Assembly (NCBI GenBank): GCA_051294375.1
Contig: CM119271.1
Span: 676,721 to 740,720 of the forward strand
Source: Paraspadella gotoi
Taxonomy: Eukaryota; Animalia; Chaetognatha
DNA: 64,000 nt
Direction of reading: 5' to 3'
Part shown: positions 1 through 64,000 of the stretch, piece by piece
How the letters are laid out: each line of letters starts with the position of its first letter
Position numbering within the stretch: the first letter of the stretch is position 1
Program-made: the position numbers and the translations under genes
The notes under the pieces: model-generated
Databases searched by the model: none
What the model was told of the DNA's origin: nothing
What the model saw: only the letters and a program-made list of their open reading frames with translations

Positions 1-722
1 GTGATGCCCATTGGGATGGGGCATCTCACTGTTGGCTTTGGGGGCTTCCGACCCTCAGTGACGCCTCCAGTCACTGGCGCGGTTACCCTAGGACGGTCTC
101 GCTTTGCCAACGCAGAGGGAAGTCGTTAGGACTGTGGATGGAACACTACGCCTGGGATGGTGTGTTCCCCCTCTGAGCCAATGGATTTGGCTGACGGATG
201 GTGGACGTGAGGCGGTGTGAATATACCGCCACAGGATCCCCGGGCCAAGACATCACTCAGGTTCCTCAAGCCTGAGAGGTGTCTGACAAGACTGTTACCA
301 TAGTGGGAGAGAGAGAGAGAGCGCGAGTTGTGGGGGCATAGGCGTTTTGTCGTAGCGTACCCCAGGGGCATAGGCGTTTTGTCGTAGCGTACCCGAAGTC
401 GGCAGGGCATAGGCGTTTGTCGTAGCGTACCCTGAGAAGGTTGCGTGTTCGATAGTAGGGCTCACCACTTATGGCAACAGCCGGGTTGCCTGTGATGCCC
501 ATTGGGATGGGGCATCTCACTGTTGGCTTTGGGGCTTCCGACCCTCAGTGACGCCTCCAGTCACTGGCGCGGTTACCCTAGGACGGTCTCGCTTTGCCAA
601 CGCAGAGGGAAGTCGTTAGGACTGGATGGAACACTACGCCTGGGATGGTGTGTTCCCCCTCTGAGCCAATGGATTTGGCTGACGGATGGTGGACGTGAGG
701 CGGTGTGAATATACACGCCACA
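1..722 (-). mobile_element. TRIM-like miniature LTR retroelement, family A (3' LTR cut by window start)
   Basis: Near-identical direct repeats at 470-722 and 1-233. On the - strand the LTR reads TGTGGC...GCCATA. It is followed after 2 nt by PBS TGGTGAGCCC with extended complementarity to tRNA-Trp (+ strand GAAGGTTGCGTGTTCGA...GGGCTCACCA, ~435-468). The ~236-bp non-coding interior has three ~30-bp tandem repeats and (GA)n. A solo LTR lies at 51417-51671. Confidence 0.8.
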
Positions 723-1833
723 ATATCTGAATTTTTTCTTAAGTGACCGAAAGGAGATGCCCCCCTTGGCGGTGTAACTAACCCCTAGACTTGGTGTTTT
801 CAGTGGGTTTGGATTTTTTTTTCTGTGGTTTGCTTGCTACCGAAGGTTTGACCTACTTATCACTTTTTTTCAAGAGCTTTTCCGTCCAGGACTATAACAA
901 GTGACCATTGCTGTTGGGTTCAGAGCTGGGTTCAGAGATCAGTTTCCTTGTTGACCGTTTTCTTTTCTCAACTTTTGTTCAATTGAACAGTTAGGTTGAA
1001 CGTTTTGAAACGGTTTAATTACAACTGTAGCTTAGTAGGAACATACTTTTTAGAACGCATTTTCATAATTTAATATTTAAAAATGTTATAAAAAATCGAT
1101 TTAGGATCCCAAGTCTTATATTTTTAGATTTTTTGTCCCGCTTTAAATGATTTCCGTACCAAATGTAGTATACATGGTGACAATTTTACAAGCGCCGGTA
1201 GAAATACGCTGTCATTTGCAAACCAGTGGTTATTTCATTGATTTTAAAAATTAGTTGAGTAGAACATATTAAAGTCATTTATGTGTTCAAATTTTATATT
1301 GATCAGTTAAGATATGCCTTGGCAATGAGTGGAGAAAGTTGGCTTGTAAAATCGGGTTTCATTTTCCAACTCACTGTTTTTAAATTCATTTTTTTTTTAA
1401 ACTTTTAGCTCTTTTTTAAACAAAGTACTTATTAAGATATTAACAATATTAATATCCTCAGAAAGCCCTTAAAAAAATGAAGAGAATGATATACTTACGA
1501 AAGCTCTAACATATAAATTAAGCTGCCCAGCTTTGGTTCAATTAAGAGAGTCAAAAGTTATCTAAAATTTCAAATCTTTTTTTAAAATATATGACCTAAT
1601 TAAATTATTATAACATAAAATATTATTATTTATATAAGTATAATGAAAGAGCCTGAAAAAAGGAGATTTAAGATAGCCAATCACAATTTTTATAAAAATC
1701 TTAAATTTACCCTCCAGCTATTGATTTTTGGAAAGATGTTTTGTTTTTGAGTATCTTAATTAAATTAAAGCTGGGCCGGTTAAATTTTATACTACAGTAT
1801 TTGCAAGTATGTCATTCTCTTTAGATTTGAAAG

Positions 1834-2235
1834 AGCCTGTCCAAAGTCAGGGGCAAGATAGCTTATTTATTAAATGAATGGAAAATTTTTATATTGGTGT
1901 TGTACCAATTTCATAAAATTCAGCTCCTTGTATTTTGATGCAAGTGCGAAGTACAATAAGTATTCTCCGATCTAATACTGGGAATGGTCTTTTCATACAA
2001 TTGAAACATTCTTTGAAATATTATACCACTTCATTGATAGGGAAGCCAGGTTACTCTGGGAGTGAATAAACGAGACTGAGAGAGTCTTGATTGAAAGCTT
2101 GCAGCGACCTGCTATGTCATTATCTTGTAAGAGTGATGAAGGCCTTAAACCACCAAAGCCCGTCCAAAGTCAGGGGCAGGATAGCTTATTAAATAAATGG
2201 ATAATTTTTATATTGGTTGTACCAATTTCATAAAC
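1834..2235 (+). mobile_element. Short retroposon-like repeat (family S), partial tandem dimer, ~320-bp period
   Basis: The 3' block GTCCAAAGTCAGGGGCAAGATAGCTTATT...TTGTACCAATTTCATAAA occurs at 1834-1917 and again at ~2157-2235. The same block recurs at least 7 more times in the window. Confidence 0.7.
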
Positions 2236-2489
2236 GTTTATGCTTATTTTTAACATTTGGGTAAAGAGATCATCTGAGGATGCTGTCGCGGAAATAAAAA
2301 GCTACAGCGGCGAAATTGCCGATTCTGTTTTTTCTATAAATATTATTTGCGGATGCTACTGTACTATGATTGATTGTCAATCAAAACGCGAAATCTGTTA
2401 CTAAATTTTATCTTCATATCTACTATGTAGGCGACGTTTTCTGCTTTACCTAAATAGCGATCAAAACCTACATTATACTTAATTTATAG

Positions 2490-5400
2490 ATTCAAAAGCC
2501 CAGCACGACGAATGCCGCTTCCGGCAAGAGCAAGGAGACCCGTTTTGAGATTGTCAACGTCAGTTCCTATTCGTACACCGAAGACCAGAGTGTGGACGAT
2601 CTTGAGGAGACTAGCAACAACACCGAGGACTTGACGTCGGAAAACCGTGGAGAAAATTCCGAGGCTAACGAATTAGAAGAGAACGAGCCTTCGCCGGACG
2701 GTCTCGCCCAAACCGTGGACGATTCCTCTAGTGGCATAGTTTCGGTAGCGCCACTGACGCCCCACGAACCAGGCTCGAGCTCGCATCAGCCCTTGACGTC
2801 GTCGACGCCTACGAGCAGTCAGGGGAACCAGAACTCCTCGGTTTCGCCTCCTTCCCTGATCAGCGGCAACGTCCTCGACGGTGAGTCCAAGCTTCACGTC
2901 GCGGCGTCAACCGGGACGACAGTCGCGACGCCTGTACTGGAACAGGTCGTCTCTCACGTCCCTGTCTCTGGAAATTCCGCGAGCGTCTATAACGAAGGAA
3001 CGGACGTCGGCGTTGAGATTGGAACCCACTTCGGCCACGTGGACAAGTCGGAAGTGCCGCCGTCGCCCGCGCCCTCAGCGATCGAGACCCCCGCTAAATC
3101 TGGGATTATAACGAGCGGCGTTCTCAGCAGCTCCGGGGACGCCATGGTGATGACCTCGTACACCACGTCCAACGGGTATTGGTCCACCTCGGGAGCCGAC
3201 TTTTTGCAGCACTCGGACTCCTCTTTGGAGTCGAGCGTCTCCAGATTTAGGGTCGTCAAGATTCACAGCGATAAAAAGATTAGGAGAGGAAGATGGCAAT
3301 GTCAGGTAAGAAGATTTATATTAAGCATAAGCCAGTCCGGAATGGACCTTATATTTCTGTAATTATTTATTAGGATTATTACGATACGTCTTCGGACAAA
3401 TCTGGCTCTCACAAGGACGCCGACGTTAAGACGAGCGTCGCGGAGGGCGGGTCCGGAAACTCGAGCGCCGCCTCCTCCGTTCACTACATCCACGGCGAAA
3501 ATCCTGCCTCGGAAAATCCTCTCGTCAAGATCATGGCCGAGAATCCGCCCGACGAATACATACCTACTATCCTGACTACCTTAGGTTTGTCAAGTTTTAT
3601 CTCTCTTAAAAGTTAATTTAAATATGTAATATCTGAAAGTCAAACATAAGTGATCCCTATATTTCAACTAGACCACACTAACATCTCTCTTTCCATTCTA
3701 CCTTGTATGATAAGGCGGGCCAAAATTGATCACTTTTTTAATTAGTGTTGGACATAAACTCTCGTTGTAATCCGTCGAACTTATTTTACTTTTGTAAAAG
3801 TGTTTAAAAATACAAACAATCGATATTTGAAACACAGTATAACATTGAAGCATTTAAATATTTATCAATGCATAGGCAATGAATTTTTTTTAACAAAAAT
3901 TTTTTTTACGCACGGATTCAGATAGCCAAAAAAAAGTTGTTTACACAAAGTACAATGCGTTTTTCAATAATTCGAGGATAAGTGGGTCAAATAAGGTAAA
4001 AACCCTTAAAAATCATCACCATCATACTATAATTTTTTTAGTTTTTGTTAATTTTAACCAATAAAACTATAAAAAAATTGGTAATCTTGTAATAATATTT
4101 TTTTATTTATTTTTTCATTCTGAATTTGAAAAAAAAATTTTGATTGATACGATAAACTTTAAATGCTTTTATGTTATTAAATTTTGATTAATACGATAAA
4201 CTTTAAATGCTTTTATGTTATTAACTATACATAAAATCATATTTTTTAAAAATTTCATTAACCCACAGGGATGCTCTTAGTTTTTACCTTGTTCCGCCTT
4301 ATTGTATAATGTTAGCTAAGGCTATCTATTAAGCTTAATATTTACATAAATAAATTTAACATTTTATTATTACAAAAAATAATCCAAGTTGTTAGAACAA
4401 GAAATTTAGCAATTTTCATCCGTACGTAGATGTTAGAAACACTGCCGTTTCAAGTCTCCGTCTTTCCCTAATTTTTCAGATTCGCAGAAATTTCTGGTCA
4501 TCCCGCAACCTTCCGATCCAAAGGGTGCGTTCGGTTTTCAAATGCCTGGAAACGTTTTCGCTGGAGATCATCCGCTTTTACAGGTTTTTCATTCCTTACA
4601 ATTCATAGAGAAATATTTGAAAACATTTTGAGAACTTCTTTTTTAAATTTTCCATTTTCATTATTCTTGATCATTCAGCATAGTCAACATCACTTCAGAG
4701 CTAGTCAATCAACCGTTGGCACGCCTCCTCCAGCGAACACATCGCCCCCTTCCGCGCATCAGACGACGCCTCCCAGTCCTTATAAGCTAGATACGCCCAG
4801 TCAGAAGTGCCCTCCAACCCACGATTCATTGGATTTTGCCATTAAAGGTATGCATTTTTCACTTTGGATTGTTTTAAATGTAATCAGCGAGAAGCGCTTT
4901 TCTATAGATCGGTTACATCATTTTTTAATAAATCCTTTAAATAGCTGATTACAATTTTAATTTCCCACATCGAATATCATCTATCATCCTAATTCTATCA
5001 TTTCTCTTGACGTGCGCAGATTCTCAGTCGGTTTCGACGACCTCCCTACGTGACCCCGGACATCAAGGCACGTCCCCGAACCTCAAACATCATCACCACC
5101 CCGAGATGGGGATAGCGCACGGCGCGCCCACCTCTATTCCGACGACTCGCTCCACACCACCGCATCACCCTAACTTTAACTCGAACTCGTCCTCGCAGCA
5201 CACCCTCAACGAGGGCGACGATCCTAGTCAAGCCGGATCCGTTTACGAGTCGGACAAAGGGGGCGTCTCCCGCGATACGTCATCGGCGTCTGCGTATCAC
5301 GGCAGCCCGGCCCGGATCTTGTCCGGACCCAAACTTGGTTCGGAGCCGCCCGGGAACATCCCCGTCCTCTCCGGAATCCATGTGCTTCCGCTGGTTCAGA

Positions 5401-8400
5401 CTCCGACTCCCAAGGAGGAAGTGAGGAACTCGACGTCTGCGACGACGACGACGATGCGCACTCCGAGCGCCTCGCCCGAGTCGGCGGCCACGAAAGGCGC
5501 TATTCCAGATCAGTCGGCCGTTGCTGCGTCGCCTTCGCCGTCGCCGCCCTCGGCGGGGGTGGTCCTGCAACCCGCGCCGTTAAATCAAAACCAGGTGGGA
5601 ATTCGATCTTCTAACAATTTGATTTTTTTTTTTCATTAAGGTTGTTAATTATTTGTAAATTTAGCTTAGTAGGTAGTTTCATGAACCGTAGGTATTGAAT
5701 ATCCATAGTCGGGGACAAGATCGCTTATTTATGTAATGAATGAATAATTTTAATATTGCTTGTACCAATTTGATATAATTTCTAATTTTTTTTCTTTCTT
5801 TTTCCCCCCAGAATCAATACGCAAAATCCCAGGGTCGGGGTTTCCCGCTGCCCGGAAACGCGGTGCCCGGGGTCACGCCTTTGCCTGCGAGCGGAGTGAC
5901 GGATTCCGCTACTTCCACGTCGCACGTTGTTTACGCGTCGGCGGCGCCGCCTCCTGTCGTCGCCTCGGTCTCGCCGCCCTCCGCGGCTTCTTCCCTGATG
6001 TCCTCGATGCCTCTGGCCTCCCCCACTTCTCCACCCACCTCCGCTCACGGTTCCGCTCAGCCTCATCTATCCGCCGCCGCTTCTTCCAAGCATCCAAACG
6101 TAGTGATCCAAGGTTCTCCTGCCGCCGCCGCCGCCACCACCACCGCCCCGCACCCCTTCGCTCAAAATATTGTTAATTCCGCCGCTCCGCTTCAAACCTC
6201 CGCCTTTCCGCCCGCGGCCGGTGTCGGCGCTCAAACCCCGGCCGGTGTCGTTATCGGCAACCACACGGACGGACTTTCCCAAAAGCCGAAGCAGCAGCCC
6301 CGGCCCGTGCCGCCGCCGGAGGGGAAGATCGCTTCGAACTCCGTGCCTATCGGCGGCCACGCGGTCGTGACGATGCCGAAGCCGCCTCCGCCAGAAATGG
6401 AGCCGGCGTCAGCGGCCGCGACGACAACGTCGGCGTCACAACCCAAAACGCCTTCAAAAATATCCGTTCAAAAAACAGAATCGTCGGCGACGCTTCGGCC
6501 TTTGGAAAACGGAGGCCACGATTCCGAGAGCGAATCCCCGTCACCGCCGAAACCGTCTACGCAGCCAACCATGACTCCCGACGTCAAAGACAAAGCGAGC
6601 GACATTCGCGTCTCGTCACCGCCCTCGATGACGTCTTCGTCCACGACTTTGCTCACGACGACGTCCCGGTTCAAGGTCACCGGCGTCCCTGAGGCCGATC
6701 TCGCCTTCGCACCTGCGACGGCGCAATCGTCCATTTCGCTTCCCCAAATCCCCGCGCAGGGAGCGACCTCGCCCAAGGACGACCACCAGCGCCCGTTCCT
6801 TTCCGACGCTTCGCGCAGGAGCTCAGCTAACGAGAAGGACGTCATCGACGGCGCCATTTCAGAGACTCGGCGCGACGCCGCTAGACCGGAGCTCGATCGC
6901 GACGACATCGACGCGGCGTCCACGATCGAGAGCGATTTGGGCGTCGACGTCGGAGCCGACATCTTGGACTTGAAGGAGGAGTTGAAGGGCGCCACTTCAC
7001 CCACTTCCGGGAAATCGTCAAGGAAGGAGGGAGACTTTGAGTCGGAAGGCAGCGGCGCCGAAGACAAGTGAGTTTGGGCGAAGGTGAAAAGGAAGGTGGC
7101 GAAGTAAGAGAAGTCTACTCCTGTTAGATTTAAAGAATTTTAAAAAAAATCCTTTGTAGATTTTAATTTAGTCAATTAACGCTCATTACGATTCCTTATA
7201 ATGCATATTTAAAGTTATTCTATTGTACCTAACAAAATTAAAAACAAAAATTCCAGACTTTAATACCTTGCATGTTGCCGCTTTCGCCCCGTGAATTCGA
7301 CCGCCCTTACGCAGGTTTTGGTCCGCGTCCGAAGAACCAGTTTCTTCCGCGCTTAAAGTAAACCTAGATTATCAGTCGACGTCGGCTGGCGAGAGGCAAA
7401 TGATTTCGGCTCTGGAATGTGTTGCTGCCACGGCCGTGGCACCATTAGGGTTTAAGTTGATTGACACCCCCGAGGGAGTCAAGTATTTGGTGCCTAAGAA
7501 ATCCGAGGAGTCTTTGGACATGGACGGAAAGTCTCGAGCGCGAATTATTCGCGAGGGAGAGAGTTCCTTGCTGTCGATGACGGCCCCGAGGAACGGTTCG
7601 CACGGCGACAATCGTAGGAAAGGATCGACGATGATAAAGACCACCATGACGACGACGCAATCCTTTAAACCGGAAGCGACGAACTTTGCGACATCCTCCG
7701 TCATGACGGAAGCCGACTTCGTCAACACACTCGTCATCGCCTACAAGAGTTCGGCCGCCAGAGGACTGGAGACCCTCGACTCTCCGCTAGCTTCTGCCAA
7801 ATCGACAACCAGAGGTAAAGATGTTTCAACAGTGTCCAAGTTTTCCGCCAAATCTGCGGCCACCGTCTCTTCGCTCTCGTCCCCAGCCACTTGCGTTTTA
7901 CCGCCGCAGGGCAGGACGCCACCGCGCGTCGTCGTCGGAAACGACAAAGAATCTCCGGCTGAATCGAAGACGCCGACTTCCCCCGCGCCGTCCAGATTCA
8001 AAGTGTGTCCAGTGTCGGATCCGTTAAGAATTGACGGGTCGGAATCGTTTTCATTACCGAAAGAGGGAATCGTCAAATCTATAGATAAAAGTTCTAAGGA
8101 CGGAGTCAACGATGCTGCCAAGTCTCCGCACTTAGACGTTTTTACTCAGCCGATCGCCGGAGACAACGGAAATCCGTCAACCGCTGAAGGTCCCAACGTT
8201 TCCTCGTCAACGCCGATGATCGTCTTGGAAACCTGTAAAGATGAGCCTCCGCGTTTCCCTCTAAAACGCTCGTCTCGATCAACGGAAGACGACGAAGATA
8301 TTCCGTCCTTCGGCACTAATCCCGCTTCAGCCCGGTCGGTCGCCGCAAAGACGCGACGGGGTTCGTCGCGATCTTCATCTAAACCAGCGAAGCGCGACCA

Positions 8401-11400
8401 GACCGTCGAGGATTCCGACGTCTCAACTCGTTCCAATTCTCCGCTGGGCAACATTCAGACAAGGCCTCGACGGCGGCGAGGCGAGTCTCCCCATTCGTAC
8501 TCCCAAATGCACCACATGGCCAAACAGCTCGCCGTGGCCGAGTGGGCTATGAGACACGCTGCGGCGCAGCAACACATTTCAGAGTTCGATAAAGAAATAG
8601 ATCCCCCTCGTCAGTTTATGAGGTACTTTTTTTTTATGAAATGTTGCCCGTAAGTAGCAATTAATGAAGTGGTTTTTTTCTACTTTCATTTTGACTAGTT
8701 GTCGCAAAGCATTAGCCGTTTGTCGTGGTTTTCCCCCGCGAGAACGTGATGTGTTTTTTTTTCCTTGTGAAATATCCTCTTTCCTTTGGTTTAACTCTTT
8801 GGCGGGGTTCATAAATCAATACTTTTCTAATCGAAAAATAAATCATTAGTCCATTTAGTTTTCAAAGTGTAAAAGAAAGACTATCTTTGGTTTGCGGTGA
8901 CCTCTGGCGAAGAACTTAAAAAGAAATTCTCGCATTTTGTTTTGAAAAATCGGGGTGACAATTCTAAACAAAAAGACTTCGATAGGCTTCTAACTCATAC
9001 AATTCCCTTATATTTAATGATATATTTATAATTTTTTAAATTTTAAATTTTTATTCATTTTTGTATCCTATTTTTTTACCAGCTAATCTATTAAAATGTT
9101 GGCTTATTTTTACATTCGCCAACCGGGATTTTGCGGTTGGTTTTTTTTTATTATTATTATTTCGGTTTTAATGTAAACCTTTATCAGCGTAAAAACCAAT
9201 TTATTTATGAAACAAATATTTTCACAGATTTTGAAGTTTGAAAAAAAAAGAGAGAGAGAGAAAGAGTCTGTGAAAAAATTTGTTTTACAAATCAATTCGT
9301 TTCGAAGCTGAAACATGTCCGAAATTTATGTTTTTTTATAAAACTCGTAATTAAACAAACAATTCATTTTTTACTTCAAACATAAAAATAATAATTAAAA
9401 TAAATTTATTATAAAATTTTAAAATTTGTATTACTGAACAAAACAAATGTATATTATTGTGCAAAGTGAGATTCGACGCTAGAGGGAAAACAAAATTAAA
9501 AGCAAAACAAAACAAAACAAAACAAAATTAACAAAGCACCGACCGGCAGTAGCTCAGGTTGCTTGCGGTCGTCAAATAGTAAAGTTACCCAAAGGTTAAA
9601 TTTTACTTTCGCCGACCTGGATTTTGGCGTATATTTTAAAATAATTATTTTGACGTATACTTAAAAATAATTATTTAAAAAAATAAATAAAAATGATTAG
9701 TGAAAGTGAAAGTTGTAGTTCAAAATTAGAATAGTTGATCATGAACAGTCTTGTACTAAAGAACATTGATGTATAAAAAATTGTTTTTTAATTTTTAAAT
9801 TTTCGCATTGGCTCATATTTATATATAATACTCGTTAAAGTCGTTATAGAAAATGTTAAAATTTAAATAATTTTTTTTTTAATTTTAAAAGCAGATTCGA
9901 ATTTTTCATAAAAAGTTGGTAATAAAAAAAATATGTTTTAATCAAAAATTCTTTCATTAAGTTAGCTAAAAAATGAAAAACTTATATTTTTATATTAAAT
10001 TTTAATTATAGGTTAATTATAATATTTTTTTAAGATTTTAATCTACGTAATGAAATAATTTTTAAAAAAAGTTATTACAGAAAGTTTGATTTGGAGTGTG
10101 ACAACGATTTGATTTTATTAGCAAAAACAGACATGTTTCGGCTTTGCTTGCAAGCCTTCATCGCTGATAAAGTCAAATAAAATCAAATCGTTGTCACACT
10201 CCAAATCAAACTTTCTGTAACTACTTAAAACAACGAAAAAAAAAGGATTTATATCACAAAAAGAGTTATATATATTTTTTTTTTCAATTTTTATTGAGGA
10301 ATTCGAATCTGCTTTTAAAAATAAGAAAAAAACATTTTGACATTTTTTATAATCAGTACTATGTTTAAAAATAGGTTATAAGAAAATTAATAAAAATTTA
10401 ATTTTTTATTTAAAAATGTTCACAGGTACAAGTCTGTTCATGATCGTATTTTGATTCTACTTGATTTTAATATTTTTGCTACGCTTTATTAACTACCCTT
10501 AACCCTAAATCACCTTTAAACCACCCTCACCCGGAATCCCTAAAACCGGTCGGCGAAAGTAAAATTAACCCAAGAATATAATTAAATCTAATTTACCAAA
10601 GCCTGTCCATTGTCCAGTGTCCCAAGTCTGAAGTAAGAGAAAGTAATAAAGTTATCGAAAGATAATGATGATGATTATTAATAGTTTTTCATATTTTTCA
10701 CCCACTTATGATCAAAATATCGAAAAAAGAATTATACTTTGTGCAGACAACTTTTTGCAAGCTACCTAAATCTGATCTTAAAAATAACAAATCTTTAAAA
10801 CATTTCTAGCCTTACCTATTTATAAATAAATATTAAAAAATTAATATATTGGGTATGGAGTAATATTAAATTTTTTTTATATTCGAATTTTTTAAAAAAT
10901 GTCTAAATTTTCGTTTGAGCAGGTACTTAATTCAAATTTCTTAGTCTACTACTAACCAAGACTCTTAACTTATTGTTAGTTTTGCCTTAAATTTTTTTTT
11001 ATGTAACAGATCGTAAACGTTCAAGTTTTTTTCTAACAAATTAACTCGGTCCCGGAAAGTTTTCTCCTGAAAATCGAAATTTTCACTCCACAATTTTTGC
11101 TTGGGATTGTGCTAGTGTTTTGAGTTTAATTCGGAAAAAGTTTTTTACGTATTTGAGATTATTAATTAAAATCATAAATTTTATTTTATAATAATAATAT
11201 ATTTAATATTTCTATATATAAATGAATAAATTATATACCTTTTTATCATTGAGTGAATTAATTATAAATTGTATAATATTATTAGTATAATTATTAATTA
11301 AAATTATTTACAATATGTCAAATTTTGTTGTTTTATTTTTGTTTATTCTTAATTTTTAATGCGTTTATTTTTATTATATATTGATATTTAGCTTTTATTT

Positions 11401-14400
11401 TCAACGCTTCCCGTCCATTTTCGTTTAAAAACGCTCCTTTCCCGGATTTTTTTCCTCAAAAAATAATTTTTCGAATAGTTTAAACCGCGTGGATAACTAT
11501 CTTAATACTATTCATAATTTCCTCAATATTTTAATTTCCAATCAAGATTAACAAATTCTCTGATTCCCTAAAAATTTTTTTTTGAAATCACCCCGGTGGC
11601 AGTTTAAAAATTATTTATCTGCATCCGGTTTAAATTGGACGAATAAAACAAATAGCACCAAATAACCTTACTATTTAGATGAACTACGTCGATCTTCACT
11701 TCAGAGACTTGACCTTATTTATCCATCGTACAATGAATAACAAAAACAAAAACATCATGGCCCCTCATTCCGCCCCATGTTCTCCACCAGCCGTTATCAA
11801 ATTTCCAACGATTTCGATTAATAGAAACTGTGTCCCACCGCCCGCCCAACCTCGGGAGTCAAACGTTCAAACACATTTTAAATCTTCTAAAATTGTCACT
11901 GACTGTGTTTTTCACTGTCCGAAGAACTACAGTCCTTCTTTCAACTTTTCCCGTTGTTACGCTTGTTACTTACAACGGTTAGTTTATTTCTTTAAATAGT
12001 GCAAATTTAAAGAAAAATATAGACCATTCGCTTAGTCGTTGCAGTAAAATTAATGTGTTAATTCAAAATGTTTTGTTCGATTGAAAGGGTCATAAATTTG
12101 TTTTATTCTCGATGGCAATTTTTCTCCTTCGATCGTCTGGCGTTTAGCAGCCGAACCCCATAAAGACATTCCTCAATTAAATAATGTATTATACAACTAA
12201 TCCATCAATCCCTCTCGAAAAAAACATATCGCCGACCTTCCCTATCCCCGATTCCCCATGAACGGCTCATTTCCGCTAAATTTGCCTGCGTCATTAATTG
12301 CGCGACGACGATGATGATTCGATGCGCAATATTTACGCTGAACGATGACGCGAAGATCCACGATTTTGAGTTGGAAACAAAATGTTTTCGGCAAATAACG
12401 AAACGGCTTTGAATCATATCGTGTTTGACGTTTGCTCCTCTTCCTCTTCAGTTTAGACTCTCGCCTCTCTGACCTCATTCTCTCTTTTATAGTTTTCAGT
12501 GAAGAACATTTAACATTCTTTCCAAACACGAGGGTAAAAATTATAGGTTTTTTAATGTCATTCTTTATCTAATACATCTTCCTCGAGACTCTGCGGACTC
12601 GTCGTCGCGATAACGCAAAACGGTTTACGTAATCGAGAGTTGGTATAACTAAAAATATTTTTTCCCAGCTGATTTCGAATTTTCTTTCTAAAAAGGTTAG
12701 AAAACGCCGAATCTAATAAAAGTTGGGAGCGAGAGAGAGAGAGATCGATCCATTTTTTCTCCTCTCCTTCCCCGAAAACCAACTCGTCGTTCGCTCGCCA
12801 ATCACACTGGCTGCTTCGATCCTCATCACCTCCAACCTCTCTTCCCCCTTCGCGTATCGACGCGAAATGCTTTGCCATTTCTCCAGTTATTCGCCGCCTT
12901 CGCCGGTTCGCCCCTCATTTTTTTTCTCTCGTGAGACCAATTCGCTTCTAATACTGTTTTGGAAAAAAAGATTTTTTTTCACGTCATTAAAATTTTTGCG
13001 CTTCCTCACCCGATCGGGGATATAACAATAAAAAAAAATTAGTAATAAAAAAAAGATAAGGATGGCGACGCTACGATCGTCATCTCCGGACAAGTCGTCC
13101 GCGTCGTCGACGACTTCTCCTTCGCCTCGTCCAAAAAAGAAGTCCAAACATATTCAACTCGACGTGACACGAAGGGAGAACGTCTCCCGCGGCGGCGACG
13201 ACGACGTCGACGCCAATCACGAGACTGACTTGGCGGGATCATCGGGTCTTTGTTCTGATTATTCCTCCTGCTCCGATATCTGCTCCTCCCCCGAGTCTCC
13301 CGCGCTTCGTCGACCCTCCTACAAATCTCTGTCCAACCACAACGAGATTCTCTCCCCTTTCATGCCCTTCGTCCGCCTCGAAGAACATGGCATCCCGCGC
13401 CGGACCGCGAGAGACCGTACGGTTTCGGGCGATGACGGCCGACGCCACGTCGGCCGAATCGAGGACCCGCGCAGGCAAAGGGGCGACGTTTATCCCGTGC
13501 GGAGGAACGACGCGTGTTCCGGCTTCAAGCGACTTAATCCGTTTCCCGATTCCTTCTTCTATCCTATAAAAGACATCAAAGAGGTTGTGAAAAAAACCAT
13601 TTCCACCTCCGCCAGTCCGCCCAAAGAAAAATCTCTCAATTCTTCGTACTCGCACGAAACCAAATCTACGTACAAAATGAGATGTAGAAGCAAATCGTCA
13701 GGGTGTGATTTAGACATGATGCGGTCCATGTGCTTTCTCTTTACCTCTGAATCTTCGCAACCCAGTCTTGAGAGGTAGTGGGCATGTGGCTCTTGTTTTC
13801 TTCGAAAGCAGTATTTTCGTACCAGCACAATATCCTTATACAAATTTACCTTCCGGTTGCGTTTTAATCCTGAAGATATTTAAATTCATCGCGTGATAGA
13901 GCTAAATTAGATACTAATGGTCCATAAATTTTCAACAGGTCCTCTCGCTCGTTAACCTGTTCTTTTTTTTTAACCTAATAACAAAGCTTTTTGTGATTCT
14001 TGACAGAAACGGTGACTATAATTTATTAATATTTTCCCCCTTTTTTAGTGCTGGAGCTTCAACGGTCGCGATTGACAACAAAATAGAACAAGCGATGGTA
14101 AGTAACGATTTTTTTGGGTCTCATCATCTTAAGCCTTAAAGTTTCATTTTAAATACGTACAAGGTGACACACTGAAACCCGCTTCTGGAAAAAAACCATC
14201 ATTAGCGAACCTGAACAGTTTTTTTTTTTTTTTTCAGTCTTAAAATTTTTTTTATATATTTAATGATTATATTTATTGATTGGTTTTGATTTGACTTAAA
14301 AAATATTCATTTTAAAACTATAATTTTTTTTAATCTTTTTGTTTAATTTTTTTTTTTAATTTTAAATAAAAAGGTATACTGTATATTATAATATAATAAT

Positions 14401-17135
14401 TAGCTTTTCCAGCTTTATATTAAAAAAGGTAATCAAAATTAAAATAATTTTTAAATTAAAATTGTTAAAGACCTGGTTTGAACTAATTATTAAATTTTTG
14501 TTAGTTATTTTAATTTAGTCATCCTTAAATTTTTTTTTATATTTATATAAACGATAATTGGTTAGATCATTATAATTAAAATAAGTTAGATATTTGAAAA
14601 AAATATTATTGAAGATTTTATTATTTTAATTTTAATTATTGTGATTAGGCTTTTTTTTATGTAATAATATTTTTAAATATATTATTTTTTAAAAAATTTT
14701 TAAGAGCTTTCAAAAGATATTAATATTTGTAGCAGTAAGTTTTTTAAAAAATGTTCAGAAAGATTTTTAAAAAATTTGAGTTTTAAAATGATTTTGATTT
14801 TTATTATAAAAAATCTTTCAGATTAAAAAAATCTTTAGTTTTGCAAATGACGATTTTTTTTCTAGTGGCGGTTTTCAGTGTGTCTCCGTGTAGTGATTTT
14901 CGCAATATTAACTGAGCTGAGCAGTACGATTGCACTGAAGTAGATCGTTACTATGCACTTCCAATTTCTTATTGCGCCACTGGGCATTAGTCAGTTCCCT
15001 ATTGTTAGCCTTATTCAGATTTTTCTATAGAACAGTTTTCCGGTCAGAAATTAATAAAAGCCCTAGTCCCAAAAAGCCTAGATTTTAAAAAAAGCCCAGT
15101 GTTTTTCTGGCATTTTCCTCGTGCAACGATTCCATTCTTCGGCGATCTCCGTTCTCATTCGTCGGGAAACCTGCATAATCTATGGATTTTCTTTGGGGTT
15201 GTTTTTTTTTTCCTCTAGAGCGAATAGCATTTCGAAAGCTTATCTTTTCAGCCAATGAGAGAGCCGCGTTGCGACGCCTGACGAGTCCTCAGGAAAAAGC
15301 GCCCAAGCCCAGTGTTTTCCGAGCTATCCCGCTCATACCACAGCCACGAAAGCCTGTCTGCGTCATTCCAACACCCTGAATTCTCAGATGGGCGAAGTGC
15401 TATCGTCTAACCAAAAAACACTGCCACACTAACCAATGTTCATGACGGTCTTTACAAGAGAAATTACGTCACTGCCAGTTTTTTCGTCGAATCTCGAACA
15501 AATGCAAATGTAATGGAGAATGCAGTGTACAAGAGTATTTGTTGCAACGTGGTAAGCTTTTATTCTTTAATTCGTATTAATTAGTCTCCAGTGGCGCTTT
15601 GTAACTGAACCTAACCGTAATGAACCGAATTAGTATTTTTCATATATTGGTGCTTTTTAAATTTTTAATATTTTTTTAAATTTCTTGAGAAAAGAAAGGC
15701 AAACCAAATCATTTTTGTTTAAGTGAAGTACTAATTTTTTTTGTCCACTGTTTACCTGCGTGAGGATCTTCTGTTTCATAAGCATTTTTATTTTTTGACT
15801 TGACTCGAGTTGTTATTTTTTGAAGAAGTGATGAGTGAAGTTTGATCGTCTGTATGCCCAGAGACGAGATTCCTCTTGATAATTTTTTTCTTTCTAATGT
15901 TCTCCTCTCTTCGAACCAGTTTGATTGATAAGTGGATCGTATACGCCAGTGAAAATATCCTATCATATTGTTGTTTAAAAAAGATTATGCCGGGAGCAAA
16001 ATATTTGCAAAGAGTCGTAATAATTCTTTCCTATGGATCAACAGCCGTTCATGTCTAGAATATGTGAAAATTTCCCCTCTTTTTGATTTTTGAGATGTTT
16101 TGATAATAAAAAATGAGGGTTACGCTTTTCACTAGTTTATAACGATATTTCTCCGGATTGTCGACATTCGGCGACATAAGGAAACAAAGCACTTACTGGA
16201 TTCAAAATAAATTTACTAGCGTGTTTTCCTTGAAAGAAAGAAAGAAAGAAAGAAAGAAAGGGGGGAAATATCCAACCGAAAAGCATTTCCTCGTCCTGCA
16301 CTCTTTCCAAATCGATCATCATCCCTTGCTTTCCCGCTTGCAAACCCACGCTTTTCAGAAAAAAAAATAGGGGGGGGGGAATCGACGACTCTTCTCTTTT
16401 TCTCTTCATATTCACCTATCTCTTGTTATTTCAGTGGTTGCTTCGGTGCGTTTTAAAAATATGAATGCAACGCGACCCCAAAGCTCGCGATTGATTTACC
16501 GTCGTGGTCGACCGCGGCAATGAACTTGGATTTTTTTTGGTGAAATTGTGGCGTTCCTTCCCGCCCACGGCAGACCATTAACTTCTAGATCGAGGCTTTT
16601 TCTGAGGATTCTTTGTTTCGTCAGTTGAGGAAAACAACGTGCCTTTAAAACTATTTTAATCGTGATCATCAGAACGTTTTCAAACTTTAATGTGTCATTG
16701 TATGAGTGTAAAGTCTTTATATGATACGATCATTAAAGAATCCTCTTTAACAATTAACTGTCAAATTTCTAATTTTGAAATTATCTTTTTAAGTGTTGAA
16801 GATAAATAAACAGAAAAATGATTCACGATGACACCCATTATTTTTCCCCGATAAAAATTAGCTTACTTTTAAAATAATGAGGATAAATCTCATTACTATA
16901 TCAGCGACAGGAGTTTTCAGACGAGTTTAGCGAAGCAGTTGATCGAAGATTTAAGAAGCGTTATGTCAGGGGCAAGATAGCTTATTTATTAAATGAATGG
17001 ATAATTTTTATATTGGTTGTACCAATTTCATAATAAAAGTCCCAGTTTTTCATGAACGTCGAACCATATTGCTCGCCATATTTATTGCGAAATTCATTGT
17101 TTTTTTTTTCTTTTGTTAATCGGAGTCTCTCTCTC

Positions 17136-17180
<45 letters not shown>

Positions 17181-18276
17181 GAAGACCCGATGATTCCTCG
17201 ATCCGATATAACGTAGTTTGCCCTTCACCTTGCACGCAGGACCTGGTGAAGAGTCACCTAATGTACGCCGTGCGGGAGGAAGTGGAGGTGTTGAAGGAAC
17301 AGATCAAGGAGCTCATCGAGAAAAACCAACAGTTGGAGATGGAAAACGCATATCTTAAATCCAACGCCACCCCGGATCTGTTGAAGCAACTTCAGGTAAA
17401 CAACAAAGGGGATCGAGAGAGAGAGAGAGAGAACGAGAACACGGAGGGCAGAGAAGAATTAGATTATAATTGAGTTAAAAGCCGGAGCCTTCAAATCCGG
17501 AATTAAGTCGTCGGTGCGTTGTGTGTGTTTGTGTGTGTGAGTGTGTGTGTGAGAGAGAGAGAGGGGGGGGAATTTCGATCCTTATTTTTAAGGGGGGTGG
17601 CTCATGACCTGAAATAACGGTAGTTTAGGAGGAAGGGGTTGGGGCATGGATAAAGGGGGGCCACCATTACCACTAAAGCATTACCACCTTCCTATTTTTA
17701 TTTTGGCGATTTCGATGTTTTGGTTATTTAATTTATTACGATTTGATCGCGAAACGCGGAACCACGGGGGAAAAAAAATCTGCTGATCAATGCGCGAATA
17801 CTTTAATCGCGTTTGAACGGTTTGAGAGGGAGAGCTGAGATCGCCTTGTTTTGGCTGATCAAATCACAGATTTTTTTCCCTTTTTTTTTTCTTGTCTAAA
17901 AATTTAGGGGGAAAAAATATTTTTGAAAAAATGCACTTATTTTCAGGCGCACGTGGATTCTTCTCCCACGCCCACGTCCCTTCCTTCCGCACCTTCGGCG
18001 TCAAATTCCGCCTCGGCCGGCGGAATCTCCGCCGGATTCGTCCCCGCCCATACCGTAGGCGTCACCTCTATGGCGCCTCTCGCCGGCGTTGGGTCGACGG
18101 CGCCGACCAACGCTGTGCCGACGACGTCCGCCCCCTCGTCAGGAAAGACTCACGGGGCGTCGGTCCCAACGGGTAACGTCGTTGCGTCCAACGCCGCCGT
18201 CTCTCTCCCGGCGGCGGCGTCGCAAATGACGACTTCGGCTGCTTCGTTTTCGTCTTCCAGTCCGGGAAACCCGTGA
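2490..18276 (+). CDS. TSC22D (bun): TSC22 domain family protein, long (BunA/TSC22D1.1-like) isoform; start exon not located (probably upstream)
   Basis: Exons 2490-3305, 3374-3584, 4480-4583, 4679-4847, 5020-5594, 5812-7067, [7315-8622], 14049-14097, 17240-17395, 17947-18276 are all GT-AG and phase-consistent. They encode motif 1 (RFEIVNV...SVDDLEE), motif 2 (SRFRVVKI...[12 protein letters not shown]), [13 protein letters not shown], and the TSC box plus leucine zipper ([10 protein letters not shown]|[36 protein letters not shown]). Confidence 0.92.
3708..4304. mobile_element. Degenerate TA-flanked MITE (Tc1/mariner-like)
   Basis: Imperfect TIRs TA|TGATAAGGCGGGCCAA ... TTGTTCCGCCTTATTG|TA around an AT-rich non-coding interior. 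Confidence 0.45.
5708..5776 (+). repeat. Family S 5'-truncated, diverged copy
   Basis: GTCGGGGACAAGATCGCTTATTT...TTGTACCAATTTGAT matches the family S 3' block. Confidence 0.65.
7315..8622 (+). CDS. TSC22D (bun): 1308-nt symmetric (phase 2-2) cassette exon of the TSC22D gene
   Basis: Acceptor CGCAG|G at 7314/7315 and donor AG|GTACTT at 8622/8623. The frame is open throughout (ORF 7400-8653), the length is divisible by 3, and it contains SRFKVCPV. Confidence 0.75.
9594..10571. mobile_element. ~1-kb foldback / TIR element with nested inverted repeats
   Basis: TIRs GGTTAAATTTTACTTTCGCCGACC / GGTCGGCGAAAGTAAAATTAACC. Inner inverted pairs at ~9738/10425, ~9883/10299 and 10075-10119/10176-10220. 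(CCTTAA/CCCTAA)-like repeats near the right end. Related termini at ~9101, 21517, 22131-22181, 32194 and 33674. Confidence 0.65.
11679..11977 (+). CDS. TSC22D (bun): Candidate alternative first coding exon of the TSC22D gene (short isoform)
   Basis: ATG-initiated open frame ending at a phase-2 donor CG|GTTAGT, in frame with the TSC-box exon at 14049. Confidence 0.5.
13062..13774 (+). CDS. TSC22D (bun): Alternative first coding exon of the TSC22D gene (BunB/C-like isoform)
   Basis: AGGATGG start and a GC-rich 238-codon frame. Phase-2 donor AG|GTAGTG joins in frame to exon 14049 (...[15 protein letters not shown]). The upstream region is CpG-rich with a CCAAT box (~12798). Confidence 0.7.
14160..14890. 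mobile_element. TA-flanked MITE (Tc1/mariner-like)
   Basis: ~35-bp imperfect TIRs TA|CAAGGTGACACACTGAAACCCGC ... GCGGTTTTCAGTGTGTCTCCGTG|TA; very AT-rich interior. Confidence 0.75.
15513..15551 (+). CDS. TSC22D (bun): Candidate alternative first exon giving a TSC-box-truncated isoform
   Basis: ATG GAG...AAC GTG|GTAAGC encodes [13 protein letters not shown]. The strong phase-0 donor is in frame with exon 17240 (DLVKSHLM). There is an upstream in-frame stop at 15408. Confidence 0.4.
16966..17032 (+). repeat. Family S 5'-truncated copy
   Basis: Near-identical to the 3' block at 44821-44890. Confidence 0.75.
17146..17197. repeat. (CT)n microsatellite
   Basis: Read directly from the sequence. 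Confidence 0.9.
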
Positions 18277-20499
18277 GAGGAGAGAAACAGTAAACGCGGT
18301 TCCCCGTCACGGTGATTTGCTCCCTCCCCCGACATCTCTCTTTCTCTCTCCATCTCCCCCTCCTCTTTTTCTACTATTCGCGATGCTTCGTGGGGAAAAC
18401 GAAAACTGACGGCACGTAACTATTACTACGTAGTTTAGAATGAGGAATGGTGAGGGCGGTACTCTTTCTTTCTTGCTCCTTCCCCCGCGCATTTTCTAAA
18501 TTTCCATCTCACTTCCACCCTCTTTTCTTTTTCCTTTAAATTCCTATTTTCTTCCCCTTGCTCTCGTAATTTACCGTCACTCAGCAACGGCCAGTTGGAA
18601 CCGCATCCCTAGGGATTTACGGCTACGAGGCTCTGCGGTTCGCTTTCGCCTTTAACTTCTGTATGGGGGCGTGGGGGGCGCGGTTGGGAGGTGTCGCGCG
18701 CAAAAGCAAAGGTTCCAATCGGTGAAATGGGTTTGCAGGGTCGAATCGAACTAAACGGGAAGCGTCCTCTACGACAATGAGTGGGCGACTCAGTCTCTTT
18801 CATTCAAGCCCCCCATTTTTTTTAATTTTTTTTTTCGTTGAAAATCGTCAAGGCTACATTGTCCTTCTCTCGCTTTCGAATAAGGAAGGGCTATTTTCAT
18901 TTCTCCTTCCCTCTTTATCGCTCTTTTACTGAATTATTAATAAAATTTTTAAACGCAGTTTAAATTGTTGAATTATATTTAAAAATAGATAAAAGAAAAA
19001 ATCATATTGATTTTTTTTTCTCATTCAAGCATTTGTAATTATTTTGACGTAGTTCATTTTTTAATTAAGCGTCAAAAAGAAATTTTAGTTTCTTGAACTT
19101 CGTAAAAAAAAAACAAAAAACCGAAACAACATTACTGGTTCGCAACAAACTTGAAATCTAAGTTCCTTGTTTTGGTTTTCTTTTTTCCCTCAAATTTTAC
19201 TCTGTAAATAATAAGCGCGATTGAATTTAACAAACTCTTTCCCCGTTTCTAGTGAACTTAATTTTATCTGTTGCTAATACGCTTGGGTTATTACAAGCGT
19301 TTTCATGCCAAGTGATACTAATTTGATGCCGATTTTCCCGCGTCTTTTTTGCAACTTTTCCTCTCGTCACTGCGGCATGACATGCTGAAACCAGAAATAA
19401 ACAAAGTCAGTATTCTATTTATAATTACCTTAATTTGTTGACGAATAACAAAGTAACGAAGGTTTGCTTAGCGATTAGTAGACGATGGGAATGGGTGTAG
19501 CAATTTTTACAAAGCTCATTCTGATTTTATTATGTTTTCGTGTCTTTTTTTTTTTGCGCGCGCGGTACAGAGATCCTTTCTGCTTGCTGCTACACGCTTT
19601 TTTAGAAAGAGATCTTTCTTTTAAATTTCTTTGAATCTGCGGGTTTTATAAATATTAAAATACGGCGGTGAAATAAAAAATCCATTTTCAAGTTTTTTGC
19701 TCTTAAGAATGATAAAAGTGAATATAAAATGATTTTTAAAATAACCAAAAGCCTAGTCGTGTATTGCTTTTGTCCGTTTTTTTTCCAAAACAAAACAAAA
19801 AAAATTCTATCATTATTCCGTTTCTTAATAGGAACAATTTGCCTTTGACCCCGGTGAAGGGAATCCTTTTATTTGGGAACCTTAAAAACTAAAAATTAAG
19901 AGAAACCTACGGTTTTCTTTGCTATGTTGAAAGCTAAACTTGAAACCTTGCCAATATCGCCGTTACCTCCTTGACGGCGAAACATGATTGAGTGATAACA
20001 TGATTCAATTATTAATGAATAAAAATTAGTGTAACAACCAATACTAACCCAGTTTGTCTAAGATCCTGAAAACCTATACGTAAAAAGTTAATCGAGGCAG
20101 TTTGTTCGAAATCGGAAAAAAAATATTTGTCGTTAAATCTTGCGAGCTCGAAAGCAATGTTAGGAAATGTAACTCGATATATATCTCGAAACCCAGTTTT
20201 TGACAGTTAAAGATTCGTTGTTAAAATCAAATTCTTTTCTGGGTCCCAATCGAGTGGAGTAGTCAACACACGTCATGTGAGTGAGAGAGAGTCCGTTCGA
20301 GATATTGTGGAGTGGATCCCGAGATACGAGGTCGTTGAACTCGGGAGAGGCCGGCTTAAAGAGAAACCAGGTGGCGCCATTGGCTTTTTCTATGTGAAGA
20401 GATTTAATTGAAAAAAGGTGTTATTGCTCATGAACCGAAATTGTTTCGAAAATCTCGTGAAATGCAGTTTTACAAAGTCATGTCATGTTAATTAGTCAG

Positions 20500-20561
20500 G
20501 AAATTGTTACAACCAAGATAAAGATTATTCATTCATGCAATAAATAAGCTATTTTGCACCT
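20500..20561 (-). repeat. Family S diverged copy
   Basis: GAAATTGTTACAACCAAGATAAAGATTATTCATTCAT...AAATAAGCTATTTTG is the reverse complement of the family S 3' block. Confidence 0.6.
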
Positions 20562-21889
20562 AAATTTTAACATTTTAATGAAACTAGCCCATTCATTTTA
20601 GTAGGATATATATTTTTAACAAAAGTAAGACTAAGAAGTGATCATGGAGTTGAATACGTTCTGGAGACTTATGGGAAATGAAGAGGAAGAAGATGAAAAA
20701 AGTTAGTTTTTTTTACGGGAAAAAAAACATTAGGACGGTGATAATAAAGATCTTAAATACGCGTAATTGGGTAACCTTACTATTCTACGTCCGAAACCAA
20801 CCTTAGCTACCAACGGTCGGTGGTTTGTTAATCCATTATATTTTGTTTTCCTTCTAGTGTCGTTTCAGTTTGCGCATTAATACACACTTTTTTTGCACAG
20901 TAATACAGTACCGGAAACCTAGAATGTCGTAAGTCTGTACATGGAATAACTTTTCCATTTATAGGATAAATGGCTTTAGGATTTTATAGGAAGTTGTCTG
21001 GATGTCTGAATTTTTCAAATAAATAATCCTAAACCATTTAAAAATGGGGTCAAAAAAAAGAATTTAAAAACTTGCATAGCTCTGATATGTTTTAAATTTT
21101 TTTCTTAAAATTTTGCTAACAAGAGGGTTTGTAAACTTCTGTAGAAATTTTTGCTATATTTATCAGTGCTGATATTTCAGATGGGTCATTTTTTCAATGA
21201 TACATAACTTCTCTATTTGTAAATATTATGGTTTTAAATTTTAGTAATAGGTGGGCCTTGGGTAGTCCTGCAATATATATGAATATATATGAATTGCAGT
21301 CAAAATTTTTTTAACAAAATTCAATTGTCAATCCTGCTAAAAATATTCTCGCAAATAATGTTATTCGTTGCCTATAAATCAGTTAAAACATACTTAAAAT
21401 AACCCTAAAGCAAAAAAAAAGGGTTGGGGGAAGTTTTTAAATAAACTTTGTAATAAAAAGTTTTTTAACTTTACCAATATTAAGAAACAAAAAACATATC
21501 ACCGATCGCAAAATCTCGGTTGGCGAATGTAAAAGTTAGCCGCTTAATTTATTGGATTAAATATTTGTTTTTATTTTTTTATTATTAAAATTGTTATTTA
21601 ATATTATTATTATATTTTATTATAAATTTTTATTATATTATTATTTTTTAAAATTTATTTAAATTTCGTTTTATTGTATATTGAAATTGTTTGAAGCAAG
21701 AAAATTTTAATAGTTTTTTAAAAATAGATTATTTTTCTGCTTATATTAAAGTTAAAATATATTTGTTTTTAATATTTTTAAAAGGTTCATAGTTTATAAA
21801 TGTTAATAAACTTTTTATTCTTTAAATATTGCTTAAAATATTTTAATTACTATATATTTAAGCTGAGATTTAGTTTTAAACTTATTTTT

Positions 21890-22181
21890 AACCTTAATTT
21901 AGCCTTAACCTTAATTTACCTCTAACCCTTAACCCTAACTAACCCTTAACCCTAATTAACCTTTAACCCTAACTTACTTTTAACCTTAACTTTAATTTAT
22001 TCTTAACCCTAAATTACCCTTTACCTTAACTTTTTAACTTAACTTACCTTTATCTTTAATTTACCCTTATTATCTTATATTTAATCTTAATTTAATTTAC
22101 TATAACTTTAACTTTTAACTATAACATAATCGGCTAAATTTTATTTTAGCCGACCCTTGTCGGCGAAAATTAAAGTAACCC
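21890..22181. repeat. Degenerate (TAACCC/TAACCT)n tract followed by a TIR-type terminus
   Basis: About 230 bp of CCTTAA/CCCTAA-like repeats, then CGGCTAAATTTTATTTTAGCCGAC...GTCGGCGAAAATTAAAGTAACCC. The same architecture appears at 10495-10571 and 32135-32219. Confidence 0.6.
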
Positions 22182-23249
22182 ATGTAATTATTACTTAAAT
22201 AATGATAATAAATATAATATTAAAAAAATTGTTATCTGAATTATTATAATTTTTCTTTACAAAAAATTCTTCTTTTTCTTTACAAAAAATTCTTCTTTTT
22301 CTGTTAATTTATAAAAAAAACCTTGTTCTTCATTTTCCCATAAGCCTCCAGAACGTATTTAACTCCAGGAATGCCAAAAATCACGCCACCATTTTTCGCG
22401 TTAACACAATAAAGAGGGTGTAAAGTCTGTAGAATGAACGACAAAGGAAAATAAATGATAAGGTTTAAATTCCACATCAAAGTACAACAACTCAGGGCCG
22501 CGCTTCGCGACCCCTTGGCCCAGAGACTCTCTCTGGCCCAGAGAGGCATTTGTTGATCACATTCGAAAGGAGTCTCCCTGCCTCCCTCTCTCGTCCGAGG
22601 TCCCGCTTTAAAAACGGGGGATTTTTCGGCAGCACCGACTGGCGATTCCGACCAATCAAAAACCTCGAAATCTCCGTGCCGGCGCGGCGCTGCGCTGTGC
22701 TGCGCAGAGCCAACATCCACCAACAAATGGATCCTGACGAAGATGCATCGTCGTCGTCATCGTCGTCGCCGTTGTCGCTGCTCACTTCCTTCCCTTTTTC
22801 CTCGGAAGAATTCTCGATGACGAAGACGACGATAAAGACGACGTTGAGCGAGTGTCTTCGCGCGGGGCGCGGGGCGCGGGCCGTTGCAAACTTGTGGGGT
22901 GGGGAAGAATCCTCGTTCCGTAATAACGTGGACCGCGCACAAAGGATTACATTTATTTCACATCGTTTTATTTTAAATTGAAGGAGGGAGGGAAGGAGAC
23001 TAAATAACGAAAGCGAGACTCTTTGTTTCCAACCCTTTATTTTAAAAGAGGGCATGGCTGATTTCTGTCTCTTTCTTGTTTTGGAGAAAATGGAGAGAAA
23101 GAAATTTGGAACTCTATCTCGCGATTCTCTCATCCTCCACCCTACGAACGCGACCCACCGGAAACTCAGTCCCAGGAACGCGCGACCGGAGGAAGAAGGG
23201 GGGGAGAGACTCGCTCCGTTTCAAACTCAACTGCGGACGTAAAGACACC

Positions 23250-23357
23250 GAGAGGGAGAGAGAGAGAGAGAGAGAGAGCTGGCTCTCTCTCGCTCTCTCT
23301 CGCTCTGCGTGCACACTTCCTCGAAAAATCTCTCAAGCTTCAAAATCCCCTCTCGAC

Positions 23358-23418
<61 letters not shown>
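23250..23418. repeat. (GA)n and (CT)n microsatellites upstream of ARID2
   Basis: Read directly. They lie in a CpG-rich region 350-500 bp upstream of the ARID2 ATG. Confidence 0.85.
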
Positions 23419-23421
<3 letters not shown>

Positions 23422-23766
23422 ATCGAAAGCCGAGTCTATTCGTCGTCGCTCGCTAATTTTCTCCACCTTTATCCTTTTGTGTGTGAATAATACTTACCTA
23501 GCAGCCACATTGTCTCTCGGATGTCACGCTTTTTTGACAAAATAAATCTGTGGATATTTTTTTTTAAATCTCCAATTGAGTTAAAACCGTGGGCGTCTGA
23601 GCTTTGTTTCTGGATCATCGCGCGCTCTCGCTCCTTTTTCGCTCCGCGTCCTATTATTTATTTCTACTTTACACTGCGACACTTTGCGTTGTCCCCGTTT
23701 TGCCCATCGCTCATCGACCTAACCCCCCCAATTTTTTTTCCTGACCTTTTTGTCCATTCCAGTTCC

Positions 23767-26700
23767 ATGACGTCTCTCGACATCATGGACGACAAATTTT
23801 TGTACGAGAAGGAGTCGAGCGGCTTTCTCCAAACTTTGCTAGATTTTCATCGAAGTCGCGGGACTCCGCTCCCCCGCCTCCCCACCGTCGGAGGAAGACG
23901 CATTGATCTCTTCAAACTCTACAACACGATCACCGAGCTTGGAGGCAAGTTCTTCTCCTCCTTTTTCTTTTGTTCTTTTTCTTGTTGTTGTTCTTCTTGT
24001 CGTTCTTGTTCTTGTTCGTGTATGATAACGAATTCGTCTTCTGAGAAATAAGATTTCCTTTCGTAGGGGTTTAACTTTCAAAGTTGAAAGTTTTTTTCGT
24101 GATAAAGATGATAATGTAATTTTATTTTTGTTCTTACCATTTATATTTATTAAACTGTATTTTGAAATGAAATGGAAGGACAAGTAGTAATGAATCCGTG
24201 CTCAAGATTTAATAGTTCTTCCGGCTCAATCAGGATCGTGACAGCTGAAGGTTAAACCTAAGGCTTTTTTTTTTCGGTCATGATTCATGATAAGTTGTTC
24301 ACCGTTTGATCTTGTTTTGTTCTTGGATTCTTTAAAACCGAAGAAGTCTAGCAACTAATGAAGTCGCGATTCGAATGTTAAAATTCTGAGAACGACGACG
24401 ACACAACAAAAAACTTTTTGACTCCTCAAACTCAGGTTGGACGAAAGTGAATAGCACCCTGGGATGGGAGGACCTGCTATCGGAGTTCGGAATCCCGCCG
24501 GCGACGGGCAACGGATCCCAAGCTCTCAAACTCATCTACGCTCGACATCTTTGGCCTTACGAAAAGCAGAAACGCGGCGAAGATGTCGACGATGAATTCA
24601 AGGAAGTCGACGGTCAGTTCTCAGAAGAATTCCTTTTTTTATTCACGAATTTTGTCCTCATCCTTTTACAAATTCCTCACTTATCCCCCTCGTCCTCCAG
24701 GCGAGCGAGGGGAACGCTCCACCAACCGCCTCGCCAACCGCTCCCGCCGCCAAGCCCTCGCCAACAACCCCAACGGCCCCGTGCCGCTCGCCTACAACCA
24801 GCGTCAGCACGAGTTGGCCGAGTCGACCCGCGCCCTGCTGGGCCTACCCCCCGCCCCTTCCGCCGCCTTCCGCCCCGTCATTCGATCCCTCTCTTCCGCC
24901 CTCCCCAACGAGGTCGACTTTGGCCTCAACGTTTGCGGCGTCCTCTCGGCCGAGTCCCAGTCCAACCCGCTCTCTCTCTCCAAGGCTGCGGGGCTGCTCC
25001 CGCTGCTGCTCTCGCACGCCGGGATCTACTCCAGCCTCGGCGGCGTAGGAGATGTCGAAGCCGGCGACGACGCCGGGTTTTTAGTGGCGGGAGAGACGGT
25101 CAACGCCGCGCTGGGACGAAACTTTTGGCGATTCTGGATGGAAGCCACGGAAGAGTTTCCCGTCGCAAGGAAGTTTGTTTTGCCCGGGGAAGAAGAAGAA
25201 GAGGAAGAGGGAAAAGGAGCGGACGAGGCGACCGAGAAGAGGAGAGAGACATCGACGCTGGAGGCAGAGGAGGAACTGGCGAAGGCGGACGAAGAAGAGG
25301 CGTCTTCGGAGAAGGGTGACGCCACCACCGCTTCGACTATCGGCGCCGCATCTAATGACGCCGGCGCGGAAGCAGTCGCCCAAACCAATGCTTTAACAAA
25401 GACGACCAAAACGAATCCGCCTCCAAAGATCAACGACCTCCGATCCCTTGTCGCCTCCCTGATCCCCTCTTCGGCCGAGACGGCGCTGGGCGTGGCCAGG
25501 CCAGGCGGCGCCCGCGACGTCGAGTTGGCGCGCGTCTCGCAGATCCTCGCCATCCTCCGCAATCTCTCCTTCGACGAGGAGAACCGCCTCGTCATGGCCG
25601 CCGACAAAGATTGCCTCCGCTTCATCTTCCTCTGCATCCATTCCAAGTATTCCGACCTCTCGCAGATGGGGCTCGACGCTATGGCCAATCTCGCCACCAA
25701 GCTCGCCCTCGATGAGTGCGGGTGCAAGACCACGCAGGTAGGGTAGGGTAGGGTTGGTGAAGATAGGGGTGGGGGAGGTTAGAGAATTTGGGCGAAAGCG
25801 AAAACTGGAGAGGAATGTGACATCACGTATGAAAATGCAGCTCTATCGTAGGTTATATATGACTTAATTAATCACCGATTGTTAAGAATTCAAAGAGGTA
25901 ATCTTATTCGTTTTAGGTAGATACTTATTACTTAAGGAAAAGAATTATGACAACATGGTCTGAGAAAACTTATGTATTCCTTATATTCTTTATATGGTTT
26001 TACTCATTTATTATCTCGAATTCCCTTCATATTCTCCCTAGCTCCTATTCGAGATGTTGCACCGGCTGCTGCATTCTGAAGACCGTTTTCAAATTCTCCG
26101 CGGGTTGGAGATTCTCGGCGCCCTCGCCGCCGTCGACTCCAACGAGGAGGTTCTACTCAACGCCATCGGCGGCGACGTTTTCGCCAGAATCGCGCAACTT
26201 CTCACAGGTCGGTATTCAGAGGAAAGCTGATGTTGATCGTTTCTTTAGTTAAGACCAAGACGTGACCATTTCGCTTTTGGTGAAAGGGTATGATAATTGG
26301 TGACTTGATTCTCAATTTCCTTGGGTGTAGTTTCTCGAAGGTCCCTTTTTTTCTAGCCTATTTCCAATTTTCACTTTCTTCAGTAACTGACCTCCAAATT
26401 CTGGTGGGTTCCCTGGATTGCCTCTACCGCATCACCAACTCCGGCGCCGCTCTCTGCTCTCTCCTGATGACCGCCACCACTCGAATCCTCCCGGCGTCCT
26501 CGGTGCCTTCCAACTGCCCGTTCGGCGCCAAGCACCTCGGCGCCAACCGGTTGATCCGCCAGCTCGTCAACTTCCTCACGCTGGAGGCGTCGTCGCTGGG
26601 GCCCACGGCCGTCTCGAGCATCCGCGTGGTGGAGATTCGTCCCGTCGCCGACCATCAATCGCAGCGAGGCGAGTTGAAGGCGATTTCCTTTTTTACCAAA

Positions 26701-29700
26701 TGATGAAGAATTATTAGTAATATCTTGTCGGCATAAGGTGAAGTGAAGACGACATTTTCTAAAACTTCTCGTAGGCCTTCTGCCGACCCCCTACCAACAA
26801 ACGAATTACATGTACACGGCCAACGCCGCCCAAGCTCAGCCGACCCACGTCGCGGGACAAGTCGAGGGAGTAGTCCCACCCGCCGCCTCTGCCGCTGCCC
26901 CTCATTACGTCATCCAACATCCCGGGGCCGGAAGGAACTCGCCCCTCGTCATTATTCCGCAGTGCGGGAATGCGCTTCAAGTCGCTGGTGAGTTTGTTCG
27001 AATTGATTTAATTCGTTGCGATTGATTGTAAAGCTGGATGCAATAACTTCAAACGTCTAAACCAAAATCAGGTTCACAAGTTGGGGCCGCGCACATGATC
27101 CAAGGTCAGCCGACAGCAATCACGGTCAAAGGGGGTCAGGTCATCCCCGTCGTCATTTATCAGCCAAAGGTAAGGGTCGTTTCGACGATCGAAATTAATG
27201 TCGATCTTGTGGACGCAACATGCTGAGCTCTTTTTTTATTCAAGCAACAACAACAGCCTCAACCACACCAACCGGAACCAACGAGCAAAGGAAACGGACG
27301 CGTCGACATCAATGGCGAGGAATTCGCTCGCAATTGGCTCGTCGCCAACTACGAAGCCGGAACCTCCAACGAGCACATCGCCAGGAACGCTCTCTATCAG
27401 GTCTTTTTTTTCTCTCTCTCTCCCCTTTTTTTTTGTTCGTTCGTGGCTCTGCATTTAAATTTCTTATCGGAGATTTTGAACAAGTTATCCTCGGTTTGTC
27501 CGTCCAGGCGTATTCGGACGCTACTAGGGCATACGGACTTTTGAAGAACGAGAGCGTCACGAGCGGCGCAATCACCAAACTGGTTAACGTTCTGTGGCCC
27601 AGCGTCGTAGTCAGGTGAATTATTTAGCATGTATTTGACAGCTTTTACATAGATGGTTTGTAAAATTGTAAGTTTTAATATCAGTTGACTTTAATTTTCT
27701 CGATCTCTTCGTTTTCCAGACGAATTGACGACGGATCCGGTCAGCAGCTCCACCACGGCGGTCTCCGGAAAAAGGCGGTCCCGTCCCCAATGCCGCCCCT
27801 CCCGCCCAAACACCAGCCCACTACGGCTGGCCCGGCTACGATAGGATCGACCCCGGCCCGGCAGATTCTCACCGTCTCAACTCAGTCCCAGGGCAGCCAC
27901 TCGTCCGGCTCGGCCCAGTCCAGCCCGGCTCTGTCCACATCTCAGGTGCCGACGGAAGGATTCTTCGTCGCCGGAGGGAGAAACCATCTTCACTCAGGAC
28001 AGCTTCGGCAGCAGCCGCATCAGTTGCAGCAGCCGCAGCAGGCCGTCAACGAAGTCTTCGGACTCAAAAATCCCGCGGGAGTTCAATCAGAGAAAACTAG
28101 GTTCGTCGAGCTCGAATTTTTTATTTATAAAATAAAATCGTTGCATCTTTCAGGAATAAGTTTTTGTATTTTCATAACGAAAATGAGGCGAAACATGTCC
28201 GACTATGAATTGTCATTAAATTCGTTAAGAAAATACAAAAACTGTTATTCCTGAAATTCCCAAAATAACGAAAAGAAAGGAAATCAATTACAATCGTTGC
28301 ATCAAAAAAAAAATTCGTTAAATTGATAAAAGCTGAAATAGATTTGACCGAATTAGACGTAGTGTAGTTTTATTTTTAGTGGATATATCTAGCCTTGAAA
28401 AAAAAAAATGATCGTTCATGGTCTAGAATACGGTGCAACTCTATTCTATTCTCTAAACCTCGTCTTTTCCTTTTTCTCTCCCCCAAGGGACTCGAATCTC
28501 ATCAAAAGTCTCCTCGCCAGTAAATTGACGACGAAGATCGAAAATCCCGGAAATTCTTCGCCGCGATCCGATGTTTCCATCGTGGCCACGGCGCTGCATC
28601 AAAGACAGCCTCAACAACAACCCCTCCCCCAGCCCGCCGTCGACTCCACCTTCCCTCCCAACTCCCTTAAAACTTACGCTCGAGGAGCGACGAAGCTCCC
28701 CGCCGAGCGTCACGCGATCAACCATTCGAACGACGTGGGCGACGCCCACTCGGACGCTTGCAGCGAAGACAGTCGTCACAGCGTGACCTCAATGGACAGC
28801 GGAAAGGGCTCGACCGTCATCCCCTCCACCTCCGTCTCGCCCGAGAGCCATCCTGTGGTGCCGACCTCCCAGCCCGGCTCCACCACGGGCGCTTGCGTCG
28901 AGGAAGCGCCCGCCGCCGCCGTTCCCGTCAAGTTCGAGTCGACGCTCGTCAAAAAGATGCTGGCGGGCGTGGTGGATGATAGCGCTTCCAGTGCCTTAGA
29001 GACGGTCGTCAAGAAGGAGAGCTTCGATGTGGTCGTCAACGGTCACCCGGAGACGGAGAACGAGAGCGTCGTGAAGAGCGAAGAGGATTCGACGGTGAGT
29101 AAACTAGAAAATATGAGGAAACAATGTGGAAAAACTGAGGAAGAAGTCCAGGCCAAACGGTCCTTTGCAATTAATGGGAAAAGGAGTGGGTAAAACTCGT
29201 TAGTGCTTGGTTGTGATTGAATTATAGAATAACAAATATTGATAGTCTGAATGGTGTTGCTAAGTTTGTATTTTCGAATTTAAAACGGTCAAATCATATA
29301 GGCTACTGGACATTAACTGCTGGCCTTAATAAATTTTGTAAAAAATTACATTAAGAAAAAAAAAATAGTTGTATTAATTTCTCCCATTCAACATTTCAAG
29401 AACGCCGTCCGCGTCAACGGCGTCGCGGAGACGAACGGCACCGACGTTGACGTCGCCAACTTCCTCTCCAATGGAACCGGCGCCGTTTCGGATCAAAGAC
29501 TTGGCGCCAAGAGATCCTTGGATAAAAACTCTGTGGAGAACGGGGAGCCGAGCGTGAAGGCGATGAAGGTGGAGCCGGAGTCTGTTGTCAACGGAGACGT
29601 CGTCGTCGCGGAAACGAAAGCCTTTCCGAATCAGGGTCGACCCCTCGTTTCTTCGTCGACTCCGCCCTCGGCCACACCGGACGCGTCGGCGTCCCGTCTC

Positions 29701-30843
29701 TCCCAGCCGCATTCTCAAACCACACAACAACCCTCGACGCCAATCGAGCAACCGCTACAACATCAACCGCATCAAAACTTGCAACAGACCCAACAGCAGC
29801 TGCAACATTCACAACAATTTTCTCAACGGCAGGTTATTACTCAGACTGCGCCGTCTGGTGCCACCATCATCGTGCAGCATCAACAGCAGCCACCGACTCC
29901 ATCGGGAATGTGTAGTACAGCGCCGCCCCGCGTCTTCGGCGCCGCAGCCGCCGCTGGCCCCAACTCCCCGTCCTCCCAATCGGAGTCTTGCCCGTCTTCG
30001 TCGACGACGACGTCGGCCGAATATTTCTGCGAATGGAGTCGCTGCGCTCGCGTCTTTCGCTCGCCGAAAACCCTCTTCCACCACGTGTGCACGGACCACG
30101 TGAACTCTCGCTTCAAGGAAGGCAACTGCCTCTGGGGCGCCTGCGATTCCATGCGGCGCAAGCGGTGGTCGCTCGTCAGCCACCTGCAGGACCGGCACTG
30201 TAACGAGCAGGCCCTGAAGTTGGCCGCCCTTCGGCGCCAGCACCGACTCAAGTTCGGCGCCGTGCCCTCCCACTTGCGTCCCCCGGCCCCAGCGCCCCAT
30301 CCGGGCTACGCGCCCAACGCCGCCATGCTGGCCATCAAGCGTCACTCCCATCTCCCACCGCTGGCCGAGTTCGCCTCCGAGCAAGAGGGTCCCGTGACGC
30401 GGGACATCCGCCTCACCGCCGCCATCGTGCTGAAGAACCTGGCTCGCCATTGCGAGGCCGCGCAGCGGCTGGTGTTGCGCCACGAGCGCCGTTTGGCCTC
30501 AGTGGCGTTCCGTTGCATGGAGGCGTCGAACAACGTGGCTCAGTGCCTGGCGCACATCCCGGCCTGGATGCGGGGCTCCAAACGGTTCGATTCGGAAATC
30601 GGGGAGAAGGGAGGAGAGGAGGCAGGGGAAAGGCAAAGTGAAGAGGGAGAGGAAGATGAGGAGGAAAGTCCCGAGGTGGGGGAGGCGTCACCCGAGAGAT
30701 CGAGAAACGGAATGGGCGTGACTGGAGGAGGGGCGTTGACTGCGACCGGAACCGTCCGCGGCGTCGTCGAGGGTGAAGTGGAGATCCGCGAGGCCAACGA
30801 CGACGACGACGAATCACAAACTATCGTCATTGCAACGGATTAG
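23767..30843 (+). CDS. ARID2 (Bap170): AT-rich interactive domain protein 2 (PBAF subunit), ~1615 aa, 12 exons
   Basis: Exons 23767-23944, 24436-24612, 24701-25737, 26042-26207, 26384-26668, 26775-26987, 27072-27169, 27245-27400, 27508-27614, 27720-28100, 28488-29094, 29401-30843. They encode the ARID domain (IDLFKLYNTITELGGWTKVN...LKLIYARHLWPYE), SALPNEVDFGLN, ILRNLSF, an RFX-like winged helix (EFARNWLVANYE), SNLIKSLLASK, two C2H2 fingers (CEWSRC...HVCTDH; CLWGAC...HLQDRH) and EGPVTRDIRLTAAIVLKNLA. Introns 1 and 5 are GC-AG. Confidence 0.93.
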
Positions 30844-31029
30844 ATTCTTTTTTTTTTTTTTTAGATTCTTTTGAAATTTTATTTTTCATCCGAGTAGTTT
30901 TTCATTTACTATAGATTTTTTTTTCAACTCCACTCTTTTTTTTGTCTAGAGTCTGTCCCGCTCATTGTTCAGTTTTTGTTTTAATTCGTAAAATTTTGTG
31001 CCATCAAATCTTACCCTTTTTTTATGAAA

Positions 31030-31077
31030 CGGGACATCCGCCTCACCGCCGCCATCGTGCTAAAGAACCTGGCTCGC
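31030..31077 (+). repeat. 48-bp copy of ARID2 coding sequence (30400-30447) downstream of its stop codon
   Basis: CGGGACATCCGCCTCACCGCCGCCATCGTGCT(A/G)AAGAACCTGGCTCGC, 47/48 identical. Confidence 0.9.
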
Positions 31078-32550
31078 GTATATGTTGATTAATTTTTATT
31101 CACGAGCGGGAGACGGTTTAACTATAATAGCGTGGGGATGTACTTAAATTAATTTTAGTATATTTTTTTTTAGTTTACGAGGCCATCGATTTTCCAGTCG
31201 TGACTGATGGACCATATTATCTGCAAATTATTTTAAAACTAAAACAAATCATGTTTCGAATTCTGCGCGTGTCAAAAAAAACAAAAAAAACAAAGCTCCT
31301 TATGTTTCTTTTTTTCTTTTTACCAAATACGAGAAGGATCGAATCCGGCACTAAATTTATCAACGAGTAAAATCCCATTTAAAAAAAAAAATATTACCCG
31401 ACGATAAAAACAAATCCTCAGGTTCTGAAAAAAAATAGAGGAAAACCCAACGGGAAACGAGGTTGGGGGGGAGAAGATTGAGACGCGGTATATATCAAGT
31501 GCCTTGGCGGATTCTTGCCTTTTCCTTCTATCTCTTCTCCATCCCCTCTTTGCCCCCTTTCCCCCCCCCACCCTCCCCCCTGAACAATCTATCAATTAAT
31601 TTATGGTGAATAAAAATAAAATGTTCACTCAATTTATTTGCATTGAATTTCCCGCCTGTTTTAGCTATCGTATGAATCGAATAAAACTGTAACAATTCTT
31701 TCTTCTTTCTTCATAGAAAAAAAAAATAAAAAGCACTCCAGACCGCTATAGTATTTACATAGTATATCAGAATTTTCTTTAACTGGTAACTCTAATGACA
31801 GTCAGGCATTGTTTTTCAGCCCCGCGGTGGATCTAAGTAACTGCGTGAATAGTTATTAGTTAAGCTATGCAATAACGAAAAAAATATTTCAATAATTCTT
31901 GAAAAATTTTTTATTGAAAAAATTTAGTAAGGTTTTGAGGAAGAATATTTTAGGAAAATAATAAATTTAGCGAGGCATCAATGATCAAGTAATGAGTAAT
32001 CGAGAACTAGTTTGAGCAAACAATGTCGGATCTGCCTACGATAATTAAGCGGTAATCAGCTAATCGATGATAAATGACGATATTTCTTTCAATTTGGGAT
32101 TTTTTATAAAAAAATTTTAAAAAATATTATCCAATTACCCTAACCTTAAAACCTCTTAACCCTAACTACCTTTAACCACCCTTAACCCTAACCCCGGTTT
32201 GCGACAGTAAAAGTAACCCATCCAGTTAGAATAATTTCCACTCGCACGATTCCATCGAAACTTTATATCCAGCTCAATCACACACTTTCCTACCCACACA
32301 CAAAATTTCATTCCAATCCAACCATCCAATCACAAGTAATTAGTTTTTTGTTAAGGGGGACAGACAGACGGATGGACATCATTTTTTTGCATAATTTATC
32401 ATAATGATTTAATAGGATTGAAGTTAATGCCTGACAATATTGAGGGGGTGGACCGACGTACCGATAAAGTGAATTATATAGTCGGAATCTGCTGATAAGC
32501 AGATCCGTCTAATAAGCAACAACGCTGCTCACTACAAAGTCCCCCCCTTA

Positions 32551-35500
32551 CTATCCCCAGCAGGAACCAAACTTTCCCATTTTTCTTCGCTCCGTTGGGG
32601 AATTGAAATCGAGGCGCACCTCCTTGTCGAGGTCCCACTCGGGGGATCGGAAGCGGACCTTTTTCGACACTTTGGCCCATCGGCGGAACATGAGTTTCTC
32701 GTGGAAGAATCGATGGCCGTTTCCCGAGTATTGGCAACTTTTCCGAAAATGGAGGGGCGGGTGTTTTGTTAAATTCTCAAAAGCTATTTGTCTTTTGAAT
32801 CTGGACTGGATGTTTCAAGGCATTCCCTTTCTCTGACAAAATGATATTATATTAGGATCGTGCAAACTTTCAAACGAGATTCTAACTCTCTAGTTTATTA
32901 ACTGCCAGATCATCTTTAAATACTTTTGTACTCTGGCATTGCATAAAAATAAAAAAAAAGAGACGGTTATTAAATTGATGAATTTCGTAGTTTGCTTGAA
33001 TAGCGAATAGTTACCCGAGGTAATGTTGGCATTCCGTTGTCCCATACGGTTCCCAGTAATGGTAGGGCATAATTTTTTCCTTCATAGCTTGTTTGGAGCT
33101 AGTGCCGATTTTTATGGAGGTAGCATAAAATAATGTGAATTTTTTATTAGTCTACCAGCTTTTTCTTTAAACAGTTAATTTAATACCTAGAACGAGAAGA
33201 GCTTTCGTTCCTGACGGAATTTCGGTCAGACAATTGCCTAATATCATGAGTAAATATTTTTTATTTTATTAATTATTTAATGATAATTCTTTTATTCCCT
33301 TCCCCTCCATTTTTTTTGTTAATTTTTGTTTCTATTCGTAATTTGTCATTCCTTCTTTACGATAATTCTACCTGCACTGATTCTCGTCCGGAATTCCGTA
33401 AATGGTGATGTTCTTGCAGATGGCCATCGTCAGCAACAGCGCCGTGTAGCCAGTTGACATATAGACTCCTGTCGTTTCCCTAAGGCGCCACGAAGCATTT
33501 TAAATCGTATAGTAGTTATATATTAAATTATCTCACGCAATGGGGTGAGTTAAAACTTCACCGACAAAAAATAGGGAGTAGAAACAAATTTTTGCGGCTT
33601 GCGCGCATAGTGTTAAATATTTGCCTATAACTGGCAATACTATTTGAAACAACTGATAGCGATATATCCATTTCGGCTAATTTTTACATTCGCCGACCGG
33701 AATTTCTCGGTCAGTTATTTTTTTCCGCTTTTTATGAAAGATAGAAATCTTGATACAAAAAAAAAATATACTGATAAGGTGAAGAGACAGTAATAATTGT
33801 TATATTGAACGGTTCTGTCACTAACACATAAGCTTCAGATCAGGCTGTAACACCGTGTTACAGGCGGGTTAAGCGACTACCGGGCTAGAACCCCGGACCT
33901 TTGGGGTGGGAGGCGAATGACTTGCCTCCAACACCAATGGCCGCTGATGAACGGTTGGTGGATTTTAGTCCACCATGCATTCCCCCCCTCCCATAGGGAG
34001 AAGTCTGTTGCATCTCTTCAGTGAATTGTTGGTGGAAAGTTCGTCACCAAGTTGAGTGTCGCCTGATGTTGGCGGAAAGTGCATCGCCAGGTTGAGGCAT
34101 GTTACCTGAAAGGGTTGTTGCTGTTGTGTTCGGAAGTCGAGCTCACCAATGAAGAGACAGTAATAATTGTGATGTGTTAGTGACAGAACCTTTCAATATA
34201 AGCAGTCTCTGAACTTCGGATCAGGCTTTTACAGGCGGGTTAACTGCTTGGCGACCAACGGGCTAGAACCCCAGACCTTTGGGTTGGGAGGCAAATGACT
34301 TGCCTCCGGCACCAATGGCCGCTGATGAACGGTTGGGGGATTTTAGTCCACCCTTAACCCAATTGTTAACCGTTATATAATAATAATAATAAAAATAGTA
34401 ATTAAAATAAATTAAACAATTATTCGAACAAATAATAGATAGTAATATACGGAAATATCTTTTTTTTAACTTAAGAAAAATGAATTAATAAAAAAAATAT
34501 TATGAAATTGGTACAACCAATATAAAAATTATCCATTCATTTAATAAATAAGCTATCTTGTCCCTGCACAAACCGAGACAAAGTTAGAGGGAAAACGAGC
34601 AAAAAAGTATTATTTAACAAAAGACAAAACCGCTCTGTGCTTACCGCTTCAAAGGCAGACCGGTCTCTTTCTCAAAAACCGCGGCGTTTGTTTCCAGCTG
34701 TTTGTAGTTCATGTAGTAAAACCTAAGGAATATTGTTCCTATTAAATAGTTTATTCTTACTCCCCCCGACCCTCCCAAGTTAATGTACACACAAGTACAG
34801 GGAAACAAAAACGAAAAAAAATGTAACAGCTGAATCTGGTTCTTTTTTCTGTTACTTAAATGAGTTAATCCCTGAATGTATCTCCTAAATCCTTAACCAT
34901 TAACCCTAATCCTTAACCTAACCTTTAATATAATTATCAAAATCATAAATTGTATTTAAGTTGAAATGGGTGATTATGGGAAAATAAGCCATCACTTGAT
35001 ATCGGTGTAGTTGTGTTTCTTGACGAAATCGATCATATCGCTCTCGATCGATTGTCGACTCTTCAGAATGAAAGGACCCCATACGATCACGTGACGAGGC
35101 CTCTGTGGACCCACCTTTTAGATTTAATAACAATAGTTGGGAAGATAATATTTTTATGCTTTTAAATATAAATAATCTTCATTCTTTTAATATTGTAAAT
35201 TAAGTCTTCCCGATTTTTTCTGTTTGATGTTTAATTCAATATGGCGGAGAATATAGTGGACTATTATATTTTTACCAACAAAGTGATCCTGTCGTTTTTG
35301 ATCTTGGACCAGGATGGATGCCCGACGAGGCGGACGGTCGTCTTGGATCCGACGTCGGAGGTGTGGCTCAGCGTCGGGGCGTGGTTCAATCGAAACACGC
35401 AATCTTTAAATTTCATAAAATGTACTAAATACAATTATTTGGAAAAATGTATTTAAAAGCTCGTATAAAAGAAAGAGAGTCCTCGACAGAGAGGAGAGAG

Positions 35501-38500
35501 ATAAAGAGTGTTTGGAAGAGAGAAAGAGAGAGAGATCATATTCAGTCTCATATTCATCATATTCATATCATGATATCAGATCATATCAGATCATATCAGA
35601 TCATATTCAGACTTTTTAAATCCTCACCAGTGGCGTCGATGTCTGCCCCGACGCCCGATTCGATCAGATGTCCGGAATTCGTAACGAGGGCGCACGAGGA
35701 GCATTTGAGGGACAAAGGCTGAAAAGAGGAAGAGACACCGATATTTTTAGTTGCGCCGCGAGAACTCGTGGAGAAAGCAACTCGGTCACTTTTCGGTCGG
35801 TAGGTCGGTCGGTCTGTCCCAATTATGTTAGAAAGGCTAATAATTTTATCAATTTAAATTATACTATATAGGATTTGGAAGGTAAGATTTTTAATGTGTA
35901 TATATATATGTGTATATATATATATATGTGTGTATATATGTATTATGTATCATACTTGTATCACTTTAAAAAGCGGTCATAAGACCGGAAATTTAAGGTT
36001 GCAAAACTTATAAAATATTAAGGTATTTTAATTAATATTTGGTATTTGGCAGACTAGCAGAGTATCCATAAATATTGAATGATTATTGTATATATATTTT
36101 TATGTGTATAATCACGTGGCTACGTAAAATTATGGTCATATAAAAATATAAAATAAATAAAGCATATTACGCATAATATTTAGTAGTTGTATTTGAAACT
36201 TTGCAGATAAGTCATTGACCATTGGATATTTAATATATACATAAATTTCTCAGTTATACAGTGATTTGATCATTTTTAAATATACGTGAAAAGAAAGTCA
36301 CTGCGGCGCAACATATTAAAAGGACCGTTTTTGTTTTTAGACAAGTCAGTTTAAATGTTATTTTGATTCGCTTATTCCTCGAAAATAATTAAAGAATAAT
36401 TAAAGAATTTAAAATGAATTAAACACAACAGCTTGACAATTAAACGAGTTAGGGATTTACTTCACCATCCTGATTCTATCATTATATTCCGCCCGTAACT
36501 CCTCGATTCAGTGTCTCCCTCAATCCCATATAAGTATTTGACAATTTCCACGCAGCAATCTCACCCTCAGCTCCGCTTTTTACCTTTCCCTGAGGAATAG
36601 AGAGATATCCATCGAGCCCAGGAATGTCGAGTCTCGAATCCGATTTCAATTTTTTCTTGAGAATCAGAAAGTCTGACATCGTCGGCGATTCGAAACCTCG
36701 CGCGAACAGTTTCCGGTTCCGCTCGTTCTTCATTTTTCTCCGTTTCGTCCTCGCAGCGCTTATATTTTAGGGTATGATAATTACACATTAGGAGGGGGAG
36801 GTTTTTTTAATCTTTACAAACAAAGAATAATTATGAGCTAGAAATTAGTAAAAAGAGTGTCTGCAGACTGCAGTGTCTCAAGCGTACTGTCACTTTGGAC
36901 TATGGTAAAAATCTGCCAGGAAAGGCCTGACCATCAATTATACTCTGGCGACATATTATTATGTAACTAAGTAGCAGAAAAAAAATCATTTGGGTATTTA
37001 AAAAAATTTGAATTATTGAAAGTTGATAAAAAGTTATTTTCAAATTTTACTGATAACCTATGATATAATCGTTTCATTTTAAAAATAAAGACATCATATA
37101 AAACTGTAAGAACTTCTGGATCCAACGAGTACAGTAAATGCATTTTTTATAACCGTACAGATTCACTGTATTCATTTGTAAAGTGACAGTACGCTTGAGA
37201 CACTCTGTAGCTACGTAATATAAGAGATATCACTACGCGTTCGATAAGGCTGTTCTTTCCATTCAGAGAGCGTAATCGGTTTTTTCTCCGAACGGTTTTT
37301 AGCCCTGGTCGTAACAGTCCTTAATAAAGAGTGTTGGGCCGGTAGTTAATCCTGCCTCCCGATCCGGAGGCAACTGACAGAAAAATCTCCCAGAACCACT
37401 GGGGTATGGGTACGTTAAATGTATCGCTATCCTCTCGGTCACTTCACTGGATCCGCTTAAGTCAAGCCATGTGTCACTTAGGACAGTTTTCGATGATATT
37501 TTTTTTTTTTTACTTACCCATTAAGGGTAGAATAATTGAATTTTCTGGTTTCTTCGGCGCGGATGAGATTGGAAAAAGTATCGACGGCGACAGAGGTGAG
37601 GTTGTTGTGGAAAGACTTGGGGTCTGAATGGATTTATAAGGTAAGAAATGTTTCGATTCTAGCGATCTCGGATTTGGGATTTTTGAGCGCGAAAAGAAAT
37701 TATCGAATATCAATTTCTCTAAAGAACTTTTGTATGATATTCAAAAATGTTATTGAAGCTCAAAATCTCAACTTGGTCGCAGCAGTTGGTTAACTGGTTT
37801 CTGCATCTGCTTTGAAAACTTCTTATATCACTTAAATTTTTTGTAATAAGGATTGCTTACCGGGTGCTTTTATTACGTTCGTACGGAATCGCGATAAGAA
37901 AGAATCTATGGTTGAAAGACCTGAAAAAGAGAAGATAAGTTCGACCATTGACCGATTGCGGAGTACAATATGAGGAGCTGTCCTTTTATACAATTGAAAC
38001 ATTCGTTGAAACATTATACCACTGACTGAGAGTATGGATTAAAAGCTTGCAGGGTCCTGCTATAAAATTGGTACAACCAATATAAAATTTATCCATTCAT
38101 TTGTTATGTTATTATTACTTTGTAAGAGGGATTGAGGCATTAACCCACCATAACCATAATTAAATGAATTGATAATTTTTAAATTGCTTTACCCTTGAAT
38201 TTCGGTCTTTTTTTTCTTTTTTTTTCGTTCGTCATTTTTTTTCCGTCATCTCTCTCCGACTAGGTTTTCTTTCATTTCTTACTAACAGCATTTAGGTTCA
38301 GATTCCTATTGATTTCTAGGGGGAGGAGCAATNNNNNNNNNNGCTCCGACCCCTATTTCTATAGAGATTTGCTATTTTGTCTGCACCCATCTATTTTTTA
38401 CTTGCATCGCTTTGCACAAAATAGTACATTTGCATGTTTTCAACATGTTTTTCCAGAGGGCACAATAAAGAAGGGATTTTTTTTAGGACAAAATAACACT

Positions 38501-39478
38501 TCTTTTTTTTGAAAACAAAAAACTTTTTATATTTTAAGCTTTATTTACTAGAGGGCTCCCCAATCAAAAGAGCATTCAGTAAGACAAGATAGCACTTTTG
38601 ATTAATTGCCCGGTGTCCTATTCGTTTTTAAGAAATAAAGGACCAAAGGAACTTTCTTTGCACCTGCTTTTACACAAAATATCAATAGCTATTTAAATTT
38701 ATATCATTCCAAATTATTAAATAATTTTTTAATTAACATCATTTTTTAAACAGAAAATATTATATCCTATATTTTTTATCTTAATTTTTTTTCTTACTGA
38801 GTTAAAAAATTATGCAAGTTAAAAAAATTATGCAAGTTAAAAAAATTATGCAAGTTGAAAAATAATGCACGTTGAAAAAATGATGCAAGCTACAAAAATT
38901 ATGCAAGCTAAAAAAAAGATACAAGTTTAAAAAATGAAAAAGTTTAAAAATGTTGCAAATTTAAAAAAAATTTTATTAGTGCGCAGTAACAGTTCAGTTT
39001 AAGCCCTTGAAAGCGATTTACATGTATTGGCGCAGCCACTGGTTTTATATTGTTTTTATTAAATTCATAGTGAAACAAGCAATTTTTCATTATACATAGG
39101 TATTGTCATATTCCGCTACAGACAATTTTAGATTTTTATTTCTCAAACTAATCCTACCAATTCGCGAACCAACCCGGTATTAACTTACTTTTCACGCTAT
39201 CCAGATGCAAAAACCGATCCTGGTTGAGATACAACGTTAGAATGACTATGACGCCCACGACGACGCCCACGAGGGTCGCCAGAAGGAGCGCCCTGCGCGG
39301 AGGGACCCCGGCGGAAGACAAACTGGAAAACGGAATTTGAAAAATCGAGTTTTGGTTAACGACGGTTAATATTGCTGACCGATAAAGTCGATTACCATCC
39401 TCTGCTTAAATTGTCAAAAATTTTTTTTTATTACTTGTTATAGTCTGTTCGATTGCGAAAGCTGTTTTTAAGGAGCAT
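32551..39478 (-). CDS. ST6GALNAC3-6-like: GT29 sialyltransferase of the ST6GalNAc III/IV/V/VI type, ~458 aa, 12 exons
   Basis: Exons (5'->3' on -): 39478-39435, 39322-39189, 37920-37861, 37623-37518, 36758-36584, 35718-35628, 35403-35276, 35114-34996, 34722-34645, 33479-33372, 33098-33015, 32800-32551. All are GT-AG and phase-consistent (1377 nt). They encode a type II TM anchor (ALLLATLVGVVVGVIVILTLYL), sialylmotif L (CSSCALVTNSGHLIESGVGADIDATDCVFRLNHAPT...DVGSKTTVR), the family motifs VIVWGP and VFEKETG, motif S (MSTGYTALLLTMAICKNITIYG), motif III (PYHYWE) and motif VS (GHRFFHEK...W). The first exon is the least certain. Confidence 0.9.
33780..34355 (-). mobile_element. TRIM-like miniature LTR element, family B (older copy, in a sialyltransferase intron)
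   Basis: Two LTRs (~34150-34355 and 33780-33977), PBS TGGTGAGCTCGAC just after the LTR end TCTCTTCA, and PPT GGGAGGGGGGGAA before the 3' LTR. Homologous to 58913-59502. No clean TSD. Confidence 0.8.
34500..34566 (-). repeat. Family S 5'-truncated copy
   Basis: TTATGAAATTGGTACAACCAATATAAAAATTATCCATTC...AGCTATCTTGTCCCTG is the reverse complement of the 3' block. Confidence 0.75.
35744..36330 (+). mobile_element. DINE-1/HINE-like non-autonomous Helentron-type element
   Basis: A T-run, then subterminal repeat GTTGCGCCGC (35750), a (CGGT)n/CTGTC microsatellite, the inverted subterminal repeat GCGGCGCAAC (36303) and a T-rich end. Confidence 0.6.
36851..37208. mobile_element. MITE with 25-bp perfect inverted repeats (Tc1/mariner-like, TA at right end)
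   Basis: AGTGTCTCAAGCGTACTGTCACTTT (36872) / AAAGTGACAGTACGCTTGAGACACTCTG|TA (37180-37209). The left end carries a small duplication. Confidence 0.7.
38333..38342. other. Assembly gap (10 N) inside a sialyltransferase intron
   Basis: nnnnnnnnnn, flanked by a short hairpin-like sequence (GGGGGAGGAGC/GCTCCGACCCC). Confidence 0.99.
38800..38965. repeat. ~18-bp minisatellite (AAAAAATTATGCAAGTTA)n, about 9 copies decaying 3'-ward
   Basis: Read directly from the sequence. Confidence 0.8.
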
Positions 39479-40102
39479 CCTTATGTAGCGAGGAGTTGTT
39501 TACAAGGTTATCACCGGAAGTAACGAATAAATTTTGTTTAAAAATTTACGGACACGTATCCTTGGAAGTAACACCTTCATAGTCTATCGATCTCTAAAAA
39601 AACTGTTATTTAAATAAATTCAAATTTCAATATTATATTCCACGCGCGATTCTCTCAGTAGAATTTGCGAGAACTATATTATTTTGTCGCAAAAGATTTA
39701 ATTATTATAGAAACAAATGCAAACTTAGTTTTTTCAAAGACATCAAGAGTAAGAGATGAGAAAAAAACAAGGGCTATTAAATTAAATGACATTGATTTTG
39801 TTTTGACGATAGAAACGTCACAATCGAGGGTTTCACGTGCAAGACGAGTTCTGTTCCTCTTCCTCGCTCTTTTCTTTTTAGCGCCTTCCTCCTTCTCCTT
39901 TCCTTTCCTCCCTCTTCCTCCGCTAATCACGATTCAACCGTGCTTCGCTCTTCCCGAATAAAGCTCCCACCATCTTTCCATCCCGACCTGTTTCCCCTCG
40001 TTCCATCTTCTCTTTCTTGTCTTTGGCTCGGAGGTTCGATGCCACCAGAAACGAAGGCACCCAGAACATTATGTTAGGTATGACCAAGAAGCTTGTACCG
40101 CG

Positions 40103-40175
40103 GCCCCTGTGGCCTAATGGAGAAGGCGCTGGACTTCTAATTCAGAGATTGCGGGTTCGAGTCCCGCCAGGGGTA
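40103..40175 (+). tRNA. trnR-TCT: tRNA-Arg(TCT), intronless
   Basis: 73 nt. Acceptor stem GCCCCTG/CAGGGGT, A box TGGCCTAATGG, anticodon arm CTGGA-CT-TCT-AA-TTCAG, T arm GCGGG-TTCGAGT-CCCGC, and a TTTT terminator 3 nt downstream. Confidence 0.95.
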
Positions 40176-41489
40176 GCCTTTTGCGCGTAAAATGAAATCC
40201 CAAAACGGATAATATCGCGATGACGCAAAAAAAAAAGAAAAAAAGAAGTAATGACACTTATTTTGGGGTACAAGGAAAACTCGGAGCTTTATGAAACAAG
40301 AAAACCTTCGCGGATGTCCTTACAATATTTTTCGTCGCAATAACAAATTATGATAATAACTAATTAATGATTGTTACTAAATAATGTTTAAATTTCAGCT
40401 CTAAAGTCTAATTAGTTTTTAAAGGAATAAAATGAAATGAAAAAAAAAATTTTAATTTGGCCTGTTCTCTATGATTGTATCGTCCGAGGCGAGTGTCGCC
40501 GTTGGGGGAGACGGCTGGGAATGCAGATATCTTGATCTGAAGTTTTCCTGTTTCGCGATCGATAGCCGCGTCGTCGAATAATTTGAAGAAGAAGAAAAGG
40601 GTTGTCGAGGCTTTCTGAGTTCGTTTGCTTAAGTTAACGTTGGAATTTGTATTTGTAGAATGACGTTTTTACGTTAGTTTTTTTTTTTAAATCGTTTAAC
40701 TCGTTTATAAATTGTTATAAACTGGACCCTTTTACTTCCTCGTCGTCCGCATTTAATGTAAATAAACATTTAAAAAACACGTTGAATTATCAATCGTCAT
40801 TTACAAAAGTTAGCCAAAAAGTTTGCTAAAACAATGATATTGTAAGAAAGGTAATTACTGTTAGAATTAATCTTGCAGAGTTTTGCTTAAATGTTACGTA
40901 AGGCGAATGGAGGTTCGAACCCACCTCAGGCAACTACGCATAGCCTGAGCAAAGCTATAGTATAAGAGGCAAGATGGGTTAAAGCTGACTCAGTTTATTA
41001 AATTATTTAATAAATAATTTGTATTTCGCTTGTTATTTATCTAAAAACAAACGGTTAAATCATTCGTAGTTCTTCGCATTTAATGAGTCAGGTAAGCTGA
41101 AAATTGAATACAAATTTTTCACCGCATGAGGACCAAGCGTTGTTTCGCGAGTTTTTTTTTGGAAATAATTCTTGCAACTCGGCCCGAGTTACGAAATGTC
41201 AACATCTCTCCGATGACTTTCTCTATTCAATAAAAAAAAATTGTTTGATTAACTTCGTCGCCCAATTCGGTTATTGCTACTTCGAGTGCGAGGAATTTAA
41301 GCATTGTTGTTTTATTCCTTTTTTTACTCCTTAGTAATATTAATAGTAAGTGTTGCGGCGATTGTATGTCAAGAAAATTCAAACAAAATTGTTTACTTTC
41401 TTATACCAAATGTAAAAATTAACTTTACCGATGAGTCGGTCCGCAATTTAAGTTTAATGTCTCATCGGTAAATTATTTGGTAAATTGAA

Positions 41490-41535
41490 TTGGCGCTGAA
41501 GAAGACTCGTATGTGAGTCGAAACATGTCCGTTTC
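41490..41535 (+). ncRNA. Minimal type I hammerhead ribozyme, Penelope-like-element type
   Basis: CTGAAGA-A-GACTC-GTATGT-GAGTC-GAAA-CATG-TC has an intact core, a 5-bp stem II, a palindromic ACATGT stem III and a weak stem I (GGCG/CGTT). AATAAA follows ~13 nt downstream. Confidence 0.75.
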
Positions 41536-44091
41536 ACTATGAAATAAAAATCGTTGTTAAATCTCTCTTCAAAACTTTATTCATAATAAATAAGCTATCA
41601 GATATACGTAACATTATACCGCCGGTATTACCGGGTTTTCGAACTCTTTCGAGACTAAATTCGCGCCTTTATGTAGATTAATTATTGATGGAGTAATTCC
41701 TGCTTTTTGCAAAAAAGTAAGATTTTAAATTACATTAATCTAGTAGTATTTTTAAATATATAATTTAAATATACAATTATATATTTGTTTGTGCCACAAT
41801 ATCAATTAAAAAAATTCAGGGTAAAACCTTAAGGTAACATTTGATGCTGAAGCCTTTGCTTAACCTTTATCGCTATCTTTTAAACTTAAAAATGAGTCCC
41901 CCGATGTCCCGGTTAAAAATATGTCATAATTTACAATTGTTAACCGTTTTGGTTAAAAAAGGTAGCTCAGAAAAGAAGTAGTCAGCGTTTATTGCTTGCC
42001 TCGTACACTATTTATAACCAATCAAAATGGCAATCAATAATCAATTGACGTTTGTAGGTGTCTGATTAAAGGTTTAAATCCATTCATGGAAACCGGTCCA
42101 TAACCTTTCACTCTTTTTTTGCTGAACACCTCAGTGAAGCAGCACAAGGCTCAATGCAAAATGCTTCTTTTAAGGGCCATTCAGCTCGAGTGATCAGGGC
42201 CAATTATGATTGCAATGAATGAAATCGGTTCTTGAAACAGCAACTTACATTGATACCAATTGCAATGAAAAATGCTAAGTTTTACTAAATCAAATGAATT
42301 ATTGAATCGAGTCCAGAAAGAGCTCGAAAAAATGAAGATTTTAAATCATGCAAAAAAAAATATCTAAAACCATCTTCACACCATATCATCATAAGAAAAA
42401 CTATCTACTATTATCATTACGAATTTAAAATTTCCTCTTTCAAATAAACTGCTTAATTTGTTTGTTCAAACTTGTTTTCTTCTAACTGACCCGGTTTTCT
42501 TTTCCAATAAAAAAAAAGAAATTTGGTGCAAAATTTTGTTTTTATTTCAACAGTAATAGGTTAAAAATCTGCTTTGTAACTGGTTTTATAAACCAAGTTC
42601 AGAATGAGGGGGAGGGAAAACAATTTTAGTGTGTTTTCATAGCGTAATCTAAAAACAAGCGAAACTAAAGTAGATAACGCAAAAAAAAGAACTTTTTTTG
42701 CGATGATGGAAAGATAAAATAATGAAAGAGGACAGCGATGAAGGTAAATAGTAATAATAATAATTAAAAAGGTAATTCAACGACTATGACTCGATAATAA
42801 CTGGGTTCAGAAAAAAAAAGCCTGACGCGTGGCGGAGAGGAGCGCGCGTCTAAACATCGTTTTAATTATGTTGAGAAACGACAATAGATTAGATATTAAA
42901 TTAGAAAACCAAAAAAACGATCGACTCTTCGAGGTTTTTTTTTCGGTTTAGATTTTTTTTCAAAATTAAAGAACGACAAACGAACTAGTTTTTTTTTTTT
43001 GGGGGGGGGGAGCATGGGTCAAATTAATATAAAGAATAATAATATTAGCATTGAAAGGACCCAGTAATGGGGAGGGGCTGGGGACTGGGGAATCAACATA
43101 CTACTCATCAGAAGTAGTAATCCCATTGAGAAGATAAGAATTTGTTTTTTCCTCGACAAGATTCGGAATTGAGGAAGAATGGGGTGTGGGGGGGGAGGTT
43201 GGCGCGGGAAGGATATATTGACTCGAATAACAGTTACGATATAAAACAATCGCCAGGCGCGCAATTACAACTAAGACTGCGACATTGAGAATTTAAGAGC
43301 AGGCACGCTTTTTTTTGTGTGTAGGTTTTGTTGTTTTTGTTTTTTTTGCCGTACGTCAAAAGAGAAATAAATTGCTTTACGTCAAAACACGTCAACACGC
43401 TTCAATATTGAGACACGTCAATACTCGACACTCTCCCGTAAAAAAAAAAAAACTCTCCGCGAAAAATCATAACTGAGAGATAAAAGGAGAGAAAGAAAAA
43501 TCCCCTTCTGCAACGCACTTATCTTTTTCTTCTTTTTTTAAAAGAGAAAGGGAGGATATAAATAAACCAAGGAGAAAACGTCGCTTCTTTATAAATTACC
43601 TCATTGTTTATCGTGAAGATATCTAATAACAAATCTAAAAACTGATTCGGGAGGGGAAAAAATCGTCATCTATCTCTAGTTGAACAAAACCAACAGCAAA
43701 TATTGCGGTTATTAAAAAAAAATCATCCGACTAAAGCAATCTATCGGCAGTGCTAAAAACGTAAGACGAGCTAGAGAGACCCTCCCGACTCTAAACTAAC
43801 TGGGGTAAATAGAGTATATTCGAATACTCAATATAATTATATAATATATATTAAAATATACAAAGTACGTGAGAGATAAATATAAAAAGTGGTAGCGAGA
43901 GCTGAGATTGAGGGAGATACTGATACTTATTTAAGAAAGAAGAGAAAGGGAAACGATTGGAAAAGAAAAATAAGAGAGAGAAAAATGAGAGAAAGAAAAG
44001 AAAAAAAGAAAGAAAAGAAAGGGAATAAAGTAGGAGAAAGAAAAGTAATGGAAAGAAAAGAGAAGGGAATTTGCTGGCTCTTCCTCGCTCT

Positions 44092-44618
44092 TCACGTCGC
44101 TCCTTCTCTCATCGAAGAGACAATCGCCGATGACCCCGCTCCCGTCAAAGCCCCGGCCCCGCCCTCAGAAGCCCCGAAGGATCTCGGCCCCCACGGCTTG
44201 GCCTTGACCCGGTAGAACTTGGTCCCGACGGGCACCTTGAACCGGTTGGCCGGCTTCTTTGCCTGGCAGTATTCCTTATCGACGATCTCGCCGAGGACCC
44301 AGTGCTGACGCTGGTCGGTCGTCGTCGAAGGTCCGGCTTCGTTGGCGAGACCCATCTCGGGGAGGCACTCGGCGTGGAGGAAGTGAAGCGTGGGACCCAA
44401 ATGAAAGACGACGTAGTGGTCGTGGCGATCGTCGAAGCAAAAGAGGACGACGTCGCCGCGGGCGACCGTATTGACGGCGACTGAAGGATGGAGAGGAGAA
44501 AATGTAAATCACTTTTAAGGGCTTAAACTGAACTGTTACTGAGGCACAAATAAAATTTTGGTACTTTCAAAAATATTATATAAATCAAAACAATATTATT
44601 TTTGTTTTGATACATATA

Positions 44619-44655
<37 letters not shown>

Positions 44656-47600
44656 TGATATAAATTCGTGGATAAAGACAGAATAAGATAGGGAAGCCAG
44701 GTACTCTGGGAGTGAATAAACGAGACTGTGAGAGAGTCTTGATTGAAAGCTTGCAGGGACCTGCTATGTCATTATCTTGTAAGAGTGATGGAGGCCTTAA
44801 ACCACCAAAGCCTGTCCAAAGTCAGGGGCAAGATAGCTTATTTATTAAATGAATGGAAAATTTTTATATTGGTTGTACCAATTTCATAAAATAGAATAAG
44901 AAAAAATTACTTATTAAAAATATCAAAAAAAGATTTAAGATAATAAAAATTTAAAAAAACAATTGCTATTTTGTTGAAGAGCAGGTGCAAGTAAAGATCT
45001 AGTGGGTACAGATAAAGTTTATTTTGAATTTTCTTTTGTCTTACAAAAAGCTTCCTTCTTTTTAGAGCCCTCTAGTAGAATAGAGTGAAAATACAAAGAA
45101 AATTTAATTGGACCGTTCTTTTGTTTCAGAAAAATATATTAAAACCTCTGCTCTGGTGAATATACTCAAACTAAATTTTATTGCCATTTTGTTTTTAAAA
45201 ATGCTTTAGTTTATACCGCCTTGTTTTTTGGAATCAAATTCCCTATTATTTTTCGGCCGATAGAAAAATAAAAATTTCATCGAATACTGCTAATCCCTAC
45301 CTCTGGTTTATTAAGACTAAAACATGTAAAAATTTGCTATTTTGTATAAAGCAATGCAAGTGAAGATAAAATGGGAGCAGACAGAAGAACAAAATTCTAT
45401 AAAAATAAAGGGAAAATGCTCAATACTCATAGTAGAGAAAGTAAAAGATAAATCCGCCGAGTAGGAAGGAAAATTCATATAAATATATAAATTGGGAAAA
45501 AAGGGGAAAAAAAAAAGAAATTGTACAATTTCAGGGTTTAAGTAAATCATTTAGTAAATAAGTAAGTAAAAAAAGTAAATCAAGATATCTGACTTTCGCA
45601 AACACACTTTCGCAAGAAAAACTTATGTCACTCCCACCTTTATCCACGCGCGCCAACGTGTAGGCGGCGCTCGTCGTCATCGTCATCTCGCTCAGTCGCC
45701 GGTTTAGTCGCTCGATCTCCTCCGCGCGCGACCTCAATGTCAACTCCAGCGCCGACGCGGGCGGCTCCGCCATCGGAAGCACCGACTCAGTCATGGAAGC
45801 ATCGAGCGGGGCTGGGGTTGCGGCTGCGGCTGAGCAAGAGAAGAGGGAGGTCGACATGGAGGTAGGGGCCACTGGGAGAGGAAGAAGACGGGAAGGCGCA
45901 CGACCAGGTCATAGTGGAGAGAGAAACTGGATAGAAGTTGGGGGGAGGAGAAGAAGTTGGGGGAGGGAGAAGAGAAGTTGGGAGGGAAAGAGAAGTTGGG
46001 GAGGGAAAAGAGAAATTGGGGAGGGAAAAGAGAAGTTGGGAGGGAAAAGAGAAGTTGGGGAGGGAAAAGAGAAGTTGGGGGAGGGAAAAGAGAAGTTGGG
46101 GAGGGAAAAGAGAAGTTGGGGGGGAAAAGAGAAGTTGGAGGAGGAAAAGAGAAGTTGGAGGAGGGAAAAGAGAAGTTGGAGGAGGGAGAAGAGAAGTTGG
46201 GGAGGGAGAAGAGGAAGTTGGGGAGGAGAGAGGAAGGGGGAGAAGAGAAGTTGGGGAGGAGAATAGAAAGTGGGGAGGGAGAAGGAGAAGTTAGGAGAGA
46301 GTTGGGGAGGGAAGAGAGAAGTTGGGGAGGAAAAGAGAGTTGGGAGGGGAAAAGAGAAGTTGGGGAGGGAAAGAGAAGTTGGGGAGGAAGAGAGTTGGGG
46401 AGGGAAAAGAGAAGTTTGGGAGGGAAAGAGAAGTTGGGGAGGGAAAGAGAAGTTGGGAGGGAAAGAAGAAGTTGGGGAGGGAAATAGAAAGTGGGAGGGA
46501 GAGGGGAGGAGAGAGAGAGGAGTTAATCGTGATGATTAAAAAAAAAGTATTATTCGTGTTAGTAATAAATAAAATTGAAATTTCCACCTCCCGCGGTCGG
46601 ACTCCCCGGGGTCGGGGTGGGTCCGCGGACGCTGGACGCGTCACCGAAGGCGTCGACGAAATGGGAGGAAGAATCGTCGTCGTCGAGGTTGGAGGCGAGA
46701 TTGAGGGGAGATGAGGAGAGGCCCAACCGAGACTCGAGTTGCTGGAGAAATGTGAAGAAATAAATGGGAATTAAAGAATGGAAAGAAATAAAAGAGAGAG
46801 AGAGAGAGACAGAGAGAGAGAGAGAGACAGAGAGAGAAAAGAAAGAAAGAAAAAAAAGAAAAAAGAAAGAAAGAAAGAGGGAAAGAATAAGAGAATGAGA
46901 GAGAGGAAAACAAATTTGAGACGCGTTATTTTCAATTTTTATCGCTATGCAAAAGAATCATTTTAAAAGGGGCTTGTTAATCATAGGAAGTTAAGTTAAG
47001 TATTGAAGCTTAGCAAACGAGACTCACAGATCACCCCAGACTATACCTGAATCCTGGCATGAGCCTTCGCCAATTCCTCCTGATGATCCTGGTGAATGCC
47101 AGAATCGGCCGATTGCGTCAGGGCCGCCTGCAGCCCCGACATGGCACCGGCTGAGCCTAGGCGCTCTCGGCCTAAGGATGAAGAAGTGGAATAAGTTTTT
47201 TGAATTTGTTTATTAAAGATACTACTCGACGATTATTTCCTCACCGTTTGTGGGAAAGTCGAGCGTTTGGGAGGCGGCGGCGACGCCGTCGACGACCTCC
47301 TCCTCCTCCTTCCTGAGACGCGACCGAAGCGTGGCGATGACGTCGTCTTTCTCTTTGGCGATCTTGTCCACAGCCTCGTTGAAGACCTTCTGTTTCTCCG
47401 CCAGCAGTTTGGCGCGCTGGAAGCGGGAGAAAGGTTAGCGGGGAAACGGGAGAGGAAGAAATAATAACTTTCTTTAATGATATAGAGTGATGGAGGCCTT
47501 AAACCACCAAAGCCTGTCCAAAGTCAGGGACAAGATAGCTTATTTATTAAATGAATGGATAATTTATATATATAAACATATTATTTTTAAAAATCGCTAA

Positions 47601-50600
47601 AGATAGCTGTTATTTATGTCGGGAAATATTATAAACCTAAAATCTTAGTCAACATGTTTGTTTTTAAATAAAAAAAATCTTAAAAGAATAAGGATCGTCG
47701 CAATCGCATAATAAAAATCTGGATTGACGACAAATTTTGATACTAAAAAAATTAAATTTCAGAAAAGAAAATTAATTTATAAACAGAAAGAAAAATTATA
47801 TTTTGCGATTGTCAATTAAAAAAAAAAATAAAGTACCGAGGAAAATTAAAGTTACAGTTTCTGAAAAAAAAAGTTTTTTCGTCATTGTCAATTGTCATTG
47901 TCAAAAAAAAACTAATCAGCAGACGCAGCCCCTGAGAAAAAAACAAAAACAGACGATTTTTCAAAAACTATTGCATCCCACTAAGAGTTGTAAAGTCGGG
48001 CCAGAAACTGGATAATTTATTATTTAGATAATTTATTTTTCAGCATTAAAAAAAAATTCTAATCATTTTCATTTAAAAAAAAAAAAGAAAGAGAGAGAGA
48101 AGCCAAATCGTTTTCGGACGAATCAGCAGCGGCAGCAGCAGTGGCACCCAGAAAAAAAAATCAAAAGGCAGCAGCAGAAGCAGCAGGAGAAAAGAGAAAA
48201 AGAATAAGCCCTTGCAGAGCCAGCTGCAGACTCGTTTTTTCCTTAATGAATCAGTGACTAGGGAAAAGAAAGAGGGAGAGAGACATGTAATTAAAAGAGA
48301 AAAGCGAGAGAAAAAAAAATAAATAAAAAGAAAATTTGTTTGTTTTGATAAAACGTAAACAAAACATTTAATAACTGTCCAGACTCAATTTTAAGCACAT
48401 CGATGATACACTCAAATTTAATCATAAAAAAGGCGATCTATAATTTATGCGCAAAAGCGTTATAATATCGTCGCAAACGCTAAGCGATTGCGACGATAAA
48501 AAAAAATCCCCTGCAGAGCCCAAATCGTTTTCGAATCAGCAGAAGCAGCTGCAGACTCGTTTTTTTTCTCGATGAAATAGTGACTGGGGAAAAGAGAGAG
48601 AGAGAGCTACATATAATTAAAAAGTGAAAAGAGAGGAGACATAAAAATAAATGAAATTTGTTTGTTTTGATAAAACAAACAAAACGTATTTGATAACTGT
48701 CCTCATCCTATTTAAAGGACCTCGAAGATGAGAAGCTGTATATAAATTTTCAGCTTCATACACCCAAATTTAATCATAAAAAAGGCGATCTATAAATTGG
48801 AACGCCGCCGACGACGACGACGACGCCACTTACGTGCCAAACCACAGCATAAAGAGTTTAATTTAATAAAATTATAAACTACATTTTCGGATACTTAAAA
48901 TAAAAACGCCGAACAACTACCAACCTGAACTTCCAAACTTTTCTGCGTCTTCTCTTTCTGCGCCTCCATTAGTTTCTCCATTTCTTTCAAATGAAGCGCT
49001 TCCGACTCATCGACCTCGCCCTTCAAAGCCTCCGCTTTCGCCTCAGCCTCTTCCTTCCTCTTTCTTTCTTCTTCGCACTTTCCCTCCGCCTCCGCCACGT
49101 TTCTCCGCGCCCTCTCGTTAACCTCCTCCGAATCTTCCTCCATTTTCCGCGCTTTCTCCTTCCATTCCTCCATTTCCTTTTTAATCCTCTCCATCTCCTC
49201 GTTTATCTCCGTTCTCTTCATCGCTTCCTCTTCCTCCTTATATTTTCTCTTAAGCTCTTTTTCCTCCGCTGCTTTCCTTTCGACGACTTTCCAATCGGCT
49301 CGTTCCCGACGCAGCCTCTCCTCAAACTCTTTCTCCGCGGAACGCTCCTTCTCGGCCGTTCGCTCCTCGAACTCCCGCTCCAACTCTTCCTTCGCACGAA
49401 GGCTCCTCTCCTCCCAACTCCTCTCCATGTCCTCCATCTCTTTTCTCTTCCCCTCTTCGAACGCTCTCTTCATCCGTTCCATCCTTTCCTCCCATCCTTT
49501 CTCCATCTCCTCTCTCTCTTTCTCCATCTCCGCCCTCTGCCTCAGCAGCCGCTCCTCCGCCGCCGCGGCCGCGGCCTTGGCTCGCTCCTCCTCCTCGGAC
49601 CGCATCCGGGCGAGGGTGAGTTGCGCCTCGATCTCTGCCTCGGTTGCCTTGTCGCGCCACTCGGCGACTTCGAACTCACGGAGCCGCTCGGCGTCGTCGA
49701 GACGGAGGCGCAGGGACTTCTCCGTCTCTGCTAGCCGGGAATCCAGCGCCGCCAACGACTTGTCCTTGAGGGACTGGTTGTACTCGAAGTAGGTCTTCAA
49801 CTTGGTCAATTCCGCCGAGTGATCGTCGTTGAGTTTCTGCGAGGGATTAAATATATAGATTAAACTCATAAAGGTAAGTTCGCGTATCCCTTCACAAACG
49901 ATCTCACCTTCACTTTCTCCGCGTCTCGTCTATCCTTCTCCTCTTCCCTCTTCCTCCCTTTCTCCTCCTCCTCTCTCTTCACCTTCCCTTCTCTCTTCTC
50001 CAACTCTCTCTCCATGATCCTCCTATGCTTCTCGTTCAACTCGTCCTCTTTCTCCTTCCAGTCTAGATCCATCTTGATCGTCTCCTTCCTCTTCCACTCC
50101 TCCCTCTCCCTCTTCTCCTCGTCCTCGTCGGCTAGGGCCTTCAGCATCTCTCTCATCGCCTCTCCGGTTTCGACGAGGTCTCCTTGGACGGATCGGCGGA
50201 GGGCGAGGGCGGAGTCGCGGACGGCCGAGTGTTGAGAGCGGAGGGCGACGACGTCGGAACGAAGGGCGACCGACTGCCGGAATGGGAGATGAGAAATAAT
50301 CAAATAATAACATTTAAATTAATAAATAAATAAAGGACATAAAAGACTTACCTTCTCCAGCATCTGCGCCCTTGTCGATTCCAACGCCACCTCCGCCCCC
50401 TTCTCCGCGCGATGGGCGGCGATTTGCGCCTTCGCCGTCGCCAATTCAGCCTTCAGCCGAGACACTTCCTCTTCCAATCGGTCCCGGGCAGAGTCGCGCC
50501 TCAATTCCGCCGAGGAAGTGAGCGACGTCGCGGAGAGCGGAGTAGAAAAGTCCGCCGTCACGAAATCCCCTGAAAATTGGTAGAGATTAATGGTTAACTT

Positions 50601-53600
50601 AATAAATATGGAGTAATGCGGAAATGACGACAGCTTTTTAACATCAAGGGGCAAAAACACATTCGATCGAATTAATACGAAGGAGCCGATAACTGAAGAA
50701 TTTTATTTTGTCCGAATAGTTTTTAAATGTGGTACAGCAAGCCTCAAATTAAAACATTTTTGCCACTAAATATTAAATAATTAAATAAATTAAATAATTA
50801 AATAATATGCCTCTAATAATGACCTGTCATGAGCGGCGGCGACGGCGACGGCGACGGCGACGAAAGATTAAAATTAAGGCCGTGATCGAGCGCCTCGTCG
50901 CCTTCGGGACCCACAAGCGTCAACACGTGCGGGTGGGTGGTTGAAGCCGCACCGACACCAGACTCGTCGCTCGGCGTCGTCTCGCGCGAAGACGACGGCG
51001 TCACGGTTTTGCTTCGATCCTGAGACGTCACGCCGCTAGAAACGATGACGGGCGGCGACGATTCGGCTGGAAAAGGAAGAGACAATTGAAGTAAGAGATA
51101 CAAAAAAGATTAGCCGAAACTCAGATATTTTTTTTACTCTGTCTCCTCGCAGCAACATCGGCCTTGAGCTCGTCCTCGGTGGGCGTCGTCCCCGGCGTCG
51201 GCAACTTCATCAGCCCGGGATCGAGGTCGAGCGGTTGGACCAAGTCGCCCGACAATTCCTCGTCCCAAGAAACCGGCATCATCGGTTCGGGAACGATTCC
51301 GTCGACGCCGAAAGAGTCCCGGACTTGGGGTCCCTCGGAGGCGAGCGCCAAGGACATCTCGTGAGGATCATCGGTCTTTTTTTTCAAATAAAAATTTATT
51401 ATTAATTATTTCATACTGTGGCGGTATATTCACACCGCCTCACGTCCACCATCGTTCAGCCAAATCCATTGGCTCAGAGGGGGAACACACCATCCCAGGC
51501 GTAGTGTTCCATCCACAGTCCTAACGACTTCCCTCTGCGTTGGCAAAGCGAGACCGTCCAAGGGTAACCGCGCCAGTGACTGGAGGCGTCACTGAGGGTC
51601 GGAAGCCCCCAAAGCCAACAGTGAGATGCCCCATCCCAATGGGCATCACAGGCAACCCGGCTGTTGCCATAATACACTTTTTTATTGAATGAATTGATAA
51701 TTTTGATTTTATGTACATTTTATGAAAACGAGACTAGGCTAAGACTATGTATGTTACTATGTACGATGGAATGCTCTTTTTTTTTTTAATATTCTACTCA
51801 CGTTGAATGGTCGATCAGGATCGAGGACCTCGATGTCGGAAGCGACGAACGACGAAGGGACGGACGATTGATTTCCAGATGCAGAGAACTTGATACGTGA
51901 GCATAAGAGTCACTTAGTGACACTAAGTACAATACTTCTCGGCCCATCAATTCCCTCAACTAACCTTTTCGGTGCCAGCGTCCACTAGCGGCGCGGCGGC
52001 TTCTTCGGCGATATCCGTTGGATCCATCGGTTCCATCGAAGACGTCGCCGACACGAACGACGCCGCCTCTAGGATTTCCGTCGGGATTCTGAGTAAAGGT
52101 GGGTTTTCTTTCGAAATAAACAAACTAATACGCGGACAATTTTTCAAAAATTATTGAGATAAAAGATGATTAAACCGACCTTAGCACCTCTTCCATCTCC
52201 GGCAAGGCCTCGGCGAGGCTGGCGATGTCTTCGGCGCTGATTTCCGGCAGATCAACATCGAAAGGCGCCGGCGGTTTTGCGGCGAAGGTCGGCAGCTTGG
52301 CCTTCAGCCCTTTGGTTTGGGTAGGCAGAAATTCATTATAATTAGACATGGTTTTTTTTTTTTTTTTTGTGTTTAGATAAACGAAGATTTATTTTTATTT
52401 GAAACATTAAACACTGTTAAAGTAGAAATAAATCTTCTGAGGCGACTTACCACCGGTCTCTCTCTCTAAACCCTTCCTCTCTCCGCCGGTCAATCCACAC
52501 GGTCACTTTGCTCTGGCTTTGGCAATGACCTTAGATTGACCGGACACAGCAATAGGGCCGAGGAGACCGTAAGGTCAAGTTGGTCCGGGCGATGATAAAA
52601 GTGGATCAGAAGAGAGCTCGTCTCAATTCTTTTCAACTTCTCTTACATTGTCACAATCCCTAATCTTTTTTCCTATCTTTATTTTTGTCTTCTACATTGG
52701 TGATCCCGACTAAAAGATAAGTAACCTTCCGAATCATTTACAACTGATCGATTGGTTTATGATTCGATTGATTGAGTGATCGATTATTTTATTTATCAAT
52801 CGTTAAATAGGAGGTTTAATTAGTAACAAAGATTCACTCACGGCCTATTTCGCGATCAGTTTATTTTCGTTTTTCGGCGTATTTTTCTTAATTTTTTTTT
52901 TGTTTTTCAATCTCCAAAAATTAAACTATTTTCGCAATTTTTAATTCTATTTTTCTCAGTCGCGCGCGTCCCTCATTACGTTTCTTCCGACGTCCAACAT
53001 TTCTCATCGCCAACCCTCAAGTTGGTCCGGGCGATGATAAAAGTGGATCAGGAGAGAGCTAGTCTCACTTCTTTACTACTTCTCTTACATTGTCACAATC
53101 CCTCATCTTTTTCCCTACCTTTTATTTTCGTCTTCTACACTTCCTTTGTTAGTAATAATTATACATACTTTTTGAAGCGACGATATTTACTGTCTAGTAT
53201 TTATTGTTATTTTATTTATAAAGACCTGGAAATAGAGATCTGACGACGAAGTGAAGGCCAACCGTCGATTGGAACTCTTTCCTTCTATGCGACTCTTGAC
53301 CCGTTTGAGAATTGGATTCCTATTCAGAGAAGGAAAAATAAAATTTGTAGAGTGTTATTCAATATAATTTAATATAATTTAACATCGATCGAAGAGAACC
53401 TTGGAGATTCCCTCGGCCCACTTGCAGAACGTCTGGGAAAAATGTCGCCGCATGAAGACTTCGATGGCGGATCGAGCGTAGACTGAAGGCGCATAGTGTA
53501 TCTGAGGACAAAAAAAAAATGTCTAAGACAAAGTCGAAAGCGAAATTCGTTGTGAAATTAAACTACAAACAATTTTCGAGGAGCTCTTTAGTCTTTAGTT

Positions 53601-56600
53601 CAAAAATACGGCACCATTTTCCAAAGAAGTCCCATTCTGTTCCCAATCGCTAAATTTAAATTTAACCCTAATATTTAATCTAAATTTTTTTTGAATAATT
53701 AATTTAATCTTTATCATTAATCCCATACCTAATACTTAATCATAATTACTAATCCCTAACCCGTTATTTTATCTTGAGGCTTGTGATAATCCTTTCTTTT
53801 TCGTTGTTATTTGGTATTTAGAGGAAACAAAGTGTTTTTGAATTTGTTACGATTTATTTTTAATAAAGGGACATGTTTCGACTCTTTGGGTTCGAGTTTT
53901 CATCAGCATTTGAAATTCACAAACTTTTCAGTTGTTTTCATTGACTTTGGAAAGAAAGAAGGAGAGAGAGAAGGAGAGAGAGATTGAGAGAGAGAGAGAG
54001 AGCGCGCGCGAGCTTCCAACAAAGAATTGAGTAAAGGACAGTGGTCAGATGTGAGGACAGGTGAAAGTGAGGGAAGGGAATGAGAGTAAGTAAATGTGAA
54101 ATTTGGTGAAAAATAAGAGAGAGAAAGAGAGAGAGAGATAAAAATTAATACATTTGGTAATGTACAATAGTGAAAAAGAAAATAAACTAAATAAATAACA
54201 AAGATTAATAAATAATTGTTTGTGAAAAGTTGGAGATTTGGAATAATGAAAAATTGAAGAATTGAAATAGGCTTAAAAAGAAAAAAAAAATATAAATTTA
54301 TGCTTAAATGGTGCGCTTTCGGAAAAGATGGCTTAATAGTAATATATTTCATTAAGGCAGCATAATAACCTTTAGAAAAGAAATTAAAAAGTAATTTGTG
54401 ACGAACAACTGACTTACCTGCTGCAACATCTCAATCCTTCTTTCGAGGCGTTTGAGCGACTCAAAGTAAATGCCGAACTTCTCGTCGAGTTTTGCCACGG
54501 AGCGTTGCACCATCATGAGCGAGCGAAGCCGGGTGTGGAGGGTTGCGCCCAGCTCGTTCTTGGCGGCGAGGCATCGCCGGGGAATATCTGACAGTCAAAA
54601 TATCAACAAAAACCAAAAAATGGCTACGCACCATAAAAATGTACCATTTACCGTGTAATTGTATGTAGTTTTTAAGCATGTGCGTGAGTTGCTTTTTGTG
54701 CGACGTGCAAAGGTCAGGCAGGATCTCCGGATCTTTAAGGCTGGAGGCTCGATTTTGGTTGGCTCTGAACCCGCCGGCCATTTCGCCCTGTTCCTCGACG
54801 AGCTTCTTCAGGTTGTACATGAGTTGCTCCAAACCGTAGAGACGATCCTCCAGGCCTTTTATCTGATCGAATGGAAAGTTTCTATTGACGATTTATTGCA
54901 TTCAATATGCGAAACGAACTATAAAAGTCTATATGTTACAAAATAATACCTTTCGAAAGTATTAGCTGCTCTCAGAAAATACATTATTATACTAACAAAG
55001 AGAATGCAATATTACCCAAAAAAAGTTCCTTTTTTCAGCATAAAATATCTCTAGCAAAAATTAAATCATATGATTTTGTTTAGACCTCAACAAATTTTCG
55101 GCTTTGCAGAGTCGCCATGATCCGGCCGACTTCCCGTTCGATGGCCTCCTGATGCTCCGCGTTAAGCTTCTCCGCTGCAATGAAGCACTGCTCCGCGATC
55201 ACCTCCACGCTCCCGTGGTCGTCCTTGACGGATAACCAGTCCAAAAGGGACCACGTTTTGCTGTGAAAATAAGGATAGGAAATTTTGACAAGGGGAGAAA
55301 AAATTAAAAAAAATCCATTCCCACCCCTTTCTGTTCAGCCTCTTAGATATTATGATTTTTCATTAATGACTTTCTAACAGAAATGATGTGTGATATCTAT
55401 TATAAAACTAGGACAGATAGTAATCTAACCTTGTGTTGTATAGATGCTCCCTCTATTTCCAGAAGACAACACTGACTTCCCCTTCCCAAATTAAATTATT
55501 AGATAAATAAAACATTTTTAAAAAAGAAAGCAATATATGTTTGATTAAATAATATTAAAAATATTAAAATAGAAAATAGTGAAACAAGTAATTTGCAAAT
55601 TTTCATAAGTATAATATAAATTATACCAATTTCATAAATATAAATATAATATAAATATAAAAATTAAAAATAATAATAATAGTAACGATAATAATAAAAA
55701 ATATAACTAAAAAACTTAATAATAGTTCAAAATAAGAGTTAGGTGAATTACTCAGTTCCCACCTAAGAATTTTTTTTTAAAACAAAATAATTTAGAGGAT
55801 ATTGGGATTACAAAGCCGAAATCCATGAAGGATATAGGTTCTCAACTGATGACCTCGAAAATTATTTTGAGCATACAGGGTAGTGATTCAAAACTTAGAA
55901 TAGTATTTACCATTAGATTTCAATGGCAAATAATTATTGAGTTTTATAATATATAAAAATAATCACTGATGTTTCCTCTTTATGAAACATGTTTTATTTT
56001 CATCATGCTCGGCTCGCACAATATGCCACGGTACCGAGAAGAATGCAACATTGATTGAATTTGCTCCGCGCTGGATTTAAAGCTTAAAACCACTACTAAA
56101 ATAGGTTACATTCCCTAACAGTATTTTATATTATTAAGAAGGTTATTAAGAATAGGAATTACTAGTATTCTAGGTCAGGAAACCTTGCACTAAAGCCCAG
56201 TCGATTAGAGCCATATATATGCATTATGCAAGCAACAATTGTAGCATACCAAAAACCAACCATATAAGTGCTGGCAGCTCCTTTATATGTTAAAAGGAAA
56301 ATTCTAAAGAGATCAAATGAAGAACTCAATTTAAAAATATTTACCGGGACATCTTATCTTTACTACCTAATGACCATTAAGCTGCAGCAGTTTGAGAAGT
56401 TATTTTTATCCTTGATTACTAGAAGTAATTTAAGATGCTGTAAAAATTTTTTTTTCTTAAGTTCATACTGTAGTGGCCACTCTGGCTGAGTGCAATCTCT
56501 GTAAGCTTGGAAAACAATAACTAATGTAGGTGGAACTATGTAAAAAATATCAAAATAATACCATGATGCAAAAAAAATTATCGCGGTTACTTTCCAGCTA

Positions 56601-59600
56601 TTTTTCGGCATTTTAATGTGAAAATCGAAAAATAAAATTTAGATATCAAGAAACTTTGGCCTTTTGTGATTCATTTGAGCTGTGTCTCATTTATGTACGA
56701 CAAAAAATACAAGAGTTCCATGCAAAAGAAAATGAGTTGTCTAAAAAAATGCTTCCTTCTTTTTTATCTTTTTCATATCTACACTTTTCATTTATATTTA
56801 TTTCCGGTTCTTTTTTATTACTTTTGAGTTAAACCATTACTATTAAAAATTCTTTCTTTTTCTCAGTCTCATGTCAAATGGTTATTGCATCATCTCCATT
56901 AGGATAGATTCAGGGATAAATATTAATTCATATGTCAAAAAAAGAGCGGTATTAAAAATACATTAATGCTGTAAATGCTCCAGAATATTCTTTTTATATT
57001 GTAAAGTATGAATAAAAGTTATAAGGCTCCGGGTAATTTTTCTATGAGCAAAGTTATCATTTTCATTTACCTGTGGATATATTATCAGAACCAAATATTA
57101 AACAAGTACAAAAAAAAAAGAAAAATTAAAATTTGGTTGAAATGAAAAACAATGTATCATCACATTATGCATCAACAACTCAAGCCTGGTTTACTTTATA
57201 GGGGATCAATTTATTTTCACTGCTTGCTAAGGACCATTTTTTGCCCTAAATCTGATAAAAAAATCTTAAAAGCATAAGGATCGTTGCAATCACATAAAAA
57301 AAATCTGGATGACGACAAATTTTGATACTAAAAAAAAAATAAAATTTAAGAAAAGAAAATTAATTTATAAACAGAAAGAAAAATTCTATTTTGCGATTGT
57401 CAATTAAAAAAAAATAATAAAGTACCGAGGAAAATTAAAATTCCAGTTTCTGAAAAAAATATATTTTTTTTGATCATTGATAATTGTCATTGTCAAATAA
57501 ACTGATCAGCAGATGCAGCCCTGAGAAAAAAATTTTAGAAAAAAAAAAATTTATAAATTTTATTTTGCGATTGGCAATTTAAAAAAATAATAAAGTACCG
57601 AGAAAAATTAAAGTTAGTTTCTGAAAAAAAAAGGGAAAAAATAATTTTATTGTTAAAAATAAACTAATCAGCAGACGCGGCCCCAGAGAAAAAAAAAAAC
57701 CCAAATAAAAACCCGATGTTGTGATAGCAAAATGATAACATGCGATGCTTAATTTTACGAGTTCAATCCTAATTCAATTTTTTTTTTAATAAAAACGCAG
57801 AGAGAGAGAGAAAAAATCAAAAAAAAATCAAAAGGCAGCAGCAGAAGCAGCAGGAGAAAAGAGAGAAAAAGAATAAGCCCCTGCAGAGTCAGCTGCAGAC
57901 TCGTTTTTTTCCCTATGAATCAGTGACTAAGGAAAAGAGAGAGGGAGAGAGACATATAATTAAAAGAGAAAAGAGAGAGAGAGAAAGAAATATAAAAATA
58001 AAAGAGAGAAAATTTGTTGATTTTGATAAAACGTAAACAAAACATATTTAATAACTGTCCTGACTCAATTTTAAGCACATCGATGATGAGAAGCTGTATA
58101 TAAATTTTCAGCTTCATACACCAAAATTTAATCATAAAAAAGGCGATCTATAATTTGGAACGCCGACGACAACGACGACGACGACTACGCCACTTATGCG
58201 CTTAGCGTTTGCGACGATAAAAATAAACTTTATATAAAAAATATAATTAAATATAATATATAGATAAATAATACAATTTTAACATTTTAACATTTATTTT
58301 TAAATTTTAATAAAAAATTTTAAAGTCTAATATAGTAAAGAGTAATCTTGCAATTTTTCATAATAAATAATAATAATGTACTAAAAAGAACTTTATGATC
58401 CTCATAACTTTTTCTAAGATTTTTCTTTTGAGCTTCAAGATTTAATTCGTTTTCGGGCTTATCATCGTTTTCTAAAAAGACATACCTTTCGTCATCGTTC
58501 GACAACGACGTCCGCGACAGCAAATTGGGCAGCATCGGCACTTTGGACAAGACGAGGAGATCGGTTTTGAAGTCGTTCAACACGCTGAAGATATTCGCTC
58601 TTTCCGCCAAGTAAGCAGAGTATTTCGCTGAGGTGTATGAATTAAAATTTCAAAAAAATCATGCCGCTATTTTTAAAAAAAAAAGGAAAAGAAGGACCAT
58701 AAGACGGACCTCGAAACATGGAGTTCTTTTTATAGAAATCAGCCAAAATGTCGTCAAGATTCGCCAAAACCGCCGCCCAACCTTGATGCATCAAATGCTG
58801 GTCGTGGACCAAATTTTCGCAGATTCGCAACTGTGGGATGTTTAATTTTAAAATAAGCCTCAATCAAAAAATCAATAAATTGATAGAGCAAAAAATCGAA
58901 TCATCAATTGACTATGGTAGATTAAAATCCACCAACCGTTCATCAGCGGCCATTGGTGCCGGAGGCAAGTCATTCGCCTCCCAACCCAAAGGTCCGGGGT
59001 TCTCGCCCGGTGGTGGCCTAGCAGTTAAGAGGGACGGGGCACTTAACCCGCCTGTAACACGGTGTTACAGCCTGATCCGAAGCTCAGGGACTGCTTATAT
59101 TGAACTGTTCTGTCATTAACACATAAAAATTATTACTGTCTCTTCATTGGTGAGCCCGACTTACGAACACCAGCAACAACACTTTCAGGCGACATGCCTC
59201 AACTTGGTGACGAACTTTCCACCAACAACAATTCACTGAAGAGACGCAACAGACTTCTCCCTACGAGAGGGCGGGGGATGTATGGTGGATTAAAATCCAC
59301 CAACCGTTCATCAGCCGGAGGCAAGTCATTCGCCTCCCAACCCAAAGGTCTGGGGTTCTCGCCCGGTGGTGGCCTAGCAGTTAAGAGGGACGGGGCACTT
59401 AACCCGCCTGTAACACGGTGTTACAGCCTGATCCGAAGCTCAGGGAATGCTTATATTGAACTGTTCTGTCACTAACACATAACAATTATTACTGTCTCTT
59501 CATGACTAGCAAAAAAAAAAACCAAGTTGCATTTAAATAATATGTTTAAATTCAACCAAACATGTCTGAACTTCATGTCTCCAACAATATAGAAAATAAT

Positions 59601-60233
59601 CACACAAGTGCGGCAAGGCTCACCATCTCCTTCGCATCTTCATGAAACTTGAGGGCCAACTTGGTTCTGGAGACGATCGTTTCGAAAGTGGCGGGCCTCT
59701 CCAGGGATTCGGCGACCAGAGACTAATACGATCAAAATCTTGTTTTAACTTTTTATGTTGTTATTGTTGTTCGTCCTCGATTTCACTCGAACTACCTTAA
59801 AGTCGATGTCGGTCGGAAACGCGCCGGAAACGCCCGGCGCGACGAGGCTTCCAAGGCAGCCCCGGTTGAACAAGAAGATGGGGCTGGTATCCGTCCCCGC
59901 GCTGTAGCTGCCCACCAGACTCTCTTTCTTCAAGATTTCTCCACCGTTTATGAGAAGAATCTTAATCAAAAACATTTTATTGTAAAAGTAACTTTAATGT
60001 GAAAGAAAAAGAGGGCGGAGTAAACCTGGTTCTCTTCCGGAATGCGGCATCGCTTGCTAATCGCGCAATTAAGCGCAGAGACTGGACCAAGAGCAAGGTT
60101 AATGTCGAACGTAAACGTCGTTCCAGTGTCGACCTGTTTATATAATTATTTTTTGTAATCCAGTATGTTTTAATTAAATAAAATTTATAATATAAAAACT
60201 GATATTTGAACTTGCCTGGAAAACGTAAAGCAT
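44092..60233 (-). CDS. RB1CC1 (Atg17): RB1-inducible coiled-coil protein 1 / FIP200 / Atg17, ~1598 aa, 24 exons
   Basis: Exons: 60233-60216, 60133-60026, 59960-59796, 59722-59624, 58830-58710, 58627-58486, 55260-55086, 54862-54652, 54587-54418, 53501-53400, 53319-53226, 52309-52180, 52088-51965, 51888-51802, 51375-51138, 51066-50824, 50569-50352, 50273-49908, 49836-48925, 47416-47245, 47171-47047, 46741-46588, 45871-45638, 44480-44092. They encode the N-terminus MLYVFQVDTGTTFTFD, AGTDTSPIFLF, DQHLMHQGWAAVLANL, IKGLEDRLYGLEQLM, LPDLCTSH, a long coiled coil and the Claw domain (KEYCQAKKPANRFKVPVGTKFYRVKA). Intron 1 is GC-AG. Confidence 0.93.
44689..44892 (+). mobile_element. Family S copy (~200 bp) with a 9-bp target-site duplication
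   Basis: Matches 2037-2235. Flanked by AGAATAAGA at 44680-44688 and 44893-44901. Confidence 0.75.
45935..46500. repeat. ~20-bp purine-rich minisatellite (GAAGTTGGGGAGGGAAAAGA)n in an RB1CC1 intron
   Basis: About 27 degenerate units. This repeat explains the overlapping low-complexity ORFs at 45793-46714. Confidence 0.9.
47485..47565 (+). repeat. Family S internal fragment
   Basis: AGAGTGATGGAGGCCTTAAACCACCAAAGCCTGTCCAAAGTCAGG...GGATAATTT. Confidence 0.7.
47671..48840 (-). mobile_element. DINE-1/HINE-like element (47671-48506) plus an adjacent partial copy (48507-48840)
   Basis: On the - strand: T-run, then ATCGTCGCAA...TTGCGACGAT 5' hairpin (48467-48500), 3' subterminal TTGCGACGAT (47694-47703), an imperfect stem-loop and a T-run. 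(GTC)n microsatellite in the partial copy. Homologous to 57257-58223. Confidence 0.7.
51417..51671 (+). mobile_element. Solo LTR of TRIM family A with 4-bp TSD
   Basis: TGTGGCGG...GTTGCCATA, the reverse complement of 470-722, flanked by ATAC (51413-51416) and ATAC (51672-51675). Confidence 0.85.
52438..53139 (+). mobile_element. TRIM-like / internally deleted LTR element, family C, with 4-bp TSD
   Basis: 5' LTR TGAGG...CTACA (52438-52696), PBS TGGTGATCCCGAC (52698), partial 3' LTR 53017-53139 ending CTACA, and TSD CTTC at 52434-52437 and 53140-53143. Confidence 0.75.
53865..53911 (-). ncRNA. Degenerate Penelope-type minimal hammerhead ribozyme
   Basis: - strand CTGATGA-A-AACTC-GAACCCAAA-GAGTC-GAAA-CATG-TC, followed by AATAAA. 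The stem II closing pair is mismatched (A-C). Confidence 0.65.
57257..58223 (-). mobile_element. Second copy of the DINE-1/HINE-like element
   Basis: Collinear with 47671-48840, with the same TTATCGTCGCAAACGCTAAGCG start, (GTC)n tract and 3' TTGCAACGATCCTTATG...AAGATTTT end. Confidence 0.7.
58913..59502 (+). mobile_element. TRIM-like miniature LTR element, family B, complete, with 4-bp TSD; LTR contains a tRNA-Gly-like segment
   Basis: LTRs 58913-59146 and 59281-59502 (TATGG...CTTCA), PBS TGGTGAGCCCGAC at 59148, PPT GAGAGGGCGGGGGA before the 3' LTR, and TSD TGAC at 58909-58912 and 59503-59506. Confidence 0.88.
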
Positions 60234-61937
60234 TTTTATCGTTGGTGATAATCAAAGGCTGGTAAAGTATTCTAAGTGGTAGACTAGGGCGACTAAGGGG
60301 GAAGGGGAGGGGAAAACCCCGGGGCTCAAAAGAGCTAAGCTTCTGTTCAGTATTTTTCCATATTGTATTTGTTTATGGGATTAAGAATTATGATTAAGGA
60401 GGCAGTCATTTCAAAATCATCTAGAAATTTAAGTGGAAAAGTTAATTCAAATTCTTTCGAAAAATTGAAAAAGTATTGAAATTCTAAAGGAATGCGAACG
60501 AACTAAAATATAATAAACGTCAATCATCTGGAGCTCGAAATCTTTATTTGATGACTAAATCTTAGAAAATAACGACGAAATACAGAGACAAAATTGCGTT
60601 GTCATTTATTGCGCAACTGTTATTATGGCAAACGTAATAAAAGCTTTTGATTTAAAAAATTACAATAGGAAAGAAAAAAATACAAAAACCATAAAAAAAT
60701 ATAAAAAAATTCAAAATGCTATTTAAAAATATAACTTTAATCGACAAATCACACAATAGATTATCATTATGATGAAAATTAAAAAGATAATAAAAATCAG
60801 GATTCAAAAAATATCGAGACGGGCAAAAAATTCGATGACTGCGGAGATTTTGGCCGAATAAAGAGACGTGGACAGAGGACAAAGGACCGTTTCTAATAGT
60901 AACGGTACCAGGGAGAGAGGGAGACGGACAGATAAAGAAGAGAACGAAAGAGCGAGAGCGAGAGAAAGAGAGAGAGCGATAGAGACAGGGAGAAAGAGAA
61001 TCAGGTTGAGAGTACTGAATCAGCTGAGCCTCTTTCGTCAACAGACAACAGACAAAAAGTCAGAAGCGGCTGCAACCATCGCTTCTTTTCTTTTTCTTTC
61101 TTTTCTCATTTATTGTGACGGAGGGTGAGGTCTGAGGAGTACAAATTGATGATGCATATTAAAAGAAAAAACATTTTCCAAATCTATTAATTTAATGTAT
61201 TCAGTTTTACAAAAAATGTTAATTTTGATCATCGGCGATGTTCATTTGTGTCAACAGTTTGAGAAATGTCCGCTTGGAATTCGTGGCTTGTAGCTCTTGG
61301 AATAATCTTAACAATTAAAATCATAAACTTATTTAATAATTTGATTTTAATGTTCGTCTTTATAAAAATGTGTCTCAGATTAATATCCTTGCTTTTTACA
61401 CTTAAAAATTTGATTAATTATCTCAAAATTTTTAAACCAAAGTCGTCGACATCGTTTCTGGATTTTGATTGGTGGAGCTAGAATTGAACACGAAAAATCA
61501 GTCGCTGATTGGTCGTTACTTAAGCTTTTCGTTTTTAATAATGATTATTAAAATAGTTTTTGTCAGAAAAAATATTAAAATTAACTCTTTAGTGATTAAT
61601 TTCGATGGAACGCTTTTTGAGATATTGGGCAAGCCAATTGTCAAGATTTTGTAGGAGCAAAAGTTTTTATTTATTTTTATTTATGTTAACTATATTCGGA
61701 TTTTAAAACGGTGTTTAAGTGAAGTGACGATCAAGTCATAACTTCGTTCTTACGTATTAACAACGTACTTGTTTTTTTTTACAGCCAGCTTGCTAATCTA
61801 TTTACCAAAATTCGTCTATAATACTTAATTTAGTATATAGATTAAAAAAATTTATTTGCCTAATCCTAAGCAGTGCCTCGTTGTATACGTTAGTGATTCC
61901 AATAGAATGTCTGCTTCTAACAATCTCTGTTACGAAA
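60234..61937. promoter_or_regulatory. Divergent (head-to-head) RB1CC1/DHX36 intergenic region, likely bidirectional promoter
   Basis: 1.7 kb between opposed ATGs. Three CCAAT-box matches (GATTGG ~61467 and ~61507, GCCAAT ~61633) and a GA-rich block at 60910-61000. Confidence 0.45.
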
Positions 61938-64000
61938 ATGAGCTTTAATTCCTACCGAAGCAGCAGGTCATCAGGATGGAAACAAGGAAGAGAAGGAGGG
62001 GGCCGAGGTGGAAGAGGCGGGCGGGGTGGTATGAAAGGTTACCATCAAGAACGCCCAGAAGACGCGGATGACAATGAAGGAGCATCTTTTCGTCACCCTC
62101 GGGGTTTGAAAGGGAAGGAGATAGGATTATGGTACGCCCGTCAAAATCGCCCTCCAAAAAACATGACGCCGGAAGAAACCGCCGAGTGGCAGTCGGGAAA
62201 GGCCAACCGGCAAAAAAGAAGGGAAGAGCGTCAAGAGACGCGGACTCGAATCGGCGTCGACTTGACATCCTTTCAAAAGACGCTCGTCCGCGACGCCCTC
62301 TCCGCTTTCGCCGGTTCAAACGAAAACCCGTCCCCGCGAGTCGCCTTCGCCCCAAAAACGTTCGTCGATGAGGATTCCTGGTTCTCTCGTCGACCGCTAG
62401 AGAGAGACGCGGCGTTGGACTCTCGTCTAAAGGCCGACTTGGAGCGGATGGAGAAAAGCTCTTCTTACGAGGATTTCCTGGACTTTCGCCGCCGACTTCC
62501 CGTCTTCGAAAAGCGAGATGAAGTGATGCAGATCGTGGACAGCGACTCGCGCGTCTGCGTCGTTTCCGGCGCCACCGGCTCAGGGAAGACGACTCAGATT
62601 CCGCAATTCATCCTCGATGAAGCGTTGCGTCGGGGCGACGGCTCTGTCACCAAAGTAGTTTGTACTCAGCCGCGACGAATCTCCGCCATTTCCATAGCGG
62701 AACGCGTCGCAGCTGAGAGAGGAGAATCCTTTCCCACGGGAAACAAGAACAAGAAGAGAGTCGAGGGTAGCGTGGGCTATCAGATCCGCCTCACCAGCGT
62801 CATTCCCAGGCACGAAGGCAGCATTCTCTACTGCACGACGGGCGTGGTTCTCAAGTGGCTCGAGTCGGATCCCGATCTACGCTGCGTTTCTCACCTCGTT
62901 CTGGACGAGGTCCACGAACGCGACCTTCAAACCGACTTCCTCATCATCTGCCTCAGAGAATTGCTGCAGAGGTGCGACCATCTAAAGCTGGTGCTAATGT
63001 CGGCCACGTTGGACGCTCAATTATTTTCATCTTACTTCAACGATTGCCCCACCATCGACGTCCCTGGTCGCCTTTTTCCCGTTGAACGGATCTTGCTGGA
63101 AGATATCGTGGAGTCATTAAATTACGTCCCCCAGCGGCGTGACGGTCGCCGGAGCTTTCAACAGCTAGCGCAATCGCACGGCGGCGGCGCGGAGGGAAAG
63201 TCTCGGGCGAGAAACGAACTCTCTAGACGTCAGAGACTCAAGGAGGGGTTTTGGGAGAGAAAATCGCGAGCGGAACAGGGTCGATACTCTCGAGCGACCA
63301 TGGAGACGATGAAAGAATGGAGCGACGACATCGACTACGAACTCATTCACCTCATTGTGTGTCATGTGATCCGTGAGCGAGAACCAGGCAGTATCCTCAT
63401 CTTCTTGCCAGGTTGGGGGGAGATCAGCAAGTGCAAGTCTATCTTGGAAGGGTCGACCGTAATCGATCCAAGTCGGACTTGGATCATCCCGCTTCATTCC
63501 ATGATGCCCACCTCATTTCAACGGGAGATCTTCAGTCCGTCGCCGACGGGAAAAACTAAAATCGTCATCTCGACCAACATCGCGGAAACTAGCGTCACCA
63601 TCGAGGACGTTGTTTACGTCATTGATTCGGGTCTCCTCAAAGCGACAAGTTACGATCCTGACGCCAGCGTTTCCATACTGGCGCCGGAATTCGTCTCTAA
63701 AGCCAACGCCCGTCAACGAGCCGGTCGCGCCGGTCGCGTTCGTCCGGGGTTTTGCTTTCACCTTTTCTCCAGCTTCACGGAGGAATCTTTGAGCGAATAT
63801 CTCAAACCAGAAATGCTAAGGACGCCGCTCGAATCCGTCTGTTTACAGATCAAAGTTCTGCGTCGCGGCGACGCCTTCTCGTTCTTAAGCCAAGCGTTGA
63901 ATCCTCCATCGCCTGCCGTGGTGAAGCGCGCTGTGAAAAATCTTCGCCGCATGAATGCCCTCGACGATGAGGAAGGCATCACCACGCTAGGGTATCATTT
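61938..64000 (+). CDS. DHX36: ATP-dependent G-quadruplex DEAH-box helicase DHX36 (RHAU/G4R1); uninterrupted frame, 3' end beyond window
   Basis: Open frame from ATG 61938 with an RGG-rich N-terminus, the DHX36-specific motif HPRGLKGKEIGLWYA, GATGSGKTTQIPQFILD, CTQPRRISA, LDEVHER, MSAT, FLPGW, PLHS, STNIAETSVTI and QRAGRAGRV. Confidence 0.95.
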   Translation, partial: MSFNSYRSSRSSGWKQGREGGGRGGRGGRGGMKGYHQERPEDADDNEGASFRHPRGLKGKEIGLWYARQNRPPKNMTPEETAEWQSGKANRQKRREERQETRTRIGVDLTSFQKTLVRDALSAFAGSNENPSPRVAFAPKTFVDEDSWFSRRPLERDAALDSRLKADLERMEKSSSYEDFLDFRRRLPVFEKRDEVMQIVDSDSRVCVVSGATGSGKTTQIPQFILDEALRRGDGSVTKVVCTQPRRISAISIAERVAAERGESFPTGNKNKKRVEGSVGYQIRLTSVIPRHEGSILYCTTGVVLKWLESDPDLRCVSHLVLDEVHERDLQTDFLIICLRELLQRCDHLKLVLMSATLDAQLFSSYFNDCPTIDVPGRLFPVERILLEDIVESLNYVPQRRDGRRSFQQLAQSHGGGAEGKSRARNELSRRQRLKEGFWERKSRAEQGRYSRATMETMKEWSDDIDYELIHLIVCHVIREREPGSILIFLPGWGEISKCKSILEGSTVIDPSRTWIIPLHSMMPTSFQREIFSPSPTGKTKIVISTNIAETSVTIEDVVYVIDSGLLKATSYDPDASVSILAPEFVSKANARQRAGRAGRVRPGFCFHLFSSFTEESLSEYLKPEMLRTPLESVCLQIKVLRRGDAFSFLSQALNPPSPAVVKRAVKNLRRMNALDDEEGITTLGYH

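Follow-up and report, generated by a model that had tools for sequence, protein, structure and literature searches.

We describe a 590-bp element that is probably a non-coding, high-copy TRIM with a decayed, likely tRNA-derived predicted Pol III promoter inside its LTR, likely served by CsRn1-type Gypsy enzymes and representing a new family of the Helenus/TRIMp3 group. This element (copy 1) and a second copy (copy 2) lie in the 64-kb stretch of DNA that was analysed as a whole, hereafter the window, to which all positions refer. The features are collected in Table 1.

Structure and setting of the element

Copy 1 reads LTR-PBS-PPT-LTR between two TGAC duplications, which confirms the anatomy proposed by an earlier sequence-only reading of this DNA. 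The same reading had found no coding capacity, and in our Pfam search of the copy 1 ORFs no family was matched inside the element, the single match (E 0.12) sitting in the flank. The two LTRs of copy 1 are identical at 217 of 222 aligned positions, with a 12-nt gap in addition. Copy 1 lies antisense within an intron of RB1CC1/FIP200, and its flanking exons match RB1CC1 residues 44–80 and 135–166. Given its two LTRs, its length below 1000 bp, the absence of coding sequence, an internal part bounded by a PBS and a PPT, and interspersed copies with fixed termini (X1 contigs) and a target-site duplication (TGAC), copy 1 is almost certainly a TRIM.

Copy 2 is 74% identical to copy 1 across 641 columns, gaps included, and its internal part holds an additional repeat unit of ~44 nt; of this unit (59187–59230) copy 1 has one, while copy 2 and some contigs have two. 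No direct target duplication was found around copy 2.

Table 1. Features of the element, its second copy and the remainder of the window
Feature	Position	Strand	Remarks
Copy 1	58913..59502	+	590 bp
Left target-site duplication	58909..58912	+	TGAC; family edge at 58913 set by X1 contigs (n=147, unrelated flanks)
5′ LTR, copy 1	58913..59146	+	234 nt, TA...CA; loose contig ends at 58913 and 59146
tRNA-like block	58947..59019	+	Decayed; 20/24 invariants, no cloverleaf; missed by ARAGORN and Rfam
A-box-like motif	58954..58965	+	One mismatch, at tRNA position 14; canonical base there in a contig minority
B-box-like motif	58998..59008	+	Two mismatches in copy 1, one in copy 2
Internal part, copy 1	59147..59280		134 nt
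Primer-binding site	59148..59160	+	TGGTGAGCCCGAC; tRNA-Trp / CsRn1-clade type, letters as in PwRn1/AgCR
Internal complement of LTR 3′ end	59237..59245	+	9 nt; predicted U5 pairing, PBS enclosed
Polypurine tract	59265..59278	+	Followed by 2 nt, then the 3′ LTR
3′ LTR, copy 1	59281..59502	+	222 nt; A box hit by 12-nt deletion
Right target-site duplication	59503..59506	+	TGAC
Copy 2	33780..34355	-	Both LTRs score 21/24 tRNA invariants
5′ LTR, copy 2	about 34150-34355	-	
3′ LTR, copy 2	about 33780-33977	-	Carries ~30-nt inversion
Family B (second TRIM)	1-726; 51417-51671	-; +	255-nt LTR, TG...TA
Family B PBS	458-467		TGGTGAGCCC
Weak twister-P1 match	51571-51614	+	In family B LTR; 15.2 bits, E 0.6-1.7, gathering score 67
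Third LTR-like element	52575-53139	+	123-nt direct repeats, 92%; PBS TGGTGATCCC at 52698
TSC22 domain	17120-17470		
ARID2/BAP170	23491-30843		
Sialyltransferase piece	35599-35853		
tRNA-Arg(TCT)	40103-40175		Intronless; ARAGORN
DHX36-like helicase	61797-63998		One open frame of 734 codons

Abundance and termini of the family

Copies were assessed through contigs from four public runs of the same organism, mapped onto the element. The four runs yielded 17,355, 13,272, 2,459 and 1,088 mapping contigs, nearly all of them confined to the element; summed depth in such a mapping does not equal copy number. In all four runs loose contig ends pile up at 58913, 59146 and 59502, and in all four the flank letters listed at these three positions spell ATAT, a symmetric 4-nt target preference. 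For the 5′ LTR alone, run X1 contains 147 contigs that exit into unrelated flanks at 58913 and 121 that do so at 59146. Since contigs stop sharply at the termini and carry ATAT-like flanks, we conclude that the family is high-copy.

The same data settle where the LTR begins. A 6-bp duplication with TG...CA LTRs starting at 58915 was considered, as TGACTA stands on both sides, and was rejected because the contig ends pile up at 58913 (147 in X1, versus 15 at 58912). The edge is thus fixed at 58913 by the contig ends and their ATAT flanks, giving LTRs of the TA...CA type.

A few contigs link 59502 back to 58913. In a metagenome scan a 19-nt word of the LTR was found at 10 loci, and these matches are attributed to chance since none extends past 22 nt. 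Of the 40 family variants listed for 58947–59106, roughly 17 are CpG transitions when read by eye; the observed/expected CpG ratio is 1.29 for the whole window and 0.72 for the element, which suggests repeat-targeted methylation in a genome without CpG depletion.

The promoter boxes, their decay and their variation

The exact tRNA spacing claimed for the LTR holds: with T8 at 58954, C32-T33 falls at 58978–9, A37 at 58983 and G53 at 58999. The only feature behind the Gly-like label once given to the block is a CCC triplet. Its A box reads TGGTG...AGG, one mismatch from the general A-box pattern, and GGTTC of box B is found in all four LTRs; an A box and a B box paired at tRNA spacing occurred in 0.6% of 3000 shuffles. 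As had been reported, copy 2 carries the block in both of its LTRs, with the B box GGTTCTAGCCC. The promoter boxes proposed for copy 1 fare unevenly: the A-box-like motif of the 5′ LTR stands, but the B boxes of both LTRs (GGTTCTCGCCC) are damaged, lacking the invariant A of position 58, and the 3′ LTR has lost its A box to the 12-nt gap. Because the position-58 change sits in both LTRs, copy 1 or its parent must have been copied with a damaged B box. Across the family, the position-58 A is present in 89–99% of contig depth.

The stems are in a different state. In register, the block retains 3 of 7 acceptor pairs, 1 of 4 D pairs and 2–3 of 5 T pairs, and it refolds as a different hairpin, GGAGGC/GCCTCC; with its in-register stems mostly lost and an alternative hairpin formed, the block is not a functional tRNA. 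The GGCCAT/GTGGCC ends that had been read as an acceptor stem lie out of the canonical register and depend in part on the G at 59015, a letter missing from 97–99% of contig depth. The invariant positions, by contrast, are retained while the stems are lost. The deepest contig coverage of the LTR includes the block, and a one-off SINE insertion in a single copy, which the sequence-only reading had named as the case against it, is therefore excluded.

The figures for variation in X1 and X5 are based on the 40 listed of 48 variants. In X5, common variants occupy none of the 97 positions that span U3 through the B box, as against 8 of the 137 positions downstream (p 0.022); in X1 the corresponding counts are 3/97 and 11/137 (p 0.16, not significant). 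The common downstream variants include the acceptor 3′ strand. The contrast in conservation expected between the boxes and the rest of the LTR is thus significant in X5 but not in X1, and it does not set the boxes above the 34-nt U3, which has no minority variant among those listed. Leaving aside the change at 59004 that is private to copy 1, just two transversions are listed within the first 97 nt, at 58960 and 58970, which correspond to tRNA positions 14 and 24. At both sites the variant is the canonical tRNA base, making up 12.5% (X1) and 3.6% (X5) of depth at the former and 3.7% (X1) and ~0% (X5) at the latter, which supports both the tRNA register and the tRNA ancestry of the block.

Retention of invariants despite loss of the stems is the pattern of promoter selection, and this argues against the strongest competing explanation, namely that the element is a Pol II-driven TRIM, its RNA made from an LTR Pol II promoter or by host read-through, and that the tRNA-like block is the dead relic of an old SINE insertion. 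The heavy decay and refolding of the block are what such a relic would display, and among the listed variants the A and B boxes are kept no better than U3; moreover, both copy 1 LTRs have a damaged B box, a TATA-like word occurs near 59096, and copy 1 lies within a transcribed gene, though antisense to it. The B-box A is, however, intact in most of the contig depth, and the sole ATTAAA-like word needs a letter at 59290 that is missing from ~96% of X1 depth. We consider a Pol II-driven element with a dead block unlikely; on balance, it is somewhat more likely than not that Pol III remains the promoter at work.

No TTTT run occurs on the sense strand of either copy, as had been noted earlier, but as a signal this absence does not stand (P 0.08–0.16). 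Against dinucleotide shuffles, P is 0.086 and 0.076 when each copy is taken whole, and 0.16 when one LTR is taken together with the internal part; TTTT is also missing from 51 of 582 GC-matched windows. In the flanks, the first T4 lies 240 nt beyond copy 1 and 13 nt beyond copy 2.

Evidence for tRNA ancestry

We scanned both strands of the window (~128,000 sites) for 24 textbook tRNA positions at tRNA spacing, the list having been picked from textbook knowledge after the sequence had been viewed. The real tRNA-Arg scored 24/24, the top of the window, and was followed by the two copy 2 LTRs with 21/24, a score reached by none of 1000 shuffles of each. The 5′ LTR of copy 1 scored 20/24, which 9 of 1000 shuffles reached, while its 3′ LTR, with 17/24, is at background. 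The tRNA-finder check that had been suggested for the LTR came out negative: ARAGORN called the tRNA-Arg and nothing else in the window, and Rfam at E up to 10 reported no tRNA in either copy. A phage blastn search with the block, a weak test, returned 31 weak records, and the 20 of these that were listed include no tRNA.

These searches would be in keeping with a plain TRIM whose tRNA likeness arose by chance in a hairpin-rich, GC-rich LTR, since there is no covariance-model match and three unrelated sites of the window (25053, 57134 and 57717) equal copy 1 at 20/24. Chance would nevertheless have to account for the two copy 2 LTRs, which exceed all other non-tRNA sites and the 1000 shuffles, and for minority variants that shift toward the tRNA pattern; we regard it as very improbable. 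That the block originated from a tRNA is, in our judgement, highly probable.

A retrozyme-like element, whose LTR would hold a self-cleaving ribozyme that yields circular RNA, or a functional tRNA source has next to no likelihood: although the predicted folding is strong (z −2.68) and a weak twister-like match lies in another LTR family of the window, ribozyme families at E up to 10 are absent from both copies and the block has no cloverleaf.

Comparison with known elements

The sequence-only reading had known of no described animal equivalent. This claim of novelty fails because tRNA-bearing animal TRIMs had already been reported as Helenus (Kojima 2024, PMC10886601); the element is not a new kind. 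According to the parts of that paper available to us, Helenus elements are TRIMs with tRNA-derived LTR sequence, 311–1263 bp long and found in six animal phyla, with Helenus-2_SyJa, Helenus-1_MLe and LTR-11_DR among the named animal families; the animal families have 4-bp duplications and Gypsy-type primer sites, and a functional tRNA is judged unlikely. In the same parts, Pol III activity is described as not validated for any Helenus, Cassandra being the sole validated TRIMp3 member.

The likeness to Helenus, as far as these parts of the paper describe it, extends to the non-coding LTR-PBS-PPT-LTR design, the A/B-box block in the LTR, GGTTC in box B, the 4-bp duplication and the Gypsy-type PBS. 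Single features recur in particular families: a tRNA-Trp PBS in Helenus-2_SyJa and Helenus-2_SyUm from Synergus wasps, a 5′-placed tRNA block in the ctenophore Helenus-1_MLe, and a TA...CA LTR in Helenus-4_MusRap, the available data containing eight TA-starting LTRs (PMC10886601). TGGTGAGCCCGAC matches the tRNA-Trp PBS of Helenus-2_SyJa and Gypsy-32_NVi, as given there, at 12 of 13 positions. Differences from the entries available are also apparent. The host does not resemble any of the wasps, fish or bivalves listed there. The A box of the element is without TRGCY, a motif that most Helenus keep and that is typical, not defining (PMC10886601); and its B box is not followed by a T4, whereas by eye ~17 of 31 bivalve LTRs have one there and ~14 of 31 do not. 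Since ARAGORN and Rfam miss it, the block also appears more decayed than the Helenus LTRs with which it was compared.

Five words from the element gave no match in the accessible Data S1 of Kojima 2024, in which a word split by a line end could escape, and no similar LTR was found among the ctenophore, brachiopod, nemertean, zebrafish and bivalve Helenus entries available. Among the papers listed by literature searches, no other account of tRNA-bearing animal TRIMs was found. We regard it as most likely that the element forms a new family within the already described Helenus class, the tRNA-derived LTR sequence that defines this class having been detected here by the invariant scan and by neither ARAGORN nor Rfam.

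Cassandra and Ajax are likewise non-autonomous LTR elements with the promoter of a small-RNA gene in their LTRs, but their boxes are the A/IE/C boxes of 5S, whereas those found here are tRNA-type A and B boxes; Rfam at E up to 10 detected no 5S rRNA-derived sequence in the LTRs of either copy. The design that had been likened to Cassandra, an LTR-replicated miniature element with a tRNA-derived and probably Pol III promoter in its LTR, is well supported, without the TTTT and acceptor-stem arguments brought forward for it. Cassandra RNA stops inside the 3′ LTR, according to the available parts of PMC10886601, whereas read-through beyond the 3′ LTR is predicted for the element, and Ajax has 5-bp rather than 4-bp duplications. 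An 11-nt word common to Ajax LTRs and the element was set aside as chance-expected in a file of that size.

The PBS also has a counterpart among autonomous elements. The CsRn1 clade of Gypsy is described, in the part of PMC2582038 available to us, as tRNA-Trp primed, with the PBS TGGTGA(G/C)CCCG(T/A) and 4-bp duplications; the PBS letters of its members PwRn1 and AgCR are identical to TGGTGAGCCCGAC, including the G variant. Unlike the element, these retrotransposons are autonomous and carry Gag-Pol. They are candidate helpers, and we think it rather likely that a CsRn1-like element plays this role. No CsRn1-type helper was found within the 64-kb window.

Predicted life cycle and implications

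In the life cycle that we propose, TFIIIC would bind both promoter boxes, and transcription by Pol III would start near 58947, leaving a U3 of 34 nt. The RNA would cross both LTRs, the element having no T4 run, and would end at the first T run of the flank. Gag and reverse transcriptase of the helper would package the RNA, host tRNA-Trp would prime at the PBS, and a strong-stop DNA of ~200 nt would jump to the 3′ LTR; the complement at 59237–59245 may pair with U5 around the PBS. The plus strand would be primed by the PPT, and the helper integrase would insert the product at ATAT-like sites, producing the 4-bp duplication.

The element extends Helenus/TRIMp3 to one more animal lineage. It also illustrates that such elements can fall below standard tRNA finders yet keep their promoter positions; because decay outruns the finders while these positions stay, Helenus-type elements are probably under-counted. 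The great abundance of the family would make Pol III transcription of a Helenus easy to test.

A bolder scenario, possible but doubtful, is that a tRNA-promoter TRIM was born independently in this poorly sampled animal lineage and belongs, together with family B, to a guild of Pol III mini-elements, at least two in number, that depend on a single CsRn1-type helper, have no terminators of their own and are transcribed on into host DNA; it may in that case rank among the most amplified TRIMp3 families. If this were true, Pol III transcription of an animal TRIM could readily be tested for the first time in this system.

Other repeats and genes of the window

Exact matches to the Trp-type PBS number three in the window, against 0.12 expected. 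The solo LTR of family B is flanked by a 4-bp ATAC duplication. The leader of this family resembles that of the element (score 39, shuffle maximum 31), the resemblance being largely the PBS itself. Homology between the LTRs of the two families was considered and found not significant, with 134 of 500 and 9 of 500 shuffles reaching the score. The family B LTR contains a perfect A-box match and, 36 nt on, a short B-box-like word with one mismatch; its sense strand is without T4, which is not significant. UAA stands just upstream of the twister-P1 match, for which no closing-stem partner was found by eye. The interior of the third LTR-like element is AT-rich, and the element shows no clear PPT.

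Among the genes, the zinc-finger matches of ARID2 are 32–47% identical, the best being from an ostracod and a centipede and those from the named wasps and ants 34–42%. Matches of the DHX36-like protein, from fish and other animals, are at most 51% identical, and in a tree of 32 rows chosen from 199 matches the window protein sits on a long branch with no supported group.

Finally, another dispersed repeat, reaching ~200 nt in length, is present as at least eight pieces (2036–2234, 44687–44890, 47484–47571, 16965–17033, 34497–34566, 5702–5803, 20500–20567 and 1834–1920), one of which lies ~140 nt from copy 2.
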